From Parcubacteria group bacterium (lineage in GTDB: Bacteria > Patescibacteriota > Minisyncoccia > Phycocordibacterales > Phycocordibacteraceae): a stretch of 58,218 bases of DNA. A program made the position numbers and the translations under genes. Under the pieces are notes generated by a model. The model saw only the letters and a list, made by a program, of their open reading frames with translations. It searched no databases and was not told the DNA's origin. This document shows positions 1 through 58,218 of the stretch, in pieces. Within the stretch, counting starts at the first letter, position 1. Each line of letters starts with the position of its first letter. The stretch spans positions 1 to 58,218 of the forward strand of contig JAQBRE010000002.1 of assembly GCA_028286605.1 (NCBI GenBank), read 5' to 3'.

Positions 1-105
1 CCGGAACATTTCGCAGATTAGTCACGTCCTTCATCGCCAACATAAGCCTAGGCATCCACCGTGCACCCTTCATGTTTCCAGTGCGGAAACCTGAACACCA
101 CAATT
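1..105 (-). rRNA. rrl: 23S rRNA, 5' end only (gene continues beyond the left edge)
   Basis: The reverse complement of 1-~105 reads ...AUGAAGGGUGCACGGUGGAUGCCUAGGCUUAUGUUGGCGAUGAAGGACGUGACUAAUCUGCGAAAUGUUCCGG. This matches the universally conserved 5' segment of bacterial 23S rRNA (E. coli: ACGGUGGAUGCCCUGGCAGUCAGAGGCGAUGAAGGACGUGCUAAUCUGCGAUAAG). The exact 5' boundary (about 82-105) is uncertain. Confidence 0.85.
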
Positions 106-127
106 GTGTTCTTAATTTGTGATCGCC

Positions 128-233
128 CTATATGAGACTTACGGCTCATATAGAACATGCAATTCTTACCGCATCGCTGCGCAGCATGGTGAGATCTGAT
201 TGCTCAAATCCCACCATGCTGCGCATGATGCGG
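128..233 (-). other. Structured leader upstream of 23S: 9-bp hairpin (128-153) and a ~20-bp interrupted hairpin (169-233)
   Basis: CTATATGAG/CTCATATAG arms at 128-136 and 145-153. CCGCATC..GCGCAGCATGGTG at 169-191 pairs with CACCATGCTGCGC..GATGCGG at 212-233. Possibly rRNA processing stems. Confidence 0.5.
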
Positions 234-292
234 GTTGATTTACCTTTTCTTTGCGTATTCGTGTGTCAACGAACGCGCGCTTCTCCCCCCTG

Positions 293-317
293 AAAATAAA
301 AAGCCCCTTTCCGGGGC
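293..317 (-). terminator. Intrinsic-terminator-like hairpin inside the 23S upstream region
   Basis: Minus strand reads GCCCC-GGAAA-GGGGC followed by UUUUUAUUUU. Confidence 0.5.
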
Positions 318-396
318 GTCACCAGCTCACCTAGGTGGGCTGACTACTGCTCCGTACCGCTGGCTAGTAATTTCGTGGTGATAAACACGTAAGAGG

Positions 397-425
397 AGTA
401 TATAGGAGGGCAAAAACCCTGTCAA
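397..425 (-). promoter_or_regulatory. Candidate sigma70-type promoter (TTGACA-17 nt-TATACT)
   Basis: Minus strand: TTGACA at 425-420, a 17-nt spacer, TATACT at 402-397. It lies just downstream of the terminator of gene 508-1188 and upstream of the 23S 5' end. Confidence 0.45.
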
Positions 426-454
426 CAAAAGGCGGAGCCCATGAAATAGTAATG

Positions 455-483
455 AAAAGGCCACCCCTTCGGGGTGGCCTTTT
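455..483 (-). terminator. Intrinsic terminator of gene 508-1188
   Basis: GGCCACCCC-TTC-GGGGTGGCC hairpin (459-479) flanked by an A-run and a T-run. Confidence 0.75.
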
Positions 484-507
484 CAGCTTTCTAAGAGGCT
501 TTGCCTC

Positions 508-1188
508 TTACTTCATTTCCTGATGCATCTTCTCGATCATCTTCGCAGCAGCCTGCTGGCCGCCAAGGCCGAATGCCAAGCCGAATGCCAGTGCGAATGC
601 GACGACGATGCCGGTGAAGAGCGGCTGGATGAGCTCATTAGCCACCTGAAGGTGGTTAAGCGCTGCAAGGATAGCGAAGACCCAGATAGCCCAGCGAGCG
701 ATTGCACCGATCAAATTCGCTGAACGGATGCCTGCTGCGCGTGCGCTGCCTGCAACGAGACGCTCCACTGCTTCAGCCACTACCGCAGCAACCATAAGGA
801 TGAGTACGGCGATGATGATCTGAGGGAGGTAGCCAAGTACTACCGCGCCGAGGAACATGCTCACATCGTTGAGACCGAGGACACTAAGTGCCACGAGGAA
901 GCCAAGGATGATAAAGAACCACTTCACGAGCGCGCCGAGGAATGCGCCGGAGTTAAGCGTGAAGCCTGCACGTGATACGACGCGATCGACACCTGCCGAA
1001 CGAAGCGCCTGATCAACCTTGATAGCAGTAATAACCTGCGCGACAAGACGGCCGAGCAATGCACCGATCACCCACGCGATGATGAAGATTATGATCGCTG
1101 CGAGCACGTTCGGAAGGAACTGGATAATACCCCAGGAGAGGCTCTGAAAGGACTGGGTGAGCACAGCAGCCCATGAGTTGAGAAACAT
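508..1188 (-). CDS. Multi-pass membrane protein (conserved-TM-helix / small mechanosensitive-channel-related; tentative)
   Basis: 226-aa ORF with about 5-6 hydrophobic helices and repeated helix-loop segments. Followed by a terminator. The family call is from memory only. Confidence 0.6.
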   Translation of the reverse strand: MFLNSWAAVLTQSFQSLSWGIIQFLPNVLAAIIIFIIAWVIGALLGRLVAQVITAIKVDQALRSAGVDRVVSRAGFTLNSGAFLGALVKWFFIILGFLVALSVLGLNDVSMFLGAVVLGYLPQIIIAVLILMVAAVVAEAVERLVAGSARAAGIRSANLIGAIARWAIWVFAILAALNHLQVANELIQPLFTGIVVAFALAFGLAFGLGGQQAAAKMIEKMHQEMK

Positions 1189-1294
1189 AATGGTTGTATA
1201 GATATTAGTTGAGTAACCTGCAGGAAACAGGCCTGCTTACCTAAAGTGTACCAAGACCGCACGGGCCTTTATGAGGGCCTGTGGACAGAGGGTT

Positions 1295-1870
1295 TTATGT
1301 ACGAATCCCGATCTTATCCAGAATAGTACGGTGTGGAGAATCGAATATATCGCGGATAAGACGATCATAGACGCCTACGCGATAACGGAAATCTACTGTC
1401 GTGAATGATGCGTAACGCAGTTCGCGTCCAAGATTAGCCTCAAGCGAATGTATCGCTGCTTCCAGCTTCTTATCATCTAGATTGTCCCCCACTATCAGCA
1501 AGTCTACCTTCGTTTCGATTGCGCCGGTGAAGAGTCCAGAGAGAGCAACGACACGTAGCGCACCTGCTTTCTTAAGCGTAGTTGTTATATCTGTGTCATT
1601 CAGGCTGGTAGTAGCACGCATGAACACGACGAGCGGTTCGTAGTATGCAAACTTTCGATTAGCGCCATACGCCGCGCCATCTTTGCTTGCGCGCTTACGT
1701 ATTACGTCAGCGGCGAGAAGCTGCGTGAGCTCTTTGCGGACCTGATCTTTCGGTACCTTCGTACGAAATGATATATCCGAGACAGTGAAGCTCGCATCGT
1801 CATTAAAAATGAAAAGTCGCAGGAGTTTGAGACGAGGGAAGGAGCCGAACAGACGGGAGAGAGGATCCAT
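1295..1870 (-). CDS. Winged-helix (ArsR/MarR-like) DNA-binding protein, hypothetical
   Basis: The ORF extends to 1912. An ATG at 1870 (MDPLSRLFGSFPRLKLLRLF...) gives a typical wHTH N-terminus (FTVSDISFRTKVPKDQVRKELTQLLAADVIRKR). Start is uncertain. Confidence 0.6.
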   Translation of the reverse strand: MDPLSRLFGSFPRLKLLRLFIFNDDASFTVSDISFRTKVPKDQVRKELTQLLAADVIRKRASKDGAAYGANRKFAYYEPLVVFMRATTSLNDTDITTTLKKAGALRVVALSGLFTGAIETKVDLLIVGDNLDDKKLEAAIHSLEANLGRELRYASFTTVDFRYRVGVYDRLIRDIFDSPHRTILDKIGIRT

Positions 1871-1929
1871 GGAATTTTCCCTATTGTACCTGTCTTTTAG
1901 GGCTGTCCACAAGTCTTGACGGTTGGCCC

Positions 1930-1970
1930 ATAAAAGGACAAGCCCCCAGCTTCGCTGGGGGCTTGTCCTT
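1930..1970 (-). terminator. Intrinsic terminator after rplL
   Basis: 16-bp hairpin AGGACAAGCCCCCAGC/GCTGGGGGCTTGTCCT (1935-1969) followed by Us on the minus strand. Confidence 0.8.
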
Positions 1971-1987
1971 TAGAGCACGAGGGCTTG

Positions 1988-2467
1988 TTACTTGAGCGTA
2001 ACCTTGCCGCCTGCGTCTTCGAGCTTCTTCTTAAGCTCGTTCGCCTCTTCCTTGCTGATGTTCTCCTTGAGGATCGAAGGGACGCCATCGACGAGATCCT
2101 TCGCTTCCTTAAGGCCGAGCGCAAGTACTTCCTTGACCACCTTGATCACGGAAATCTTGTTCGCACCTGCGTCAGTGAGCTCTACCGTTGCTGTGGACTT
2201 CTCGTCCTCAGCACCAGCACCACCTGCTGCCGGGCCCGCAACAGCGACTGCTGCTGCCGATACGCCGAACTTCTTCTCGAATACCTTAACGAGCTCAGAG
2301 AGTTCCATAACAGACATCTCTTCGATCTCGGAAACGATCTTCTTGAACTTAGCCGGTACCTCTACTTCAGCCTCTGCAACTGCAGGGGCTTTCGCAAGAG
2401 CTGCTTCTTCCTTCGTTTCTGCAGCTGGAGTTTCCTCTACTGCATCCTGCTTGATTTCTTCATCCAT
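1988..2467 (-). CDS. rplL: 50S ribosomal protein L7/L12 with acidic/Ala-rich N-terminal extension
   Basis: ...[27 protein letters not shown]...[46 protein letters not shown] at 2467 (MDEEIKQ). I saw no in-frame ATG/GTG/TTG closer to the conserved core. Confidence 0.92.
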
Positions 2468-2495
2468 AGTATTGGGATTAAATAATTCTCTAAAG

Positions 2496-2990
2496 TTACG
2501 CTGCCTTCTTCTGAGCAATCTGGTCGAGTGCGATCACGAGGCCCTGGATAGGACTGTTGAGAACGTTCACGAACATGCCACGGAGAACTGGTACAGGCGG
2601 AATGGTTGCGATTGCTGTCATCGCCTGCGCGTCGAGGAACATGCCCTCGAATACGCCGCCGACGATAGAAAGCGCATCCTTGTGCTTCTTGCCGTGCTCA
2701 AAGATGCCGCGAGCTGCGCTCGTTACATCCGTGTCACTCCAAGCCACTGCGATTTCTCCCGGGAGTTCCGGAATCGATCCTGTGTAGCCCTTATCCGCAA
2801 GTACGCGACGCAAGAGAGTCTTCTTCGCTACGTAGTAGCCGACGCCTTCGCTCTTCAGTGCCTTGCGCATCGCAGACGTGTCCGCGACGGTGAGGCCCTT
2901 GAAGTGCACGAAAACGACCGAGACCGCATTCTCGAGCGCGTCAGTAACTTTACCGACGATATCCTGCTTCTTCTGTTTGGTAATTGCCAT
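2496..2990 (-). CDS. rplJ: 50S ribosomal protein L10
   Basis: 164 aa. [62 protein letters not shown]. Lies immediately upstream of rplL. Confidence 0.92.
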
Positions 2991-3014
2991 GTGGGATTGT
3001 TATGTACGGAACGC

Positions 3015-3040
3015 AAAACGGTCCCTTGCGGGACCGTTTT
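3015..3040 (-). terminator. Terminator/attenuator-like hairpin 25 nt upstream of the rplJ start
   Basis: AAAACGGTCCC-TTGC-GGGACCGTTTT. Symmetric, with U-runs on both strands. Confidence 0.6.
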
Positions 3041-3041
3041 G

Positions 3042-3300
3042 AAGGAGAATGACGAGCTTGGAACAGTACGAATACTCTTCCGCTCGGTCCTCGGCAGGGC
3101 TTATGAATGCCTGCTGTCTTCGGTCCGTACTAGAGGACTATACCCTTTCGGGCCGAAAGTCGCAACTTAGCCGAGACGCTGAGATAAGTACAGCGCAATG
3201 CAGACCAGTGCGACGAAGACAACAAGATACCGAAGGAATCGAAGAAAGTACTGCATGCGAATTCCCTACAGAGTACCATGCTGCTTCCCCACCAAGCTTG
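3042..3300 (-). promoter_or_regulatory. Structured ~250-nt non-coding region upstream of rplJ (possible L10-leader-type autoregulatory RNA; strand and identity uncertain)
   Basis: No credible ORF. A long-range closing helix is made of three colinear segments: 3055-3061/3292-3298, 3062-3068/3279-3286 and 3073-3078/3270-3275. Several internal hairpins. Bracketed by hairpins at 3015-3040 and 3306-3345. Confidence 0.35.
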
Positions 3301-3305
3301 GGTAT

Positions 3306-3345
3306 AGAAAGCAAAAACCACCCTTGCGGGTGGTTTTTGCTTTCT
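3306..3345 (-). terminator. Intrinsic terminator after gene 3391-5292
   Basis: AGAAAGCAAAAACCACCC-TTGC-GGGTGGTTTTTGCTTTCT, an 18-bp hairpin with a U-rich 3' side. Confidence 0.8.
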
Positions 3346-3390
3346 CAATCAACTATTCAGTTGGTCGATCTTTCTCGTTACTTAATTAGA

Positions 3391-5292
3391 TTAAGCGTGG
3401 AGGAAGAGCGGGCCAGCCTGGTAAGCAGAAGGAAGAGTAGTCGTGCTTGTCGTCGTGAACGCGTCGCTGTTGCTGAACGTGAAGGTCTTCAGTACAGACG
3501 TGTCTGACTGGTTAGAACCTGCAGGAACAGTAATCGTAACGCTCACCTGCTTCGTCTGACCGCTGTGAACAACGTAGTGGTTGCCCGTGCTTGTGTCAGC
3601 TGTCGAAGAGATAGCTGTTGACGAGGCCGTAGACGTTGCAACACCGCTCTGATCAGTGATGGTTCCAGTTACAGCTAGATTACCAACCTTCGAGAAGAAG
3701 ATGTCCTGACCGAACGAAGTTACGTTGAACGTGTACATGAAGCTACCCTGCTGAGTACCTGTGGTACCAACCTGAGAAGCTGAAGTACTTGTCGTTGGAG
3801 CAGAATCAACTGCGAGGCCGAGTGAGCGGAAGGTAATTGGATTACCTGAAGCTGCGCCTGTTGGCGTTACGCGGTTGCTTCCATTCTCGATGTCAGCACC
3901 GTAGCTAGGAACCGTAACCGTTACGCTTGAACCTTCTGCGAAGTTTATGCCATCAATACGATTGATGTCAGCAACAATCTTGAAGGAATTAGTCGTACCT
4001 GCCGCAAGCTTGAAGTTCAAGTTCTGGAAGGTAGTCGTTGCTGCGCCTGCCATGTTCGTTGGCGTCTCGGTGTCGAGAAGCGTCGAGCCCTGGTAGAGCT
4101 TGAGCGAACGAATCATGTTCGGAAGAACAGCACCAGAGCTTGTTGCAAGCTGAACAGGGAGCGAGTAGAGCATCAAGTCGCTATTCTTCGCCTGGATGGT
4201 GAAGGTATTGAGCGTGATGCCAGTCGTCGCATTCTGAGTATCACCCTGAACCGTAGTGGTCTGAGGATTGTCAGAACCCGTCGAAAGTACTGCTGAACCA
4301 GAAGTTCCGCTACCTACAGTAACCGTAGCTGGGATTGCGTTGCTTGGAGCATACTGCTGGATACCTGCAGCATCCGTAGCACGTACAGCCTGGGACTGAA
4401 GTGTTACTGAATACACACCGCCAGCGTTCGTGGTGCTGATCGCGTTCTGTGTCGATAGCGTAAGAGTGTAGTCAACGGTATTACCCATCTTAACTACATC
4501 CTTAAGACCAGAGAAGCTTATGCGGTACTGCTGGTTTCCGTTTGCACCTGTACCGTCCTGGCTGTAGTTGTTTGCATTCGTGAGGTCAACAGTACCAACG
4601 GTAGTGTTGCCATTCATGAGTGTTGCTGTCTGGAAGACTCCCCAAGGGCGAATCGTACCAGTGCTGCCAGTGTTTACGATGTCGAAGTTGACGCGGTCGA
4701 CTGCGAGGTCAGAACCGTCAGCCTTGAATTCGAAACCGAGAACCTGCTGCGAATCAGCCTGGTTGAGCGTGGTGTTTAGAGCGCCGATAGTCTTGAAGTT
4801 ATCGATGCTGCCTTCACCGCCCGAGAGAGGACCAGTTGAAGTTGTACCACCAGTTGTCGTACCACCCGTCGTAGTTCCTGCCGAAGCATTTACCTTAGCG
4901 CGTGTTACTGGACCGAAGTAGCCAGCTGCTGGCGAAATGCCATTAGCTGCCTGGTACGCTGCGAGAGCTGCCTTCGTCTGAGGACCGAAAGTTCCGGTCG
5001 CGCCAGCTGCGATGGTGAAGCCCTTGCTGATAAGCCAGTTCTGAAGAGCAGTAACGCTAGCGCCGGTTGAACCAACAGTGAGGTCCGTAGTGAACATCAT
5101 CGAGGTTGTCGTCGTCTGCGAACCACCAAGCTGAGCCTGGAGCGAAGAGATCTGCGCGAGAAGCGATGCGATCTGAGCCTGAAGCGCAGAAGTCGTATCA
5201 GCCTGTGCTGCAGGAGCGATTGCCATAGCGACGAGGCCGAGACCTGCGACGACTGAAGCGAATTTCGCTGCAACGTTTGTTGAATTTGTCAT
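3391..5292 (-). CDS. Secreted PG-binding-domain protein with long Thr/Ser/Gly-rich beta-type region
   Basis: ATG at 5292 (MTNSTNVAAKFASVVAGLGLVAMAIAPAAQA is a signal peptide). A coiled LQAQIASLLAQISSLQAQL segment. A PG_binding_1-like segment (VGSTGASVTALQNWLISKGF...FGPQTKAALAAYQAANGI). The ORF-track start at 5466 is probably spurious. Confidence 0.75.
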   Translation of the reverse strand: MTNSTNVAAKFASVVAGLGLVAMAIAPAAQADTTSALQAQIASLLAQISSLQAQLGGSQTTTTSMMFTTDLTVGSTGASVTALQNWLISKGFTIAAGATGTFGPQTKAALAAYQAANGISPAAGYFGPVTRAKVNASAGTTTGGTTTGGTTSTGPLSGGEGSIDNFKTIGALNTTLNQADSQQVLGFEFKADGSDLAVDRVNFDIVNTGSTGTIRPWGVFQTATLMNGNTTVGTVDLTNANNYSQDGTGANGNQQYRISFSGLKDVVKMGNTVDYTLTLSTQNAISTTNAGGVYSVTLQSQAVRATDAAGIQQYAPSNAIPATVTVGSGTSGSAVLSTGSDNPQTTTVQGDTQNATTGITLNTFTIQAKNSDLMLYSLPVQLATSSGAVLPNMIRSLKLYQGSTLLDTETPTNMAGAATTTFQNLNFKLAAGTTNSFKIVADINRIDGINFAEGSSVTVTVPSYGADIENGSNRVTPTGAASGNPITFRSLGLAVDSAPTTSTSASQVGTTGTQQGSFMYTFNVTSFGQDIFFSKVGNLAVTGTITDQSGVATSTASSTAISSTADTSTGNHYVVHSGQTKQVSVTITVPAGSNQSDTSVLKTFTFSNSDAFTTTSTTTLPSAYQAGPLFLHA

Positions 5293-5700
5293 AAACAATT
5301 TCGATTTATTAATTATTTTGAACGAAGCATGTGCGGTGCGATAAATACTAAAAGTGCATCGCACACACCCGCTTGCTAGTTTGGTAATGGTTTGCTTCCG
5401 AAGAAGCGCACCGATTTTTTGAGCACATTCCTGGACTATCCGACGAGACGCAGTATCGACCCGCATCCCATCGGTTAGCTGGCAAAGTTCAGTAGCATCC
5501 TGTGTCCTTCCATAGTAGGGATCGTGCTTCCGTGCTGAACGCCCGTCATATATGACGGGCCGGCTCGTGGGTTCTTACGCCACGAGCACATGTGCATTTG
5601 CTGAGCACTATTTCCAGAGTCTCAATAGCATAGCTATCGTGAAGCCCTGATTAATGTCAACGTTCTCCCATTCAGTGTTGCGCCCCCTGCGTTCGGTACC
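5293..5700 (-). promoter_or_regulatory. Long structured 5' leader of the PG-binding protein gene (candidate riboswitch or other cis-regulatory RNA)
   Basis: About 400 nt without a credible ORF. Hairpins at 5541-5561 (GCCCGTCATATATGACGGGC) and 5564-5588 (GCTCGTGG..CCACGAGC). The minus strand contains ...ACGCAGGGGGCGCAAC... and ...GAACUUUGCCAGCUAACCGAUGGGAUGCG (5473-5482 = CCAGCUAACC), reminiscent of the ydaO/c-di-AMP motif. Confidence 0.3.
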
Positions 5701-5844
5701 GGTTAAGTATACCGAGCAGATGGGTGTAAACACCTATACAGGAATGTGGATAACCTAGGAATTCCCTAGAGAATTCCCCTGCTATCCCTTCCAGTACCCT
5801 ACCTGCTTTCATGAAGAAAGTCAATGAGTAGCTCGCGCTTTGCT

Positions 5845-6642
5845 CTATGCAAGCGCGTAAGTCGTCCAACGGCGTTCGCCACTGCGGATGATAGTTCCCT
5901 CTTCCGAAAGAGCCAGCAATTCACGCTGAATGGTCTTTTCGCTCACATCTCGGATAACAGTAGAAATATCCTTTATATAGGAAGGGCCCTTACTACGCAG
6001 TATAGAAAGGATGGCTTCGCGGCGATCAGTTGTTTTCTCTGATATCTGTCCTTTATCGTGTCCTTTAGAAACTGACGGTGCCTTGGATGAGGTTTTGCGA
6101 GTAGGTCGTGGCATCGCAGGGGCAGCTGCGATACGGGCTGGGGAAAGCGTTGGTGAGTGGCGCTCAGCAGCAAGCTCCTTCGAGAGTTCTGCCAAGGAGG
6201 GCGCGTCATCCAGAAATAGGCGCGGCTCTTCATAGGCAGCTACCTCCTGCAGAAGCGTTTGCGCTTCTCGGGCAATAAGCTCGGCATTCATGCTGGAAAG
6301 TAATCCGCCCGTGCGTCCGATTGAAAGAACGCTGGAGAGTGCTAGCAACTCGCGGGAAAGCGCATCGCGCGCAGAGGTGGGCGGAAGGATTGCCGCATCC
6401 ACTAAGCCAACGGCAACGTGATCCATACGATCACGCAACGCAGGAGAATTTCGGAATGCCGGAGCTACCAAGTGAATCGCTTTTGCGAGACGCTCAGCTT
6501 TTTTGTAGATATAGACACGACGTATGTCTTTTTCAAATATGTTTGAGAATATACTCTTTTCTAGGACGAAATCAGTAGTAGGCGCCTTTGATTCGTGCGC
6601 CTTGAGTGACTGATTGTCTTTGATGTGTCCGTTATCAGTCAT
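5845..6642 (-). CDS. Hypothetical protein with C-terminal DeoR-like winged-helix domain
   Basis: 265 aa. The C-terminus REAILSILRSKGPSYIKDISTVIRDVSEKTIQRELLALSEEGTIIRSGERRWTTY is HTH-like. Confidence 0.6.
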   Translation of the reverse strand: MTDNGHIKDNQSLKAHESKAPTTDFVLEKSIFSNIFEKDIRRVYIYKKAERLAKAIHLVAPAFRNSPALRDRMDHVAVGLVDAAILPPTSARDALSRELLALSSVLSIGRTGGLLSSMNAELIAREAQTLLQEVAAYEEPRLFLDDAPSLAELSKELAAERHSPTLSPARIAAAPAMPRPTRKTSSKAPSVSKGHDKGQISEKTTDRREAILSILRSKGPSYIKDISTVIRDVSEKTIQRELLALSEEGTIIRSGERRWTTYALA

Positions 6643-6771
6643 GAGTGTCCTATAGGTATATTCATTGCCTTAAGGACAAGTATACCCCTCCCCGCTTCTT
6701 TGCAAAGTCTTTAAAGAACCGTTTCAAGGAATTTTCCTGCTACCTCGCACAAGGTGCTAAAATATGGCTAC

Positions 6772-8952
6772 ATGGCAAAACGGAAGAGCAAGAAACGCGA
6801 CGCGGAGAATTACCGTGCACTTATAAAATGGGTTACTGCCATCCTTTTGGTGGCACTCGGTTTGATTCTCCTTTTGGGCGCGTTCAGCATCGTCGGCTTG
6901 AATCTTGCCGGCATTGCAGGAAGCGCGATCTTCGGCTTCGCCTTCGGAATCATAGGTGTCGGTGCATTCCTTCTTCCTATCATTCTTATACTTGTGGGCG
7001 TGGCAATCATGCTTGGGCGCATGCTGGTGACTCCGCTGACCGGAGCTGGCATCGCGATTATCGTGCTCTCTACCCTTACCCTGCTCGGCATGGTTACCCA
7101 GACATTGGGCGGGACCGCCGGCCTTTACGTAGGACACACCGCTGAACAATTTTTCGGTATCTGGGGTGCGCTCGTACTTCTCTTCGCACTCATATTAGTG
7201 GGTGTCGGTATTGTTACTGACATCGTCGTGCTTGCGCAGGCAATCGGCAGCATCGGTGCTAAGGCTGGAAGCGCGATCGGCTCTGTGCGTCTTCCCTCTC
7301 GTCGTGCGAGTGATGAAACAGAAGAAGAGGATGGCGAAACCGAGGAACCTGTTGCGGAACAAGAGGCAGCCCGCGCGGAACCCGCACCCGAGCGCGAACC
7401 CACCATCACGCATTTCAATAGTCCTGAAAAGATGGCATCGGCAAGCACCGCGATTCCTAACTTTGATGCTGAATACAATGCGCCTCCTGTTTCTCTTCTT
7501 GGCGAAGATAAGGGCAAGCCGGGTGTCGGCGATATTAAGGCGAATGCCAACATCATTAAGAGGACATTTCAGAATTTCGGTATTTCCGTGGAAATGGACG
7601 AAGTGTCTGTCGGCCCTACCGTCACGCGCTACGCCATAAAGCCAGCCGAGGGCGTCCGCCTTCAGAAGATCATCGCTCTGCAACAGAACCTTGAACTCGC
7701 CCTCGCAGCGCACCCTGTTCGTATCGAGGCGCCGATTCCAGGCAAGTCGCTCGTGGGTATTGAGGTACCTAATGCAACGAAGGCTATGGTCGGCCTTGGC
7801 GGCATTCTTTCTGCTCCTGAATGGAATACCAGCACGAAGCCTATCCTCGCAGGCCTTGGTCGCGATATTGCCGGCACACCGCATTACGTGAATATCGCGA
7901 AGATGCCGCACGGCCTTATCGCTGGCGCTACCGGTTCAGGTAAGTCTGTCGCTATCCATGCCGTTATCACCTCCCTGCTCTATCGAAACGGTCCGAATCA
8001 GCTTCGTTTCATCATGGTGGATCCGAAGCGTGTTGAGCTCACACTCTATAATGGTATCCCCCACCTCCTGACGCCGGTCATTACCGACCCGAAGAAATGC
8101 ATCATGGCGCTTAAGTGGGCAGCAAAGGAGATGGATCGTCGCTATACCATTCTTGAGCAAGAGCAGGTGCGCGATATCGAGTCCTATCATAAAACGGTTT
8201 TCGAGCCAGCGAAGAAGCGCGGAAAGGCAGATATGCCTGAAGCGATGCCGTACATCGTCATCGTTATCGACGAGCTCGCCGATATCATGCAGACCTATCC
8301 GCGCGAACTAGAGGCCGCTATCGTGCGTCTCGCCCAGATGAGCCGCGCCGTTGGTATTCACCTCGTTCTTTCTACGCAGCGCCCCTCCGTGAACGTTATC
8401 ACCGGCCTTATCAAGGCGAACGTCCCTACCCGTATGGCGCTTCAGGTAGCAAGCCAGATCGACTCGCGCACCATTCTTGATGGTTCCGGCGCTGAACTCC
8501 TTCTTGGTTCTGGCGACATGCTCTACCAGAGCGCCGATATGCAGAAGCCTGTCCGTATTCAGACGGCATATATCGCAGAGGGTGAGGTGAAGAAGGTCGT
8601 GTCCTATATAAAGGAGCACAACGCAGGAACGCTTGGCGGCCTTGATCTTGGTTCCGGTACCGGCGGAGCCGTACAAGAAATGCCGAATGATGCAATCCTT
8701 CTTTCGGACGCAGACGGCGATGTAGATGATGACCTTTATACAGACGCTAAGGCCGCCGTTGAAGAAGCAGGACGCGCTTCAACGAGCTACCTGCAACGCA
8801 AGCTTCGCATCGGCTATTCCCGTGCCGCACGTCTTATGGATATCCTTGAGGAAAAGGGTGTCATTGGTGCCGCTGATGGCTCCCGTCCGCGCGATGTCCT
8901 TTCAGGCCACGGTGCTGCAAGTTCTGAGCCTGCACCTGAATCCGATTACTAA
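6772..8952 (+). CDS. ftsK: DNA translocase FtsK/SpoIIIE
   Basis: N-terminal TM helices. Walker A GATGSGKS. Walker B VIVIDELADIM. C-terminal gamma wHTH YLQRKLRIGYSRAARLMDILEEKGVIG. Start is ATG 6772 or GTG 6754. Confidence 0.92.
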   Translation: MAKRKSKKRDAENYRALIKWVTAILLVALGLILLLGAFSIVGLNLAGIAGSAIFGFAFGIIGVGAFLLPIILILVGVAIMLGRMLVTPLTGAGIAIIVLSTLTLLGMVTQTLGGTAGLYVGHTAEQFFGIWGALVLLFALILVGVGIVTDIVVLAQAIGSIGAKAGSAIGSVRLPSRRASDETEEEDGETEEPVAEQEAARAEPAPEREPTITHFNSPEKMASASTAIPNFDAEYNAPPVSLLGEDKGKPGVGDIKANANIIKRTFQNFGISVEMDEVSVGPTVTRYAIKPAEGVRLQKIIALQQNLELALAAHPVRIEAPIPGKSLVGIEVPNATKAMVGLGGILSAPEWNTSTKPILAGLGRDIAGTPHYVNIAKMPHGLIAGATGSGKSVAIHAVITSLLYRNGPNQLRFIMVDPKRVELTLYNGIPHLLTPVITDPKKCIMALKWAAKEMDRRYTILEQEQVRDIESYHKTVFEPAKKRGKADMPEAMPYIVIVIDELADIMQTYPRELEAAIVRLAQMSRAVGIHLVLSTQRPSVNVITGLIKANVPTRMALQVASQIDSRTILDGSGAELLLGSGDMLYQSADMQKPVRIQTAYIAEGEVKKVVSYIKEHNAGTLGGLDLGSGTGGAVQEMPNDAILLSDADGDVDDDLYTDAKAAVEEAGRASTSYLQRKLRIGYSRAARLMDILEEKGVIGAADGSRPRDVLSGHGAASSEPAPESDY

Positions 8953-8958
8953 ACCAGT

Positions 8959-9279
8959 ATGCAGCTCCGTTTCGTTATTGCCGGAGTACTCCTTATTATC
9001 GCGATCTACGGCATCTTCAAGGCCATTCCCCTGCTCGCAGGGCCAGAGATACGCATAGACCCTATCACTTTCGACGCCAGCCAGGGCTTCATGACGCTTT
9101 CAGGTGAGGCGCTTCATACTGAAACCCTGACGCTAGACGGAGGTACGCTGCTCATTGATGAAAAAGGCAGGTTCTCGAAAATGCTTTCCCTCCCCCACGG
9201 GGGCGTTACGTTTACGTTGAAAGCACATGATAGATTCGGACGCAGCACCAGCGTTACGCGCGAGATAGTGGCACCCTGA
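8959..9279 (+). CDS. Small membrane-anchored hypothetical protein
   Basis: 106 aa with one N-terminal TM helix (FVIAGVLLIIAIYGIF). Lies 7 nt after the ftsK stop. Confidence 0.5.
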   Translation: MQLRFVIAGVLLIIAIYGIFKAIPLLAGPEIRIDPITFDASQGFMTLSGEALHTETLTLDGGTLLIDEKGRFSKMLSLPHGGVTFTLKAHDRFGRSTSVTREIVAP

Positions 9280-9390
9280 ATTTTTTCTAAAATAACCATG
9301 AACTTCGAGCCCTTTTGACCTCCCCTGTTCGATAGCTACCCTCAGGAAAAACGGTACAATTAATCCTATAGATACGTAATAATCACTGTT

Positions 9391-10512
9391 ATGCCTGCAA
9401 AGAAAACCCTCCCAAAGAAAGCTAGTAAGTCCGCATCACCTTCCTCTCCCGAGGAATTGGATGTTATTGAAGAAGGCGGTGCGTCTAAAAAGGGCGAACG
9501 CGCCGACGGAAGCGTGCCCGCTGATGCGGAAGCGAAACGAAAAGCCATCGAACTCGCTATCAAAGAAATCAAGACGAAGTTCGGCGACGAAGCGATTATG
9601 ACTTACGGCGCAGGTAAGCCTGCAGCTATCGCTTCTATCTCAACCGGTTCTATCGGCCTTGATGCAGCGCTTGGCGTTGGTGGACTTCCCCGCGGACGCA
9701 TCATCGAAGTATTCGGTCCGGAGTCTTCAGGTAAGACGACGCTTGCGCTTCATGCGATTGCAGAAGCTCAGAAGAAAGGCGGTATCTGCGCATTCGTGGA
9801 TGCAGAGCACGCGCTTGATCCTGAGTATGCCCGAAAGATCGGCGTGAAACTCGATGAGCTTCTCATCTCGCAGCCAGACACTGGTGAGCAGGCACTCGAA
9901 ATCGTCGAGTCGCTCGTGCGTGCCGGTTCAGTAGACATCATCGTCGTGGATTCCGTTGCTGCGCTCACTCCTAAGGATGAAATCGAAGGAGATATGGGCC
10001 AGGCGCAGATGGGAAAGCAGGCACGCCTCATGAGCCAGGGCCTTCGCAAGCTTACGGCTATCACCTCGAAGTCAGGCACGATCATCATCTTCATCAACCA
10101 GATTCGCATGCAGATCGGCGTTATGTTCGGTAATCCGGAAACGACGACCGGCGGTAAGGCGCTTAAGTTCTACACTTCGGTACGTCTCGATATTCGCCGT
10201 ATCGCTCAGATCAAGAAAGGTGAGGAAATCGTCGGCGGCCGTGTGCGTGTAAAGGTGGTTAAGAATAAGGTCGCTGCCCCGTTCAAGACGACGGAGTTCG
10301 ATCTCATGTACAACGAGGGCATTTCCCGTGAAGGTGAAATCATCGCGCTTGGCGAAAAATATGACATCGTATCGAAATCTGGTTCAAGCTACAGCTATGG
10401 TGAGGTGAAGCTTGGCCGCGGCTATGACGCGACCCGTACCTTCCTGCGCGAGAACAAGCCGATCGCGAACGAGATTCTCAAGCAGATACGCGTGAAGCTC
10501 GCTGAGGTTTAA
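9391..10512 (+). CDS. recA: Recombinase RecA
   Basis: [13 protein letters not shown] Walker [29 protein letters not shown]. The ATG at 9391 gives a ~43-aa Lys/Ser/Pro-rich extension. An in-frame GTG at 9514 is an alternative start. Confidence 0.93.
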
Positions 10513-10874
10513 GCGAAGCGAACGACCGGGAGGGATCGTATCAGGTCTCGTGCGATCCAGAAAAAGCTGAATACCACGGCGACACAGAGAACCTGCACAA
10601 CGGTGGAGGTATTGAAAAACGCTGCCTCGAAGAAGCGGATCACGCTCGCAAGATGTATCGGGTTCGGCATGTTCTCGAACACCCGAGCTACCCATACTTT
10701 CCTTCCGATAAGGTAAAGAGATCCGATAGCCAGTACCGCAGCAAGCATCGTACCGCTTAGAAGCGGACGAACGGCGTGTATCGTGTGTACACGACGCATC
10801 ACATTCGCACGGACTTTGGATTGCATGTCGGATTGCATAGTAGGTTGGATAGCGAATAGATTATTTTTCTCCAT
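10509..10874 (-). CDS. Membrane protein downstream of the sigma factor gene (possible anti-sigma factor)
   Basis: 121 aa with 2 predicted TM helices. Overlaps the sigma-gene stop by 14 nt and the recA stop by 4 nt (convergent). Confidence 0.5.
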
Positions 10875-11472
10875 AGATAAAGGCGTCTTTGAATGTCTTC
10901 TTGGCGCGATGCACGCGCGTCTTCACGGCAGCCACTGAAAGATGCTCACTGGCTGCGATTTCTTCCTGTGTCTTCCCTTCCAGGAACTGCAGAGAGAGGA
11001 TGCGTGATGCAGCTTCGGGTATGCGAGAGAATGCCATAAGCACTTCGTCGCGGATAGTCAGATCATCAAGAAACGCTTCTGTGTCCGCGATGCGCTCATA
11101 CGTTTCCGGCTCAAGTTCCATTGTGCGGCCGCGCTCACGCTTCATCTTCTGATACCGCGTGAAGCAGAGCCGCGTAAGGATGGCGTATGCCCAAGAAGAG
11201 AACTGCGCGCCTTCCTGTGCCTTAAAGCGATGTCCATACAGATAAATACGGGTGAACGTGTCCTGCACCATCTCTTCGGCATCTTCAGGGCGGTAGAGGA
11301 TGGATTTCGCCTTCCGCAGGAAGGCGGCTTCATATCTATCTACTAGAATCGCGAATAGCTCGGGCTGCGTACGAGACGCCACCAAAACCTCCTCGTCAGA
11401 GGATTCCTGCCACTCTTCGAGCCCGATGCTAGACTTGCGTCCCACGTCCTGTATCATACCGTTACTACCCAT
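10861..11472 (-). CDS. RNA polymerase sigma-70 family (ECF-type) sigma factor
   Basis: Region 2 (AEEMVQDTFTRIYLYGHRFKAQEGAQFSSWAYAILTRLCF) and region 4 HTH (GKTQEEIAASEHLSVAAVKTRVHRAKKTF). Confidence 0.85.
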   Translation of the reverse strand: MGSNGMIQDVGRKSSIGLEEWQESSDEEVLVASRTQPELFAILVDRYEAAFLRKAKSILYRPEDAEEMVQDTFTRIYLYGHRFKAQEGAQFSSWAYAILTRLCFTRYQKMKRERGRTMELEPETYERIADTEAFLDDLTIRDEVLMAFSRIPEAASRILSLQFLEGKTQEEIAASEHLSVAAVKTRVHRAKKTFKDAFIYGEK

Positions 11473-11544
11473 ACGGAGCTAACTCCTTCTGGGCATTTTT
11501 TATAACGGTGCACAACCCGCATCGGTTTCATCTAGCAATCAACC

Positions 11545-12120
11545 ATGGCAATACTTTCCTATAACGAGATCGTCCAGAAAAAGGTGATCGAATATAACAA
11601 CGAGCCGTACGAAGTACTTTCTTCGCACGTCTTCCGCATGCAGCAGCGCAAGCCGGTGAACCAGACCAAGCTTCGCCACCTCGTTACGGGCAAGGTGACT
11701 GAAATCTCCTTCCACCAGAACGAAAGCGTTCCGGAAGCAGACATCGCGACTATCAATGCGCAGTATCTCTATACCAACCGCGGCGAGTCATGGTTCGCTG
11801 AAGAAGGTAATCCTAAGAACCGATTCGCCTTCCCTGAGGATTCGATACACGACAAGGTGCAGTGGCTCGTGCAGAATGCGACAGTGGAAGTGATGACGTA
11901 CAAGGATACGCCTGCAACCGTGAAGATTCCGATCAAGGTTGATCTTAAAGTAACCGAAGCTCCGCCTGCAGTGAAGGGCGATACGGCGACGGGTGGCAGC
12001 AAGTACGTAACACTTGAATCAGGCGCGAGCATCACGACTCCCCTTTTCATCAACGAAGGCGATGTGCTTCGCATCAATACCGACAGCGGAGAATACGTTG
12101 AGCGAATGGAGAAAGCGTAA
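11545..12120 (+). CDS. efp: Elongation factor P
   Basis: 191 aa. ...VIEYNNEPYEVLSSHVFRMQQRKPVNQTKLRHLVTGK..., three-domain length, C-terminal PLFINEGDVLRINT. Confidence 0.88.
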   Translation: MAILSYNEIVQKKVIEYNNEPYEVLSSHVFRMQQRKPVNQTKLRHLVTGKVTEISFHQNESVPEADIATINAQYLYTNRGESWFAEEGNPKNRFAFPEDSIHDKVQWLVQNATVEVMTYKDTPATVKIPIKVDLKVTEAPPAVKGDTATGGSKYVTLESGASITTPLFINEGDVLRINTDSGEYVERMEKA

Positions 12121-12141
12121 TACGTCACGTTACAAAAGCAA

Positions 12142-12176
12142 GACCTGTCTCTTCTGAGACAGGTCCTTCGTTTTTA
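12142..12176 (+). terminator. Intrinsic terminator after efp
   Basis: GACCTGTCTC-TTCT-GAGACAGGTC followed by CTTCGTTTTT. Confidence 0.8.
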
Positions 12177-12177
12177 A

Positions 12178-12384
12178 TTATGTAATCGCCGTACGTTTTC
12201 TATGGAATCGGCGTTCTTCTGGTTTCAGATCTCCATGCGGAGAATAGTATTCCCTCACTATATTAGATGCTGATACCGGATGCAGCATCTTGGTTGTTTG
12301 TGGAAAGCACATCTGGATAGAAACGATCAGAGCGATGCCGGCTAGTGCGCAGAGCGCCCCGATGAACAAAGCTTTTAAGATCAT
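12178..12384 (-). CDS. Small membrane protein, hypothetical
   Basis: 68 aa with an N-terminal TM helix. Strong SD (GGGAGG, 5 nt before the ATG at 12384). Confidence 0.5.
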   Translation of the reverse strand: MILKALFIGALCALAGIALIVSIQMCFPQTTKMLHPVSASNIVREYYSPHGDLKPEERRFHRKRTAIT

Positions 12385-12444
12385 GCACGCCTCCCGTACT
12401 TACCCATATACAGTAAAGCGCCGATACGCCAAAGCACCTAGGGG

Positions 12445-12508
12445 AAAAGATAAAAGCCCCTTTCGGGGCTTTTATCTTTTGTCGAAAGAGTCTCCCAGAC
12501 TCTTTCGA
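12445..12508 (-). terminator. Two tandem hairpins after rpsR
   Basis: TCGAAAGAGTCT-CCC-AGACTCTTTCGA (12482-12508) and AAAAGATAAAAGCCCC-TTTC-GGGGCTTTTATCTTTT (12445-12480). Confidence 0.75.
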
Positions 12509-12715
12509 TTACGCGGCGAGATATGGGAGAAGTCCCATGTATCGGGCGCGCTTGATTGCCATAGCGATTTCGCGTTGGCGGCCTGCTGAAACGCCCGTAC
12601 GCTTCTTGGCCATAATCTTAGCGTGCGTATTCGTGAACTGGCGTAGATACGCTACATCCTTATAGTCGACGAATTTCTTGTGCTCGATTTCTTCCCGTTC
12701 TGCTTGGTATGCCAT
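12509..12715 (-). CDS. rpsR: 30S ribosomal protein S18
   Basis: YKDVAYLRQFTNTHAKIMAKKRTGVSAGRQREIAMAIKRARYMGLLPY. Confidence 0.92.
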   Translation of the reverse strand: MAYQAEREEIEHKKFVDYKDVAYLRQFTNTHAKIMAKKRTGVSAGRQREIAMAIKRARYMGLLPYLAA

Positions 12716-12770
12716 AGTAGAGCCAGCTTATCTGATTAGACCTTATTTTGCAATGAGGCCTTCTTAGGTC

Positions 12771-13283
12771 CTAAAAAGGAATATCCTCTGGATTGATCTC
12801 GTCGTCTGGATACTGGATAGCATCGCCGGTGCCGCCGAAGTCATCCTCACCGCCCCCCTTCTCGGGAGCGACTGATGCTGGACGGCTGCCATCTGCCGCA
12901 GGAGCACCTGCAGGAGCGCTGTATCCGCCTGTACGAGCGCCTCCGCCCTCTGTACCGCCTGCCTGAGGGCCGAACTGGAACGTATCCACCACTATCTCTG
13001 TGCGGTACTGCTTCGTGCCATCCTTGTCCCACGAACGAGTCTGGATGCGGCCTTCGATATATACCGGACGACCTTTCTTAAGATACTGCCCCATTACTTC
13101 TGCCGTACGGCCGAAGGCGACGATATTATGGAATTCAGTCTGATCCTGCTGCTGTCCTTCTTTGTTCTTAAAGGTGCGATTCGTCGCGATGCCGAATGAT
13201 GCTACCTGCTGGCCCGAAGGGATAGCGCGTAGTTCAGGGTCGCGAGTAAGGTTTCCGTAAAGCAGTACTTTGTTGAGATACAT
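12771..13283 (-). CDS. ssb: Single-stranded DNA-binding protein
   Basis: OB fold ([19 protein letters not shown]...), Gly-rich linker, acidic tail [11 protein letters not shown]. Confidence 0.92.
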
Positions 13284-13355
13284 GGTGATATAAGGTGATT
13301 TCTAGGTCTTTCCCTAAGTATACCAGCCATGATTCCCCTGCCTAGATGTCTATAG

Positions 13356-13383
13356 AAAAAGCCGAGCGTAAGCTCGGCTTTTT
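13356..13383 (-). terminator. Hairpin terminator between rpsF and ssb
   Basis: AAAAA-GCCGAGC-GTAA-GCTCGGC-TTTTT. Confidence 0.7.
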
Positions 13384-13406
13384 CCTACTTCGTCTTCAGG
13401 AAATCT

Positions 13407-13907
13407 TTATACGACCTCCTTGAGCGCTGCATCGAGCTGAGCCTCGCTTTCAGAGACGGTTGCCTCTTCTTCCTGAACGAGCTCGCCTGCAGCCATCTGA
13501 GCATATACTTCCTGCATTTCCTCAGAGTGCTTCGCTTCGTCCTTGGTGGTGCGAAGGTCGATAAAGCGGATGATACGCTTCTCTTCACTTGCTGCGGTAG
13601 TAACGGCCTGGTGACCTGCACCATCCATTTCATACGCGATCCAGCAGAAGAATGCGCTATCGAAATCGCGGCGTCCGACGCCGGTTTCGGTGCGAGAAAT
13701 CGTGTATGCGAGCGGAATCTTGGTCGGCTCGCCTTCAGCGATAATCGTACCTGCACCTGAAATCTGGTCGCGGATACCCTGATAAGCCTTCTTCACTTCA
13801 GTCTCCGGAAGTTCCGGATCAAGGTGAAAGCCGAGCTCGTATACGCGAACTTCGGCGGTGTCGGTGTCGAGGACCTCTTCCTCGGTTGAAATCTTCTCAG
13901 TAGCCAT
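13407..13907 (-). CDS. rpsF: 30S ribosomal protein S6 with N- and C-terminal extensions
   Basis: Core VRVYELGFHLDPELPETEVKKAYQGIRDQI...IPLAYTI. Conserved rpsF-ssb-rpsR order. 166 aa, longer than typical S6. Confidence 0.8.
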   Translation of the reverse strand: MATEKISTEEEVLDTDTAEVRVYELGFHLDPELPETEVKKAYQGIRDQISGAGTIIAEGEPTKIPLAYTISRTETGVGRRDFDSAFFCWIAYEMDGAGHQAVTTAASEEKRIIRFIDLRTTKDEAKHSEEMQEVYAQMAAGELVQEEEATVSESEAQLDAALKEVV

Positions 13908-13927
13908 AATAGGGCGATACTAACACG

Positions 13928-14737
13928 CTATTTTGCACCCCGCAAGGCGGGCCCGAAGACGCGTTCAGCATTCGAAAGGATCTGGCTGCGGACCATTTCA
14001 GGGTCTTCGCTCCTGATCTCCGCCATAGCCCGTACGACGGCCCTTACGGCACGCGGGTCGTTACGGCTGCCCCGGTTAGGCGGGGGCGCCACATACGGCG
14101 AATCAGTCTCGGAAAGGAGCGAGGTTAGCGGGGCGAACCGCACCACTTCGTCATAATCATGGGTAAACGTTAGGACTGCCGTATAGGAAAGAGTGAAACC
14201 CAGCTCGATGAGCGAACGCGCCTCTTCGACACCACCTACGAAGAAATGGATATCGCCGTGAAGGCGCTCGCCGTGCTCGCGTTTGTAGCTTCCTAAGATA
14301 TCTATCAGGTCGTGGTACGCGTCCTGGGTTCCTTTCGAGGGTCGCGAATGAATCATCAACGGCTTGTCTGTTTCGATGGCGAGCTGCACATGCTGCTCGA
14401 ATACTTCGCGCTGCTTCGGCTTCGACAGATCGACGTCTTCAGGACGGAAATTATCCAAGCCGCACTCCCCTATCGCGAGCACCTTCGGGTGCGAGGCAAG
14501 CGTACGGAACACGTTCATATCAAAAACTTCTTCCAATGTGTCATTCGGATGCAGACCGACCGACGCGAACAATGAATCGTGCTGTTCGGCGAGCGAGATC
14601 GCTTTTTCGCTTGAAGCATAGTCGACGCCAACCACGAGTCCGCCCACTTCCTGTTCAATCATCGACGCGATCAGCTCTTCACGATCCGCGTCGTACGCAT
14701 CGAACTGTATATGGCAGTGCGCGTCGAAGTATTTCAT
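13928..14737 (-). CDS. tatD: TatD family metal-dependent hydrolase
   Basis: MKYFDAHCHIQFDAY..., ...IGECGLD..., ...PLMIHSR..., ...ETDSPYVAP. Confidence 0.88.
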   Translation of the reverse strand: MKYFDAHCHIQFDAYDADREELIASMIEQEVGGLVVGVDYASSEKAISLAEQHDSLFASVGLHPNDTLEEVFDMNVFRTLASHPKVLAIGECGLDNFRPEDVDLSKPKQREVFEQHVQLAIETDKPLMIHSRPSKGTQDAYHDLIDILGSYKREHGERLHGDIHFFVGGVEEARSLIELGFTLSYTAVLTFTHDYDEVVRFAPLTSLLSETDSPYVAPPPNRGSRNDPRAVRAVVRAMAEIRSEDPEMVRSQILSNAERVFGPALRGAK

Positions 14738-14791
14738 CTTTGCACAGTATCATAAGCAAGACGGCAGCCCAGGGGGCTGCCGCTCTACGCT

Positions 14792-15055
14792 CTACCAGTG
14801 ACCGTAATCCGAGACGTCCTTTTCGCCTCCACACGCGCACTTGACCAGACATTTGTCGCCGATAGTCATTTTCGTGAAGCAGAACGTGAATCGTCCGCCG
14901 ATAGCCGTATGCCCATCGCGAATCGAGCAGGTTATGTCATGCTCTGCGTACCAGGCTTTGAATTCCGCCTGTTCAGCTTCGTTGAGGCTGAATGCGAAAT
15001 GATTTTCGAATCCTTCCTCTAGTTTTGCGATTCTAGCAGTATCTGAGTCCGCCAT
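14792..15055 (-). CDS. Small hypothetical protein (Cys-containing)
   Basis: 87 aa. SD GAGGTG 4 nt before the ATG. Confidence 0.55.
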   Translation of the reverse strand: MADSDTARIAKLEEGFENHFAFSLNEAEQAEFKAWYAEHDITCSIRDGHTAIGGRFTFCFTKMTIGDKCLVKCACGGEKDVSDYGHW

Positions 15056-15106
15056 TTCTCACCTCATTTGTTCATGCCTGAGAGCACTCTATAGACTCAC
15101 GAAGGG

Positions 15107-16534
15107 TTATGCAAGCCGAGGAAAGAGATTCTCTGGCTTCTTGTTCTCGCGAAGCGAAGCGATTATCTCCTCACTCGTTTCCGGCATGTAGGGCGCCAGT
15201 TCATAGGCGATACGATGCACCTCATTCACAAGTATCTGTATCTGTTCTTTTCCTTTCTCCAGATCTTCTTTCACCGTATTAAACGGCTTTTCATTCTGGA
15301 TTCGCTCATCAACCATACCGATCCGTTCCCAGATTTCATCGAGCGCTTTATTGAATTCAAATGCAGTCAGATATTTCTCTGCGGAAGAATACTGCGCGAA
15401 CAGATTCATTTTAGAGTCAGCAGTAAGATGCGTCTCGGCGAGCTTCATTACGCGCGCCACAAGATTGCCGAGGCCGTTCACTAGGTTTGCGGTGTACCAT
15501 TCGCCCAAACGCTCCCAGGTTATATCCGTATCTTCAACCGGGTGCACATGGCGAAGAAGCAGATAGCGCGTCGCCTCTGTTCCGTACTTATCTACCAATT
15601 CAAGCGGGCTGATGACGTTCCCGAGAGACTTGGACATCTTCACGCCGCCGGAATTGATGAAGCCATGATAGAAGACCTGATCCGTGTTCTTAATATTCGC
15701 GGACATGAGCATCGCCTGCCACATTAAAGACTGGAAACGCACCTGATCCTTCCCTGCCATTTGCAACGTACGACCTTCTTCCCAGTACATATGAAACTGT
15801 CCTTCAGCGTCTGCTGGCCATCCGAGCGTTGAAATATAGCTCGTGAGCGCGTCGAACCACACATACATGACCTGCGAGTCATCACCCGGTACGGGAATAC
15901 CCCATGAGAGCTTTGCTGCTTCGCGCGAGATGCTGAAATCTTCGAGACCGCCTTGTACGAAATTCAGCGCTTCGGTACGGCGCCATTCTGGGATGATTAC
16001 CTGATCACCTTCGAGGTACGTAACGAGTGCATCCTGATACTTCGAGAACCGGAAGAAATAATTCTCTTCGGTTATTTCCTGTGGCACAAGATTCGGATGC
16101 AGTACGCAGTGCTTGTCTTCGGTAAGCTCATGTTCTGTCTTGAATGCTTCGCACCCTACGCAATATAGTCCTGTATATGCTTTCTTATAGATATCGCCTG
16201 CGTCTGCACATCGTTTCCATATCTCTTGTGCAGCTTCGATATGTTTCGGGTCCGTCGTGCGAATGAACGCATCATTGGAAATGCTGAGCGCACTTTTCAA
16301 ACGTTCGAATTCAGCGGCATTGCGATCTACATATGCCTGAATATCTTCCCCTGCTTTTTCTGCAGCCTGGAAGATCTTCTGGCCGTGTTCATCCGTACCG
16401 GTGCTGAAGAACACGTCTTCGCCGTTCAGACGCCACGTGCGTGCGAGCACATCCGCTTGCAGGAATTCAAGAGCATGGCCGATGTGCGGAACATCGTTCA
16501 CATACGGAAGCGTGGTGGTAATGTAGCGAGCCAT
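15107..16534 (-). CDS. metG: Methionyl-tRNA synthetase (short form)
   Basis: PYVNDVPHIGHALEF (HIGH) and VKMSKSLGNV (KMSKS). Confidence 0.92.
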   Translation of the reverse strand: MARYITTTLPYVNDVPHIGHALEFLQADVLARTWRLNGEDVFFSTGTDEHGQKIFQAAEKAGEDIQAYVDRNAAEFERLKSALSISNDAFIRTTDPKHIEAAQEIWKRCADAGDIYKKAYTGLYCVGCEAFKTEHELTEDKHCVLHPNLVPQEITEENYFFRFSKYQDALVTYLEGDQVIIPEWRRTEALNFVQGGLEDFSISREAAKLSWGIPVPGDDSQVMYVWFDALTSYISTLGWPADAEGQFHMYWEEGRTLQMAGKDQVRFQSLMWQAMLMSANIKNTDQVFYHGFINSGGVKMSKSLGNVISPLELVDKYGTEATRYLLLRHVHPVEDTDITWERLGEWYTANLVNGLGNLVARVMKLAETHLTADSKMNLFAQYSSAEKYLTAFEFNKALDEIWERIGMVDERIQNEKPFNTVKEDLEKGKEQIQILVNEVHRIAYELAPYMPETSEEIIASLRENKKPENLFPRLA

Positions 16535-16558
16535 ACGATAAATGCGAACGTAGCGTGC

Positions 16559-17617
16559 TTAGCCGTTAACGAGCGCAGCGGCTGACTTCTTGTGCTTTTC
16601 GTAATCTGTAAGGAATTCACGTAGCACCGCCGCGAACGGAACAGAAAGCAGAACGCCGAGGAAGCCGATAAGAGTGCCGCCTGCGATGAGCGCAAGTATT
16701 ACGAGCAGCGGCGGGATGCCGACCACCTTGTTCACGACGAGCGGATAGATAAGATGTGCCTCAAGCTGATTGACGATTACATAGAGACCCGCGGCGTACA
16801 GCGCGAGGCCGATGCCGCCAGACGTGAACGCGATAAGCACCGCTGCGATGCCGGCGACGAAGGATCCGAAGATCGGAATAAGATCGAACAACGCAGCCAT
16901 TACTGCAAGTAGCAGCGCGTAGGGCACGCCCATGATGAGCAGACCGAGATATATCGTGACGCCGATGAGCAACGAAAGCAGCAGCTGACCCTGCATCCAT
17001 TGGCCGATCTTCTTCTGTGCGCGATGCCACAGATTCACGGCATACTCTTCCCGTTTCGAAGGAGTAACCAGGCGAATGAAATCTTCCACACCAGTATCCT
17101 GAAGCGCTAAATAGAATGAAAGTACGATAACAAGAACGAAGGAAAACAGGCCGCCGAATACTACGGACGCAAGTCGCAACGTCCCTTGTGACGAATCAAC
17201 GAAGGCGGCACGATACGCGAAGATCGTATTCAGAACAGCATGCACCGTGCCACCATCCGTTGATATAGGTGCGAGGCTGGGAATATTCAGGAGCGGGAGA
17301 TCAAAGCCAGCGAGATACTGCGGCAGTATCGTTACCAAGCCCTGCGCGTCAGCGAGTATCGGCGGAAGGAAGAAATAGACCAGGCTGAAGATACCGCCCA
17401 GCACAATAAGGTACATCACGATCACTGAAATGATACGTGGAATATGACGCTTCGCGAAAAACATGACGCCTGGCTCGATTGCCGTGGCTACGACGATAGC
17501 GGTAATGATCAAGAGCACCAGATCCCGAAGCATCCAAGCGACATAGGCGAGGACGGCGATGAAAATCGCCCGAATGAAGGTGCCGGAGGTAATTGAGATC
17601 GATGTGTGCTTTTCCAT
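16559..17617 (-). CDS. AI-2E (PerM/UPF0118) family transporter
   Basis: 352 aa with about 8 TM helices and the characteristic ...IPIFGSFVAGIAAVLIAF... segment. Confidence 0.8.
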   Translation of the reverse strand: MEKHTSISITSGTFIRAIFIAVLAYVAWMLRDLVLLIITAIVVATAIEPGVMFFAKRHIPRIISVIVMYLIVLGGIFSLVYFFLPPILADAQGLVTILPQYLAGFDLPLLNIPSLAPISTDGGTVHAVLNTIFAYRAAFVDSSQGTLRLASVVFGGLFSFVLVIVLSFYLALQDTGVEDFIRLVTPSKREEYAVNLWHRAQKKIGQWMQGQLLLSLLIGVTIYLGLLIMGVPYALLLAVMAALFDLIPIFGSFVAGIAAVLIAFTSGGIGLALYAAGLYVIVNQLEAHLIYPLVVNKVVGIPPLLVILALIAGGTLIGFLGVLLSVPFAAVLREFLTDYEKHKKSAAALVNG

Positions 17618-17643
17618 ACCCCTATGCTAGCACAATGGCCGTA

Positions 17644-18981
17644 TTACAGGCTCGTTCGGATGCGCTCTGCTGCTTCGGCAATGCTTACGCGTTCCTGTTC
17701 CCCGCTATCGCGATGGCGCAGCGTAACGGTATCGAGCAAATCAGGATTCTCTCCCAACGTATCGAAATCGATAGTGATGCAGAAGGGCGTACCGATTTCA
17801 TCCTGACGACGATACCGCTTACCGATGTTGCCGTTGTCGTCCCACGCGATTGCCGGATGCACCTTCTGTAGCACAGCGCGAACTTCACGCGCCTTCGCCA
17901 CGAGCTCTGGCTTGTTCTTCAGGAGCGGAGCGACCATCGCTTTGACTGGTGCGATCGCAGGCGGAAGCGCGAGGTACGAGCGCTTCTCTCCGCCAAGATC
18001 GTCTTCACGGTATGCGCTTAAGAGCACAGCAAGCAGGGTGCGATCAACGCCGAGTGATGGTTCAATAACGTGCGGAATGAATTTCTCTTTTAATTCTTCA
18101 TCGAGGTACTCAAGCTTCGCGCCCGATGCTTCCTGATGCGCCTTCAGATCGAAATCACCGCGATATGCGAGGCCCCACAGTTCTTTGCGACCGAACGGAT
18201 AGTCGAATTCAAAATCGATCGTGCGCTCTGAATAATGCGCGAGGTCTGCTTTCTCAACTTCGAGCTCATGTACTTCTGAAAGGCCGAGCGCTTTCGCGAA
18301 CTCATGCATGAGCGCCTGCAATTCTGAGAACGCGTCCTTCCACCCTGATTCCTTTACGAAATATTCTATCTCCATCTGCTCGAGCTCGCGGAGGCGGAAG
18401 ATGAAATCACGTGGCGCTATCTCGTTACGGAAGGCCTTCCCTATCTGCGCGATACCGAACGGCAATTTAGGGTGCATCGAATCCACGACATTCTTGAAGT
18501 TCACGAAGATACCACCGGCTGTTTCAGGCCGCAGATATACGGTCGCTGATTCGTCTTCCGTTGAGCCCGCCTTCGTCGCGAACATCATATTGAACTGACG
18601 CACTTCACCGAAGGTGTGTTCCTTTCCGCATGACGGACACTTTTCCGGATTCTCGAGCTGGTCTGCGCGGAACCGCTTCTTGCAGTTCGAACATTCGACG
18701 AGCGGATCAGAGAATCCGCTCACATGACCGGACGCTTCCCACGCTTTCGGATTCATCAGGATAGCGGCGTCTAGGCGATACATATCATCACGCATATCCA
18801 CGAACATGCGCCACCAAAGATTCTTAATGTTGTCTTTCAGTACTGCACCCATCGGTCCGTAGTCGAAGGTTCCGGCAAGGCCGCCGTAAATTTCCGAGCC
18901 AGGGAAAATGAAACCGCGACGCTTGGCGAGCGCGACGATAGTTTCGAGAGTTACGTTGTCGGAAGAATTGGATGGTTCCAT
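17644..18981 (-). CDS. glyQS: Glycyl-tRNA synthetase (homodimeric class II type)
   Basis: LAKRRGFIFPGSEIYGGLAGTFDYGPMGAVLKDNIKNLWW. Class II motifs and a C-terminal anticodon-binding domain. Confidence 0.92.
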   Translation of the reverse strand: MEPSNSSDNVTLETIVALAKRRGFIFPGSEIYGGLAGTFDYGPMGAVLKDNIKNLWWRMFVDMRDDMYRLDAAILMNPKAWEASGHVSGFSDPLVECSNCKKRFRADQLENPEKCPSCGKEHTFGEVRQFNMMFATKAGSTEDESATVYLRPETAGGIFVNFKNVVDSMHPKLPFGIAQIGKAFRNEIAPRDFIFRLRELEQMEIEYFVKESGWKDAFSELQALMHEFAKALGLSEVHELEVEKADLAHYSERTIDFEFDYPFGRKELWGLAYRGDFDLKAHQEASGAKLEYLDEELKEKFIPHVIEPSLGVDRTLLAVLLSAYREDDLGGEKRSYLALPPAIAPVKAMVAPLLKNKPELVAKAREVRAVLQKVHPAIAWDDNGNIGKRYRRQDEIGTPFCITIDFDTLGENPDLLDTVTLRHRDSGEQERVSIAEAAERIRTSL

Positions 18982-18986
18982 GAAAA

Positions 18987-20846
18987 TTATTTAACCGTGT
19001 CTGAGACGAGCGCATCCGCGCTTGCCGTTACCTGCGCCTGCGTGAAGCGGTCGGTTCCGGTGAGCGTCTGCGTCGGAATCACTATAGGACTTGTACCTTT
19101 CTGCGAAACGCTTGGCAAGAGCGATACATTAAACGTGGCTGATGCGTTCGCCCCTGAGGCAAGGTCGCCGATAGCCCACGAGACCGTACGACTCGAATCA
19201 TCATACGTTATCGGCGTCTGGCTGCCACTTACCTGACCGGTGAAGGTTACATAGGAAGGAAGGATCGTCGTGACTATCACGCCGCCGACGCTGTTGATCG
19301 AATTTACAGCATTCAGGGTTACGGTGTAGGTGGTCGGGGTATTCGGTGTCGGCGGAGTCGGGCCGGTCGCGTGCTGGATCTTCGAAGAAAGCGAAACGTC
19401 CGTTCCGATTTTCACCGTGCGCGTTGCGGTTGAAGTGAGTGTACCGCCTGTAGTACCGCCGCGCGTGCCGGTAACCATGAAATTAAGTATGACGGTTGGG
19501 TTTCGCACACCACTCCTCGGCGTGAACGAGAATGCGCCGGTACCGCTATCGTTCGGCTGCAGGAGCGCGAGATTCGGATTCGAATCCTTATCGAAGACGA
19601 TAGTGTTATCACTCGAGCGATAGAATCCGTTCTGCGCAACGACCGTGTTCGGATCGAATGCCGTACCCGAGAATGTTACGGAAACCTGCGCATTCGCGAC
19701 CGGGTCCGTAAGGCTATTGAGCCAGGAAACAGTCCCTTGCACCGGCTGCCCTGCTGGCACGGTAACCGGATCATCGCTCGCCCTATTAAGGGCAACCGTG
19801 AGACCGAGCAGCGGCTTCGCTATAGCGACGATTGCATCGCTGCTCATGTACGAAAGCCCCAGAGCAGCCGAGCCATCACTCTTCGCCGTGCCTGCCGTGA
19901 AGTGGAAGACCTGCTGATCCCCTTCTGAACCCGTGAGCGTCCCCGTAACAGTCACTATCTTTTCCTCGCCAGGCGCGAAGGTGCCGAGCGCGAAGTACGA
20001 ACCGCTCGTCGCTGCCGGCGTCGCATTCGTCGCGACGAAACCGAATGGATATTGAGCGAGCAATGAAATATTAGAAAGCGCCGTCGTTGCATTTGAACGC
20101 ACGGAAACACGCAGCGTTACGGGCTGTCCGCTCGTCACCTGCGTTACGCCCGTAACACCCACCGATACCGGCGAAGTGGTTACCGTAAGGATATAGTTCT
20201 GATCCTTCATCGTGGTCGCGTTGGAACCCGTCGTGTGATATTCGACGTGAATCGGAATCGTAAGCGCCTGGTTCTCTGCGCCGAAAAGCACAGCGCGTAC
20301 CGTACGCTGTACTTCGGTGCCAGGCGCGATATCACCGAGCGTATCGGAATACTGGTCGAGCGCCTGATCCGTATTGTCTGCGTTGCGCGTGCCATCCGGA
20401 AGATTAACGGTGATGGTCGCTGCGTTCATCGGCACGGGGTTGTTGTTCTTTATTGAAATGAGAATCGGTACCGTATCCCCGCTCGCGATAGTGGTCGGTC
20501 CCTGCACATCAATCGTTACGTTCGACGCAGAAACGCTGCGGCCGCCGAAGACGATGAAGAGTGCCGCGATGATACCGGCGATCGCGAAGAACGCGCCAGC
20601 ACCGATAAGGAACCAAAGCGAGAGCGGAAGCTTAGTGCGCGCCGGTTTGATGATAGGAGGGGGCGGAGGCGTCCACGCGCCCGTACTTGCCGGTCGGCCC
20701 TGCGAAAGGACTTCCGGCGTTACTGTCTGCGTCGGTTTCGGCGCGTACAATCGCGCGCGCAGCGTATCAAGAGGATCATTCCCTACAGCCATATGCCCAT
20801 CAGTATAACGCGCGTCGCTGCTTGAGTAATCACCTTGCTCATGCAT
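18987..20846 (-). CDS. Large membrane-anchored protein with repeated beta-sandwich (CARDB/DUF11-like) modules
   Basis: 619 aa. Pro-rich cytoplasmic N-terminus, one TM helix (LSLWFLIGAGAFFAIAGIIAALFIVFG), then repeated T/S/V-rich modules. Start may be 20792. Confidence 0.65.
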   Translation of the reverse strand: MHEQGDYSSSDARYTDGHMAVGNDPLDTLRARLYAPKPTQTVTPEVLSQGRPASTGAWTPPPPPIIKPARTKLPLSLWFLIGAGAFFAIAGIIAALFIVFGGRSVSASNVTIDVQGPTTIASGDTVPILISIKNNNPVPMNAATITVNLPDGTRNADNTDQALDQYSDTLGDIAPGTEVQRTVRAVLFGAENQALTIPIHVEYHTTGSNATTMKDQNYILTVTTSPVSVGVTGVTQVTSGQPVTLRVSVRSNATTALSNISLLAQYPFGFVATNATPAATSGSYFALGTFAPGEEKIVTVTGTLTGSEGDQQVFHFTAGTAKSDGSAALGLSYMSSDAIVAIAKPLLGLTVALNRASDDPVTVPAGQPVQGTVSWLNSLTDPVANAQVSVTFSGTAFDPNTVVAQNGFYRSSDNTIVFDKDSNPNLALLQPNDSGTGAFSFTPRSGVRNPTVILNFMVTGTRGGTTGGTLTSTATRTVKIGTDVSLSSKIQHATGPTPPTPNTPTTYTVTLNAVNSINSVGGVIVTTILPSYVTFTGQVSGSQTPITYDDSSRTVSWAIGDLASGANASATFNVSLLPSVSQKGTSPIVIPTQTLTGTDRFTQAQVTASADALVSDTVK

Positions 20847-20847
20847 A

Positions 20848-21897
20848 ATGCGCTTGGATCAACATTGTTCTGCTCGGGAGGGCATCATGACAAGAGCCTT
20901 AAGCGTACACATGCTTATGTATCCCACTGATATGTCTCCCTGGCCTCCGAAGCCAGCTGACACGACCGGTAAGTATCCCTGCAAGGCATCTGCCGGTAAT
21001 CCTACGCGCTACGATAACTGCACTGACCTGAATACGATACCGCACCAGCAGAAACGCTTCTGCAAAGGATGCCGCTGCCCATGGAGAGTCTGTGTCGCCT
21101 GTTCGTCACAGCATGCCGCCGCGCCGGATATTCGGGAGATTGATCCTGAGACCGGACTCTGCAGATGGCATACGGAATTTGGCACTGAAGCGATTCGCCC
21201 TTCGGAAGAAATCCCAGAAATACGACGTAGAAGCATCTCGGCAATTAAACATATTGATGCCAAGCCTACGGATGATGATAACGACGAGAAATATGATGGT
21301 GCTTCTGCCGAGTTCGACGTCGAACTAGTCACTCACTACTCGTTGATCGCGCATGAACGCTTCCATGGGCGACGCCGATTAATCATGCGATATCTCGAAC
21401 AGAGTGTAAGCCGAACGGAAATTGCGAAGCGTATTCGTACGCAGCCTGGTACGCTCGGCACCACGATTCTTGATATGGGTCGCATCTTGAAAGTCGACCT
21501 CAGTACGGTAGAGATGAGTTCAAAGACCGAATACATGTGCATGCTACTCATACAGATAGCGCGGCACATGCAAGAGAACGGTACCTTAGAAAAGGAAATG
21601 CCTCTGGAAGCATTCGTTCTGAGCGAAGAGCACATCGCCACATTTGCTGCGCGCATTGCGAATTTCAACTGTCGGTGGCGGAAAATCATCGAATACCTCG
21701 TACAAGGTAAAGATCGTCCCGAGATCGCGTTGATCATAGGACGCCCTGTGCGATCGGTTACGATCACGACTATCAAGATGGGTTTGGCCCTCAAGATACC
21801 GACCAGATTCATGCTGTCAGGTTCAAAAGCAGATTTGATCACAACGATTCTGATAGCTGCTGCAAAACATCCGAGCTCGAAAATTATGACCGAGTGA
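20848..21897 (+). CDS. Hypothetical Cys-rich protein with two LuxR/sigma-region-4-like HTH modules
   Basis: N-terminal Cys cluster (FCKGCRCPWRVCVACS). Two similar segments: RRRLIMRYLEQSVSRTEIAKRIRTQPGTLGTTILDMGRILKV and RWRKIIEYLVQGKDRPEIALIIGRPVRSVTITTIKMGLALKI. The true start is probably a downstream ATG (20887-20929). Confidence 0.5.
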   Translation: MRLDQHCSAREGIMTRALSVHMLMYPTDMSPWPPKPADTTGKYPCKASAGNPTRYDNCTDLNTIPHQQKRFCKGCRCPWRVCVACSSQHAAAPDIREIDPETGLCRWHTEFGTEAIRPSEEIPEIRRRSISAIKHIDAKPTDDDNDEKYDGASAEFDVELVTHYSLIAHERFHGRRRLIMRYLEQSVSRTEIAKRIRTQPGTLGTTILDMGRILKVDLSTVEMSSKTEYMCMLLIQIARHMQENGTLEKEMPLEAFVLSEEHIATFAARIANFNCRWRKIIEYLVQGKDRPEIALIIGRPVRSVTITTIKMGLALKIPTRFMLSGSKADLITTILIAAAKHPSSKIMTE

Positions 21898-21910
21898 GGA
21901 TTCCAAAATC

Positions 21911-21943
21911 GGGCGGGACGAAAGTCCCGCCCTTTTCTTTTTA
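21911..21943. terminator. Bidirectional terminator between gene 20848-21897 and recO
   Basis: GGGCGGGAC-GAAA-GTCCCGCCC followed by TTTTCTTTTT. Confidence 0.8.
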
Positions 21944-21951
21944 TATGTACT

Positions 21952-22521
21952 CTAAAGACCTGAAGCGGCGATGCCGCGATTTATGCGGGAGATGATGTCT
22001 TTACGATCAGCTTCAACAGCGGCACGTGTCGCTTCGCTGAAGTCTTCATCGCTTTCGCCCGGTATGACACCTGCATCTAAGCCGAGCGTTCGGAGTATGC
22101 GCAGCACAGCGAGACACTCTGCTGCATCCTGTTCTTCTTCGGAAAGATTCGCGAGCGAGCCGATGAAATTCGTATAGATAATGAATAGAGCAGGATCGTT
22201 CACTTCGCCGCGTACGAAACGCAGCATGAGCTCCGCGACGCGTCCGGCACGGACGCGTGCCTTGAACGGAAGCGCACGAGACCAGTCGCGCGCAAGGATA
22301 CTACCCGCTAACCGCCAGCCCTCCTTCCCTTTTAGCAGAGTGACATCCGATTCTGCGAGCGTTTGCAGGCCAGCACTCATCTTCGCGCCTGGTTTGCGCA
22401 GCCCCTGGCTGCGCGCGCGTATCACACCGAAGTCGCCGGTGAGCAAGGTAACGAGCGAACTCGCTTCCGAAAGCGGAAATCGTGCGAGCGCTATCGCTGC
22501 TGTGGTGTATTTATGCCGCAT
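21952..22521 (-). CDS. recO: DNA repair protein RecO
   Basis: MRHKYTTAAIALARFPLSEASSLVTLLTGDFGVIRARSQGLRKPGAKM.... The ATG at 22521 overlaps the ileS stop (ATGCGGCATAA). The ORF-track extension to 22647 lies inside ileS. Confidence 0.85.
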   Translation of the reverse strand: MRHKYTTAAIALARFPLSEASSLVTLLTGDFGVIRARSQGLRKPGAKMSAGLQTLAESDVTLLKGKEGWRLAGSILARDWSRALPFKARVRAGRVAELMLRFVRGEVNDPALFIIYTNFIGSLANLSEEEQDAAECLAVLRILRTLGLDAGVIPGESDEDFSEATRAAVEADRKDIISRINRGIAASGL

Positions 22522-25500
22522 CGAGAGAAACAGCGAATAGTATCTTCCCTGTCGAAAGGTCTGCTGCATAGGGAACGTCGGATGGTGCGTCGAAGGTAAG
22601 AGATGTTGTTCCGCTGATAGATGTACCTTCGAGTATCGTGCGCGCATTTTCAGAAACCTGTACGGAAACAGAATCCTTCGGAGAAAGATTCATGGTCTTG
22701 CGGGCGTCGGCGAGTGCGCGCATGAATGCACGCACGTCGCCTTCGCGAATGAGTTCAAGAGTGAGTTCAAGATCAAGCGTTACCTCTTCCTGTTCTGCAA
22801 GTACTTCCTTTACGTTCACTTCTTCGGCAAGTATCTCTACGAGCTCGCTGCTAAGGCCGCCTGGAATAGAAAGTTTGGCGAGTGGCTGACGCACGACGAT
22901 GTTCGCTTTCTGGCGGAGCTGAAGCGCTTGCGAAGCAAGCGCTCGCACGCGTGCCATTTCTTCAATCAACTCCTCATCTACTTCCGTGGCAAGCGGCCAC
23001 GAAGTGAGGTGCACGCTCTCTGGTTCGTCTTCCACGCGTACGGCGCGATATACATATTCCGCAGTGAACGGAGCGAATGGCGCCATGAGTTTTGCCGTGT
23101 CAGAAAGAATGGATCGAAGCGTACTGAGCGCGAGCTGCGCATCTTCCCCGCCGCGCATGCGGTCGCGCGAGCGACGAACATACCACTGTGAAAGATCACC
23201 GATGAATTCACGCAACTCGCGTGTTGCCGTAAACAGATCGTATGCATCGAGTGCAGCCGTCATACGTGCAGCAGTCTGTGCGAAGCGCGCGCGTATCCAG
23301 CGATCCACGACGTGCGTACTCTCTTTTGCTTCCTTCGCCATATCCGCATCCGCATACGACTCATAGAATGCGAGCGCGTTCACGAATGGATTGAATACCT
23401 TATTCGCCACTTCCGTGACGGTCTTCTCATCGAAACTCTTGGAGTCCCCAGGCTGATTCACGCTGTACATCCAGAAGCGAAGCGTGTCTGCGCCCCAGCG
23501 TTCTATCGCCTCCCACGGATTTACGATATTGCCCTTACTCTTACTCATCTTCGCTCCCTTTTCGTCCAGCAAGTGGCCGAGACAAATAACGTTCTTATAC
23601 GGCGTACCGCGGCCCATAAGCACGCCCACAGCGAGCAGCGTGTAGAACCAGCCACGAGTCTGATCTATCGCTTCTGAAATAAAATCTGCAGGATACCCGT
23701 TCCCTTCTATCCATTCCTTGTTCTCGAACGGATAGTGATCTTCTGCGAATGGCATCGCGCCAGAATCGAACCACACATCCATCACTTCCTTCACGCGCTT
23801 CAGTTCAGTACCAGTATCAGAAAGAAGCACGACGTCGTCGATATACGGGCGATGCAGATCGAGCTCGTATGAATCGTTGTGCGGAAGCGGAATAAAGGTA
23901 AGTTCTTTCGGCGTCGCGTAGGTCGGCAACTTGTTGCCGACCATACCGCGTGAACCCGATGCGTCCGCCACCTCAGCGACAGCCATTGCCGCCTCGAAGC
24001 CGACACCGTGCGTAACGATGAGAATATTTTCATTCGTATATTTCTGCTCGAGCTCATACATGAATGAACCGAAACGGTTCTTCACATCCTGATAGCTTTC
24101 GCCGCCGGGGATGCGATCTGTGTAGCCGCAGGTATCGCGATACTTCTTGAACTCCTCGAGAGCCTTTCCATTGAAATCTCCGAAATCGAACTCACGAAGA
24201 CGCTCATCGGTATGAATCGATGATGCAGAGAAATCGAGCACTTCCGCCACGGCAGCAGCGGTCTCGCACGTGCGTGTAAGCGGCGACGCAAAGATCTTCG
24301 TTATATTCGCATCCTTCAATTGTGCGCCGCCGGCAGCTGCCTGCGCGCGGCCGTTCTCAGTAAGCGAAGACGGAAACGTCGCATCATCTTTCGTCGCGAT
24401 CGATTTCAGATTGTGCTCCGACTCCCCGTGGCGCATTACGAAATACTTGTTGCCGCTCTTCTTCACGCGCTGTTTCAGTTCTTCAACCGAGCCGATCATG
24501 ACGCGCTCAGTTCCGTCTGCATTCTCCCAAATAGGGAGCGGCGTTCCCCAATAGCGTTCACGTGATATCGCCCAGTCCTTGTCGCCGGCAAGCCACTCCC
24601 CCATGCGGCCATCGCGAATATGCGCCGGCTCCCAATTCACCTTCTGATTCTCTGCAACGAGCGTCGGGCGCAGATCGCTCATGCGGATGTACCACGAATC
24701 ACGTGCGTAATAGATGAGCGGTGTCTTGCAGCGCCAGCAGAACGGATAACTGTGCAGATGATTCTCTTGTGAGAAGAACAGATTACGCTTCTTGAGGTCG
24801 TCGATGATATCCACGGCGAGCGTGGGCTTTCCGTTCTCGTCAGCTTCCTTAACAAAGCGGCCTTCAAGGAATCCTGTTCCTGGAACGAACGTACCATCCG
24901 GCGCGACTAGATGTACCTTCGGCAAGCCGACTTTCGTGCCGAGTTCGAAATCTTCCTGCCCGTACATTACGGCGGTGTGCACGATGCCCGTACCATCTTC
25001 GGTCGTAACGAAGTCTGCAGCGTACACCTTGAACGCATTCTCGAATTTCGGCTTCTCTGTTTCCGAAGCGAGCGCTTCTGCGAATGGATAGAGCGGCTTA
25101 TATGATTTACCAATTAATTCATTCGTACTCATAGAGCCGATGTGATTCCATCCTTCAGGCAAGACTTCTTTTCGCGTATTCGCAAGAACTACTTTCTCGC
25201 CGTCTTTTTCATACACGGCATACTCGATGTCCTTCCCTACGGCGAGGCCTACGTTTCCAGGCAGCGTCCACGGCGTCGTCGTCCACGCAAGAAGATACGT
25301 ACCAGGCTCATCAACGAGTTCGAACTTCACCGTAACGGAAAGATCTTTCACGTCTGCATAGCCCTGCGCGAGTTCGTGCGTTGAAAGCGCAGTGCCGCAG
25401 CGCGCGCACCATGGAAGCACTTTGTAGTCCTTATATATACGACCATCATCGCCGATCTTCTTGAAGATCGACCAGACCGATTCCATGTACGGCGCGTTGA

Positions 25501-25957
25501 AGGTGAAGTACGCCTTCGATTGATCCACCCAGTAGCCGACACGGTCGGTGAAGCGCGCCCACTCTTCTATGTATTCAAAAACGCTCTCACGGCACTTCTT
25601 ATTGAAAGCAGCGATCCCATATACTTCGATATCCGGCTTTCCCTTGAAACCGAGCTTCTTCTCAACCTCGAGCTCAACCGGAAGGCCATGCGTGTCCCAA
25701 CCGGCACGACGCGGCACATGATAGCCGTGCATCGTCTTGTATCGCGGAATGGCATCCTTGAAGGAACGTGATTCCATGTGGTGCACGCCGGGGCGGCCAT
25801 TCGCTGTTGGCGGTCCTTCATAAAAGATGAAATCACCTTCGGTGGCCGGCTTTTCAAGCGACTTCTCGAAGATATGGTTCTCCTTCCAGAACGCCAGGAT
25901 CTCTTCCTCGCGCTTCACTGCGTCGGTCTTTTCTGGGGTCTCGCCGGTTTCAGCCAT
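22511..25957 (-). CDS. ileS: Isoleucyl-tRNA synthetase carrying an inserted histidine-phosphatase domain
   Basis: PPTANGRPGVHH (HIGH-type), CP1 editing region, KMSKS (GAKMSKSKGN), long C-terminal anticodon-binding region. 1148 aa because of a ~190-aa insertion at aa ~503-695. Confidence 0.93.
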   Translation of the reverse strand: MAETGETPEKTDAVKREEEILAFWKENHIFEKSLEKPATEGDFIFYEGPPTANGRPGVHHMESRSFKDAIPRYKTMHGYHVPRRAGWDTHGLPVELEVEKKLGFKGKPDIEVYGIAAFNKKCRESVFEYIEEWARFTDRVGYWVDQSKAYFTFNAPYMESVWSIFKKIGDDGRIYKDYKVLPWCARCGTALSTHELAQGYADVKDLSVTVKFELVDEPGTYLLAWTTTPWTLPGNVGLAVGKDIEYAVYEKDGEKVVLANTRKEVLPEGWNHIGSMSTNELIGKSYKPLYPFAEALASETEKPKFENAFKVYAADFVTTEDGTGIVHTAVMYGQEDFELGTKVGLPKVHLVAPDGTFVPGTGFLEGRFVKEADENGKPTLAVDIIDDLKKRNLFFSQENHLHSYPFCWRCKTPLIYYARDSWYIRMSDLRPTLVAENQKVNWEPAHIRDGRMGEWLAGDKDWAISRERYWGTPLPIWENADGTERVMIGSVEELKQRVKKSGNKYFVMRHGESEHNLKSIATKDDATFPSSLTENGRAQAAAGGAQLKDANITKIFASPLTRTCETAAAVAEVLDFSASSIHTDERLREFDFGDFNGKALEEFKKYRDTCGYTDRIPGGESYQDVKNRFGSFMYELEQKYTNENILIVTHGVGFEAAMAVAEVADASGSRGMVGNKLPTYATPKELTFIPLPHNDSYELDLHRPYIDDVVLLSDTGTELKRVKEVMDVWFDSGAMPFAEDHYPFENKEWIEGNGYPADFISEAIDQTRGWFYTLLAVGVLMGRGTPYKNVICLGHLLDEKGAKMSKSKGNIVNPWEAIERWGADTLRFWMYSVNQPGDSKSFDEKTVTEVANKVFNPFVNALAFYESYADADMAKEAKESTHVVDRWIRARFAQTAARMTAALDAYDLFTATRELREFIGDLSQWYVRRSRDRMRGGEDAQLALSTLRSILSDTAKLMAPFAPFTAEYVYRAVRVEDEPESVHLTSWPLATEVDEELIEEMARVRALASQALQLRQKANIVVRQPLAKLSIPGGLSSELVEILAEEVNVKEVLAEQEEVTLDLELTLELIREGDVRAFMRALADARKTMNLSPKDSVSVQVSENARTILEGTSISGTTSLTFDAPSDVPYAADLSTGKILFAVSLDAA
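23870..24451 (-). other. In-frame histidine phosphatase (PGAM-like) domain inserted within ileS
   Basis: YFVMRHGESEHN, LTENGRAQA, IFASPLTRTCETA, LREFDFGDFNG, GGESYQDV, ILIVTHGVGF. All hallmark catalytic positions appear present. Confidence 0.8.
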
Positions 25958-25983
25958 GTTCTATTCATCCTATCGTTCACCGT

Positions 25984-26022
25984 ATAAAAAGGAAATGGCC
26001 CAGCCACGCGTACGCGGCTGGA
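25984..26022 (-). terminator. Terminator-like hairpin after gene 26049-26426
   Basis: CCAGCC..(10 nt)..GGCTGG, followed on the minus strand by CCATTTCCTTTTTAT. Confidence 0.5.
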
Positions 26023-26048
26023 CCATATTCGTTTGTTTGCTCGGAACG

Positions 26049-26426
26049 CTATGCGCTCCGTTCAAGCGCCTGCTTGTGGACTTCTTCAGCGAGGATAGCG
26101 CCGGCTCGCACAGATCCCTTGCGGCGCTCTTTCTCAGAGCGCGCCATGGTGGCCGGGAAGTCGACGATCATGGTGCCTTTCCGCGCTCGCGTGATGAACG
26201 TCATCAGGTAGAACTTCGGCGAGTACTGGCCGTTCGCGATGCCCTGAACGAGAACTTCAGCATCGCGCCTGGCCTGCGCCTCAGGAATCGGAGGCCGCGC
26301 CGCAGCGCCGGCCTTGATGCAGAGTTCGTGAGGTTCGAGACCAAGCGTCCGCATGACCACGCGATAGTCCATGTGGGACTGCGACAGGATTTTCCCCTTC
26401 GGAAAAGAAAGCTTTTTTAGCGACAA
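26049..26426 (-). CDS. Small hypothetical protein (visibly GC-rich ORF)
   Basis: 125 aa. TTG start with SD GGGAG upstream (or ATG at aa 19). Co-directional with argS and ileS. The overlapping plus-strand ORF 25827-26420 is judged an antisense shadow. Confidence 0.4.
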   Translation of the reverse strand: MSLKKLSFPKGKILSQSHMDYRVVMRTLGLEPHELCIKAGAAARPPIPEAQARRDAEVLVQGIANGQYSPKFYLMTFITRARKGTMIVDFPATMARSEKERRKGSVRAGAILAEEVHKQALERSA

Positions 26427-26501
26427 TGCACGTCTCCCTTTTGCTGCCCTGAATTGAACAGTCTGTTGACTACCTTAGCATTTGTTCGTATTTTTTGCGA
26501 C

Positions 26502-28178
26502 CTACATTTTCTCGGGTGCGGGGATGGCGAGAAGAGCGAGACCATTCTGCATCGTCGTGGTGAACGCGCTCACGAGGGCGAGGGTGTTCGCTTCGTCGAT
26601 GCTGCCGATGATCTTGCCGGTCATATAAAAGGAATTCCATGCGCTGGCGAGCTGCGTTAGGTAGGTGGTGAGAATGTGCGGCGCACGGAGCACTTCAGCA
26701 CGCCTGACTATTTCAGGGAAACGAGTGATAAGGCGTGCGAGGAGCGGGATGTCGTTCGCGAAAGCAGGTGAAGCCGCAGGCTTCACCTCCGACGCTGCGA
26801 GTATTGAATTGGCACGCACCAATGCGTACTGCAAGTACGGTCCTGAATCGCCTTCGAGCGAAAGAGACTTCTCCATATCGAAAATAATGTCACCGCCGGC
26901 AGACTGGCGAAGGATCATGTATTTGATAGCACCGAGCGCGACCTGTTCGGCAATGAGCGGATCTTCGTTCTTCTCGCTTGCGCGCTCTATAACATCACGA
27001 ATGAGCTCTTCCGCCTTGATCACATTCCCTTCGCGTGAAGACATCTTCCCTGTCGTGAGCTTCAGGAAGCCATGCGCGATATGCGCCATTTTGGAAGATA
27101 GCTGCGGCGCGAAGTCCGCGAGCGCAGCGAGCAGGATAACGAAGTGGCCGATCTGTTCTGCAGCCGTGACTATGAATACCTGATCCGGCTGTACATGCTC
27201 TTCTTTCCAGAATGCGAGACCGATGTCTTTTGCTTCATACGTTGGCGTGCCGCGCGAGGTTATAAAAACGAGCGTATGCAATCCTTTCTTCTCTCCTTTG
27301 TATATGACCGCTCCTTCGCTTTCTTCGAAGACGCCGTTCGCGAGTTCGTCCTTAACGATACGCATGCCTATAGGCGTTACTTCGCTTTCGAATATCGTGT
27401 AGTCGAACTTCGTGCCAAGGCGCGCCCAGAGCGTGCGGTATGCAGCGAGCGAAACTTCCCTGCCGTGAAGCCATGCATCATGCAGTGTACGTTCTTCACC
27501 AACGAGCGAAGCGGAGTCTTTTTCGTTCATCACGTAGATTTCTGTGTTGAGCGCATCGATCTCTGCTTTCGCTTTCTCGCTTTCCTCGTACGCACGCGAA
27601 CCGTGCGCATACGCCTTGCCGATATCTTCTGATGTCGCCGTTTCAAGCGAGCCGCTATCGCGAAGTCCCCATATCGCTTTCGCAACATGCGGGCCGACAT
27701 CGCCGCCATAGGTATCGCGCAGCACCGTTGCACCGGATGATTCCATCAGACGCGAAACTGATTCGCCGATGATAGTGCTCATCAAATGACCAATATGCAT
27801 CTCTTTGAACGGGTTCGGGTTCGAATACTCGATCATGATGCGCGCGCCAGCGCGCGCATCGCTCTTCCCCCATCCCTCACCCTTTGCTTCTTCAAGTGTG
27901 GCGCCCACCGCCTGCGGAGAAAGAGTGATGTTTATGAATCCAGGGCCGGCCACTTCGATACGCGAGGCGTCTTCGCCGAGCGCATCCTGAAGCGCGGGCA
28001 CGAGCTGCTCCGCCACTTCCTTCGGGCTTATGCCAAGCACTTTGCTCGCGGCTAATCCAGCGTTAATTGCGAAGTCGCCGTGCGAAGGGTCTGCCGGCCA
28101 TTCCACAGCGAAATTCACCTCGCCTGCGCCGAGTTCAGCCAGCTTCTTCTGTACGATTCCGCGAATGCGCTCTTCCAT
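26502..28178 (-). CDS. argS: Arginyl-tRNA synthetase
   Basis: N-terminal Arg-tRNA-binding domain, NPNPFKEMHIGHLMSTIIGES (HIGH), C-terminal DALR-type domain ending in M. Confidence 0.92.
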   Translation of the reverse strand: MEERIRGIVQKKLAELGAGEVNFAVEWPADPSHGDFAINAGLAASKVLGISPKEVAEQLVPALQDALGEDASRIEVAGPGFINITLSPQAVGATLEEAKGEGWGKSDARAGARIMIEYSNPNPFKEMHIGHLMSTIIGESVSRLMESSGATVLRDTYGGDVGPHVAKAIWGLRDSGSLETATSEDIGKAYAHGSRAYEESEKAKAEIDALNTEIYVMNEKDSASLVGEERTLHDAWLHGREVSLAAYRTLWARLGTKFDYTIFESEVTPIGMRIVKDELANGVFEESEGAVIYKGEKKGLHTLVFITSRGTPTYEAKDIGLAFWKEEHVQPDQVFIVTAAEQIGHFVILLAALADFAPQLSSKMAHIAHGFLKLTTGKMSSREGNVIKAEELIRDVIERASEKNEDPLIAEQVALGAIKYMILRQSAGGDIIFDMEKSLSLEGDSGPYLQYALVRANSILAASEVKPAASPAFANDIPLLARLITRFPEIVRRAEVLRAPHILTTYLTQLASAWNSFYMTGKIIGSIDEANTLALVSAFTTTMQNGLALLAIPAPEKM

Positions 28179-28213
28179 ACGCCGACTATAGCAGAATTAC
28201 CCGCACCCCGTCT

Positions 28214-30730
28214 TTAACACTCGTATGAACCTGCACAACCTGTTCCATCATTCTTACGCGGCGTACCTTCAATATCCCCCGGGAAACCTGCATCTCCTGT
28301 GGGAACGCGGTTCGTAAGACCTGTGGTCACATTCGGCTTATACCAACCAAGACCTGTGCCGTTACCAGCCCAGCCTCCCGTCCACGCGGTATTCCCGTTA
28401 TTCGCCATGAAGGTGAACGTGCTCTGGCTATACCCTGCACTGCTCGTGTTTCCAGGGAGGCCAAGATAATCGGCCTGTGTTTCAGCGAATCCAGGAGCGG
28501 CGCCTGAATCGATACCGTTCGGCCCTGTAACATCCCCAAGATCACCAACGCCGAAGCGCATACGCCAGTTTCCTACGCGTGCACCGCACAGCTGACCCGT
28601 ATTGAATGCCGAGATGCTTGCCGTCGCTGTCGCTCCGGTTCCATCACCCGTAATTGTTACGGTAGGCGCACTTGCGTATCCTTCACCTCCGGTATTCCCG
28701 CAGACCGTCGTATCGAGCGTTATGGTCGAGACCGCGCCACCTGAAAGATTCGCGTGAGCAAGCGCCGTCACGTCATTAGCGCTACCGCTTGGATTTCCGA
28801 CCGTTACCGTAGCAGTGGTGTACCCGCTACCGCCAGCCGTTACGGTTATGGTGGTTACGAAACGATCCAATGGGTTCGAGAAATAATCACCCTTGCTATA
28901 GCGATCGAAATCAATATTGAACAAATCATTCCCCGTTTTTAGTACACTCGTAGTTCCCAGGCTGTTGTAATACATATTCGTGCGATTTCCTGTCGTCGTA
29001 TTGTATTGACGAAGTAAATTCGAGAACGTTGTTATGTCGTCATCTGCACCGAAACTGAACGCAGGCGAGACGCTGCTTGAACCGACTTCTTCAAACACAT
29101 TCTGTACGAATGCGACATTGTTTCTTGAAACGAGACCGCCGGTCATGGCAACGATTTGCGCATTGTTGACGTTCATCATCTTGTTGAACGCTATCAGCAA
29201 GCTTGGCTCAGTTACACTACTGATACGCATTGCTGACATAACGTTGCCGAGAACCGTATTAGGAGCTACGATCGCAGAGCTTCCAGGAATTCCCAATACT
29301 GTGGAACCGAATTCCGTCGCGGTCTCTCCTGTTGCGCCGAAACTACTGAGAATTCTTGAGTCGCCGAGAGATTCGTCGATATACGAATTATAGTATTCGC
29401 GCCAACCGATCTGGTTAGTCCACGCGCTCACGGCTGCTTGTGTCTCGTCCAGCCACGAGCCTTGAAATATATTGTGCGCGAGCACGGTTCCCGAACCGGT
29501 GTCCGGCCCTGCGATAACCGTTTTATTTGATGCGTTATCAGTGAATTTCAGATTCTTGAAGAACGTCGTATTTCCAGAAATATTATTCGTTGAAGCATCA
29601 ATATCCGTATCGGCAGCGCTGTGTCCTGGTTCCGCTGAAATAACCATATAGGTAGAACAGTTCGTCGGAGCATCGAGCGCGAGACTTCCGGCGAATCCCG
29701 TCGTCGTACCTGCTTTCAAATATATGATTCCGCCGCAGGCGTTATTGTGGCCATCATTCGCGTTGTAGTAGGTCTTAATAGCATCTGCAGCATTCTTTAT
29801 GTTGGCATAATATGCCGTCGTACCCGGGTCGGTCGCCGTCGTTTGTACTGCAGGGCTGGCGCCTGCACCAGCCGGACTCACCCACGCATATATCGGTACA
29901 TACTTGTCGTTCTTATCGTTGAGAATCTGCAGGCTCTTTAGTGTTGGCGTAATGACGCTCGCAGCCACCGGAATACCGTCAGCGCCCTGAGACGTGTCGA
30001 GCGTGATGGTGCCGAAATTACTATACGCGACGGCCTTCACGGTGGTGGTTCCTTGCGCAAGCGTATCCATTTCAGCACTGGAGAATGTTGCTGCATATAC
30101 GTATACAGGGTCACCAAGCGTTACCTTCACCGTGCCGTTAGCCGTTGCGTTCGTGTTCAGCGTCAATTGCGTTGGGGAATCCACAGAACTGATCCTTGGT
30201 TCACCAATACCTACGCCAGAAGCAGTACCCGTACTAACCGTCGTATACATTCCAGCGATCATACCCGTCGTGCTACCGCAGGAAGTGAGCACCGCAGAAC
30301 CGCTCGTTGCCGTACAGGTCGTTGAGGTTAGATACGTAGATTGCGTCATCGTAGAAGTCGTATGGCTTACTGATACGCTGCCGTCAGTAGCGGTGAATGT
30401 CACTGAAGCCACTTGCCCGTTATTACGGGGGAACTTACTTACGACTGAAAATTCAACAGTGAAGGGCGTTGTGGACGCGCGACGCAAATTAGTTGGCGTT
30501 ACCCATGCGCCAATAGGACGATACTCACCTACTGTAGAGTTGTTCGTTGCCGCGAGTGTGGTAACCGCTGCGGTAGAGGTGCTGTGCGTATACCATCCAG
30601 AGAGACCCGTCAGCGTCACCGTATCGGTAGGAAGAATATCGTCAGAGAGTAGTACGGTCGTCGTTAGATTCCCGCCACTCGCCGTTTCGGTCGTCGTAGC
30701 TCCATTAGGGTATGGGAATCGGAATGGCAC
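28214..30730 (-). CDS. C-terminal part of a giant surface protein (beta-helix-like middle; separated from 30664-33603 by a frameshift)
   Basis: 838-aa ORF starting at an internal GTG. Its frame stays open upstream to at least 30898 and reads protein-like sequence (ARIDPELTFNVSTHGYDSSGNATT...). Confidence 0.7.
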   Translation of the reverse strand: MPFRFPYPNGATTTETASGGNLTTTVLLSDDILPTDTVTLTGLSGWYTHSTSTAAVTTLAATNNSTVGEYRPIGAWVTPTNLRRASTTPFTVEFSVVSKFPRNNGQVASVTFTATDGSVSVSHTTSTMTQSTYLTSTTCTATSGSAVLTSCGSTTGMIAGMYTTVSTGTASGVGIGEPRISSVDSPTQLTLNTNATANGTVKVTLGDPVYVYAATFSSAEMDTLAQGTTTVKAVAYSNFGTITLDTSQGADGIPVAASVITPTLKSLQILNDKNDKYVPIYAWVSPAGAGASPAVQTTATDPGTTAYYANIKNAADAIKTYYNANDGHNNACGGIIYLKAGTTTGFAGSLALDAPTNCSTYMVISAEPGHSAADTDIDASTNNISGNTTFFKNLKFTDNASNKTVIAGPDTGSGTVLAHNIFQGSWLDETQAAVSAWTNQIGWREYYNSYIDESLGDSRILSSFGATGETATEFGSTVLGIPGSSAIVAPNTVLGNVMSAMRISSVTEPSLLIAFNKMMNVNNAQIVAMTGGLVSRNNVAFVQNVFEEVGSSSVSPAFSFGADDDITTFSNLLRQYNTTTGNRTNMYYNSLGTTSVLKTGNDLFNIDFDRYSKGDYFSNPLDRFVTTITVTAGGSGYTTATVTVGNPSGSANDVTALAHANLSGGAVSTITLDTTVCGNTGGEGYASAPTVTITGDGTGATATASISAFNTGQLCGARVGNWRMRFGVGDLGDVTGPNGIDSGAAPGFAETQADYLGLPGNTSSAGYSQSTFTFMANNGNTAWTGGWAGNGTGLGWYKPNVTTGLTNRVPTGDAGFPGDIEGTPRKNDGTGCAGSYEC

Positions 30731-33603
30731 GGTTCCAAGTATCGAACGACTAAGCGTCGTGGCGTTTCCAGAGGAATCATATCCATGCGTAGAAACATTG
30801 AATGTGAGTTCGGGGTCGATTCGGGCGTAAGCGCGTACGTGCCGCGTGACGTAAGACCCTTCACGGTGATGTCGGCAAGATAGCCGCTCGATTCTATCGA
30901 TACGCCGGTAACCGTTCCGTCTGCCACTACTCCTGAAGAGGTGGTGACTGTCTGATCACTTGAGGTCGCGAGATTGCCAGATGCATCTGCTGCCTGAATT
31001 TGGAAATGATACGTAGTAGCTGCCGAGAGACCCGTCAATGTAATGGAGTGCGAGGTCGCAAGAGTAGAAGAACTCGAAGCGGTTCCATACGCGATGCTCG
31101 TGCCGTATGCAATCGTTGAAGAGGCATTCTCGTTCGTTGTCCACGTTATGGTTGCGCCAGAAGAACTGGAAGAAGTAGCTATTGAAGAGATAATCGGCGG
31201 AGTCGTGTCTGGTGCTGATGTCGTAATGAATGTGAGATCGCTCGAGGTCGCCACATTATTCGATACGTCTGCTGAGGCGACTTGGTAGTGATACGTCGTA
31301 GCGGCAGTGAGCCCCGTAAGGGTTACGGTGTGAGATGTAACAAGAGCTGCAGAGGTAGAGGCAGTTCCGTATACAGACGTTGTTCCGTAATTCACCGTGG
31401 ACGACGCGTTCTCATTCGTGGTCCACGTGATGGTTGCTCCCGTTGAAGTAGTCGAAGATGCAATCGAAGAAAGCACTGGAGCAGTATTGTCGACCGTTAC
31501 CGTTATTGGTGAAGATGTCGCAAGATTGCCCGCAGCATCGCGCGCAACCGCAAGAAGCGTGTGTGAGCCCGTCGATGTGGCCGTTGTGTTCCATGTAATG
31601 GCGTACGGCGCAGAAGTGTCTTCAGCACTAAGAAGCGCGCCATCAAGTTTGAATTGAACGCCCACGACAGCCACATCGTCTGAGGCAGAAGCAGTAACTG
31701 CGACCGAGGTACCCGAGACGGTACTGCCGCCGGCGGGTGCAGTGAGAGCAACGGTCGGTGGCGTTGTGTCTGGTGCAGCAGACGTAGTCACGGTTTGGTC
31801 GCTTGAGGTTGCTAGATTGCCCGACGCGTCCGCAGATTGAACTTGGTAGTGATACGTAGTGGCTGCTATGAGGCCGGTGAGCGTAATGGAGTGCGAAGTC
31901 GCAAGAGCAGAAGAGCTGGAAGCAGTGCCGTATGCGCTGCTCGCGCCGTATGCAACCGTGGAGGATGCATTCTCGTTTGTCGTCCACGTTATCGTTGCAG
32001 TGCTTGCTGTTGGGGAGCTCGCAATTGCTGAAATAGTTGGAGGCGTTACGTCAGGTGCTGCCGTTGTAGTGAATGTGAGATCCGAAGACGTAGCGACATT
32101 GTTCGATGCATCCGCTGACGCAACCTGGAAGTGATAAAGAGTTGACGCAGCAAGTCCGGAAAGAGTGATTGAGTGCGACGTTATCAATGTTGCCGTAGTA
32201 GATGCAGTGCCATAGGTGCTGCTCGTTCCGTAATTCACCGTGGACGACGCGTTCTCATTCGTGGTCCATGTGATGGTTGCTCCCGAGAACGTCGGTGAAG
32301 AGACAATCGAGCTAAGCACAGGCGGTGTTACATCAAGAGTGGCCGTGGTGGTCACGGTGCGGTCGGTCGACGTGGCAAGGTTGCCCGAACTATCCGCAGA
32401 TTGAATCTGGTAGTGATACACCGTAGACGCCGTAAGGCCGGTGAGCGTAATGGTGTGCGAGGTGACAAAGGGTGACGACGAAGACGCAGTGCCATAGCCG
32501 GTAGTAGTGCCGTATGCAACCGTGGAGGATGCAGCCTCATTCGTGGTCCATGTAATAGTGGCTGCCGTTGCGCTTGAAGTGCTCGCTATAGAAGAAATGA
32601 CCGGAGGCGTTATGTCGGGAGCCGCGCTGGTTGTAAATGTCTGGTCTGCTGAGTACGCAGTATTTCCTGAGGAATCAGCAGTACGGATACGAAAATGATA
32701 CGTAGTAGCTACGGTAAGTCCGGTGATCGTAACGGAATGCGAGGTGACAAGCGAAGTATCTGGTGTTGTCGTTGCTCCATATGAAGAGGTTGTTCCGTAT
32801 GCGACATCTGAATCTGCAGATTCGTCCGTAGTCCACTGTATAGTCGCAGAGGTAGTACCCGGAGTTCCTGATGATATGGCTGAGACGACAGGTGGAGTCG
32901 TATCAGATGGAGGCGCGCTCTGACTACTTCCACCCCCTCCCCCGCTACCCTCCGAAGCTCCAGATGAAATACCTCCATTGGCATTCGTAAATTCAGGGTG
33001 TGTCGACGCCGTTCCGGATGAAGAGCCGCTTGATACCGTAACGAGCACGGCACGGGTCAATGGGCCGACAGTGCCGACGCTTGGGAGGCCGTGGGCGGCC
33101 TGAAAGGCCGCTACTGCATTCTTCGTAACCGCACCAAAATACCCCGTGATTGTCGGATACGTATAAAAACCGGCGTTTTTAAGGAACTGCTGAAGAGCAC
33201 TGACATCTGTACCTGTTGAACCGGTATCGAGTATACGCGTAAGTACAAGAGTGGGAGCAGATTCCGGTGCAGAGACCGCTATACCTGGTGCAGATGCTGC
33301 TATTCCAGTATTCAAAAGGTTAAGAGTAATCGGACCAACCAGACCGATTGATGAAATGTCATGGGCGGCCTGAAAGGCCGCCACCGCATTCTTCGTAACC
33401 TGTCCAAAATATCCGGTTATGTTTGGAAACGTGTAAAAACCAGCATTTTTGAGGAATTGCTGGAGTGCAGAAACGTCCGTACCAGTCGAACCAACTGAAA
33501 GCGGGCGGCCAAACGTTGCGGCGTGGGAGTGTGCCGGGACACAAAGCAACAGTGCAAATAATGTTGCGCCGATAAAGCGCCTAGAACAGTTCCCTCTTTC
33601 CAT
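30664..33603 (-). CDS. N-terminal part of giant surface protein: signal peptide, 2 PG-binding domains, 6 Fn3-like repeats + 1 Ig-like domain
   Basis: MERGNCSRRFIGATLFALLLCVPAHSHA signal. Two copies of VGSTGTDVSALQQFLKNAGFYT...VTKNAVAAFQAAH. Repeats of ...ATITWTTNENASSTV.YGT...YG.....L.TSH.ITLTGL.A.T.YH.Q. The last ~35 aa look out of frame. Confidence 0.8.
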   Translation of the reverse strand: MERGNCSRRFIGATLFALLLCVPAHSHAATFGRPLSVGSTGTDVSALQQFLKNAGFYTFPNITGYFGQVTKNAVAAFQAAHDISSIGLVGPITLNLLNTGIAASAPGIAVSAPESAPTLVLTRILDTGSTGTDVSALQQFLKNAGFYTYPTITGYFGAVTKNAVAAFQAAHGLPSVGTVGPLTRAVLVTVSSGSSSGTASTHPEFTNANGGISSGASEGSGGGGGSSQSAPPSDTTPPVVSAISSGTPGTTSATIQWTTDESADSDVAYGTTSSYGATTTPDTSLVTSHSVTITGLTVATTYHFRIRTADSSGNTAYSADQTFTTSAAPDITPPVISSIASTSSATAATITWTTNEAASSTVAYGTTTGYGTASSSSPFVTSHTITLTGLTASTVYHYQIQSADSSGNLATSTDRTVTTTATLDVTPPVLSSIVSSPTFSGATITWTTNENASSTVNYGTSSTYGTASTTATLITSHSITLSGLAASTLYHFQVASADASNNVATSSDLTFTTTAAPDVTPPTISAIASSPTASTATITWTTNENASSTVAYGASSAYGTASSSSALATSHSITLTGLIAATTYHYQVQSADASGNLATSSDQTVTTSAAPDTTPPTVALTAPAGGSTVSGTSVAVTASASDDVAVVGVQFKLDGALLSAEDTSAPYAITWNTTATSTGSHTLLAVARDAAGNLATSSPITVTVDNTAPVLSSIASSTTSTGATITWTTNENASSTVNYGTTSVYGTASTSAALVTSHTVTLTGLTAATTYHYQVASADVSNNVATSSDLTFITTSAPDTTPPIISSIATSSSSSGATITWTTNENASSTIAYGTSIAYGTASSSSTLATSHSITLTGLSAATTYHFQIQAADASGNLATSSDQTVTTSSGVVADGTVTGVSIESSGYLADITVKGLTSRGTYALTPESTPNSHSMFLRMDMIPLETPRRLVVRYLEPCHSDSHTLMELRRPKRRVAGI
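30950..32900 (-). repeat. Tandem coding repeats (~280-290 nt Fn3-like units, 6 copies, one Ig-like unit interposed)
   Basis: Near-identical DNA blocks, for example 31382-31441 versus 32225-32284 (one mismatch in ~60 nt by eye). Confidence 0.8.
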
Positions 33604-33726
33604 TGTTTTAGTATAGCAATTTCACTTGGTATCAAAACCCTACCCGCCTTCCCAGCAATCTAGGACTGATCTTTCAGTATGTGGTTCTTCATGATTTCCA
33701 TGATATCCGCATACTATGTTCATTGG

Positions 33727-34419
33727 ATGAATATCAAAGACAAAATCATAATCGTTACGGGAGCATCAGAAGGAATCGGCTTAGCGGCTGCGCACGAGCT
33801 CGCGAAGCGCGGCGCAATCGTCATTCTTAGTGCTCGTTCGAAAGACAAGCTTGATCAGGTTGCTGCTGAAATTCCGGGTTCGCTCGCCATCGTTGCAGAT
33901 ATGACGAAGCCGAAAGATATCAAGAACCTCATCGCTCAAACTAAGGACAAGTTCGGACGTATCGACGTACTTATTAATAATGCGGGCCGTGGCTATCAGC
34001 AGCCGATCGAGACAATTGATCTGGATGAGTACCGCTCGGTCATGGAACTGAACGTGTTCAGCGTGCTCGAAGCGATGCAGCTCGTGATTCCTATCATGCG
34101 TGAGCAAGGCGGTGGCGCTATCGTGAACATAAGCTCGATGGTCTCGAAGAATTATTTCCCTCGCCTCGCCGCATACTCTTCTACGAAATACGCGCTCAAT
34201 GCCCTTACCCTTACGGCACGTGCGGAGCTCGAGGAAGACAAGATCGTCGTGAGCGCGTTCCATCCGAAGATGACGGCGACGCAATTCGGCGCGAATGCAT
34301 CCGGCAACAAATATGATTCTCACGCAGGTCGCCCGGGCATGACGGTTGATACTGCTGAACTGGTCGCTGAAAAGATCGCCGACCTTATCGAATCCGGCGA
34401 CGCTGAGTCGATGATGTAA
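33727..34419 (+). CDS. SDR family oxidoreductase
   Basis: MNIKDKIIIVTGASEGIGLAAA (TGxxxGIG), NNAG, YSSTKYAL (YxxxK). ATG at 33727. Confidence 0.88.
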   Translation: MNIKDKIIIVTGASEGIGLAAAHELAKRGAIVILSARSKDKLDQVAAEIPGSLAIVADMTKPKDIKNLIAQTKDKFGRIDVLINNAGRGYQQPIETIDLDEYRSVMELNVFSVLEAMQLVIPIMREQGGGAIVNISSMVSKNYFPRLAAYSSTKYALNALTLTARAELEEDKIVVSAFHPKMTATQFGANASGNKYDSHAGRPGMTVDTAELVAEKIADLIESGDAESMM

Positions 34420-34707
34420 CTAGAGTGCGTTCTCGACGAAATTCTTGATGCTGTAGAGTTCGCGGCTCAAATGCTCGTTCCCTTCTATCACTGAATCCTC
34501 GGTGAGGTGAAAGTCGAGCGCGAGCTTCTCCTTGTATTCGAAGCGGCCTTTCTCTTCGATCTTTTCCTCAACGTATTCAAGCTGCGTAAGGATATCCTCG
34601 AGGCGAGGGTCGTCTAAGTGCTGCGCGCGGTACGCCTGCAGGTGCACCAGCACGTTCGCGATGCGTTCCAGCATCTGCTCGGCCACTTCGTCATGCATCT
34701 CTTTCAT
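34420..34707 (-). CDS. Hypothetical helical acidic protein
   Basis: 95-aa ORF. No SD, but TATAGT lies just upstream of the ATG (possibly leaderless). Confidence 0.45.
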   Translation of the reverse strand: MKEMHDEVAEQMLERIANVLVHLQAYRAQHLDDPRLEDILTQLEYVEEKIEEKGRFEYKEKLALDFHLTEDSVIEGNEHLSRELYSIKNFVENAL

Positions 34708-34808
34708 GGGTGCACTATACCAAAATCAGCACCCGAGCGGGTGTAGGATTCATCTGGGACAATAATGGTCTTTGTTCAAGACTGAAAAAATAGCCCGGGG
34801 AGGGCGTC

Positions 34809-35069
34809 ATGCTAATACAAGAAGAGTCTCTTTTCGTAACGCCTCGACCGATCGGCCACAAGGATGTTCGGATTCGGCTCATCATCGAGCAGTTCCCCTA
34901 CGACCACGACCGGGTCAAACGTTGGAACGATATGGGGTTTGAACAGCGGTATCTTTCATACGCTGCTTCTCATCCCAGCCAAACAATCTTTCTGAATGAC
35001 TTCGATGGAATGACGGAGCTTCTCGTTTCTATCCTCACCCATGAGCTGATCGAGAAAGCTGCGGCGTAA
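34809..35069 (+). CDS. Hypothetical protein
   Basis: 86 aa. SD GGGGAGGG 4 nt before the ATG. Followed by a terminator. Confidence 0.5.
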   Translation: MLIQEESLFVTPRPIGHKDVRIRLIIEQFPYDHDRVKRWNDMGFEQRYLSYAASHPSQTIFLNDFDGMTELLVSILTHELIEKAAA

Positions 35070-35091
35070 TCGTCTGAAGAGATATACAAAG

Positions 35092-35130
35092 AACGCTCCG
35101 CCTTTCGACGGAGCGTTTCTCGTTTTACTT
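35092..35130. terminator. Bidirectional terminator (gene 34809-35069 / glyA)
   Basis: AACGCTCCG-CCTTTCGA-CGGAGCGTT followed by TCTCGTTTTACTTTTT. Confidence 0.75.
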
Positions 35131-35131
35131 T

Positions 35132-36439
35132 TTATATGAATGACTCGGGAACCGGGTGAGCTTCTGCGAGTTCCTTTATCTTTCCTTTCGCCTTCAACGC
35201 ATTCGCTTCGTCGCGATTCTTCAGCACGTCGAGCATGATCGTCGCAACCTCTTTCGCTTCTGCTTCCTTGAAACCGCGTGTGGTCATGGCAGGAGTGCCG
35301 AAGCGGATGCCGGAAGGATCGAATGGCTTGCGCGTATCGTTCGCGATCGAATTCTTGTTGAGCGTCATTCCGGCTGTGTCGAGCAGCGTCTCCGCTTCCC
35401 CGCCGCTGATGCCGAGCGAACCGAATACGTCAGCGAGTATCAAATGGTTATCGGTGCCACCACCTATCAAGCGCACGCCGCCTTCTTGAAATACTTCTGC
35501 CATTACTTTCGCATTCGCGACGACCTGATGCGCGTATGTCTTGAACGATGGATCGAGCGCTTCCTTGAAGGCGACAGCCTTCGCCGCTATCTGGTGCATG
35601 TGCGGGCCGCCCTGAAAGCCTGGGAACACGCTGCGATCTATAAGGGTCGGAAGATTGTCGATCGTTTTCTCTGGAGCGCGAAGCGGTGTTGATACCGTTC
35701 CTTTCGAAAGGATCATCGCACCACGCGGACCACGGAGCGTCTTGTGCGTGGTGGTGGTCATTATCTGGAAGCCATGATCGAACGGGTTCTCTGCGGCACC
35801 TCCGGCAATGAGTCCTGCGATATGCGCGACGTCTGCCATCGCCACTGCACCCACTTCCTGCGCGATAGCTGAGATCTTCGCCCAATCAATGGAGCGTGAG
35901 TATCCCGAGAAGCCGCCGAGGATTATTTTCGGCCGTTCCTTGAGGGCGATCTCGCGCATCTCGTCATAATCTATTTCGCCAGTGTCCGGATCCTTCATGC
36001 CATAGCGCACGAACTTGAAGAGCTTCGCCATGTACGTTACGGGCGAGCCGTGCGTAAGATGCCCCCCATGCGCGAGATCCATGCCCAGGATCGTGTCGCC
36101 GGGTTCGAGCCATGCGAAGTATGCGGCGATGTTGGCACTAGCTCCGCCCAGCGGCTGCACGTTCGCATGATCAGCACCGAAGATTTTCTTCGCGCGCTCG
36201 ATAGCGAACAGTTCGATCTGGTCCGTGAATTCCTGACCGCCATAATAGCGCTTGCCCGGATACCCTTCCGAATACTTATTCGTGAGCGCGCTGGCCATCG
36301 CCTCGCGCACCGCTACCGATACGTAATTCTCCGAAGGGATGAGCTCGAGCCCTTCGCGCTGACGCTTCTCTTCCCCTTCGATAAGGTCGTAGAGGTCGGT
36401 ATCTTCGTTCTGCAGGTGCGGATACTCCATTGCAGCCAT
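35132..36439 (-). CDS. glyA: Serine hydroxymethyltransferase
   Basis: ...LELIPSENYVS..., TTTTHKTLRGPRG (PLP-Lys motif). 435 aa. Confidence 0.94.
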   Translation of the reverse strand: MAAMEYPHLQNEDTDLYDLIEGEEKRQREGLELIPSENYVSVAVREAMASALTNKYSEGYPGKRYYGGQEFTDQIELFAIERAKKIFGADHANVQPLGGASANIAAYFAWLEPGDTILGMDLAHGGHLTHGSPVTYMAKLFKFVRYGMKDPDTGEIDYDEMREIALKERPKIILGGFSGYSRSIDWAKISAIAQEVGAVAMADVAHIAGLIAGGAAENPFDHGFQIMTTTTHKTLRGPRGAMILSKGTVSTPLRAPEKTIDNLPTLIDRSVFPGFQGGPHMHQIAAKAVAFKEALDPSFKTYAHQVVANAKVMAEVFQEGGVRLIGGGTDNHLILADVFGSLGISGGEAETLLDTAGMTLNKNSIANDTRKPFDPSGIRFGTPAMTTRGFKEAEAKEVATIMLDVLKNRDEANALKAKGKIKELAEAHPVPESFI

Positions 36440-36517
36440 AGTACCTTCCCTCCTAGCTCACTCCAAATCTGTGAATTCACTTCAGCTATAGGTATGAGCT
36501 AGTATGGTGAAACGCGT

Positions 36518-37516
36518 ATGACTAACCCGAACGAATCTGCACCTCCGCCGCCTGTTCCTGTTAAGAAGATCGGTCCGCTGTTTGAACCCGCACGTTTCAA
36601 AGATACGAAAGATCCCTGCATCGCCTTCGACGGTACCACCTGGCACATATATGGTTCAGGCGGCGACTCCATACGTGAAGAGTGGGAAATATTGCATGCA
36701 ACTGCGCCAAGCATCGATGGCCCGTGGACGGAACAAGAACCTGCAAGATTGCGCGGCGTCGAGGGGCCGCATGTCGCGGCCCCGAGCGTCATTTATGATA
36801 CAGACGATAAGCTCTTCCACATGGCCGTGCAGAAAGATTTTATGGATGTCGGCGGCGACATCGCGTACCTCGTTTCTGCAGACGGCCACACGTTCACGAA
36901 GATGCGCACGCTCGTTACGCCTAAGGGAGAAAATGAAGCAGGATTGTATGATCCTCATTTCGCCGTCGTGAAAGGAAAAAAATACATGGTGTATTCCGGC
37001 GTACCTGCTGCGCTTCAGCAACCCGGTCAGGCATTCGTGCCGCAGCCCGACGTGTATCTTGCACGCAGCAGCACGGATCGATGGGCCGGTTTCTGGAAAC
37101 GTATGAAAGCGATCCTGCGACACGAAGACATAGCCTGGCATCACAATCGCCGCGAGCATCCTGACTACGAATGGGGTATCGAAGGACCACAGATCCTTGA
37201 GCTGCCGAACGGCCAGATACTTCTTAATGCGGCATGCTTCGTTGAAGAGGGTCCGCGCGGCGAACGTCAGCGCGTATTCTTCGCTCTCGCGAACGACATA
37301 ACGGGGCCGTATACGAGTCTCGGCCCTGTCCTCCCTACTACCGGTGCCGATCTTCCTGATTGGGAAAATGGCGAGAACGGGCATGCGAGCGCGATCGTGC
37401 ACGAAAGCTTGCTCTATCTTTTCTATCAGGCGCGCTCAAGAAATAATCCTGTACCGAATGAAAATAATTGGCGCTACGGAGTCGCGGTGTTCGATCTGAA
37501 GGATTTGAAACTATAG
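36518..37516 (+). CDS. Five-bladed beta-propeller glycoside-hydrolase-like protein (GH43-like superfamily; tentative)
   Basis: Blade-like repeats DPCIAFDGTTWHIYGSG, GPHVAAPSVIYDTDDKLFHM, YDPHFAVVKGKKYMVYSG, GIEGPQILELPNGQILL. Confidence 0.55.
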   Translation: MTNPNESAPPPPVPVKKIGPLFEPARFKDTKDPCIAFDGTTWHIYGSGGDSIREEWEILHATAPSIDGPWTEQEPARLRGVEGPHVAAPSVIYDTDDKLFHMAVQKDFMDVGGDIAYLVSADGHTFTKMRTLVTPKGENEAGLYDPHFAVVKGKKYMVYSGVPAALQQPGQAFVPQPDVYLARSSTDRWAGFWKRMKAILRHEDIAWHHNRREHPDYEWGIEGPQILELPNGQILLNAACFVEEGPRGERQRVFFALANDITGPYTSLGPVLPTTGADLPDWENGENGHASAIVHESLLYLFYQARSRNNPVPNENNWRYGVAVFDLKDLKL

Positions 37517-38197
37517 AAGCGTTGCTACGTGCGCAGTGATTTCTGCGCTGATGTCATTGATGGAGCGCATCGCTCCATCTTTCTCGCACATGATGACGTG
37601 CCAGTTCGATTCATGCGATGAAAGCCAGTTCGCGGTTTCATGACTACGTTCAAGATACTGACGATCTTCTTCCACCGTATCCTTGCCGCTTTCGCCGATA
37701 TGCTGATTTTTCGTCGCGCGCTTTTCAGAAAGAAGCGTGAGGCTTCGCTCAACCGGCACGCGTAAATAAATGATCGCGTCAGGGCGTGGAATACCGAGCA
37801 CATCGAACTCCATCTTGTCGAGCCACGCTAGGAATTCTGTACGAGAGGAACTATCTTCGATCTTTCCGCCTTGATGGATCTGATTCGAGCTCGCGTACCT
37901 ATCCGCGATAACCACCTTCCCTTCCGCCAGTGCCGTGCGTACGCGCGGCGCGCTTTCTAGCCTGTCGAGCGCATAGAGCGTCGAAGCTACCTTCGGATCC
38001 ATGTGCAGAAAGTCTCCATGCTTCCCTGCCAGGCATTCGCCGACGAAGCCGCCGAAGAAATTCTGCTCGTATGCCGGAAAGTCCACCACCGTATAGGCCA
38101 CCCCTTTGCTGCCTAAATACTGTGCCAAACGTTGAGTCTGGGTGGCTTTACCCGAGCCATCATTGCCGTCGAGCACTATGAACAGGCCTTTTTCCAT
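37511..38197 (-). CDS. tmk: Thymidylate kinase
   Basis: MEKGLFIVLDGNDGSGKATQTQRLAQYL (P-loop), DRY motif region (IADRYASSN). Confidence 0.9.
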   Translation of the reverse strand: MEKGLFIVLDGNDGSGKATQTQRLAQYLGSKGVAYTVVDFPAYEQNFFGGFVGECLAGKHGDFLHMDPKVASTLYALDRLESAPRVRTALAEGKVVIADRYASSNQIHQGGKIEDSSSRTEFLAWLDKMEFDVLGIPRPDAIIYLRVPVERSLTLLSEKRATKNQHIGESGKDTVEEDRQYLERSHETANWLSSHESNWHVIMCEKDGAMRSINDISAEITAHVATLL

Positions 38198-38217
38198 ACC
38201 CTTAGTATACTGGGTAC

Positions 38218-39048
38218 ATGGAACAGGCCTACCTCGACGCCCTTAAGAACATCCGTGAGAACGGTATCGACCGTGAAGGTCGCAATGGAAATACGCGCGC
38301 ACTATTCGCCATTCAGATTCGATCGAACTTAGAGGACGGCTTCCCTGCGCTCACCACGAAGAAACTCGCATTCAAAGCAGTGAAGAGTGAACTGCTCTGG
38401 TTTCTTGAAGGATCGAACGATGATAATCGCTTGAAAGAATTGAACGGTTCAGAAAAAACTATCTGGACTGCGAATGCCGAAGCAGATTATTGGACGCCGA
38501 AAGCGAAATTCGCAGGCGACCTCGGCCGCGTGTACGGCGTGCAGTGGCGCAAGTGGCAGTCACCGGATGGCAGTGTCGTTGATCAGATCGCGCGCGTCAT
38601 CGACAAAATCAAGAATGATCAGAATGATCGCCGATTGATCGTGTCTGCATGGAATCCGGGAGAACTCGATCAGATGGCGCTTCCGCCGTGCCACATGATG
38701 TTTCAGTTCTTCGTTGCAGGCGATACCCTTTCGCTTCATATGATTCAACGCTCATGCGATATGTTCCTCGGCGTACCGTTCAACATCGCTTCGTACGGAC
38801 TTCTTCTTTCGATGGTCGCGCAGGTTACCGGAAAGAAGCCGGGCGAACTCGTCCTTACGCTGAACGATGCGCATATTTACGAAAATCATTTCGATGCTGT
38901 AGACGAACAGCTCACGCGCGACCCGTTACCCTTCCCTAAGCTCTGGCTCAATCCTGAGATTACGGATATCGATTCGTTCACGATGGATGATATCAAGCTG
39001 GAAGGCTACGAATCGCATGCTGCAATCAAGGCAGCAATGGCGGTATAA
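38218..39048 (+). CDS. thyA: Thymidylate synthase (ThyA)
   Basis: MEQAYLDALKNIRENG..R.GNTRALF, LPPCHMMFQFFV (catalytic Cys), DAHIYENH. Confidence 0.94.
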   Translation: MEQAYLDALKNIRENGIDREGRNGNTRALFAIQIRSNLEDGFPALTTKKLAFKAVKSELLWFLEGSNDDNRLKELNGSEKTIWTANAEADYWTPKAKFAGDLGRVYGVQWRKWQSPDGSVVDQIARVIDKIKNDQNDRRLIVSAWNPGELDQMALPPCHMMFQFFVAGDTLSLHMIQRSCDMFLGVPFNIASYGLLLSMVAQVTGKKPGELVLTLNDAHIYENHFDAVDEQLTRDPLPFPKLWLNPEITDIDSFTMDDIKLEGYESHAAIKAAMAV

Positions 39049-39063
39049 TTTCCCTACAAACCC

Positions 39064-39768
39064 ATGGCACTTTCCGATCGGCGCATCCTCGAAGAAATGA
39101 AGAACGGAGATATCGTTATCTCCCCTTTTGAACGCGACCAGCTCGCGACTTCTAGCTATGACGTAACGCTCGGTGAATGGTTCTTCCGCGAACAGCCGCC
39201 GCAATATAACCATGCGCTCTATAACATCTGGAGCAAGAATCACATGGAGCATGTGTGGGGCGCAGGAAAAGTGGAACGCGCGGTGGTAGCGAAGGAAGCA
39301 TTCAAGAAATATAACTTCGAGTGGGATGGTATCCATCCTTCAGACAAAGTCATAATCCTTCGCCCCGGCGAAACCATCCTCGCACACACGAACGAATACA
39401 TCGGTGGGAAGGAACACATCACGACGATGATGAAGGCGCGTTCCAGCATGGGGCGTAACTTTATCGAAGTGTGTAAATGCGCAGGCTGGGGTGATGTCGG
39501 CTACGTGAATCGCTGGACGATGGAAATAACGAACAACTCGAAGAACTACATCATTCCGCTCGTCGTCGGTCGTCGTATCGCACAGATCATCTTCTTCGAG
39601 ACAGGCCCGGTGCTCGCGACTGATTACACGAAGACTGGCAAGTATGCGAGCTCCACGAACCTCGCCGAGCTTAAGAAGAAATGGAAGCCGGAAGACATGC
39701 TTCCGAAACTATGGGTAGATCGTGATATCAATAAGAAACAACCATGGCACACGAAGAAAAAGAAATAA
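39064..39768 (+). CDS. dcd: dCTP deaminase family protein (long form)
   Basis: MALSDRRILEEMKNGDIVISPF..., ...GWGDVGY.... 234 aa. Confidence 0.8.
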   Translation: MALSDRRILEEMKNGDIVISPFERDQLATSSYDVTLGEWFFREQPPQYNHALYNIWSKNHMEHVWGAGKVERAVVAKEAFKKYNFEWDGIHPSDKVIILRPGETILAHTNEYIGGKEHITTMMKARSSMGRNFIEVCKCAGWGDVGYVNRWTMEITNNSKNYIIPLVVGRRIAQIIFFETGPVLATDYTKTGKYASSTNLAELKKKWKPEDMLPKLWVDRDINKKQPWHTKKKK

Positions 39769-40199
39769 GCCAGCCGTTCTTCATTACCTACACCGCGCTC
39801 GACGGCGAGGCGAACTACGCGGATTTCATTACCGTTCCTGAAGACCACTACGCTATCGCGCCGCGCGCAGACATTGACCCGTGGCAGGAAGCTGAAAAAG
39901 CGAAGCATGCTGCCAAAGGCAGCTTTGCCTGCGTGCTTATGCCCTGTTCGAAAGTGGACGCAGCAGGCACGCGCAACGGGCGCGGCGGGGGCTGGTACGA
40001 CCAGTTCCTTTCTGTGGTGCCCCAAGAGTGGATGCGCGTTTGTTTCTGCTTCGCAGACCAATTCACCAGCGAGACGCTCAAGCGTGAGGCATGGGACCAG
40101 CCTGTAGATCGCATCGGCGTCGTAGACCGTTCCACCAACAAGGTTACGTGGCACGAAACGCACGCACGCGGCAGTAATTTCGATTTCATCGGACTATGA
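39744..40199 (+). CDS. 5-formyltetrahydrofolate cyclo-ligase family protein (short)
   Basis: GTRNGRGGGWYDQFL matches the G.R.G.GGGYYD signature. Only 151 aa, so the usual N-terminal part is absent. Overlaps the dcd end and the folA start. Confidence 0.6.
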   Translation: MAHEEKEISQPFFITYTALDGEANYADFITVPEDHYAIAPRADIDPWQEAEKAKHAAKGSFACVLMPCSKVDAAGTRNGRGGGWYDQFLSVVPQEWMRVCFCFADQFTSETLKREAWDQPVDRIGVVDRSTNKVTWHETHARGSNFDFIGL

Positions 40200-40690
40200 G
40201 CACGGTCAGTATGGTGGTTGCGCTTGGGAAAGATAACGTTATCGGAAAAGATAACGGCCTGCTCTGGCATCTTTCGGATGATCTTAAGCATTTCAAAGCC
40301 GTAACGATCGGACATCCGGTTATCATGGGCCGCAATACGTGGGAGTCGATTCCCGAGAAGTTCAGGCCGTTACCAGGAAGAACGAACATCGTGGTCTCGC
40401 GCAGCGAGACCTATGACGCGCTCGGCGCCGTGCATGCGCGTTCGCTCGATGACGCACTCGAGCAGGCAAAGCTCGCCGAAGGTGCTGAAGAGATTTTCAT
40501 AATAGGCGGCGGCCAGCTCTACGCTGCTGCCCTTCCCCAGACGGACCGTATCTATCTCACGCTCGTTCATGACGATGCGAAAGGCACCGTCTTCTTTCCA
40601 GACTATTCAGACTTCACTGAAGTTATCAGCGAGGAGGCGCACGAAGAGAACGGTATCAAATACATCTGGCGCACGATTACGCGTCCTTAG
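40196..40690 (+). CDS. folA: Dihydrofolate reductase
   Basis: VSMVVALGKDNVIGKDNGLLWHLSDDLKHFKAVTIGHPVIMGRNTWESIP...IIGGGQLY. Confidence 0.92.
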   Translation: MSTVSMVVALGKDNVIGKDNGLLWHLSDDLKHFKAVTIGHPVIMGRNTWESIPEKFRPLPGRTNIVVSRSETYDALGAVHARSLDDALEQAKLAEGAEEIFIIGGGQLYAAALPQTDRIYLTLVHDDAKGTVFFPDYSDFTEVISEEAHEENGIKYIWRTITRP

Positions 40691-41670
40691 TTTGAAATAA
40701 GTTTTTCTCTCAACTTCGTAGTATTCCCGTGACTCAATAAGCCCAAGTAAGAATTGAGAACTTCAGGTCTTTTATCTTCTTGAAGAGTACGGATCATTCG
40801 TTTCCTAGTGGTTGGACGCAACACACGATGCTCTGGGAAATGAACCCAGCCAAGAAAATCGATTCCTGAAGCTATTGTGCTTATAGAGACTTTTCGTGGA
40901 TGCATTTCTAGCTTAAGCCGATCTTTGAGAAAAGCGCAGATTAGAGGTAGAAATTCGACGAGAACATCTCGATTGTAGGACATAAATGCGAAATCATCAG
41001 CGTAACGGATATAATATTTCGCTTTTAATTTGTGCTTTACGAATTGATCAAATTCATTCATGTATACGTTCACGAGAAGCTGCGAGGTTAGATTGCCTAG
41101 CGGTAACCCTGTTTTATCTTTGCTATTTGAAAAACTATCAACGATCTTTGAAATGAGGCCAAGTATCTTAGTGTCTGGTATATATTCTCTGACAATTGCA
41201 GTAAGGATCTCCTGATCAATAGAAGCAAAGAATTTGCGGATATCGCACTTCAAAACCCATACGGTTCTCGTGTGGTTCTTTGAAGCCTTACGCGCAAACC
41301 GTTCAAATTGCTCAAGCGCTTTATGTGTCCCCTTTTCCTTCCTGCACGAATAAGAATCAGTAATGAAGGTCCTGTCAAAAAATGGATAGAGCTTTCTGTA
41401 TAACGCATGGTGCACAAGCCGGTCACGCACGTTCGCTTTGTGTATGTTGCGGGGCTTTGGATCTGAGATATTGAAGGCGTAATAACCTCCATGTCTGTAG
41501 CTATTGTTCTCTAGATCGGTATGCAAGTCAGTAAGATGATCCGATAAACGGTACTGGAATTCCTGTGTATCTGTTTTGTTACGTTTCCCTTTCAAAAATT
41601 CGCGCCATGCGCCGAGCAGGTTTTCAGGCGAGATGATATCGTCATATGTATGATTGAACTGAATTCTCAT
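40687..41670 (-). CDS. DGR-type reverse transcriptase
   Basis: 327 aa. GLPLGNLTSQLLVNVYMNEFDQF (the LGxxxSQ signature typical of DGR RTs) and YIRYADDF. Its stop overlaps the folA stop by 4 nt (convergent). Confidence 0.9.
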   Translation of the reverse strand: MRIQFNHTYDDIISPENLLGAWREFLKGKRNKTDTQEFQYRLSDHLTDLHTDLENNSYRHGGYYAFNISDPKPRNIHKANVRDRLVHHALYRKLYPFFDRTFITDSYSCRKEKGTHKALEQFERFARKASKNHTRTVWVLKCDIRKFFASIDQEILTAIVREYIPDTKILGLISKIVDSFSNSKDKTGLPLGNLTSQLLVNVYMNEFDQFVKHKLKAKYYIRYADDFAFMSYNRDVLVEFLPLICAFLKDRLKLEMHPRKVSISTIASGIDFLGWVHFPEHRVLRPTTRKRMIRTLQEDKRPEVLNSYLGLLSHGNTTKLREKLISN

Positions 41671-42045
41671 ACTCTAAAAGCTACCCCCCCCCCGAGGCTC
41701 ATTCCATTAGTTTTAAAGTTGAAGGACACGTACGGCATATGGCAACAGTATGTAGTTCATTTTCCCAAAGCCAACCGCTTTACGCTAGGAGCGAAAATTG
41801 ACGACATCTTCCTCAGCTCGATCGAATACGGTTTCTTGGCCAGCTATAGTGCAGGTACAGAAAAACTCCATCTCATTAACCGCTGTATAGCCCGAATCGA
41901 TCTGCTTAAGCTTCTGCTCCAACTTAGTTGGGAAATCCATGCACTGGATGATAACAAGTATGGCCACCTCTCTAGAAACTTAGCCGAGATCGGAAAGATG
42001 CTTGGCGGCTGGCGCAGACAAACGGTACAAAAAACTCCCGAGTAA
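41650..42045 (+). CDS. avd: Four-helix-bundle protein (Avd / 23S-rRNA-IVS protein family), DGR accessory variability determinant
   Basis: 131 aa. ...FPKANRFTLGAKIDDIFLSSIEYGFLAS...LLKLLLQLSWEIHALDDNKYGHLSRNLAEIGKMLGGW. On the opposite strand to RT and TR. Its start overlaps the RT start by 21 nt. Confidence 0.8.
   Translation: MIELNSHTLKATPPPRLIPLVLKLKDTYGIWQQYVVHFPKANRFTLGAKIDDIFLSSIEYGFLASYSAGTEKLHLINRCIARIDLLKLLLQLSWEIHALDDNKYGHLSRNLAEIGKMLGGWRRQTVQKTPE
41684..41693. repeat. Homopolymer C10 (G10 on the minus strand) in avd codons 12-15 and in the RT 5' UTR
   Basis: gctaCCCCCCCCCCgagg encodes T-P-P-P. On the minus strand the G-run ends 13 nt before the RT ATG. Confidence 0.9.
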
Positions 42046-42054
42046 TCTCGGGAG
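42029..42054 (-). terminator. Hairpin + U6 about 15 nt downstream of the TR (minus strand); the avd stop codon lies in its loop
   Basis: CTCCCGAG-TAAT-CTCGGGAG (42035-42054). A6 at 42029-42034 is U6 on the minus strand. Confidence 0.7.
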
Positions 42055-42069
42055 AAATCTTGAACGTGG

Positions 42070-42200
42070 CGCACCGCGAGGAAACGGTAGAGCCCGTCCC
42101 ACTCATCCTCGAACCAATTGAGGTTGAGGTTCCGCTTCGACCTGTTCTTCCAGAGTTCAGGCACGTTGCGGTTGCCGTTCACCTGCGCGACGGAGCCTTG
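42070..42200 (-). repeat. DGR template repeat (TR)
   Basis: Gap-free alignment to 42538-42668. All mismatches fall at TR adenines (minus-strand sense). Encodes QGSVAQVNGNRNVPELWKNRSKRNLNLNWFEDEWDGLYRFLAVR (6 AAC + 1 AAT codons). Confidence 0.9.
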
Positions 42201-42443
42201 TGTGAGGAGCCATCTGTTCCACCATCCATCGAGTACTCTCCGGATTGAATCTCATGCGCGGCCTTGTATGTCGCCAGTTCTCCACACCAACGGTCTCTGA
42301 TTTTTTGAGACGAACAACGTATCACCCTTCAGAAAATCGTGACCTTCTGAATCCTCAATACGAAGCTTGCGGACAAATTACCCAAAGCCGTAACCTTAGA
42401 TTTTTCACTTGTCCTGAATAGTATACCGAATTATAAAAATGAA

Positions 42444-42475
42444 GCGGCGCGTTGCTTAGGAAAGCAACGCGCCGC
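42444..42475 (-). promoter_or_regulatory. 14-bp GC-rich hairpin with 4-nt loop, ~45 nt downstream of the VR / target stop codon
   Basis: GCGGCGCGTTGCTT-AGGA-AAGCAACGCGCCGC, followed on the minus strand by TTCATTTTTAT. May be a terminator and/or a DGR target-recognition hairpin. Confidence 0.7.
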
Positions 42476-42518
42476 AAGGGTCCAAGTTTCCAAGGGCCCA
42501 AGTTCAGGGGAATGAGGC

Positions 42519-43169
42519 TTAAGCGGCCGAGACCTGACGCACCGCGAGGAAACGGCAGAGCCCGCCCCACTCACCCTCGAACCAATAGAGGCGGAGGTCC
42601 CGCTCCGACCCGTACTCCCAGAGCCCAGGCACGTTGCGGTAGCCGCCCACCCGCGCGACGGAGCCGAGGCCGATGACCGGATACTTGCGCTGCTCTTCCG
42701 GGAACGCGATCCCGAAAGAGAGCAGGTGCTCGGTCTTGGCCGGCGCCCACGGATTCGTGGAATCGGCCGCTTCGATCGCCTTGATCGCGTCCTTGGACTC
42801 GATCATGCGGTCGAAGTGGAAGAGGCAGACCTCGAACTCGACGATGCCGTCACCCTTGATGGGGAAACGTTTCGCCGTGAGGTCGTCGTTCTTCCAGTCG
42901 TAGTTGCCGGCGGCGATCATCTGCTCCAGCGTCTGGCCGTAGTCGACCGTGAGGCGGAAGGATTCCGGCATCACGGCGGTGAGCTTCAGCATCGCGCGAA
43001 ACGTTTTCAGTTCCGGCAACGTGCCGGCCTTGGCGGCCTGCGCGAGCGCGGCGAGATAGCCGTCGTGCAGCTTGGCGTAGTCGGCGGCGGTGAGGCCCTG
43101 CTGTTCCAGAATGGTCAGCGAGTGCTTGGCCTGTCCGGCCGTGGCGACACTGGCAGAGTGGTTGCTCAT
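42519..43169 (-). CDS. DGR target (variable) protein, 216 aa, no signal peptide
   Basis: SD AGGAG 6 nt before the ATG at 43169. C-terminal 44 aa are the VR (LGSVARVGGYRNVPGLWEYGSERDLRLYWFEGEWGGLCRFLAVR), then QVSAA and stop. The gene is visibly GC-rich. Confidence 0.85.
   Translation of the reverse strand: MSNHSASVATAGQAKHSLTILEQQGLTAADYAKLHDGYLAALAQAAKAGTLPELKTFRAMLKLTAVMPESFRLTVDYGQTLEQMIAAGNYDWKNDDLTAKRFPIKGDGIVEFEVCLFHFDRMIESKDAIKAIEAADSTNPWAPAKTEHLLSFGIAFPEEQRKYPVIGLGSVARVGGYRNVPGLWEYGSERDLRLYWFEGEWGGLCRFLAVRQVSAA
42538..42668 (-). repeat. DGR variable repeat (VR)
   Basis: Homologous to the TR. The 3' A-free block CGTTTCCTCGCGGTGCG is identical in both. Confidence 0.9.
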
Positions 43170-43227
43170 AGGAAGCTCCTATAATGCGAGCTACTCCTTG
43201 CGGGTAGCTACTAGAGGACGACGGGAT

Positions 43228-43281
43228 GTCGCCATAGCCTAGAAACGCCTACGAAAGTAAGCGGCTTTAGGCTATGGCGAC
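43228..43281 (-). other. 14-bp hairpin in the target-gene 5' leader
   Basis: GTCGCCATAGCCTA...(26 nt)...TAGGCTATGGCGAC. A second small hairpin lies at 43190-43208. Confidence 0.6.
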
Positions 43282-43322
43282 TTTACGTAAGCCTTATTTT
43301 TAAAGGGCAAAATGCTGATATT

Positions 43323-43351
43323 AATATACACTATATACTTAATATTGTCAA
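43323..43351 (-). promoter_or_regulatory. Candidate sigma70-type promoter of the DGR target gene (TTGACA-17-TATATT)
   Basis: Minus strand: TTGACA at 43351-43346, a 17-nt spacer, TATATT at 43328-43323. Confidence 0.55.
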
Positions 43352-43353
43352 TA

Positions 43354-44121
43354 TCACTTCTCTCGCTTGCCGCTCCCGCCTTTCTTCCATTTAAAACTCT
43401 TGTGGAAGAAAAATGGAGTGAACACATCGTCATCCGGAGCGACGATAAGCTGCGCGTTGTTACGGGGCGAACGATTCTTCATGGAAATATTCTTTGCGCC
43501 GCGGATGATTGCGACGGGCATTCGTTCGCTTCCCTCTCCCATTTCTAATACCGCAGCAGCAGCGAGCGAATCGATAAGGTTCGCGAGCTCAACGCGAATG
43601 AGGCGGCCGAAGATATCCGGCGTGCCGCGATAGTCACGAAGCGGATCGATACCGTCCCAGGAAAGCGCGAAGCCGATAGCACCGCGGCGGAGCGGCATGC
43701 TCATAGAGTCCGTGATGATGACGGCGACTTCCTTGAGATCGTATTCTTTCATCAGCCATGCGCGCAGATCCTTTGCGCTCTTGAACGGATCCTTCGGATA
43801 CAGCACGTAGTGATCGTTCGCATTGCTTTCGTCGATGCCGGCGGAGCCGGCCATGGCGCCTTTCGTTATGGTGAAACGGCGGCGATAGCGCGAGGTCTTG
43901 GGTGCTTTCAGATACCAGTCCGATTCTTCCTGAATGAGAATTTCTTTGTCTGGAATTTCGCTTATAGGAACCGTGCGACCTTCTTCTATGGAAACGACTT
44001 TCGAGGAGATACAGACGATGTCTCCATCCTTTGGTGAGAAGCGGATGGTTTCTTTCAATACGTCACGCAACGAATCCTTGGGGGGAACGAGTGCACGAAC
44101 TTGGATGCCGGTGACTTGCAT
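43354..44121 (-). CDS. CofE-like (F420-0:gamma-glutamyl ligase family) protein
   Basis: 255 aa. ...GDIVCISSKVVSIEEGR..., ...GSAGIDESNA..., ...VIITDSMSMPLRRGAIGFALSWDGI.... Family call is from memory. Confidence 0.65.
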   Translation of the reverse strand: MQVTGIQVRALVPPKDSLRDVLKETIRFSPKDGDIVCISSKVVSIEEGRTVPISEIPDKEILIQEESDWYLKAPKTSRYRRRFTITKGAMAGSAGIDESNANDHYVLYPKDPFKSAKDLRAWLMKEYDLKEVAVIITDSMSMPLRRGAIGFALSWDGIDPLRDYRGTPDIFGRLIRVELANLIDSLAAAAVLEMGEGSERMPVAIIRGAKNISMKNRSPRNNAQLIVAPDDDVFTPFFFHKSFKWKKGGSGKREK

Positions 44122-44132
44122 CTAGAGACTGT

Positions 44133-44179
44133 AAACGAGAAAGGGCCCGCTGGCTACGCCAGCGGGCCCTTTCTCGTTT
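44133..44179 (-). terminator. 21-bp hairpin between rplK and the CofE-like gene
   Basis: AAACGAGAAAGGGCCCGCTGG-loop-CCAGCGGGCCCTTTCTCGTTT. Confidence 0.65.
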
Positions 44180-44185
44180 GTGAGA

Positions 44186-44605
44186 TTACTTAACCTCAAC
44201 ACCCATCGAACGTGCAGTACCTTCCACCATACGCTCTGCAGCCTCGATAGAGCCTGCGTTGAGGTCTGGCATCTTGGTCTCTGCGATTTCGCGGACCTGA
44301 GCGCGCGTGAGCGTACCCACCTTCTTCGAAGGAGCCTTGCCTGAACCCTTATCAACGCCGAGCGCCTTAAGGATAAGACGGGGCATCGGAGATACCTTCA
44401 GGACGAAGGTGAAGGTACGGTCGTCATACACGGTCATATCAACCGGGATGATGACGCCAGGAGTGCCCTTGGTCGCCTCGTTGAACTTGTTTACGAAGTC
44501 ACCGATGTTAACGCCGGCAGGGCCGAGTACGGTACCGACAGGGGGAGCCGGAGTGGCCTTCCCGCCTGGGATCTGGAGTTTGATTTTCTTTACTATCTTT
44601 GCCAT
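44186..44605 (-). CDS. rplK: 50S ribosomal protein L11
   Basis: [34 protein letters not shown].... Confidence 0.94.
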
Positions 44606-44627
44606 ATGAATGTCTTAGGACTGTACG

Positions 44628-45197
44628 CTAGAGCTTACGAATTTGCAAAAAGTCGAGTTCGACAGGAGTCTCGCGTCCGAACATGGCCACCATGACCTTG
44701 ACCTTGCCGCGCTCCTCGTCGATCTCTCCCACCTTCCCTTCCAGGTCCTTGAACGGGCCGTCATTAATGACGACAGGATCATCTTTCTGAAGGTCGATAC
44801 GATGCTTCGGTGCTTCCTGACCCATGCGCTTCATGAGTGATTCCACTTCGCCTTCTTCCATAGGAACCGGCGTGGTGCCGGAACCGACGAAGCCGGTTAC
44901 GCGCGGCGTGTTACGTACGACGAACCATGAATCTTCGTCTACGATCATGCGCACGAGGATGTAGCCCGGGTAGATCTTCTCTTCTTCGAGAACGCGCTTG
45001 CCTCCCTTGATACGAATCTTCTTTTCAGTCGGGACGACTACTTCGAAGATCTTGTGTTCCATGCCGAGCGACTCGATGCGCTGCTTGAGGTTGCGCTCGA
45101 CAGCGTTCTCATAGCCGGCATAGGTGTGGATGGTGTACCAGTGCGGTTCCGTGCTGATAGCGTCATCGGAAAACGAGGGAGCAGTGCGTGTTTCCAT
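44628..45197 (-). CDS. nusG: Transcription termination/antitermination factor NusG
   Basis: NGN (HWYTIHTYAGYENAV) and KOW (PVVINDGPFKDLEGKVGEID). Confidence 0.92.
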   Translation of the reverse strand: METRTAPSFSDDAISTEPHWYTIHTYAGYENAVERNLKQRIESLGMEHKIFEVVVPTEKKIRIKGGKRVLEEEKIYPGYILVRMIVDEDSWFVVRNTPRVTGFVGSGTTPVPMEEGEVESLMKRMGQEAPKHRIDLQKDDPVVINDGPFKDLEGKVGEIDEERGKVKVMVAMFGRETPVELDFLQIRKL

Positions 45198-45220
45198 AGT
45201 AAAAGGATAGTGCTTCTAAA

Positions 45221-45406
45221 TTAACCGCCGATGAAGTAGGCGACGGCCTGAGTGAATCCGTAATCGAGCGCAGCGATGAATGCTGCCGTGAAAACCGAGA
45301 TGAGCACGATGAGAAAAACATGCCCGATGGTGACACGCGTATTAGGCCACACGACGTGGGTCATTTCCGCGCGCACATTTTTTAGATAGCTGAAGAAGTT
45401 ATTCAT
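45221..45406 (-). CDS. secE: Preprotein translocase subunit SecE
   Basis: 61 aa. ...LKNVRAEMTHVVWPNTRVTIGHVFLIVLISVF.... Upstream of nusG. Confidence 0.88.
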   Translation of the reverse strand: MNNFFSYLKNVRAEMTHVVWPNTRVTIGHVFLIVLISVFTAAFIAALDYGFTQAVAYFIGG

Positions 45407-45500
45407 GGTCAGATGTGGTCTAAATAAAAAAGCCCCTCGGGCTCCTTATATATGGCTATATTACTACGTATTGCAAAGGTGTCAAACGAGCATAAACGAA

Positions 45501-45529
45501 CAAGGCGCACAGCTTCGCTGTGCGCCTTG
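45501..45529 (-). terminator. Hairpin after the SIMPL gene
   Basis: CAAGGCGCACAGC-TTC-GCTGTGCGCCTTG. Confidence 0.6.
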
Positions 45530-45550
45530 TTCCCTCTTTTTTCTTCCCGA

Positions 45551-46366
45551 TTACTTGATCTCGTACGTAACGCTCACCGTCACGTCGGTCTCATTCGTAC
45601 CGGTCGGAAGCGATGGTGCTGGTGCGACCGCATCCATAGTCGCTCCCTTGCTGAGGGCCGAGTACATCGGTGATGGGTATGCGCCACCGTTCTCGTTATA
45701 GCTCACGACGTTACCAAGACGAACATGGAGCTGCTTGGCGAGAGTGTCTGCTTTCGTGCGTGCGTCAGCGATGGCATTAGCGCGGGCTGCGTCCGTTACC
45801 GCCGTAGTATCATCAACCATGAAATTTGGACCAGAAATATTCTGTACATTCAATGTGCCGAGCTTCTGAAGAACAGCGCCTGCCTTCGTGGTGTCACGAA
45901 CTTTCACCTGCACGGTCTGTGAAACCTGATAGCCGGTGATGGTATTCGTATTCGTTACGACCATCGGACACATCACGCCTGGAGGGCAGCTCGTTGTGTT
46001 GCTTGAGTACTGCGGATTCACATTGTAGCCGAGGGTCTTCACGTCGACATCCGCGATTCCTTCTGCCTTAAGCGCAGCGATCGAATCATTGGTCTGCTTC
46101 GTTGCTGCATCCTGCGCCGCTTTCACGGTCGTTGCAGTTTGCTGAACGGTGTAGGTGATCATCGCGATATCCGGGGCAGCGTTGCTCTTCCCTTCTCCGG
46201 TAACGGTGATCGTATTTACTGGCTGGCCCGCGCGGACACCGAACTGATCGAGCGCGTCAGCGGTTTTCACTACCAAGAACAATGCGAGCACTGTAAGTGC
46301 TGCAGCAGCCGCGTAGCGGACGGGACGCGACGCCTCTTTTATGACTTCAACGGTTGATTCGTTCAT
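45551..46366 (-). CDS. SIMPL (DUF541) domain periplasmic protein
   Basis: N-terminal TM helix. ITVTGEGKSNAAPDIAMITYTVQ...KAAQDAATKQTNDSIAALKAEGI.... Confidence 0.8.
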   Translation of the reverse strand: MNESTVEVIKEASRPVRYAAAAALTVLALFLVVKTADALDQFGVRAGQPVNTITVTGEGKSNAAPDIAMITYTVQQTATTVKAAQDAATKQTNDSIAALKAEGIADVDVKTLGYNVNPQYSSNTTSCPPGVMCPMVVTNTNTITGYQVSQTVQVKVRDTTKAGAVLQKLGTLNVQNISGPNFMVDDTTAVTDAARANAIADARTKADTLAKQLHVRLGNVVSYNENGGAYPSPMYSALSKGATMDAVAPAPSLPTGTNETDVTVSVTYEIK

Positions 46367-46443
46367 GTGTATACGTGGTTATGTTGTTTAGGTGAATTTT
46401 AGCATTCATACGGTAGCCGTTTCTGAAAGGATATACTTACGGA

Positions 46444-47577
46444 ATGTTCAAAACTCGCACCTCTCTCTTTTTGACACTTGCCGTGTTTATTCTTATTTTA
46501 CCGCTACGTACGCACGCGGCAGGCGAAAACGTTTCGGATAAAGAATATCTAGAAAAAGCGAAGGTAACGAGCGCAAGCGAAAGCACCACATCCCCGGTTG
46601 TTGGCACCAGCGTGAATGAACAATCTCAGACACTCACCATTAGCGTGCTCGATGGTCCCGATAAAGGCACGAGTGCGACATTTGAAAATGATTTCACTCA
46701 GGTAAAGAGCGGTGCGATCGTATATGTTCGTCACAGCGTAAGCGCACAGAATGGTCCTGATCTTTGGTCTGTCTCTGACCCGTATCGCCTGAACGTGCTT
46801 ATAGGGCTCGCTCTCGTATTTTTAGTACTGGTGTTCCTATTCGGAGGAATCCAGGGCATACGTGGTCTTGCTACGTTACTTGGCAGTCTCGTTCTTATTT
46901 TCTATGTATTACTTCCAGGAATTTACGCCGGCATATCGCCTGTGCTCGTGAGCATCGGTGTCGCATCACTTATTATCATCGTCGGTTCATACCTGACGCA
47001 TGGCTTTCGTCGCAGCACGACGGCAGCAATGCTCGGCATGATTGCGACAGTACTCATTACCGGTGCGGGAACGTATTACGTCATTCATGCCGCGCAGCTT
47101 TCCGGATTCACGACAGAATCGAATGCGTATCTTAATTTCAACACGGGAGGAACTATAGATATGGTCGGACTCTTGTTCGGAGGAATCATGATCGGGCTGC
47201 TCGGCGTGTTATATGACATCGCCATCGGCCAGGCAGTTGCCGTGGAAGAATTGGTACGCGCCGCATCGCACTACACCCGAAGACAGGTGTATCGCCGCGC
47301 GCTCCGCATCGGACGCGAACATATCGGCGCACTCATCAATACGCTTGCTATCGCATACGTTGGTGCTTCCCTTCCGTTACTGCTTCTCTTCAGGCAGTCA
47401 GACGTGAGTATTCCGTACGTAATAAATAGCGAACTGTTCGCAACGGAAATCATTCGCATTCTTATGGGCAGCATCGGTCTTATTCTTGCTGTACCCATTA
47501 CGACGCTCATCGCCTCATATTTCCTTACGGCAAAAAATATTCCAAGCGAACCGAGCGGACATACGCATACAACATAG
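46444..47577 (+). CDS. YibE/F family membrane protein
   Basis: Signal/TM, a soluble N-domain, then about 7 TM helices (LIGLALVFLVLVFLFGG...). Confidence 0.75.
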   Translation: MFKTRTSLFLTLAVFILILPLRTHAAGENVSDKEYLEKAKVTSASESTTSPVVGTSVNEQSQTLTISVLDGPDKGTSATFENDFTQVKSGAIVYVRHSVSAQNGPDLWSVSDPYRLNVLIGLALVFLVLVFLFGGIQGIRGLATLLGSLVLIFYVLLPGIYAGISPVLVSIGVASLIIIVGSYLTHGFRRSTTAAMLGMIATVLITGAGTYYVIHAAQLSGFTTESNAYLNFNTGGTIDMVGLLFGGIMIGLLGVLYDIAIGQAVAVEELVRAASHYTRRQVYRRALRIGREHIGALINTLAIAYVGASLPLLLLFRQSDVSIPYVINSELFATEIIRILMGSIGLILAVPITTLIASYFLTAKNIPSEPSGHTHTT

Positions 47578-47638
47578 GATTCATAAAAAGAAAGACCCCC
47601 GCCAAAGCGGAGGTCTGAAGATTCTTGAAGTGGAGCGG

Positions 47639-48334
47639 TTACGCTGCGATTTTCTGACGGCCGGACATTGCACGCAGCGAAGCGAGCAAGGGTTCGGCAA
47701 TCATCGCCAGCGTGCTTTCACGTGCGGGCAGGCTGTATAGAAGCGCGCTCATGCGCTGGTACGACTTGATCTCGGCCGGACCCATGTCGAGCGAGCGACG
47801 AGTCCATTCGGGATGGTCGAAAGAAGCGATGCGAATGACCTTCGTGCCTTCGGCTTCGGCGAGCGAGCGAAGATGATTGATCTGCGCGTACGCCGGCGAA
47901 CCGAGAATGTCTTCGCCTGCACGTTCGATGCAGCCGCCGCAGTCGCAAACGAAGCGAAACGTACAACCGCATTCACTGGAAAGCACTTTGTTCACCAGCC
48001 CCATGTTCCGTTCGGCGAGCGCCATGGATTCGAAGACGGTGTGAAATACCGTCATGTCATCCGTCTGCACACGTTCGAGCGTGTCGAGGTCGAGCGCCGA
48101 GAACGGCATCATTGGCCACGGATACATGCCGCAATCATCGTGCTTAGCCCGATGCGCCATTTCCAGCAGCGCGATGAGCACGGCTGGCTGTGGCGCATGG
48201 TAGTCCGTGATGGCGCCAGCAATCGCCGTGATGGTCGATTGACCGAGACAGCCAAGATACGGTGCTGCGATGAGCGGAATGTCACCCGCATGAAGCGGGC
48301 GATCATAGGAGCGTCCGGTTGCTTGATGGCACAT
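47639..48334 (-). CDS. Cys/His-rich hypothetical protein (CxC-x5-CxCxxC cluster)
   Basis: 231 aa. ...SSECGCTFRFVCDCGGCIERAG.... Downstream of and co-directional with the CooC-like ATPase. The plus-strand ORF 47813-48370 is Arg-rich and looks like an antisense shadow. Confidence 0.6.
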   Translation of the reverse strand: MCHQATGRSYDRPLHAGDIPLIAAPYLGCLGQSTITAIAGAITDYHAPQPAVLIALLEMAHRAKHDDCGMYPWPMMPFSALDLDTLERVQTDDMTVFHTVFESMALAERNMGLVNKVLSSECGCTFRFVCDCGGCIERAGEDILGSPAYAQINHLRSLAEAEGTKVIRIASFDHPEWTRRSLDMGPAEIKSYQRMSALLYSLPARESTLAMIAEPLLASLRAMSGRQKIAA

Positions 48335-48436
48335 GGCCTATTCCTTTATTCAAGAATGAAAGATCGATGACGCTCTCGATAAGAGCATCCGGAAACCTGT
48401 GTGAATCACCGCACAGACTTCCGGATACCAATATCA

Positions 48437-49294
48437 CTAGGCTTTTGCCTTGCTTCGTTCACGCTCGAATGCACGGATACGGACAAGCGTGTCGTTTCTT
48501 TTTGCAGTGCGGCTGCGTAACTCGCTCAGAAGATTTTCGCCCGACTCGCGCGTCGCTTCTGCGACACGTGCAAGATCATATGCGAGCAAGCCCGCATCAG
48601 CAGGAATGTGTCCGACGATGCGACTTCCCCATTCCTGCTCTATCTGTTGCGTGAGCTCAGGATTACTATCTGCCTTATTGATGACCGCGAATAGCGGAAG
48701 GTTTGAGCGCTCTGCAATAGCAGCGACCTGACTAAGCACACGCATACTGTTGCGATGCGGTTCAACGACAACAAGCACAGCATCGGCGCCAAGAAAGAGA
48801 CCGAAGTTCATCATGTCTGCACCAGCAACACCATCGATGACCACATCAGTATCTGCACCTTCATCGAGAAACGGGAGATAAAACTTGAGCGGTGCAGAAT
48901 GTCCGTGCGAACAACGATCAGAAAAGAGAACATCATCTGAGCCGAGTCCAACCGCAATAAGGCTTACGGAATCATTTATGGGGATACGTATGCTGCGCGT
49001 GTATGAATCTTCAGGGTCTAGTGCGAACGACGGTAGCACGCGATCTTCTTCAAGCACGATACGTCCCCAATTCTTATCTTCCTTCAATCCGACTGTATCT
49101 CTGAAGGCATCGTGACGACGGTGCATTGTTGGAGTATCGGGACCTATTTCCTTCCCTAGCAGGGAGACAAGATCCATATTGTGGTCAGCGTCTATAGCCA
49201 GGACCTGACGGCGCTGCGCTGCGAGCAGCTGCACGAGCAGCCAGCTGATTGTACTTTTTCCGCTTCCCCCTTTACCAATGCAGGCGATTTTCAT
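48437..49294 (-). CDS. CooC/MinD-family P-loop ATPase (putative metallochaperone)
   Basis: ATG at 49294. MKIACIGKGGSGKSTISWLLV (deviant Walker A), AIDADHNMDL, potential metal site RCSHGHS. Confidence 0.75.
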   Translation of the reverse strand: MKIACIGKGGSGKSTISWLLVQLLAAQRRQVLAIDADHNMDLVSLLGKEIGPDTPTMHRRHDAFRDTVGLKEDKNWGRIVLEEDRVLPSFALDPEDSYTRSIRIPINDSVSLIAVGLGSDDVLFSDRCSHGHSAPLKFYLPFLDEGADTDVVIDGVAGADMMNFGLFLGADAVLVVVEPHRNSMRVLSQVAAIAERSNLPLFAVINKADSNPELTQQIEQEWGSRIVGHIPADAGLLAYDLARVAEATRESGENLLSELRSRTAKRNDTLVRIRAFERERSKAKA

Positions 49295-49350
49295 ATATGC
49301 AAATTTATTGCGTTTATGTATACTACGCTTCGGAAAGAGTAATTGCAAGT

Positions 49351-49803
49351 ATGTTGCGTGTACGCTACGATATATTGATGACAACGGCTCGATCATTCGA
49401 TGCTGAGGCGGCGCTTCGCGCCGCCGGCCTACGTGCGACTCCTGGGCGCAGCAAGATACTTACCGTACTGGCTTACGAAACGCATCCGCTCTCCATTGAA
49501 AGGATTCGCACGCGTATGGGCAGCACGCTCAATCAGGTAACGCTCTATCGTGCGCTCGAGGCGCTCGCTGATGTGGGCATCGTTACGCGCGCAGATATGC
49601 AGCATGGTCACGCGCACTACGAACTAAGTGCCGGACGAAAACATCATCATCACGTGGTTTGCAGGAATTGCGGACGTGTGGAGGATATAGAGGCGACACA
49701 CGCGACACAGCCCGAGCGCGAAGCGCTTCGGCGAACGAAAGGGTTCGCTTCTATCGACGATTACGCTCTTGAATTCTTCGGCACGTGCAATCGTTGTGCC
49801 TGA
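49351..49803 (+). CDS. zur: Fur family regulator (Zur-like)
   Basis: ...LRATPGRSKILTVLAYETHPLSIERI...VTLYRALEALADVGIV..., HHHHVVCRNCGRV and FGTCNRC (two CxxC). Start is 49351 or 49378. Confidence 0.85.
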   Translation: MLRVRYDILMTTARSFDAEAALRAAGLRATPGRSKILTVLAYETHPLSIERIRTRMGSTLNQVTLYRALEALADVGIVTRADMQHGHAHYELSAGRKHHHHVVCRNCGRVEDIEATHATQPEREALRRTKGFASIDDYALEFFGTCNRCA

Positions 49804-49829
49804 TAGTATTAAAAATAAAGGAATCAACC

Positions 49830-50573
49830 ATGCATCCACTTCTTGTCATGACAATCGCGCTCGGCGCAGCAGCTGCAACGATGATTGGAGGCACGTTTGC
49901 GCTCAAGCTGCGTGACAAGCTGCATTTGATCCTCGGATTCTCTGCCGGCGCAATCATTGCTGTTGCCTTCTTCGACTTGCTTCCCGAGGCGCTTAATCTT
50001 GGGTCGAAGTTCCACGCACTTAACACGATCGTTACGTTCATGGCGATTGGGTTCTTCCTCTACACCATCCTTGACCGCTTTATCCTGCTGCACGCGCATC
50101 ATGATGGTGACGAGGGCGAGGAGCATTCACAACACAGCATGCGCCGAGGCCTTATCGGCGCAGGCAGCCTTTCTGGACATAGTTTCCTTGATGGTTTCGC
50201 TATCGGTCTTGCCTTCCAGGCATCGGCCGCTATCGGTGCAGTGGTTGCTGCAGCAGTGCTTACACACGACTTCTCAGACGGCATCAACACCGTGAACGTA
50301 ATCCTAAAAAATGGCGGTTCCCGAAAGGAAGCCTTCCGCTGGCTTATAACAGATGCTGCTGCCCCCGTCATCGGCGCTGCGGCGACGTTATTCTTCCACG
50401 TGCCAGAAAGCGTCCTTTCGCTTATACTCGCTACCTTCGCCGGATTCTTCCTCTATATCGGCGCAACAGACCTGCTACCAGAAAGCCACCACCAGCATCC
50501 TCGTGCGCTCACGACCGTCATGACGATCCTTGGTGCAGTTGTGCTTTTCATCGTGATTCATCTCGCTGGGTAG
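49830..50573 (+). CDS. ZIP family (ZupT-like) metal transporter
   Basis: ATG at 49830. About 8 TM helices. His-rich loop HAHHDGDEGEEHSQHS. ...SGHSFLDGFAIG..., ...HDFSDG.... Confidence 0.85.
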   Translation: MHPLLVMTIALGAAAATMIGGTFALKLRDKLHLILGFSAGAIIAVAFFDLLPEALNLGSKFHALNTIVTFMAIGFFLYTILDRFILLHAHHDGDEGEEHSQHSMRRGLIGAGSLSGHSFLDGFAIGLAFQASAAIGAVVAAAVLTHDFSDGINTVNVILKNGGSRKEAFRWLITDAAAPVIGAAATLFFHVPESVLSLILATFAGFFLYIGATDLLPESHHQHPRALTTVMTILGAVVLFIVIHLAG

Positions 50574-50595
50574 GAAACGAAGTGTGCAAAATACG

Positions 50596-50630
50596 AAAGA
50601 CGCGCCAGCTTCGCTGGCGCGTCTTTCCTC
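50596..50630. terminator. Bidirectional terminator (ZIP gene / gene 50641-51315)
   Basis: AAAGACGCGCCAGC-TTC-GCTGGCGCGTCTTT. Confidence 0.8.
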
Positions 50631-50640
50631 TTAGCTTTGC

Positions 50641-51315
50641 TTAGTTCGTACTCTGCAGCGTCGACAATGTTTTCAGGAGTGCCTGATGCGACGGGAGATT
50701 CGATATGAGCAATTTAGAGTCGCTCCAATTCGCTACGTTGTGTTCGGTAACATCGAAACGCAACACGTCGTTCGTGCGTGCAAGATAATATTCCGTATGC
50801 ACGATTCCTTCGAATCGTTCGACGGTTATAGATTGAAAGGTCTTTCCATTCGTCAGCACGGGTGTGAATTCGTTCATCGCCTTGGCTGCTATACCTGAAG
50901 ATTCGTGTACGGTGTTCGAAAGAATTACATTGTTCGCCGTCTTTCCTGCTGGAATCGGAAAGCTCGTAATAGTTATTGAATCTGGCGTGCCGCTTGCAAC
51001 GTTTGATGCGTAGGCGTCGCGAAGGGTCGGGTCTGCAGCAAGCAGTGCTGCGCTCGCGCCAAAACCTGTAGGAACTACGTAGACGATGCCAAGGCTCACA
51101 TCCGCAGTGTTCGGTGCGGCGCACGCGGCAAAGGCGCAATCTGGGCCGGTACGGCCCACGCTCGTGCCATCAGGACATACCTTCGCTTCCTGCGTGCAGG
51201 CTTTCTGGCTGCCTTGTGGCGTAAGTGCGACCGGTCGCTCCTTCACGCCACGGTATACGAACGCTCCGAAGGCGATGAGCACTACGATAATGATGCCACT
51301 CAGTAATCCTTTCAT
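50641..51315 (-). CDS. Membrane-anchored secreted hypothetical protein
   Basis: 224 aa. N-terminal TM helix (LLSGIIIVVLIAFGAFVY). Cys-containing segment CTQEAKVCPDGTSVGRTGPDCAFAAC. Confidence 0.6.
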   Translation of the reverse strand: MKGLLSGIIIVVLIAFGAFVYRGVKERPVALTPQGSQKACTQEAKVCPDGTSVGRTGPDCAFAACAAPNTADVSLGIVYVVPTGFGASAALLAADPTLRDAYASNVASGTPDSITITSFPIPAGKTANNVILSNTVHESSGIAAKAMNEFTPVLTNGKTFQSITVERFEGIVHTEYYLARTNDVLRFDVTEHNVANWSDSKLLISNLPSHQALLKTLSTLQSTN

Positions 51316-51321
51316 ACGCGA

Positions 51322-51723
51322 TTAAATAACAGGTTTCTTCAGCGAATCGCGAATTTGTTCCAGCACCATGAGCTCGGCTGATTTTGCCGGCGGCGCTTCC
51401 TGCGGTTCCTGCTTCATAAGGCGATTAATGAAACGAATCACCATGAACAATACGAGCGCGATGATCAGAAAATCGATCACGGCCTGCAGAAACACTCCAT
51501 ATTTTATGGAGACGGTTCCGCCAAGATTGATAACGAGATTCTGAAAATCTATGCGCCCGAGCAGAAGGCCGAGCGGCGGCGTGATGATATTCGTCACGAG
51601 CGAATTCGTGATATTGCTGAAGGCCGTACCGATAACGACACCGATAGCAAGATCCATCACGTTTCCGCGCAGAGCGAATTTCTTGAATTCTTCGAAAAAT
51701 GATTTCATAGGACGATTCTTCAT
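51322..51723 (-). CDS. mscL: Large-conductance mechanosensitive channel
   Basis: MKSFFEEFKKFALRGNVMDLAIGVVIGTAFSNI...ITPPLG.... SD GAGGA before the ATG at 51723. The ORF-track extension to 51945 is unlikely to be real. Confidence 0.88.
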   Translation of the reverse strand: MKNRPMKSFFEEFKKFALRGNVMDLAIGVVIGTAFSNITNSLVTNIITPPLGLLLGRIDFQNLVINLGGTVSIKYGVFLQAVIDFLIIALVLFMVIRFINRLMKQEPQEAPPAKSAELMVLEQIRDSLKKPVI

Positions 51724-51827
51724 GCGGTCCTCATAGCGAGGTGGTAGAATAATTGTAACAACAAAATAGAAACTATCTAGGTGCGGGCATACCGTCTCAC
51801 CGAATGAAGGTTCCCTTCGTATGCAGG

Positions 51828-51901
51828 AATAGATCCTGTCCGTAGTTTCCAAGAGCAACCCGCTAATCCGGATTGTTTTTGGTTTCCGGACAGGATCTAT
51901 T
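51828..51901. repeat. 15-bp perfect inverted repeat with 44-nt spacer in the mscL / 51937 divergent intergenic region
   Basis: AATAGATCCTGTCCG (51828-51842) and CGGACAGGATCTATT (51887-51901). Confidence 0.8.
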
Positions 51902-51936
51902 TTGTAATAATCACAACAGCCTATAATCACGAATAT

Positions 51937-52353
51937 ATGAACCAAGGATCAAAAAAGTTGAGCACGCAGGCAATCGTTCTCATTGGGTTTCTTACCATCC
52001 AATATGTCTTGGGTATGGCAGTGAATCTCTTCGTCCAGTTCCCTGAGGGGGTACAAGGATCTCAATTGTGGAAGTTTGCATGGACACAGACGCTACTCAC
52101 CGTGCATATCAGTATTGGCGTGCTACTTGTGCTTGGCGCCCTCGTATTCGTCGTTCGTTCGTTTCGAAACAAGGATCGAATGTGGATTATTTTTTCGTGC
52201 ACAGGGCTGATCGCAATCGTGACTGCCGGGGTGAGCGGAGCGCTGTTCATGGAAGGCCAGAATGATGCGTATTCTTATAGCATGTCCATTGCATTCTTCG
52301 TTGCGGTGGTCGCATACGGATGGGGCTTATACGCTTCACGCAAAACAACATGA
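51937..52353 (+). CDS. 4-TM membrane protein, hypothetical
   Basis: 138 aa with four hydrophobic helices. Its stop overlaps the next start (ATGA). Confidence 0.6.
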   Translation: MNQGSKKLSTQAIVLIGFLTIQYVLGMAVNLFVQFPEGVQGSQLWKFAWTQTLLTVHISIGVLLVLGALVFVVRSFRNKDRMWIIFSCTGLIAIVTAGVSGALFMEGQNDAYSYSMSIAFFVAVVAYGWGLYASRKTT

Positions 52354-53009
52354 AGCGGGTTGTGCTTACTGGAATCAGTCGCGGTATCGGACGCGCAACA
52401 GCTGAATATTTTCTCGAAAACGGGTGGTTTGTTGTAGGCACCTCTACTACAGGGGCCAGCACGCTCTCGCATGCCAACCTTACCCTGCTTCAGCTTGATC
52501 TTGGAAATGCAGCAAGTATTGCCGCGTGTGTCAGCTCGATACGCAAGGAGGGCTGGGAAATCGATGTGCTTATCAACAATGCGGGCATTAACCCTGGACC
52601 AGATACCTATCCGCTCTCAATACCGATACTACGTTCAACGCTTGAGGTAGACCTGATCGGTCTTATTGATTTTACGGAACAGCTGTTGCCCTTCATGCAT
52701 TCAGAGGGGCGCATTATTAATCTCACTTCGAGTGCCGGCATCATTGCAAACGATGCCATGCAAGTTCCTCTCACTCCGTACCGAATTGCGAAGGCAGGGC
52801 TGAATATGTACACGCATACACTTGCAAGCCGTCTAGCTAGCCAAGGCATAACCGTTGCAGCATGCCACCCCGGCTGGGTTCGCACTGACATGGGATCGTC
52901 GCACGCGCCGAAGCTGCCTCAAGAAGTCGCGGAGGAATTGTTTTGGTTGGCCACTGAGGATATAGATTCAGGGCACTTATGGGAAAACAAGCGGATAACG
53001 AATTGGTAG
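52350..53009 (+). CDS. SDR family oxidoreductase
   Basis: MKRVVLTGISRGIGRATA, NNAG, YRIAKAGL (YxxxK). Confidence 0.85.
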   Translation: MKRVVLTGISRGIGRATAEYFLENGWFVVGTSTTGASTLSHANLTLLQLDLGNAASIAACVSSIRKEGWEIDVLINNAGINPGPDTYPLSIPILRSTLEVDLIGLIDFTEQLLPFMHSEGRIINLTSSAGIIANDAMQVPLTPYRIAKAGLNMYTHTLASRLASQGITVAACHPGWVRTDMGSSHAPKLPQEVAEELFWLATEDIDSGHLWENKRITNW

Positions 53010-53218
53010 AGATACGGGCCATCTCATCAACTCGTAATAAACGGGGGCGAGAGGGGTGCGGGTTATATAACCGATTACTTGAGTATATTATCAGACCCTG
53101 AATATATGGCAGGAATCAAAGAAAAGCTAGGTTTGATTGCTTCATATTCGAAATAAGCCACGGTAGACAATACGGGTGTAATTGCTAGGCTTAAGCAGGA
53201 ATATTCACGGAGGCTGAA

Positions 53219-53413
53219 ATGGACTATGTTCGTAAGCCGAAACCCACGGCACAAGAGCTGCAGGCCGATCCTGACCTCATGGCTGTCTGTCGCTGGAAAG
53301 AACCGCAGCTGGATGAACCAAAAGCTGACTCTGCTGCAGGCGTCGCTTTCGCTAAGAAGCATAGGCCGGGATTCTTCCGGCTTGCAGGCAGAGCTCTGGG
53401 CCTACTGGGCTAA
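53219..53413 (+). CDS. Small hypothetical protein
   Basis: 64 aa. SD GGAGG 5 nt before the ATG. No recognisable family. Confidence 0.35.
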   Translation: MDYVRKPKPTAQELQADPDLMAVCRWKEPQLDEPKADSAAGVAFAKKHRPGFFRLAGRALGLLG

Positions 53414-53447
53414 GAAGCGTCGCTCGACTCCGGTCGGGCGATTTCTT

Positions 53448-54044
53448 TTAGTTTAGCTGCGCCAAATAGTGACCGATGTCTTTCTGAGAATCCACCAGAT
53501 ACGCAGTTCCGCCTAAATCTTCAAACAGTTTGCATACTCCCACGGAATCATCGATTACTGAGCAATCCTTTATCAAGACTGCATATTTGTCCGCATATTT
53601 CTTAAATACTTCCCCGTCGTTTTCCGTTTTGAATATTCCTTCATCATAGGAATTACTAATCGCATCGAAATATGAATCCAGATGTAATGCCGGCACGGTA
53701 AAGCGATTCAGACTGTCCATGTTTACGGTAATAAGAATCGTAGTAAATCTGTCTCGGAGTTCCTTGATCTGTTCCAAGACAGCATGGTCTACATGCATAG
53801 TCTGACTATCTTTAACGAAGGTTTCCCATATGCCTTCATGCGGAACCCCAAGTTCTGCAGCAAGATACTGATTTACTTCTTCAGACGTCTTCTTCCCTCT
53901 CATCCAATCCTGCAGATAGGTTCTGTCCTCTCCGAAAAGTACTTCTTGAACTTTCTGATATTGATCTACAGGAAGACCTCTCCAGAAGCGATCGTGGCAC
54001 AGCGTACCGTCGAAATCTATAAATAGAACTGGTTTCGTGGTCAT
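53448..54044 (-). CDS. HAD superfamily hydrolase
   Basis: LFIDFDGTLCHD (DxDGT motif I). 198 aa. Visibly lower GC than the core genes. Confidence 0.7.
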   Translation of the reverse strand: MTTKPVLFIDFDGTLCHDRFWRGLPVDQYQKVQEVLFGEDRTYLQDWMRGKKTSEEVNQYLAAELGVPHEGIWETFVKDSQTMHVDHAVLEQIKELRDRFTTILITVNMDSLNRFTVPALHLDSYFDAISNSYDEGIFKTENDGEVFKKYADKYAVLIKDCSVIDDSVGVCKLFEDLGGTAYLVDSQKDIGHYLAQLN

Positions 54045-54099
54045 GTGAATCTTTTGATTATCTTCAGTTTAATCGCAGCATACTCGCTTACTGCTTGAA

Positions 54100-54136
54100 A
54101 CAGAAACGTAGTAGCCCCCAGATTGCTCCGGGGGCT
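54100..54136 (-). terminator. Hairpin after gene 54142-54564
   Basis: AGCCCCC-(10 nt)-GGGGGCT. Confidence 0.5.
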
Positions 54137-54141
54137 AGGCC

Positions 54142-54564
54142 TCATGCGGCTACGAGAGTGGCTCTCACTCCGGACTCGATCGAGTCGACCAGTTTCCATG
54201 AATGAACCCAGTTCAAGGATCGATCACGGAGCCAGTAGAGCCGGTTAGTGCTTTCGGCCCTGACCATTGTTCCCTTTTCAGGAAGCTGTTGACCACGACG
54301 GAAATGTACGAAGCTCGTGCAAGAAACGCCAGTCATCACAATCGGCCCATCTTGGAGGGACGGATCGATAGTCCCGCCGCGCTTGAGACCGACTTCTATT
54401 GCTCCGCCAGGAAGAGTCGTGATCATATCGACCACACCTTCCGTGACGTCATTCCCTTGACCCTGAATCTTCGTCAGGAGAGGAGTGGGCATCCACTTAT
54501 ATGTGAGGACGCCAAGAACCGAGACTGCTGCTGCAGCTCCGATGGCTAATTGCTGTAAGATCAT
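54142..54564 (-). CDS. Hypothetical protein with N-terminal TM/signal anchor
   Basis: 140 aa. MILQQLAIGAAAAVSVLGVLTY.... Confidence 0.5.
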   Translation of the reverse strand: MILQQLAIGAAAAVSVLGVLTYKWMPTPLLTKIQGQGNDVTEGVVDMITTLPGGAIEVGLKRGGTIDPSLQDGPIVMTGVSCTSFVHFRRGQQLPEKGTMVRAESTNRLYWLRDRSLNWVHSWKLVDSIESGVRATLVAA

Positions 54565-54628
54565 ATTTCGTCTCCACGTTTACCCGAGCGAACGATACTA
54601 TAGAAAACTTTAAAAGCTAGCTTCGATT

Positions 54629-54657
54629 AAAAAGAAGCCCTCTCACGTGGAGAGGGC
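54629..54657 (-). terminator. Intrinsic terminator after the ParB-like gene
   Basis: GCCCTCTC-ACGTG-GAGAGGGC, followed on the minus strand by TTCTTTTT. Confidence 0.75.
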
Positions 54658-54688
54658 CAATTGAATCAAAGCTCTTATCGAATGCAGG

Positions 54689-55738
54689 CTAGCTAGTCTT
54701 GCGCTTGCCTTCACCAGCGGTGAGACGGGAACGCATGCCTCGGATACTGCCGACCGTTCTGCCAAGTTGCTTGCTCAGCTCTTCGTCGGATGGTCGATCA
54801 TCAGCAGTGATCTTGGTCAGGTCACCGGCAGGCCATTCGCCACCATGGTTGCGGGGATTCTCGACGAGATTCCCCTGCGGCATGGGACGGGTGAATACCT
54901 GAGTTCTCTGTCCACCCGCGAACTGGCCGCGAATGGTTCGAACTTGAACCTCGAGCTCGTGAAGAGACATCGAGATGACTGATCGTTCCTCCGCGTTCAT
55001 CTTCTTGATCGCGGCCTTGTTCGGCATCTTTCCGAGCCACGTGGTGAACATGTCCACTTTGACCCGAACCTTCTCGGCCGAGAGCTGGCTCCTGCTTGCG
55101 CGGTGGGGCCGGCCTTCTCCGAGTTCACGTTCGATGATCACGCGCAGTTCAGGCGGAGTCAGGCGATCGGATGCCGCTTTCGCTGCATACTGCACCTGCT
55201 CGTCACCAGTCGAAAGTTTCGCCAGCACGCCGACGAAACCGATTCCCAAAGCCTTCTTGGCGATGAGCGCCTGGACTTCTTCAGGCAGGCTGAGCAACTG
55301 GATGCGGGCCGTCACGTAGTGGCTGCCCTTGCGGGTTTTCTCCGCCACCTGCTCGACACCGAGACCGTAGTCCTTCATCAGACGAAGGAAGGCTCGCGCC
55401 TCTTCGAATGCGTTCAGGTCGTCTCGATGCAGGTTTTCAGCGAGAGCCATCAGAATGTAATTAAGGGGACTGCTCTCCTCGATTACAATCGCGTCGATGT
55501 ATTCCTGCCCATTCCGTTTCGCAGACCGAAGGCGGCGCGAACCGATGATGAGTTCGTAGTTCTCGTTCTCGAGCTCAGCCACAAGAATGGGCTGCAGCTG
55601 TCCTTCTTCTGAGAACGAACCGCTCAGCTCTTCCAACGATTCCTCGTTGTAGTCCGAACGCAGCTGAACCAGATCCTCCATGATGGAGGCGACGAGTATG
55701 CGCTTGTAGGTGCGCGAAACCATAGACGATATGCTCAT
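54689..55738 (-). CDS. ParB/Srx-domain protein with HTH and extended C-terminus (orphan ParB-like)
   Basis: ...QLQPILVAELENENYELIIGSRRLRSA (GxRRxRA-type patch), ALAENLHRDDLNAFEEA, HTH GVEQVAEKTRKGSHYVTARIQLLSL. The C-terminal tail has a Myb/sigma-r4-like SDEELSKQLGRTVGSIRGMRSRL. No parA gene in the vicinity. Confidence 0.8.
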   Translation of the reverse strand: MSISSMVSRTYKRILVASIMEDLVQLRSDYNEESLEELSGSFSEEGQLQPILVAELENENYELIIGSRRLRSAKRNGQEYIDAIVIEESSPLNYILMALAENLHRDDLNAFEEARAFLRLMKDYGLGVEQVAEKTRKGSHYVTARIQLLSLPEEVQALIAKKALGIGFVGVLAKLSTGDEQVQYAAKAASDRLTPPELRVIIERELGEGRPHRASRSQLSAEKVRVKVDMFTTWLGKMPNKAAIKKMNAEERSVISMSLHELEVQVRTIRGQFAGGQRTQVFTRPMPQGNLVENPRNHGGEWPAGDLTKITADDRPSDEELSKQLGRTVGSIRGMRSRLTAGEGKRKTS

Positions 55739-56796
55739 CTCTTTACCCTCCGACGGGTGTTTGCATGTTGATGGGATGTAGCCAGAACCGATTGGTATTC
55801 CTCAGGACTGACCGTCAGCAGCCATGCCCGAGTAGACCAGATACGCAGGTGTTTCCGATAGGATATTCCTGCAGCTTCTACTGCCTGACCCCAGGTGCCG
55901 AACATACGTGTAGCGCCTGCGGTTAAACCGGGGTAGCCGACCTGAATGGCCATGTAGCTGAGTCGGACACCGGCCTTTTCAAGGGCCTGAATCTCTTCAA
56001 TCACTTTTTCTTTCGTCCACCAGTAGCGACGTACCTTTCGAATGTCTTCGTAATCGAGCCCTGCAGCTTCTAGTGCTTGCGCATAGGAGCCGAAGAGACG
56101 AATCGCAGAGGTGACGATATTCTGATATGGCTTGCCGCGAAGCGCAGCAAAATGAAGCTCGACTCCGTCAGCATGAAGTTTACGGAGATTCACGATGACA
56201 ACGTCTTTGTCATAGATGATGCCGGGACGTGGATCGATCGGAGGAAGTCCAGCCGCTACACGCGCCTGTGCCCAACCTAATTTTCCGAAGTGAGACATCG
56301 CTGCCTCATACAATCCGACATCCTCAGCCTGAACGACAGTTCCGCTAAGAGAGAAGCCTTCTTCCTTACGTTTCAGTATTTCTTGAACGATCAGCTCTTT
56401 AGACCAAGATCTTTTAGGAGCGACCAATCGTACTGAATCATATGGAATGCCAGCAGCTTCCAAGGCTTGCGCCCACCCGCCGAAATAAGTTATCGACGAC
56501 GTGTACAAGCTGCCATGTGTTTCTTTTACAGAAGCGTTATTCAGCGGCTCGCCGCTATCTACCATTTCTGCAATCTTCTCCAAGATTATTTCCTTGCTCC
56601 ACACATTCCGACGGCGTACAGCGTATGTAAGCTCTGCCGCAATCAACACCTTCCTCCACGTGCCGTGGTATTTCACACCGGCAGAATAGAGGTCGCAGTG
56701 ATTTTCCTGAATGTAGTAAGCGTTTATCCGCTCACCCTTAAGGTGTAATTCCTTAACTGCTGAGATAACGATCTCAGCATTCCATTTCTGGCGCAT
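55735..56796 (-). CDS. Protein made of five homing-endonuclease-associated (HNH_repeat-like) repeats
   Basis: Five ~65-aa units of the form W(S/T)KE.I...I.......G..L.......LY......FG.W.QALEAAG(I/L).Y. Its stop overlaps the ParB-like start (ATGA). Confidence 0.7.
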   Translation of the reverse strand: MRQKWNAEIVISAVKELHLKGERINAYYIQENHCDLYSAGVKYHGTWRKVLIAAELTYAVRRRNVWSKEIILEKIAEMVDSGEPLNNASVKETHGSLYTSSITYFGGWAQALEAAGIPYDSVRLVAPKRSWSKELIVQEILKRKEEGFSLSGTVVQAEDVGLYEAAMSHFGKLGWAQARVAAGLPPIDPRPGIIYDKDVVIVNLRKLHADGVELHFAALRGKPYQNIVTSAIRLFGSYAQALEAAGLDYEDIRKVRRYWWTKEKVIEEIQALEKAGVRLSYMAIQVGYPGLTAGATRMFGTWGQAVEAAGISYRKHLRIWSTRAWLLTVSPEEYQSVLATSHQHANTRRRVKR

Positions 56797-56881
56797 GCGA
56801 GACCTTTCTCAGATAAGAGTTTGGTTCTCAAAGAACCGTTTAGCTAATAATTTTATATTACAAAAATCTACTAAAGTCAAT

Positions 56882-57121
56882 TTAGAGAACCAGCTTCCCT
56901 ATTGCGACTACAGCAATCACGACCCAAACGATATTTAAGATTCCAGGCTGATAGGCCTTCTTGTAAAAAGAAACAATGACGATTCCAACCGCGCCTGTAC
57001 CATTCAAGACCTGATACCAGAGATCCGTTGCGGGCAGTACGGAGAAACTCACTAACGCATATGCAAGAACAATTGCGATTGTTCCGTACCAACCTACTGC
57101 TTCAACAAGAAGCTTCTTCAT
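56882..57121 (-). CDS. Small 3-TM membrane protein
   Basis: 79 aa, three hydrophobic helices. Confidence 0.55.
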   Translation of the reverse strand: MKKLLVEAVGWYGTIAIVLAYALVSFSVLPATDLWYQVLNGTGAVGIVIVSFYKKAYQPGILNIVWVVIAVVAIGKLVL

Positions 57122-57123
57122 AT

Positions 57124-57609
57124 TTATTTAGGAGCATCAGGATCGAGAACCTTTCGTGCCTCAGTAAGCTTCCCCTCACCAATCAATACCATTCCTTCGC
57201 AGGCTGCTAAGAAATCAGCATCAAGATGCTCCTGACCAATATAGTGCGCTGCAAGTCTTGCTAGTTCTTTAATCGCTGTGTGATATGGGGTAGCCAGTTC
57301 TTCTGGGACTTCAATGTTCTTGCGAGCGCGTTCCATTTCTATAAACGCGGGCAGAACGAACATATCTCTTGCGAATTGCTGTGATGTGCGTGCAGCGATT
57401 TCAGCAAGATGCGGTACTGCTGCAAATGACGCAGGATAGACATCACCCTGGTGACAAAGACCCGACCATAAGGAAGCCCATGGCTCAGCATTATTCTCAG
57501 AACTTGCGCCTGGGTCTGCTTCTAGCTGCTTTAACAAACTAGAAATATTTTCTCCATTATTGTATGCATCTGGCAGTTTAGCCCATTCAGGGCTTCCGAG
57601 TTCAATCAT
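57124..57609 (-). CDS. Hypothetical helical protein of immunity-protein-like type
   Basis: ATG at 57609. MIELGSPEWAKLPDAYNNGENISSLLKQLE...PWASLWSGLCHQGDVYPASFAAVPHLAEIA. The pattern is recalled from polymorphic-toxin immunity-like families and is tentative. Confidence 0.55.
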   Translation of the reverse strand: MIELGSPEWAKLPDAYNNGENISSLLKQLEADPGASSENNAEPWASLWSGLCHQGDVYPASFAAVPHLAEIAARTSQQFARDMFVLPAFIEMERARKNIEVPEELATPYHTAIKELARLAAHYIGQEHLDADFLAACEGMVLIGEGKLTEARKVLDPDAPK

Positions 57610-57634
57610 GGTGAGAGTATAGCAGCCAACTTTA

Positions 57635-58218
57635 TTACAAATACTTGCGTACGCTTTCGAGTAGTTCAACGCGCTTCGGGTTTGCCTTCGGGTTTGTTTC
57701 CATCCATTCCTTTGCCGCACTCCAGAAACGATGTATTTCGTCCCACCAGATCTTAGTGCGAGGAAGAATGAACGGCTCAATCACATGCTGCGACAATTTC
57801 AGGTTTATAGATACTGTTTGGAAGTCTTCAAGGAAACTAAGACCGAACCTCTGCGTAACCTGATTTGCATCGGTGAATACGATTTCTAAAACAGCAAAGA
57901 GATCATGTACCTTCGCGACGTTGCCATTCTGTATTTCAGTAGTAGCAGCCCACACTACTTCTTTAAGATACGTTGCGGCAGACTCATCGGTGAACTCTGC
58001 TGGTGAAACAATCTCGGGATACAGATGTTCAAGCGGCTTAAAAAGAAATCCTGGATGTTCTTCGCCTTCCGTCGCAGCAATGTTCTTACCAATTGAATCT
58101 CCTGTAGCGTGTTCGTACATTTGAAGATCGGAAAGCAATATTCCCTCTTCGGGGCGTGCGGCCAGAAGAACAATCTTTCTCAGGTCATGCCTTGCGTAGT
58201 CATATGTTGAAGGCTCTG
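57635..58218 (-). CDS. Hypothetical protein, possibly 5'-truncated by the window edge
   Basis: The frame is open from 57635 to the right edge with no stop. Candidate internal starts are TTG 58138 and ATG 58120. ...SFLEDFQTVSINLKL...ILPRTKIWWDEI.... Confidence 0.5.
   Translation of the reverse strand, partial: EPSTYDYARHDLRKIVLLAARPEEGILLSDLQMYEHATGDSIGKNIAATEGEEHPGFLFKPLEHLYPEIVSPAEFTDESAATYLKEVVWAATTEIQNGNVAKVHDLFAVLEIVFTDANQVTQRFGLSFLEDFQTVSINLKLSQHVIEPFILPRTKIWWDEIHRFWSAAKEWMETNPKANPKRVELLESVRKYL

Follow-up and report, generated by a model that had tools for sequence, protein, structure and literature searches.

A predicted histidine phosphatase nested in the CP3 hairpin of a type-2 isoleucyl-tRNA synthetase from a Parcubacteria group bacterium

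Few enzymes have been studied as thoroughly as aminoacyl-tRNA synthetases, whose accessory domains nearly always serve tRNA binding or editing. The CP1 editing domain and the leucine-specific domain of LeuRS are autonomous folds carried in loops of the Rossmann-fold catalytic domain, where they contribute to the fidelity of aminoacylation; every member of the respective families has them. Synthetases have been described as preferred hosts for domain insertion (PMC13114784). In candidate phylum SR1, the ileS frame was reported to be interrupted by PGAM domains, in one sentence and with no analysis (Kantor et al. 2013, mBio, PMC3812714). The SR1 IleRS is described as being in four parts, with one Nudix domain and two PGAM domains between them, and the authors found the same gene in ACD80, a second genome. 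Their paper did not say where the PGAM domains lie, how conserved they are, where they come from or what they do. Our literature searches on IleRS with histidine phosphatase, and on CPR with aaRS and PGM, returned nothing beyond this report. A curated precedent for an IleRS with an extra enzymatic domain of another kind is the NCBIfam family NF040702, 'isoleucine--tRNA ligase, N-acetyltransferase domain-containing'.

Here we describe a type-2 IleRS that contains a predicted histidine phosphatase, encoded in a window of 58,218 nt (the whole stretch of DNA that was analyzed) from a bacterium with a tiny genome. Like the SR1 enzyme, it comes from a CPR host and is interrupted in frame by a domain of the PGAM (His_Phos) family. 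In contrast to the SR1 pattern of a Nudix domain plus two PGAM copies, this protein, from the CPR class Paceibacteria, carries one copy, which lies at the CP3 hairpin tip, and lacks a Nudix domain (one His_Phos_1 stretch and no NUDIX match in Pfam). It also differs from the CP1 and leucine-specific inserts, since the inserted domain is an unrelated phosphoryl-transfer enzyme that occurs as a separate gene as well. A sequence-only reading of this DNA had proposed that no aminoacyl-tRNA synthetase with an embedded phosphatase had been described, which is not entirely accurate in view of the SR1 report. While a PGAM-split IleRS was thus known before, the new observation is that the insert equals, from end to end, a free-standing phosphatase encoded next to ileS.

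The ileS reading frame and its nested domain

In the window, ileS is one unbroken ORF of 1148 aa, as the sequence-only reading had stated. The encoded protein scored 861.9 bits against the NCBIfam ileS model TIGR00392 (cut-off 621.4), and its closest PDB entries were IleRS2 8C8W (E=3e-223) and 1ILE (E=4e-222). Foldseek comparison with IleRS2 structures gave TMt values (TM-score normalised by target length) of 0.80-0.90, and the AF2 model of the full protein had a mean pLDDT of 84 and a pTM of 0.75. The score above the ileS cut-off and the closest structures identify the host protein as an isoleucyl-tRNA synthetase of type 2.

Type-2 IleRS enzymes may carry G/AXHH as a non-canonical form of the class I signature HXGH (Brkic et al. 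2023, PMC10485003). The host is likewise an IleRS2 in which GVHH replaces HXGH, and its best match in both sequence and fold is the GVHH mutant of P. megaterium IleRS2 (8C8W). Unlike the host, the G/AXHH enzymes have a short, normal CP3, with or without a zinc knuckle, and no nested enzyme. We determined conservation in 121 sequences, namely the query and 120 close relatives. The K, M, S and K of the KMSKS motif were invariant and its final S was present in all but one sequence (120/121); the CP1 editing motifs WTTTPWTLPGN and GTG.VH.A were also invariant. The class I signature and the CP1 motifs are therefore those predicted for a type-2 IleRS, and the anticodon-binding domains are retained. 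The protein does not belong to the acetyltransferase-bearing family, for it scored 308.8 bits with NF040702 (ileS_w_GNAT; cut-off 1999) and matched no acetyltransferase family in Pfam. The existing annotation calls it plain 'isoleucyl-tRNA synthetase' and overlooks the nested domain.

The Pfam scan showed tRNA-synt_1 split in two by His_Phos_1 (PF00300) at aa 506-662, exactly the arrangement that had been anticipated from the letters alone. The His_Phos_1 match had an E-value of 3.5e-34 and 118.6 bits (cut-off 21.7), whereas a profile built from free-standing homologues raised the score of the module to 164.7 bits. The AF2 pLDDT of the module was 92.4. Foldseek assigned a probability of 1.0 to its matches with PspA, PhoE, TIGAR and PGM, with TM-scores of 0.69-0.77 against 4IJ6, 1H2E, 4QIH and 1FZT; the model thus predicts a PGM/PhoE-type alpha/beta fold, and the histidine-phosphatase fold suggested earlier is upheld. 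Every histidine-phosphatase motif that had been named was found, and the profile match and catalytic core together place the module, as a prediction, in branch 1 of the histidine phosphatase superfamily (PF00300).

The module shares its fold, its residue set (R, H, R, E, H) and its approximate size with small broad-specificity histidine phosphatases, including PhoE (1H2E, 1EBB), PspA (4IJ5), CobC (6NRU), Rv2419c (4QIH) and TIGAR (3E9C, 3DCY). Comparisons with these proteins gave Foldseek E-values of ~1e-13, TM-scores up to 0.77 and phmmer E-values from 5e-16 to 1e-6. However, sequence identity to them is 23-27%, and they are free-standing while the module is nested. The catalytic residues R509, H510, R562 and H650 are invariant in the free-standing homologues of the module as well as in the close relatives (Table 1). 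This invariance holds although mean identity was 46% for the insert, against 75% for the synthetase core. The nested phosphatase within the IleRS ORF is therefore real; both parts look intact, and the phosphatase, judged by its residues, is apparently catalytically competent and in frame in CP3 of a type-2 IleRS.

Location in the CP3 hairpin

Alignment with T. thermophilus IleRS (1ILE) placed the module at the tip of the CP3 hairpin, within the Rossmann-fold insertion region, in line with the earlier proposal to locate it against type-2 IleRS. Tth residues 11-482 align with query residues 14-500 and Tth 488-819 with query 699-1018, so that ~198 query residues stand for ~5 Tth residues at the CP3 tip. 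The junctions read 'ARATK/PLPEPF' in Tth and 'QRVKK/[189 aa]/PLPHND' in the query (slashes mark the breaks). We set the module boundary at aa 501-689 from the Tth junction and from end-to-end alignment with free-standing homologues. The insert had previously been put at 23870-24451 (aa 503-696); its place was right, and its bounds were a few codons away from those given in Table 1.

Table 1. Positions of the host gene, the nested module and neighboring genes in the window
Feature	Position	Strand	Basis
argS, directly upstream of ileS	26502..28178	(-)	Pfam Arg_tRNA_synt_N, tRNA-synt_1d, DALR_1
ileS, 1148-aa type-2 IleRS, host of the nested domain	22511..25957	(-)	ORF, TIGR00392
Class I signature motif, non-canonical GVHH, aa 57-60	25778..25789	(-)	Translation, conservation
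CP3 hairpin, N-terminal half, aa 470-500, WGTPLPIWENADGTERVMIGSVEELKQRVKK; zinc CxxC lost	24458..24550	(-)	Comparison with Tth 'WVCQACGKEE'
Nested predicted histidine-phosphatase module, aa 501-689 (SGNKYFVMRHG...PKELTFI)	23891..24457	(-)	Pfam, homologue profile, AF2, Foldseek
R509-H510 of the RHG motif; H510, predicted phospho-accepting nucleophile	24428..24433	(-)	Invariant 121/121
R562, second phosphate-binding arginine (SPLTR)	24272..24274	(-)	Invariant 121/121
E589, predicted general acid (LRE)	24191..24193	(-)	E 117/121, D 4/121
H650, second catalytic histidine (THG)	24008..24010	(-)	Invariant 121/121
CP3 hairpin, C-terminal half, aa 690-726, PLPHNDSYELDLHRPYIDDVVLLSDTGTELKRV...; second Cys pair lost	23780..23890	(-)	Alignment
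KMSKS motif, aa 803-807, intact	23537..23551	(-)	Conservation
recO, downstream member of the argS-ileS-recO block	21952..22647	(-)	Pfam RecO_N, synteny

The CP3 zinc knuckle is variable among IleRS enzymes (PMC7191050, whose naming of CP3 we follow). In T. thermophilus it has four Cys residues, and none of these was present at either position in the 121 sequences, so the loss of the Cys pairs beside the insert, which had been suspected, holds for the query and all 120 close relatives. This loss raised the explanation that the domain is structural filler with no catalytic relevance, which either stabilizes CP3 after the knuckle disappeared or is a neutral passenger, and the faster evolution of the insert relative to the core would fit with it. 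However, the four-Cys knuckle is retained in many insert-bearing relatives outside the query lineage, and one insert-less IleRS lacks the CP3 Cys, which excludes the insert as a substitute for the knuckle. Insertion thus does not depend on zinc loss, and the loss in the query lineage is no consequence of insertion. The four invariant catalytic residues, shared with the free-standing forms, likewise speak against filler, and we regard this explanation as very improbable.

Distribution and origin of the nested domain

A survey of relatives, which the sequence-only reading had called for, found the same insertion widely. PF00300 was present in all of the best 120 protein clusters, whose names include Parcubacteria and Paceibacterota, and at least 419 GTDB species loci were confirmed to carry the insert; the best 80 of these all spanned the full query. 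Thus, hundreds of species have, within an essential synthetase, a phosphoryl-transfer enzyme that is unrelated to it and whose catalytic set is intact. Hundreds of assemblies made independently shared the same junctions, some of them in contigs of 0.5-0.8 Mb, and the GC content was even across both junctions.

These observations bear on whether the architecture is an artefact or the trace of a mobile element, that is, an assembly chimera, an intein or an in-frame insertion sequence. The unusual architecture is the sole general point in favor of such an origin, together with a transposase domain nested elsewhere in the IleRS of one distant relative. An assembly chimera is excluded because the insert is conserved in hundreds of independent assemblies, and the uniform GC content agrees with this. 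An intein was rejected too: the Pfam scan contained no HINT domain, the insert has a His_Phos fold and the junctions lack nucleophiles, as had been noted when they were first described as not intein-like. The position that follows the conserved 'PHN' is occupied by D, E, A, S, K or P; D, E and A predominate there, in place of C/S/T. Around the insert we found no noteworthy repeats, either direct or inverted. The artefact and mobile-element origins are effectively refuted.

The gene order in sister lineages points to a different source. There, a separate phosphatase gene of ~190 aa adjoined an insert-less ileS in 9/9 contexts, usually in the order argS-hisphos-ileS-recO. In seven of the nine it came straight after argS, with junctions that overlapped or were separated by <=5 nt. 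The query window has the same synteny with the phosphatase gene nested in ileS, and argS-ileS(hisphos)-recO was the order in nearly all of the best 80 loci. The nested segment has the same extent as the whole free-standing protein and aligns with it from Met to stop. Because sister lineages hold the same phosphatase separately beside ileS, it is most likely, on these comparisons, that a neighboring phosphatase gene was captured whole into ileS. The opposite direction, in which the domain was excised into a free gene, is also conceivable. In a rough NJ tree, which has no support values, one insert-less IleRS (L084) grouped among the insert-bearing enzymes, so that gain or loss would have occurred several times. 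We also looked for a leftover free phosphatase gene and for a riboswitch or T-box in the argS-ileS spacer, and nothing supported either: there was no second His_Phos ORF elsewhere in the window and no credible Rfam match in the 544-nt spacer.

Nesting is not confined to this loop or this synthetase. Other CPR IleRS enzymes carry His_Phos at two further loops (site 2 and site 3), one of which adjoins the anticodon-binding domain, in tandem, or in up to four copies, and one true ValRS (848.8 bits with the valS model) has two His_Phos copies. When the domains were clustered by identity, the nearest neighbors of the site-2 and site-3 domains were mostly site-1 domains, but identities of 0.36-0.46 are too low to establish that they derive from site-1 copies. 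One CPR relative (P0174) combines His_Phos and GNAT domains in a single IleRS, and in one case a CPR IleRS contains a nested RAYT/IS200-like transposase together with GNAT. Separate neighbor gene, single loop, tandem and alternative loops make this a clean natural case of nested-domain origin, in which the steps are reconstructible.

Possible roles of the nested phosphatase

Our results are probably best explained by a bifunctional protein that arose through whole-gene nesting of an ileS-adjacent branch-1 histidine phosphatase. A small phosphatase gene beside ileS, of the kind seen in sister Paceibacteria, would have been placed in frame at the tip of the CP3 hairpin. As modeled, the module is an autonomous fold whose N- and C-termini rejoin the two strands of the hairpin. 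H510 is predicted to be the nucleophile that forms a phosphohistidine intermediate, while R509, R562 and H650 would hold the phosphate and E589 would donate a proton. The module would then act as a phosphomonoesterase in its own right, of the PhoE/PspA/CobC-like 'broad-specificity' type, rather than as a phosphoglycerate mutase, and it would be displayed on the synthetase surface at 1:1 stoichiometry with IleRS. We infer that the association with class Ia synthetases reflects selection and not accident, because adjacency is conserved, insertions recur in IleRS loops and ValRS, and multiple copies occur. On the other hand, unrelated genes (the RAYT/IS200-like transposase, GNAT and Nudix) are also nested in CPR IleRS, and nesting is therefore possible without functional coupling.

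No NCBIfam equivalog model reached its cut-off on the module. The scores were 38.7 bits (cut-off 81.7) for the mutase model pgm_1 (TIGR01258), 83.0 (225) for dPGM_arch (NF038349), 83.6 (162.9) for CobC (TIGR03162), 75.2 (350) for PspA (NF045917) and 26.9 (74.5) for SixA (TIGR00249), and identity with dPGM, CobC, PspA or SixA was rejected. A lead from MutT1, which combines Nudix and His_Phos, was dropped, as it concerns dephosphorylation of phosphohistidine protein and does not favor a nucleotide substrate. Perhaps the substrate is a small nucleotide-type or metabolite phosphomonoester tied to tRNA charging, a view that we hold weakly.

Two further explanations differ in what the phosphatase would do for the cell. 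In one, it would be a coupled repair or quality-control module that works on a ligand or a product of the synthetase, such as a phosphate or pyrophosphate left by a tRNA-targeting toxin on the tRNA 3'-terminal A76, or a nucleotide that arises as a by-product of aminoacylation or inhibits it. The sequence-only reading had raised this idea as possible action on a tRNA end or on adenylate or dinucleotide-polyphosphate by-products. Some toxins are known to add pyrophosphate to the CCA end of tRNA. Repeated independent recruitment into tRNA-binding class Ia enzymes (IleRS at >=3 loops, and ValRS) is consistent with such coupling, as are the tight placement of the free-standing gene against argS and ileS, the invariance of the catalytic residues and the Nudix domain alongside the PGAM domains in SR1 IleRS. 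However, the insertion sites lie in various parts of the surface, one of them the loop by the anticodon-binding domain. Such a spread does not resemble a channelling geometry and argues for tethering or co-expression over precise channelling from the synthetic site. Moreover, histidine phosphatases use phosphomonoesters and not aminoacyl-adenylates or ApnA, and no member of the family is known to work on RNA ends. Coupling of this sort is thus possible but unlikely. It is equally doubtful that the nested phosphatase constitutes a new accessory catalytic domain of class Ia synthetases acting on tRNA or a charging-tied nucleotide, for example by stripping a phosphate or pyrophosphate off the 3' end of tRNAs that had been damaged or modified by toxins, ahead of their aminoacylation, a role to which we give a low chance. 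That CPR bacteria recruited it repeatedly, into IleRS loops, into ValRS and beside argS, because its activity must sit on the synthetase is also a tentative suggestion that we would not favor.

In the other explanation, a form of the metabolic moonlighting that the sequence-only reading had suggested, the module would be the cell's phosphoglycerate mutase or a different phosphatase of central metabolism, for instance a phosphoserine phosphatase, and its fusion to ileS would serve expression alone in a streamlined genome. The top Foldseek match was the small monomeric S. pombe PGM 1FZT, followed by PspA; the short archaeal dPGM model was among the best NCBIfam matches, JGI labels some free homologues 'probable phosphoglycerate mutase', and CPR genomes are gene-poor. 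In contrast, the dPGM_arch, pgm_1 and PspA scores all remained far below their cut-offs. E. coli GpmA has the dPGM motifs FTGW, ERHYG..NK, WRR and HGN, and the module sequence is without them. Four copies in one synthetase and further copies in ValRS are hard to square with a single metabolic need, and this metabolic role appears improbable.

Bifunctionality through whole-gene nesting is thus the explanation that we prefer. The repeated pairing with IleRS, ValRS and argS forms a 'Rosetta-stone' signal, which suggests that in CPR bacteria the work of this phosphatase subfamily is connected with the charging of tRNA. The CP3 tip and the two other loops are places where IleRS tolerates inserted domains and could be used to engineer such insertions.

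The phosphatase domain within ileS

The ileS gene is an uninterrupted ORF of 1148 codons, and its product (hereafter, the query) scores 861.9 bits against the NCBIfam ileS equivalog (cut-off 621.4). In a Pfam scan, tRNA-synt_1 was broken into two stretches by His_Phos_1 (PF00300, aa 506-662, E=3.5e-34), with Anticodon_1 and DUF5915 downstream. This is the split expected by the sequence-only reading, whose in-frame histidine-phosphatase domain is thereby confirmed; every motif that it quoted was found. A phmmer alignment to PDB sequences matched query residues 14-500 and 699-1018 to residues 11-482 and 488-819 of Thermus thermophilus IleRS, respectively, with five Thermus residues replaced by approximately 198 query residues. 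The Thermus junction reads ELKARATK followed by PLPEPFDPHRPY, and that of the query ELKQRVKK, 189 aa and then PLPHNDSYELDLHRPY, which therefore sets the limits of the nested segment, the insert (see table). The earlier placement at 23870-24451 was right as to location, with boundaries a few codons off. The segment enters IleRS at the CP3 subdomain, the small, variable hairpin between 'RYWGTPLPIW' and 'DVWFDSG', and GC content is flat over both junctions.

Coordinates of the insert, its host gene and other features of the window
Feature	Position	Strand	Description
ileS ORF	22511-25957	-	
Insert (boundaries refined)	23891-24457	-	aa 501-689; from Thermus/query junction comparison
C410 codon of ileS	24728-24730	-	CWRC; fourth Cys of first (CP-core) zinc site
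Class I signature of ileS	25778-25789	-	aa 57-60
argS-ileS spacer	25958-26501		544 nt
349-aa ORF	20848-21897	+	no Pfam match; between recO and DUF11/CLIPPER gene
838-aa ORF	28214-30730	-	directly upstream of argS; no Pfam family at E<=0.001
979-aa protein	30664-33603	-	six Pur_ac_phosph_N repeats; two peptidoglycan-binding, fn3 and bacterial Ig domains

The host enzyme is a type-2 IleRS, and the best matches of the query, in sequence and fold alike, are Priestia megaterium IleRS2 and Thermus IleRS. The structural interpretation of the sequence-only reading is supported. AlphaFold2 gave a mean pLDDT of 84 and a pTM of 0.75 for the whole query, with 88-96 in most 10-residue blocks of the insert, and a pLDDT of 92.4 for the insert and its flanks modeled alone. 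Foldseek matched the insert-alone model to PspA, PhoE, TIGAR, Rv2419c, CobC and small PGMs, all at probability 1.0.

PF00300 and PF00133 occurred together in all 120 of the best protein clusters (61-87% identity; from NCBI, JGI, ENA and Logan, on contigs of up to 795 kb), which bear the names Parcubacteria, Paceibacterota or Pacebacteria. With each GTDB species represented by one genome, a scan confirmed at least 419 loci; the best 80 of these, from Kaiser-, Nomura-, Vogel- and Lloydbacteria, Minisyncoccia and other Paceibacteria, all covered the full 235-aa junction-spanning query. An assembly artefact is ruled out by the presence of the domain in these clusters and loci.

Across 121 sequences, mean identity to the query was 46% in the insert vs. 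75% in the catalytic core. Despite this, R509, H510, R562 and H650 of the insert are invariant, and position 589 is Glu in 117 sequences and Asp in 4. The insert belongs to histidine-phosphatase branch 1, and its catalytic set is complete. Its conservation looks like that of an active phosphoryl-transfer site and points to an insert under selection. KMSKS, the editing-domain motifs WTTTPWT and GTG.VH.A and the first zinc site are equally intact in the synthetase.

The CP3 zinc motif is present in Thermus IleRS and absent from the Staphylococcus aureus and Candida albicans enzymes (PMC7191050). The CP3 Cys pairs are indeed lost from the query, as the sequence-only reading had suspected: CQAC...CAC of Thermus corresponds to ENADG...SDTG, with no Cys there in any of 120 close relatives. 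All four zinc cysteines are kept in many IleRS with a CP3 insert, and the insert-less IleRS of related locus L081 lacks them. Therefore, zinc loss in the query lineage was a separate event, and its being a consequence of insertion is ruled out. Of 121 close relatives, 40 have Ser in place of C410, so the first zinc site, too, may be undergoing erosion in the query clade. The class I signature is GVHH instead of HXGH, with H59 kept in 119 and H60 in all 121 relatives; GVHH belongs to the non-canonical G/AXHH variant, which gives mupirocin hyper-resistance in IleRS2 (PMC10485003).

Probable origin from the neighboring gene

An exhaustive HMMER search of 1.84 billion cluster representatives with the insert returned 15,052 matches at E<=1e-3. 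The best 150, which we classified, comprised class Ia synthetases (whole or fragmentary) on the one hand and, on the other, free-standing proteins about 190 aa long with 38-45% identity. In all nine contexts examined, the free-standing gene (hisphos) directly adjoins an insert-less ileS. Seven are co-directional and immediately upstream (separated by 4-130 nt or by a single small ORF) and two are convergent; in seven of the nine, the gene directly follows argS, with junctions overlapping or <=5 nt. The wider order is PolX-Nudix...infC-rpmI-rplT, smpB, argS, hisphos, ileS, recO, CLIPPER/DUF11. The window shares with nearly all of the 80 related loci an argS-ileS-recO-DUF11 protein block that carries the phosphatase within ileS, and no separate copy was found there. 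The free proteins align with the embedded segment end to end, from first residues to stop codon ('M..NNKYFLLRHG...GELREL*' vs. 'KKSGNKYFVMRHG...PKELTFI'), and a profile built from free proteins only gives the embedded domain 164.7 bits, vs. 118.6 for the generic Pfam model.

On the simplest reading, the whole neighboring gene became nested in a loop of ileS; movement the other way, from within ileS to a free gene, is conceivable. In a rough NJ tree that carries no support values, one insert-less IleRS falls inside the insert-bearing clade, and this implies that gain or loss occurred more than once. The argS-ileS spacer has raised GC (0.59-0.62); it gave no credible Rfam match and no T-box, and a remnant of the phosphatase ORF was not found in it.

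Other sites also host the domain. Among IleRS proteins, P0165 and P0400 have the domain at CP3 as a tandem pair; P0141 has one CP3 copy and one in the loop after 'DVWFDSGAMPFA' (the second loop); P0146 (one cluster member from a 1.06-Mb contig) and P0202 lack the CP3 copy, their copies lying in this second loop and in a third, which precedes the anticodon-binding domain. The fragment P0124 has four copies. P0245 is a bona fide ValRS (valS model, 848.8 bits vs. cut-off 704); this JGI protein, from a 47.8-kb contig, has two His_Phos domains, in the CP1 region and at the CP3-equivalent site. The IleRS relative P0174 (JGI, 11.3-kb contig) combines His_Phos at CP3 with a second-loop GNAT domain and a RAYT/IS200-like tyrosine-transposase domain (NF047646, 81.3 bits vs. 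cut-off 80), the latter nested in-frame in the CP1 region.

Predicted activity and role

The insert matched no curated NCBIfam equivalog: CobC (alpha-ribazole phosphatase) scored 83.6 bits (cut-off 162.9), archaeal dPGM 83.0 (225), PspA (phosphoserine phosphatase) 75.2 (350), pgm_1 (dPGM) 38.7 (81.7) and SixA 26.9 (74.5). Its closest solved relatives are the phosphatases TIGAR, PspA and PhoE, not mutases, and the dPGM-specific motifs of Escherichia coli GpmA are absent; a PGAM or metabolic role is a minor alternative that we consider improbable. We infer that the insert would act as an autonomous phosphomonoesterase, via a phospho-H510 intermediate, displayed on the synthetase surface.

The conserved adjacency, together with fusions that arose repeatedly and independently in IleRS and ValRS, is a classical Rosetta-stone signal that the phosphatase and tRNA charging are functionally linked. 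This signal is weakened by the scattered insertion sites and by the transposase and GNAT domains nested in the same host; nesting in IleRS would therefore be possible without mechanistic coupling. We give most weight to an intact bifunctional enzyme that arose by neighbor-gene nesting, with a small phosphomonoester as its putative substrate and co-expression or tethering as its link to the synthetase. Repair of tRNA ends or nucleotides, the main and most interesting rival, seems unlikely, if less so than the PGAM role. At L081, L083-L085 and L087, a small Nudix hydrolase gene lies beside the PolX gene, upstream of smpB/infC and a few kb upstream of argS-hisphos-ileS; it is of note because a Nudix domain is nested together with PGAM domains in SR1 IleRS (Kantor et al. 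2013, PMC3812714).

Precedents and other genes of the window

Full-text literature searches found no paper describing the query protein. The earlier statement that no aaRS with an embedded phosphatase or mutase was known needs a qualification: one sentence in Kantor et al. 2013, the sole precedent found, already noted CPR IleRS interrupted by a PGAM-family domain. NCBIfam has a curated family of GNAT-bearing IleRS, NF040702, to which the query does not belong. Synthetases are listed among the frequent hosts in a survey of domain insertions from 2026, which makes no mention of phosphatases (PMC13114784). What appears new is the Paceibacteria-wide single CP3 insertion, with its probable adjacent-gene origin, the alternative sites and the ValRS case. 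The nested phosphatase, glimpsed in 2013, has been in public data for years, and the system forms a clean evolutionary series that would surprise an aaRS specialist.

Elsewhere in the window, the large 979-aa protein is probably located at the surface or associated with the cell wall. In nearly all related loci, recO and the DUF11/CLIPPER gene adjoin each other; the 349-aa ORF between them looks like an inserted, lineage-specific gene. Its GC content is lower (about 0.49 vs. about 0.54), its N-terminus is Cys-rich and it contains two similar helix-turn-helix-like segments.

Follow-up and report, generated by a model that had tools for sequence, protein, structure and literature searches.

The 58,218-nt stretch analysed here (hereafter the window) comes from a genome of the Parcubacteria/Paceibacterota and carries, between positions 40,687 and 43,169, a diversity-generating retroelement (DGR) with the gene order target gene (bearing the variable repeat, VR), template repeat (TR), reversed avd gene and reverse transcriptase (RT) gene. 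A sequence-only reading of the same DNA had proposed a complete DGR with adenine-only divergence between TR and VR, and we recovered all of its elements at the same coordinates. The genes flanking the cassette are housekeeping genes, with the closest named matches of SHMT coming from Parcubacteria, and a search of the 58-kb window for a second VR found none.

The target gene (42,519–43,169, minus strand) encodes a protein of 216 aa whose N-terminal part is helical and whose C-terminal part, with the VR, forms a putative C-type-lectin-like domain. The protein has no match in Pfam or NCBIfam, and its 269 homologues, all from Patescibacteria or from unnamed sources, combine a conserved scaffold with a hypervariable C-terminus. 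An AF2 model (pLDDT 88.8) has C-type lectin domains as its top fold matches in the PDB, which are weak (E = 0.02–0.4, best probability 0.97, TM about 0.5); known DGR variable proteins do not occur among the best 50 matches, and the viral library yielded nothing significant.

The VR (42,538–42,668, minus strand) spans 44 codons near the 3′ end of the target gene, namely codons 168–211 of the ORF, and the TR (42,070–42,200, minus strand) comprises 131 nt, 29 of which are adenines. Machine alignment without gaps matches the two repeats over 131 nt at an offset of 468 nt, and the same pair emerged independently from a repeat search. All 19 mismatches fall on TR adenines, with none of the 102 non-A positions differing. 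The hand count of the sequence-only reading (17 of 27 adenines changed and 0 of 100 non-A positions differing in a 127-nt core, plus two A changes at the 5′ edge) was reproduced exactly by machine, as were the peptides it had deduced from the two repeats, with six AAC codons and one AAT codon in the TR; mismatches at non-adenine positions, the outcome it had regarded as adverse, do not occur inside the repeat. The substitutions from TR to VR comprise 13 changes of A to G, four of A to T and two of A to C; 17 of the 19 affect the first or second codon position, and the VR peptide differs from that of the TR in 15 residues. Both repeats end, as had likewise been proposed, in an identical GC-rich block of 17 nt devoid of adenine, CGTTTCCTCGCGGTGCG, which is IMH*-like in the TR (42,070–42,086) and IMH-like in the VR (42,538–42,554). 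Just past this block the copies differ at non-A sites (C/T at 42,069 and C/G at 42,066), so that the pattern of an IMH at the VR end and a non-identical IMH* at the TR end is present as far as a criterion of sequence goes.

The RT gene (40,687–41,670, minus strand) encodes 327 aa, is recognized by Pfam RVT_1 (E = 7.8e-24) and contains the previously noted motifs LGNLTSQ and YIRYADDF. DGR RTs are delimited by a motif 4 of the form [LIV]GxxxSQ together with a closest affinity to known DGR RTs. Here LGNLTSQ aligns with IGSLTSQ of bRT, the RT of the Bordetella phage BPP-1, and the bRT structure 8ub7 is the closest solved structure (E = 1.7e-39, 139 bits), compared with E of about 1e-15 and at most 61 bits for the RTs of group II introns and retrons; by these search scores, the RT does not side with those of group II introns or retrons, the outcome that would have spoken against the sequence-only reading. 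At least 590 relatives of the RT, at 60–68% identity, are found in CPR genomes, and the loci fetched from among them display the same cassette layout.

The accessory gene avd (41,650–42,045) lies on the plus strand, opposite to the RT, the TR and the target, and is read as a long ORF that starts at ATG 41,650 and runs through a C10 tract, an alternative start being TTG 41,719. Its product scores 47.3 bits with Pfam bAvd (PF22296), above the 40-bit cut-off, and 64 bits (E = 1.3e-17, aa 19–122) with NCBIfam DivGenRetAVD, below the cut-off of 80 bits. An Avd-family ORF adjoining the RT is thus present as previously recognized, with the addition that it occupies the opposite strand, which had been left unstated. 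The window and 75 related loci share the core order TR-(avd)-RT, in which avd is read from the reverse strand; the 75 are all the related loci in which avd was found (76 of 76 cassettes with the window included), and an A-biased TR/VR pair, different for each relative, sits at the same positions in 60 of 80 related loci. This is architecture B3, to which Wu et al. (2018, PMC5758913) assigned about 90% of CPR DGRs; among CPR DGRs, clade 2 possesses targets without a recognizable domain (Roux et al. 2021, PMC8144416). The element agrees with these DGRs in gene order, orientation, reversed avd and host group, in RT clade (60–68% identity to hundreds of CPR RTs), in a target type without recognizable domain or membrane signal and in the adenine-specific divergence of TR and VR, and no difference of the cassette from them was apparent. 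With its TR-(avd)-RT layout of type B3, known from the literature as the usual one in CPR DGRs, the element is an ordinary instance of a kind already common in CPR and represents no new class, as the sequence-only reading had also stated. Our main reading, to which we assign a probability of roughly 0.9, is that a DGR of a CPR-specific lineage, with architecture B3, occupies this chromosomal locus, is intact and was active in the recent past.

Two other accounts of the cassette deserve consideration. The repeats might be an ordinary partial gene duplication that has undergone normal mutation, next to an unrelated RT of a group II intron or a retron, and the best NCBIfam match of the RT is indeed group_II_RT_mat (group II intron RT/maturase), at 143 bits, far below the cut-off of 300, with no DGR-RT model among its NCBIfam matches. 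We nevertheless regard this account as exceedingly improbable: 19 random mismatches would all hit the 29 adenines with a chance of 5.7e-16 (hypergeometric), and the 60 relatives sharing the cassette each carry an A-biased pair of their own. A group II intron or retron RT was rejected on the grounds of the short protein, the scores far below that of bRT and the lack of any intron or retron RNA in the window, Rfam searches having returned neither a group II intron nor a family of any other kind, whether in the window at gathering thresholds or in positions 41,900–43,450 at E ≤ 1. The other account, that the cassette looks intact but is inactive or switched off and the VR preserves the outcome of earlier homing, has a better claim, even if it appears quite unlikely to us. 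It draws on a close syntenic relative (L151/L152) that keeps the same target gene and lacks the RT–avd–TR module, which was lost or never there; the stretch missing from L151 measures 1.7 kb, its left edge coincides with the TATACT box described below, and, taken as a loss, it indicates that loss occurs in the lineage. In 38 of 68 related loci, moreover, the junction repeat treated below disrupts the reading frame from the upstream avd start. On the other side, TR and VR agree at every non-A site (102 of 102), whereas 24.5% of such sites in the same region differ from L151, which argues for homing in the recent past; in addition, the RT ORF with its catalytic YADD is intact, and the frame of avd stays open through C10. 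On these three observations the element, which the sequence-only reading had described as looking active, may be active at present. A pattern scan of metagenomes detected no VR variants, and an exact-protein look-up returned one assembly and an identical Logan contig only.

The interpretation of the hairpin that follows the VR also has to be weighed. A perfect, GC-rich 14-bp stem closed by the 4-nt loop UCCU (42,444–42,475, minus strand) lies 43 nt past the target stop codon and 56 nt beyond the end of the TR/VR homology, and together with the adjoining TTCATTTTTA (42,434–42,475 in total) it looks more like an intrinsic terminator that serves the target gene than like a phage-type cruciform, in keeping with the T-rich tail after the stem. 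The sequence-only reading had likened it to the BPP-1 cruciform; the hairpin itself is there, whereas its features depart from the consensus of phage DGR cruciforms, which have a GC-rich stem of 7–10 bp, a 4-nt GRNA loop and a distance of 4–34 bp from the VR, so that the agreement is confined to loop size and GC-richness. It might also serve as a hairpin of the DGR target site, since the stem is perfect, GC-rich, closed by four nucleotides and downstream of the VR, and a hairpin occurs within 130 nt after the VR in 56 of 61 related cassettes. In these relatives, however, the terminator-like hairpins are placed variably (45–85 nt after the VR), their loops vary and T-tails follow in 32 of the 56, while inverted repeats of the cruciform kind characterize just 34% of DGRs (Wu et al., PMC5758913). 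We thus find it rather unlikely that the hairpin, beyond any part in termination, is a target-recognition structure as in BPP-1.

Directly 5′ of the TR, on the minus strand, lies a conserved structured RNA domain of about 210 nt (42,201–42,414) delineated by covariation, with helices H1 (42,401–42,381), H2/H3 (42,364–42,316), H4 (42,287–42,276 with 42,211–42,200), H5 (42,272–42,259) and H6 (42,245–42,224). An RNAalifold analysis of 58 loci yielded 48 pairs, 43 of them with compensatory changes; 94.3% of cells are paired, compared with 38–50% in slid controls, and none of 500 shuffles reached the observed values. A covariance model of the domain (R1) has a single match in the window (42,188–42,306, 83 bits, E = 6e-17) and also matches 28 held-out CPR loci, and no Rfam family corresponds to the domain. 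The 3′ end of the closing helix H4 precedes the TR/VR homology by a median of 2 nt, and the helix marks the TR boundary. In the window itself H4 and H5 are imperfect, and the proposed primer:template pairing (GAAGA:UCUUC) is weak. Upstream of the domain, a −10-like box TATACT (42,420–42,425, minus strand) presumably belongs to the promoter of the TR RNA, and TATACT, TATAAT or TACAAT occupies the same alignment column across related loci; as CPR promoters are poorly known, the ends of the RNA are predicted ones.

On the other side of the TR, 15 nt after it, a terminator scan picked up a terminator-shaped stem-loop, CTCCCGAG-ATTA-CTCGGGAG followed by T6 (42,028–42,054, minus strand), in whose loop the avd stop codon falls on the other strand. 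Of 61 cassettes, 60 have a hairpin at most 110 nt downstream of the TR, and in 52 of these the hairpin bears a T-rich tail; six of the seven pairs of the stem show compensatory changes. The structure fits a class of stem-loops that predictions have placed immediately after the TR in 207 of 278 DGRs. By analogy with BPP-1, for whose DGR RNA there is a cryo-EM structure (Handa et al., bioRxiv 10.1101/2023.10.23.563531), it is likely the Avd-binding stem-loop.

The RT and avd are divergent, and the candidate avd start ATG 41,650, antisense to the codon for His7 of the RT, is here in frame with the Avd core (an 'ON' state). Their junction contains a simple sequence repeat (SSR), C10 on the plus strand and G10 on the RT strand (41,684–41,693), which is the only G/C homopolymer of at least 8 nt in the window and falls within the long ORF of avd; on the RT strand, the RT ATG follows 14 nt downstream. 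An SSR occurs at the same junction in 68 of 76 related loci with differing repeat units (poly-G of 8–14, (CT)n, (GT)n, (CTGG)10 and (ATTG)7), at a density of 5.7 per kb compared with 0.14 per kb elsewhere in the loci, and was absent upstream of all 34 distant DGR RTs inspected. Tract length varies between close relatives within conserved flanks, as in (CT)11 versus (CT)7 and G13 versus G9. With respect to the repeat, the upstream candidate avd start is in frame in 30 loci and out of frame in 38; among the non-homopolymer repeats, five of six are in frame. SSR contingency loci are subject to phase variation by slipped-strand mispairing, e.g. at poly-G/C tracts in Campylobacter and Neisseria. 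The junction resembles them in that the 5′ end of an ORF, between divergent genes, carries a perfect homopolymer of 8–14 nt or a repeat with units of two or four nucleotides, and also in the length differences between close relatives and the mixture of in-frame and out-of-frame states; it differs in that the gene under control would belong to a hypermutation machine instead of encoding a surface antigen. As a pattern in sequences, this suggests phase-variable control of the diversifier. The candidate switch could act on translation, via the avd leader, or on transcription, via the shared RT/avd control region.

Comparison with BPP-1 (mtd–avd–TR–brt) brings out what is shared and what is not. 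The RT (at the E value given above) and Avd are both homologous to their phage counterparts, and adenine-specific mutagenesis, a VR at the 3′ end of the target, which here is tentatively of the C-type-lectin type, and a GC-rich, IMH-like block ending the repeat are common to both systems. The BPP-1 element is phage-borne, the present one chromosomal and provided with a hypermutable repeat between RT and avd. Since avd is inverted here and placed between TR and RT, the TR is not followed by a free 140-nt spacer on its 3′ side, where in BPP-1 the RT/Avd-binding, priming and stop functions reside; instead, the RNA after the TR closes in the terminator-shaped stem-loop, at the place of the Avd-binding stem-loop of BPP-1, a helix at the place of the BPP-1 'cPRT stop' duplex abuts the 5′ end of the TR, and a large conserved structured RNA precedes it, so that the order of elements looks circularly permuted.

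Under the mechanism that we propose, a non-coding RNA of about 400 nt would be transcribed from a promoter just past the target terminator and would consist of the structured 5′ domain, the TR and the 3′ stem-loop with its U-tract. The 5′ domain would supply the RT/Avd-binding, priming and stop functions, the RT and Avd would copy the TR into cDNA with misincorporation opposite adenines, and the cDNA would replace the VR, allowing up to 18 codons to be rewritten and some 10^16 protein variants to arise; slippage at C10 would turn Avd, and possibly also the RT, on and off. Tentatively, and at somewhat less than even odds for the two parts jointly, we suggest that the CPR DGR lineage departs from the Bordetella paradigm in two apparently undescribed ways, a permuted template RNA and a phase-variable diversifier. 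The RNA would have its binding, priming and stop scaffold 5′ of the TR, with H4 closing at the TR boundary, GAAGA:UCUUC as the candidate primer:template pairing and the Avd-binding, terminator-like stem-loop as its end, while the head-to-head junction repeat (C10, in the ON frame) would stochastically toggle Avd and possibly the RT. If true, the permuted RNA would account for the fact that the cassette can accommodate an inverted avd directly behind the TR, and a phase-variable diversifier could lock in a favourable VR variant. The 5′ RNA domain, the junction repeat and the GC-richness of target genes, all of them clade-wide, were not found in the accounts of Wu et al. (2018) and Roux et al. 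(2021) or in Rfam, and neither Rfam nor the searchable literature was found to describe the 5′ domain, the post-TR stem-loop with its U-tract or the RT/avd junction repeat.

The GC-richness just mentioned is systematic for target genes across the clade and amounts in the present target gene to 65% GC, with a GC3 of 0.88 against 0.62–0.69 in neighbouring genes. The 5′ leader of the target gene harbours a long imperfect hairpin (43,221–43,288, minus strand; inverted repeat with 32-nt arms, fold z-score −5.4) that is kept in L151, and further upstream lies a sigma-70-like promoter, TTGACA-17-TATATT (43,323–43,351, minus strand), predicted from a consensus match at 11 of 12 positions.

The element in the window is an intact diversity-generating retroelement (DGR) of the B3, clade 2 kind found in bacteria of the CPR, and as a DGR it is typical and unremarkable. 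The sequence-only reading had reported that its template repeat (TR) and variable repeat (VR) diverge at adenines only, and machine comparison of 42070-42200 with 42538-42668 (ungapped, at an offset of 468 nt) gave the same picture: 19 of 131 positions differ, all 19 being among the 29 adenines of the 42070-42200 copy, with no difference at any of the 102 non-adenine sites (hypergeometric P = 5.7e-16 for all mismatches falling on adenines). The pair was also recovered by an independent repeat search of the DNA, and the earlier minus-strand reading of 40400-43500 was reproduced. From TR to VR the substitutions comprise 13 A to G, four A to T and two A to C changes, 17 of the 19 falling in codon positions 1 or 2. 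The TR carries six AAC codons and one AAT codon, 15 residues differ between the two translations, and some 10^16 protein variants are reachable by adenine mutagenesis. Both copies share the adenine-free block CGTTTCCTCGCGGTGCG, directly 3' of which divergence at non-adenine sites begins, resembling the relation of IMH to IMH* in DGRs. No second VR was found within the window when any base was allowed at TR adenines. The DGR has probably been active recently. Two AAG codons of the TR (42149-42147 and 42137-42135) can be converted to TAG by adenine mutagenesis, so that some homing events would introduce a stop in the VR and shorten the target protein.

The reverse transcriptase (RT) ORF (40687-41670, minus strand, 327 aa) matches Pfam RVT_1 and contains GLPLGNLTSQ and YIRYADDF. 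Its DGR type, proposed earlier from LGNLTSQ and YIRYADDF, held up in structure searches: the nearest solved structure by far is 8ub7, the RT of the Bordetella phage DGR (E=1.7e-39 over residues 8-296, with LGNLTSQ aligned opposite IGSLTSQ of the phage enzyme), as against 1e-15 for group II intron RTs and 1e-6 or worse for retron RTs. No DGR-RT model was among the NCBIfam matches of this protein, the top one being a group II model at less than half its cut-off. The nearby ORF ascribed from sequence to the Avd family (avd; 41650-42045, plus strand, 131 aa) does encode such a protein, exceeding the cut-off of Pfam bAvd; its residues 19-122 also match NCBIfam DivGenRetAVD, with a score below the cut-off of that model. 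The target ORF (42519-43169, minus strand) encodes 216 aa ending in ...LGSVARVGGYRNVPGLWEYGSERDLRLYWFEGEWGGLCRFLAVRQVSAA, with no match by sequence in Pfam, NCBIfam or PDB. Its 269 homologues, those that are named belonging to Kaiserbacteria, Paceibacterota or Patescibacteria, have a conserved scaffold and a hypervariable C-terminus. An AlphaFold model built with an alignment of 53 homologues (pLDDT 88.8) has C-type lectin domains as its top PDB folds, the match being weak (E=0.02, probability 0.97, TM ~0.5), and comparison with a viral structure library returned nothing significant; the target would be a small lectin-like protein, apparently non-secreted. The 5' leader of the target holds a hairpin (43221-43288, minus strand; 32-nt arms, fold z-score -5.4), with a near-consensus promoter match upstream of it (43351-43323), and this hairpin is also kept in the close relative L151.

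The cassette is flanked by folA (DHFR) on one side and a cofE-like gene on the other, with thyA, dCTP deaminase, glyA (SHMT), rplK, nusG, tRNA synthetases and ftsK also among the neighbours. For the SHMT, the matches named Parcubacteria group or Paceibacterota have 86-91% identity. These housekeeping neighbours and SHMT matches indicate that the element is chromosomal in a CPR bacterium, and a prophage location was rejected given neighbours that include folA, the cofE-like gene, thyA, glyA, rplK, nusG and ftsK. In the species-representative genome collection the RT has at least 590 relatives, and the 80 best of them (60-68% identity) were analysed as loci; nearly all of these 80 are labelled CPR/Patescibacteria or unclassified. 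A simple BLAST screen detected an adenine-biased repeat pair in 60 of the 80, with some 400 nt between the end of the TR and the RT and with the VR lying 390-780 nt (mostly 425-530 nt) upstream of the TR, and avd is on the opposite strand between TR and RT in the window and in all 75 related loci in which it was detected. The target family of the window is present in just 16 of the 80 loci, so one RT/avd/TR module serves different targets. The layout is identical to the 'TR-(avd)-RT' architecture B3, which accounts for 90% of CPR DGRs according to Wu et al. (PMC5758913), and Roux et al. (PMC8144416) place CPR DGRs in clade 2, with targets lacking recognisable domains. The earlier assignment to a class known from CPR genomes thus agrees with both the layout and the mostly CPR relatives, and the DGR itself is a further well-preserved example of a class known to dominate CPR reverse transcriptases.

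About 230 nt between the target terminator and the TR are conserved across loci with unrelated targets, and a conserved -10-like box, TATACT (42425-42420, minus strand), precedes the domain that occupies 42201-42414 (minus strand). For this domain RNAalifold, applied to 58 loci, gave six helices (H1 to H6) with 48 pairs, 43 of which show compensatory changes. In an independent count 94.3% of cells pair, compared with 38-50% when partners are slid by 1-3 columns, and the covariation score is 0.80 as against 0.14-0.20 in the slid controls; none of 500 shuffles reached the observed pairing or covariation values. H4 is a long-range helix (42287-42276 with 42211-42200) whose end precedes the start of TR/VR homology by a median of 2 nt, the distance being 12 nt or less in 57 of the 58 loci. 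R1, a covariance model of the 3' half of the domain, has a single match in the window (42188-42306, 83 bits, E=6e-17) and also matches 28 CPR loci held out of model building, in 12 of which the TR/VR screen had failed; it further matches five loci of the viral collection with RT identity of 56-59%, and none of the loci with RT identity of 48% or less. Rfam gave no family at gathering thresholds over the window, nor at E<=1 over 41900-43450. The Weinberg RT-1 to RT-19 motifs, presumably part of Rfam, were not among the matches in either search. Comparison of the sequences strongly supports the existence of a conserved RNA structure 5' of the TR.

On the other side of the TR, a stem-loop, CTCCCGAG-ATTA-CTCGGGAG followed by T6 (42054-42028, minus strand), starts 15 nt after the repeat, and the stop codon of avd, on the other strand, lies in or beside its loop. 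Compensatory changes occur in six of its seven pairs, and a hairpin within 110 nt past the TR is present in 60 of 61 cassettes, with a T-rich tail in 52 of these. The stem-loop is terminator-shaped and occupies the place of the Avd-binding stem-loop of the Bordetella phage BPP-1. Handa et al. (10.1101/2023.10.23.563531), whose analysis covered 40 nt on the 5' side of the TR and 100 nt on the 3' side, predicted that 207 of 278 DGRs, CPR ones included, have an Avd-binding stem-loop shortly after the TR.

In BPP-1 the TR is followed on its 3' side by, in order, the Avd-binding stem-loop, a primer strand, a 'stop' strand that pairs with a segment just upstream of the TR, a small stem-loop with adenosines, a single-stranded 'thumb ring' and an RT-binding stem-loop. 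In this CPR lineage, unlike BPP-1, avd fills the space 3' of the TR, and the RNA apparently ends at the terminator-shaped stem-loop. The order on the 5' side is an A-rich strand, the 5' strand of H4, the H5 stem-loop, a conserved AAUACGAUACA, H6, a conserved GGUGG...GAUGG, the 3' strand of H4 and the TR. As a working hypothesis drawn by analogy, this order would be a circular permutation of the phage DGR RNA, in which H4 would act as the stop duplex and GAAGA:UCUUC would be the candidate primer:template duplex. The latter pairing, of 5 bp, joins the A-rich strand to a segment that directly follows the TR; 79-90% of loci retain it, with 4-5 pair types, but in the window itself it is weak and can be replaced by another register. 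Between the regions upstream and downstream of the TR, the best contiguous helix was overall not better than in shuffles, and RNAduplex on long segments was uninformative as to BPP-like long-range pairing. A recurrent GG(A/C)(U/G)GG:CC(A/G)UCC pairing with the antisense of avd GGW codons is confounded by coding constraint. The covarying 5' domain leads to a testable model of how the commonest CPR architecture could prime and stop cDNA synthesis without a 3' spacer.

A repeat marks the junction of RT and avd. The C10 tract of the window (41684-41693; G10 on the RT strand), its sole long G/C homopolymer, lies 14 nt upstream of the RT ATG and inside the long avd ORF, whose frame is open through it and whose Avd domain begins right after it; an exact look-up of the RT found a Logan contig (SRR13312974) that is 100% identical and also has G10. 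The two ORFs overlap head-to-head by 21 nt (41650-41670), the avd ATG (41650) being the reverse complement of the codon (CAT) for the conserved His7 of the RT. Many relatives share this geometry, their ATG lying at 34-37 nt from the repeat. A simple repeat is present in the ~155-nt junction of 68 of 76 loci: in 62 it is poly-G/C of 8-14 nt, in the others (CT)7-11, (GT)8-10, (CTGG)10 or (ATTG)7. Repeat density is 5.7 per kb at the junction, about 40 times the 0.14 per kb of the remaining 693 kb of these loci. Among hand-picked pairs of related loci the length differs and the flanks are conserved, with (CT)11 versus (CT)7 and G13 versus G9; no pairs of loci with at least 80% identical flanks around the repeat were found, and a metagenome scan for the tract flanks gave no match. 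Upstream of the RT such a repeat occurs in one of four viral loci of 56-59% RT identity and in none of 34 distant DGR RT loci. A sequencing artefact as the source of poly-G was rejected, the tract being internal to 62 independent assemblies at one homologous position and replaced by other units elsewhere.

The place of the repeat is conserved and its unit is not, a pattern that suggests selection for mutability and is typical of contingency loci; on this pattern the junction repeat is a candidate phase-variation switch of the DGR. It could act on the translation of avd or on a control region shared by RT and avd, both modes being possible because a downstream TTG start (41719) exists. Of the loci, 30 have the upstream avd start in frame with the Avd domain and 38 do not; among the six repeats that are not homopolymers, five keep the frame and are read through. 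A limited, incomplete search found no literature linking DGRs to repeat-mediated phase variation. If the repeat is a switch, it would provide built-in on/off control of targeted hypermutation, and would bear on how hosts keep a useful variant once the DGR has found one.

Past the VR lies a perfect hairpin (42444-42475), for which the sequence-only reading was right about the 14-bp stem and 4-nt loop; the likeness to the BPP-1 cruciform that it proposed fits less well. The cruciforms of phage DGRs (Guo et al. 2011) have stems of 7-10 bp and GRNA loops and lie 4-34 bp from the VR, whereas here the stem has 14 bp, the loop is UCCU and the distance from the end of homology is 56 nt. A terminator scan classed the hairpin as intrinsic-terminator-like, with 10 G-C pairs in the stem followed by TTCATTTTTA, and GC-rich hairpins of the relatives typically lie 45-85 nt past the VR, with a T-rich tail in 32 of 56. 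A second role in homing, in addition to termination, appears rather unlikely to us, even if terminator-like targets were raised by Guo et al. themselves; the simplest reading is that the hairpin is the terminator of the target gene.

The module can be missing beside a kept target. L151, whose SHMT is 91% identical, is syntenic with the window (SecE-NusG-L11-CofE-target-DHFR), and ~12 bp at its positions 6429-6440 replace 42422-40699 of the window, from the -10 box of the TR-RNA to the RT stop; the same holds for a second relative, L152. The missing segment is the whole 1.7-kb TR-RNA/avd/RT module, and the orthologous target is kept at the same chromosomal site. The VR-equivalent of L151 differs from the window TR at 21 of 29 adenine sites and 25 of 102 others (Fisher P=4e-6), and from the window VR at 17 of the 29 adenine sites. 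This adenine-biased divergence implies that the L151 lineage diversified its target too, and it has probably lost or relocated the module.

Base composition sets the target apart as well. In the window its GC content is 65% and its GC3 0.88, with third-position A at just 4%; GC3 is 0.62-0.69 in neighbouring host genes and 0.42 in the RT. Target GC exceeds that of the flanks in 59 of 59 cassettes (window included; mean +11.6 points), also outside the VR in 55 of 58, and in 53 of 59 the RT has a lower GC content than its flanks. Possible causes are an avoidance of adenine and GC-biased repair near a site that often recombines. GC-rich targets and a module missing beside a kept target offer handles on DGR evolution. 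Comparative support is strong for the clade-wide features (5' RNA domain, Avd stem-loop, junction repeat, GC-rich targets, module presence/absence), whose functions and novelty are put forward as candidates.

Elsewhere in the 58-kb window, in which no tRNA gene was found, 22511-25957 (minus strand) encodes a 1148-aa class I aminoacyl-tRNA synthetase with a His_Phos_1 (histidine-phosphatase) domain inserted at residues 506-662, separating its catalytic halves. Two large proteins with peptidoglycan-binding domains (30664-33603 and 3391-5466, both minus strand), one of them with six purple-acid-phosphatase-N-like repeats, fn3 and Big_7, are probably located at the cell surface.
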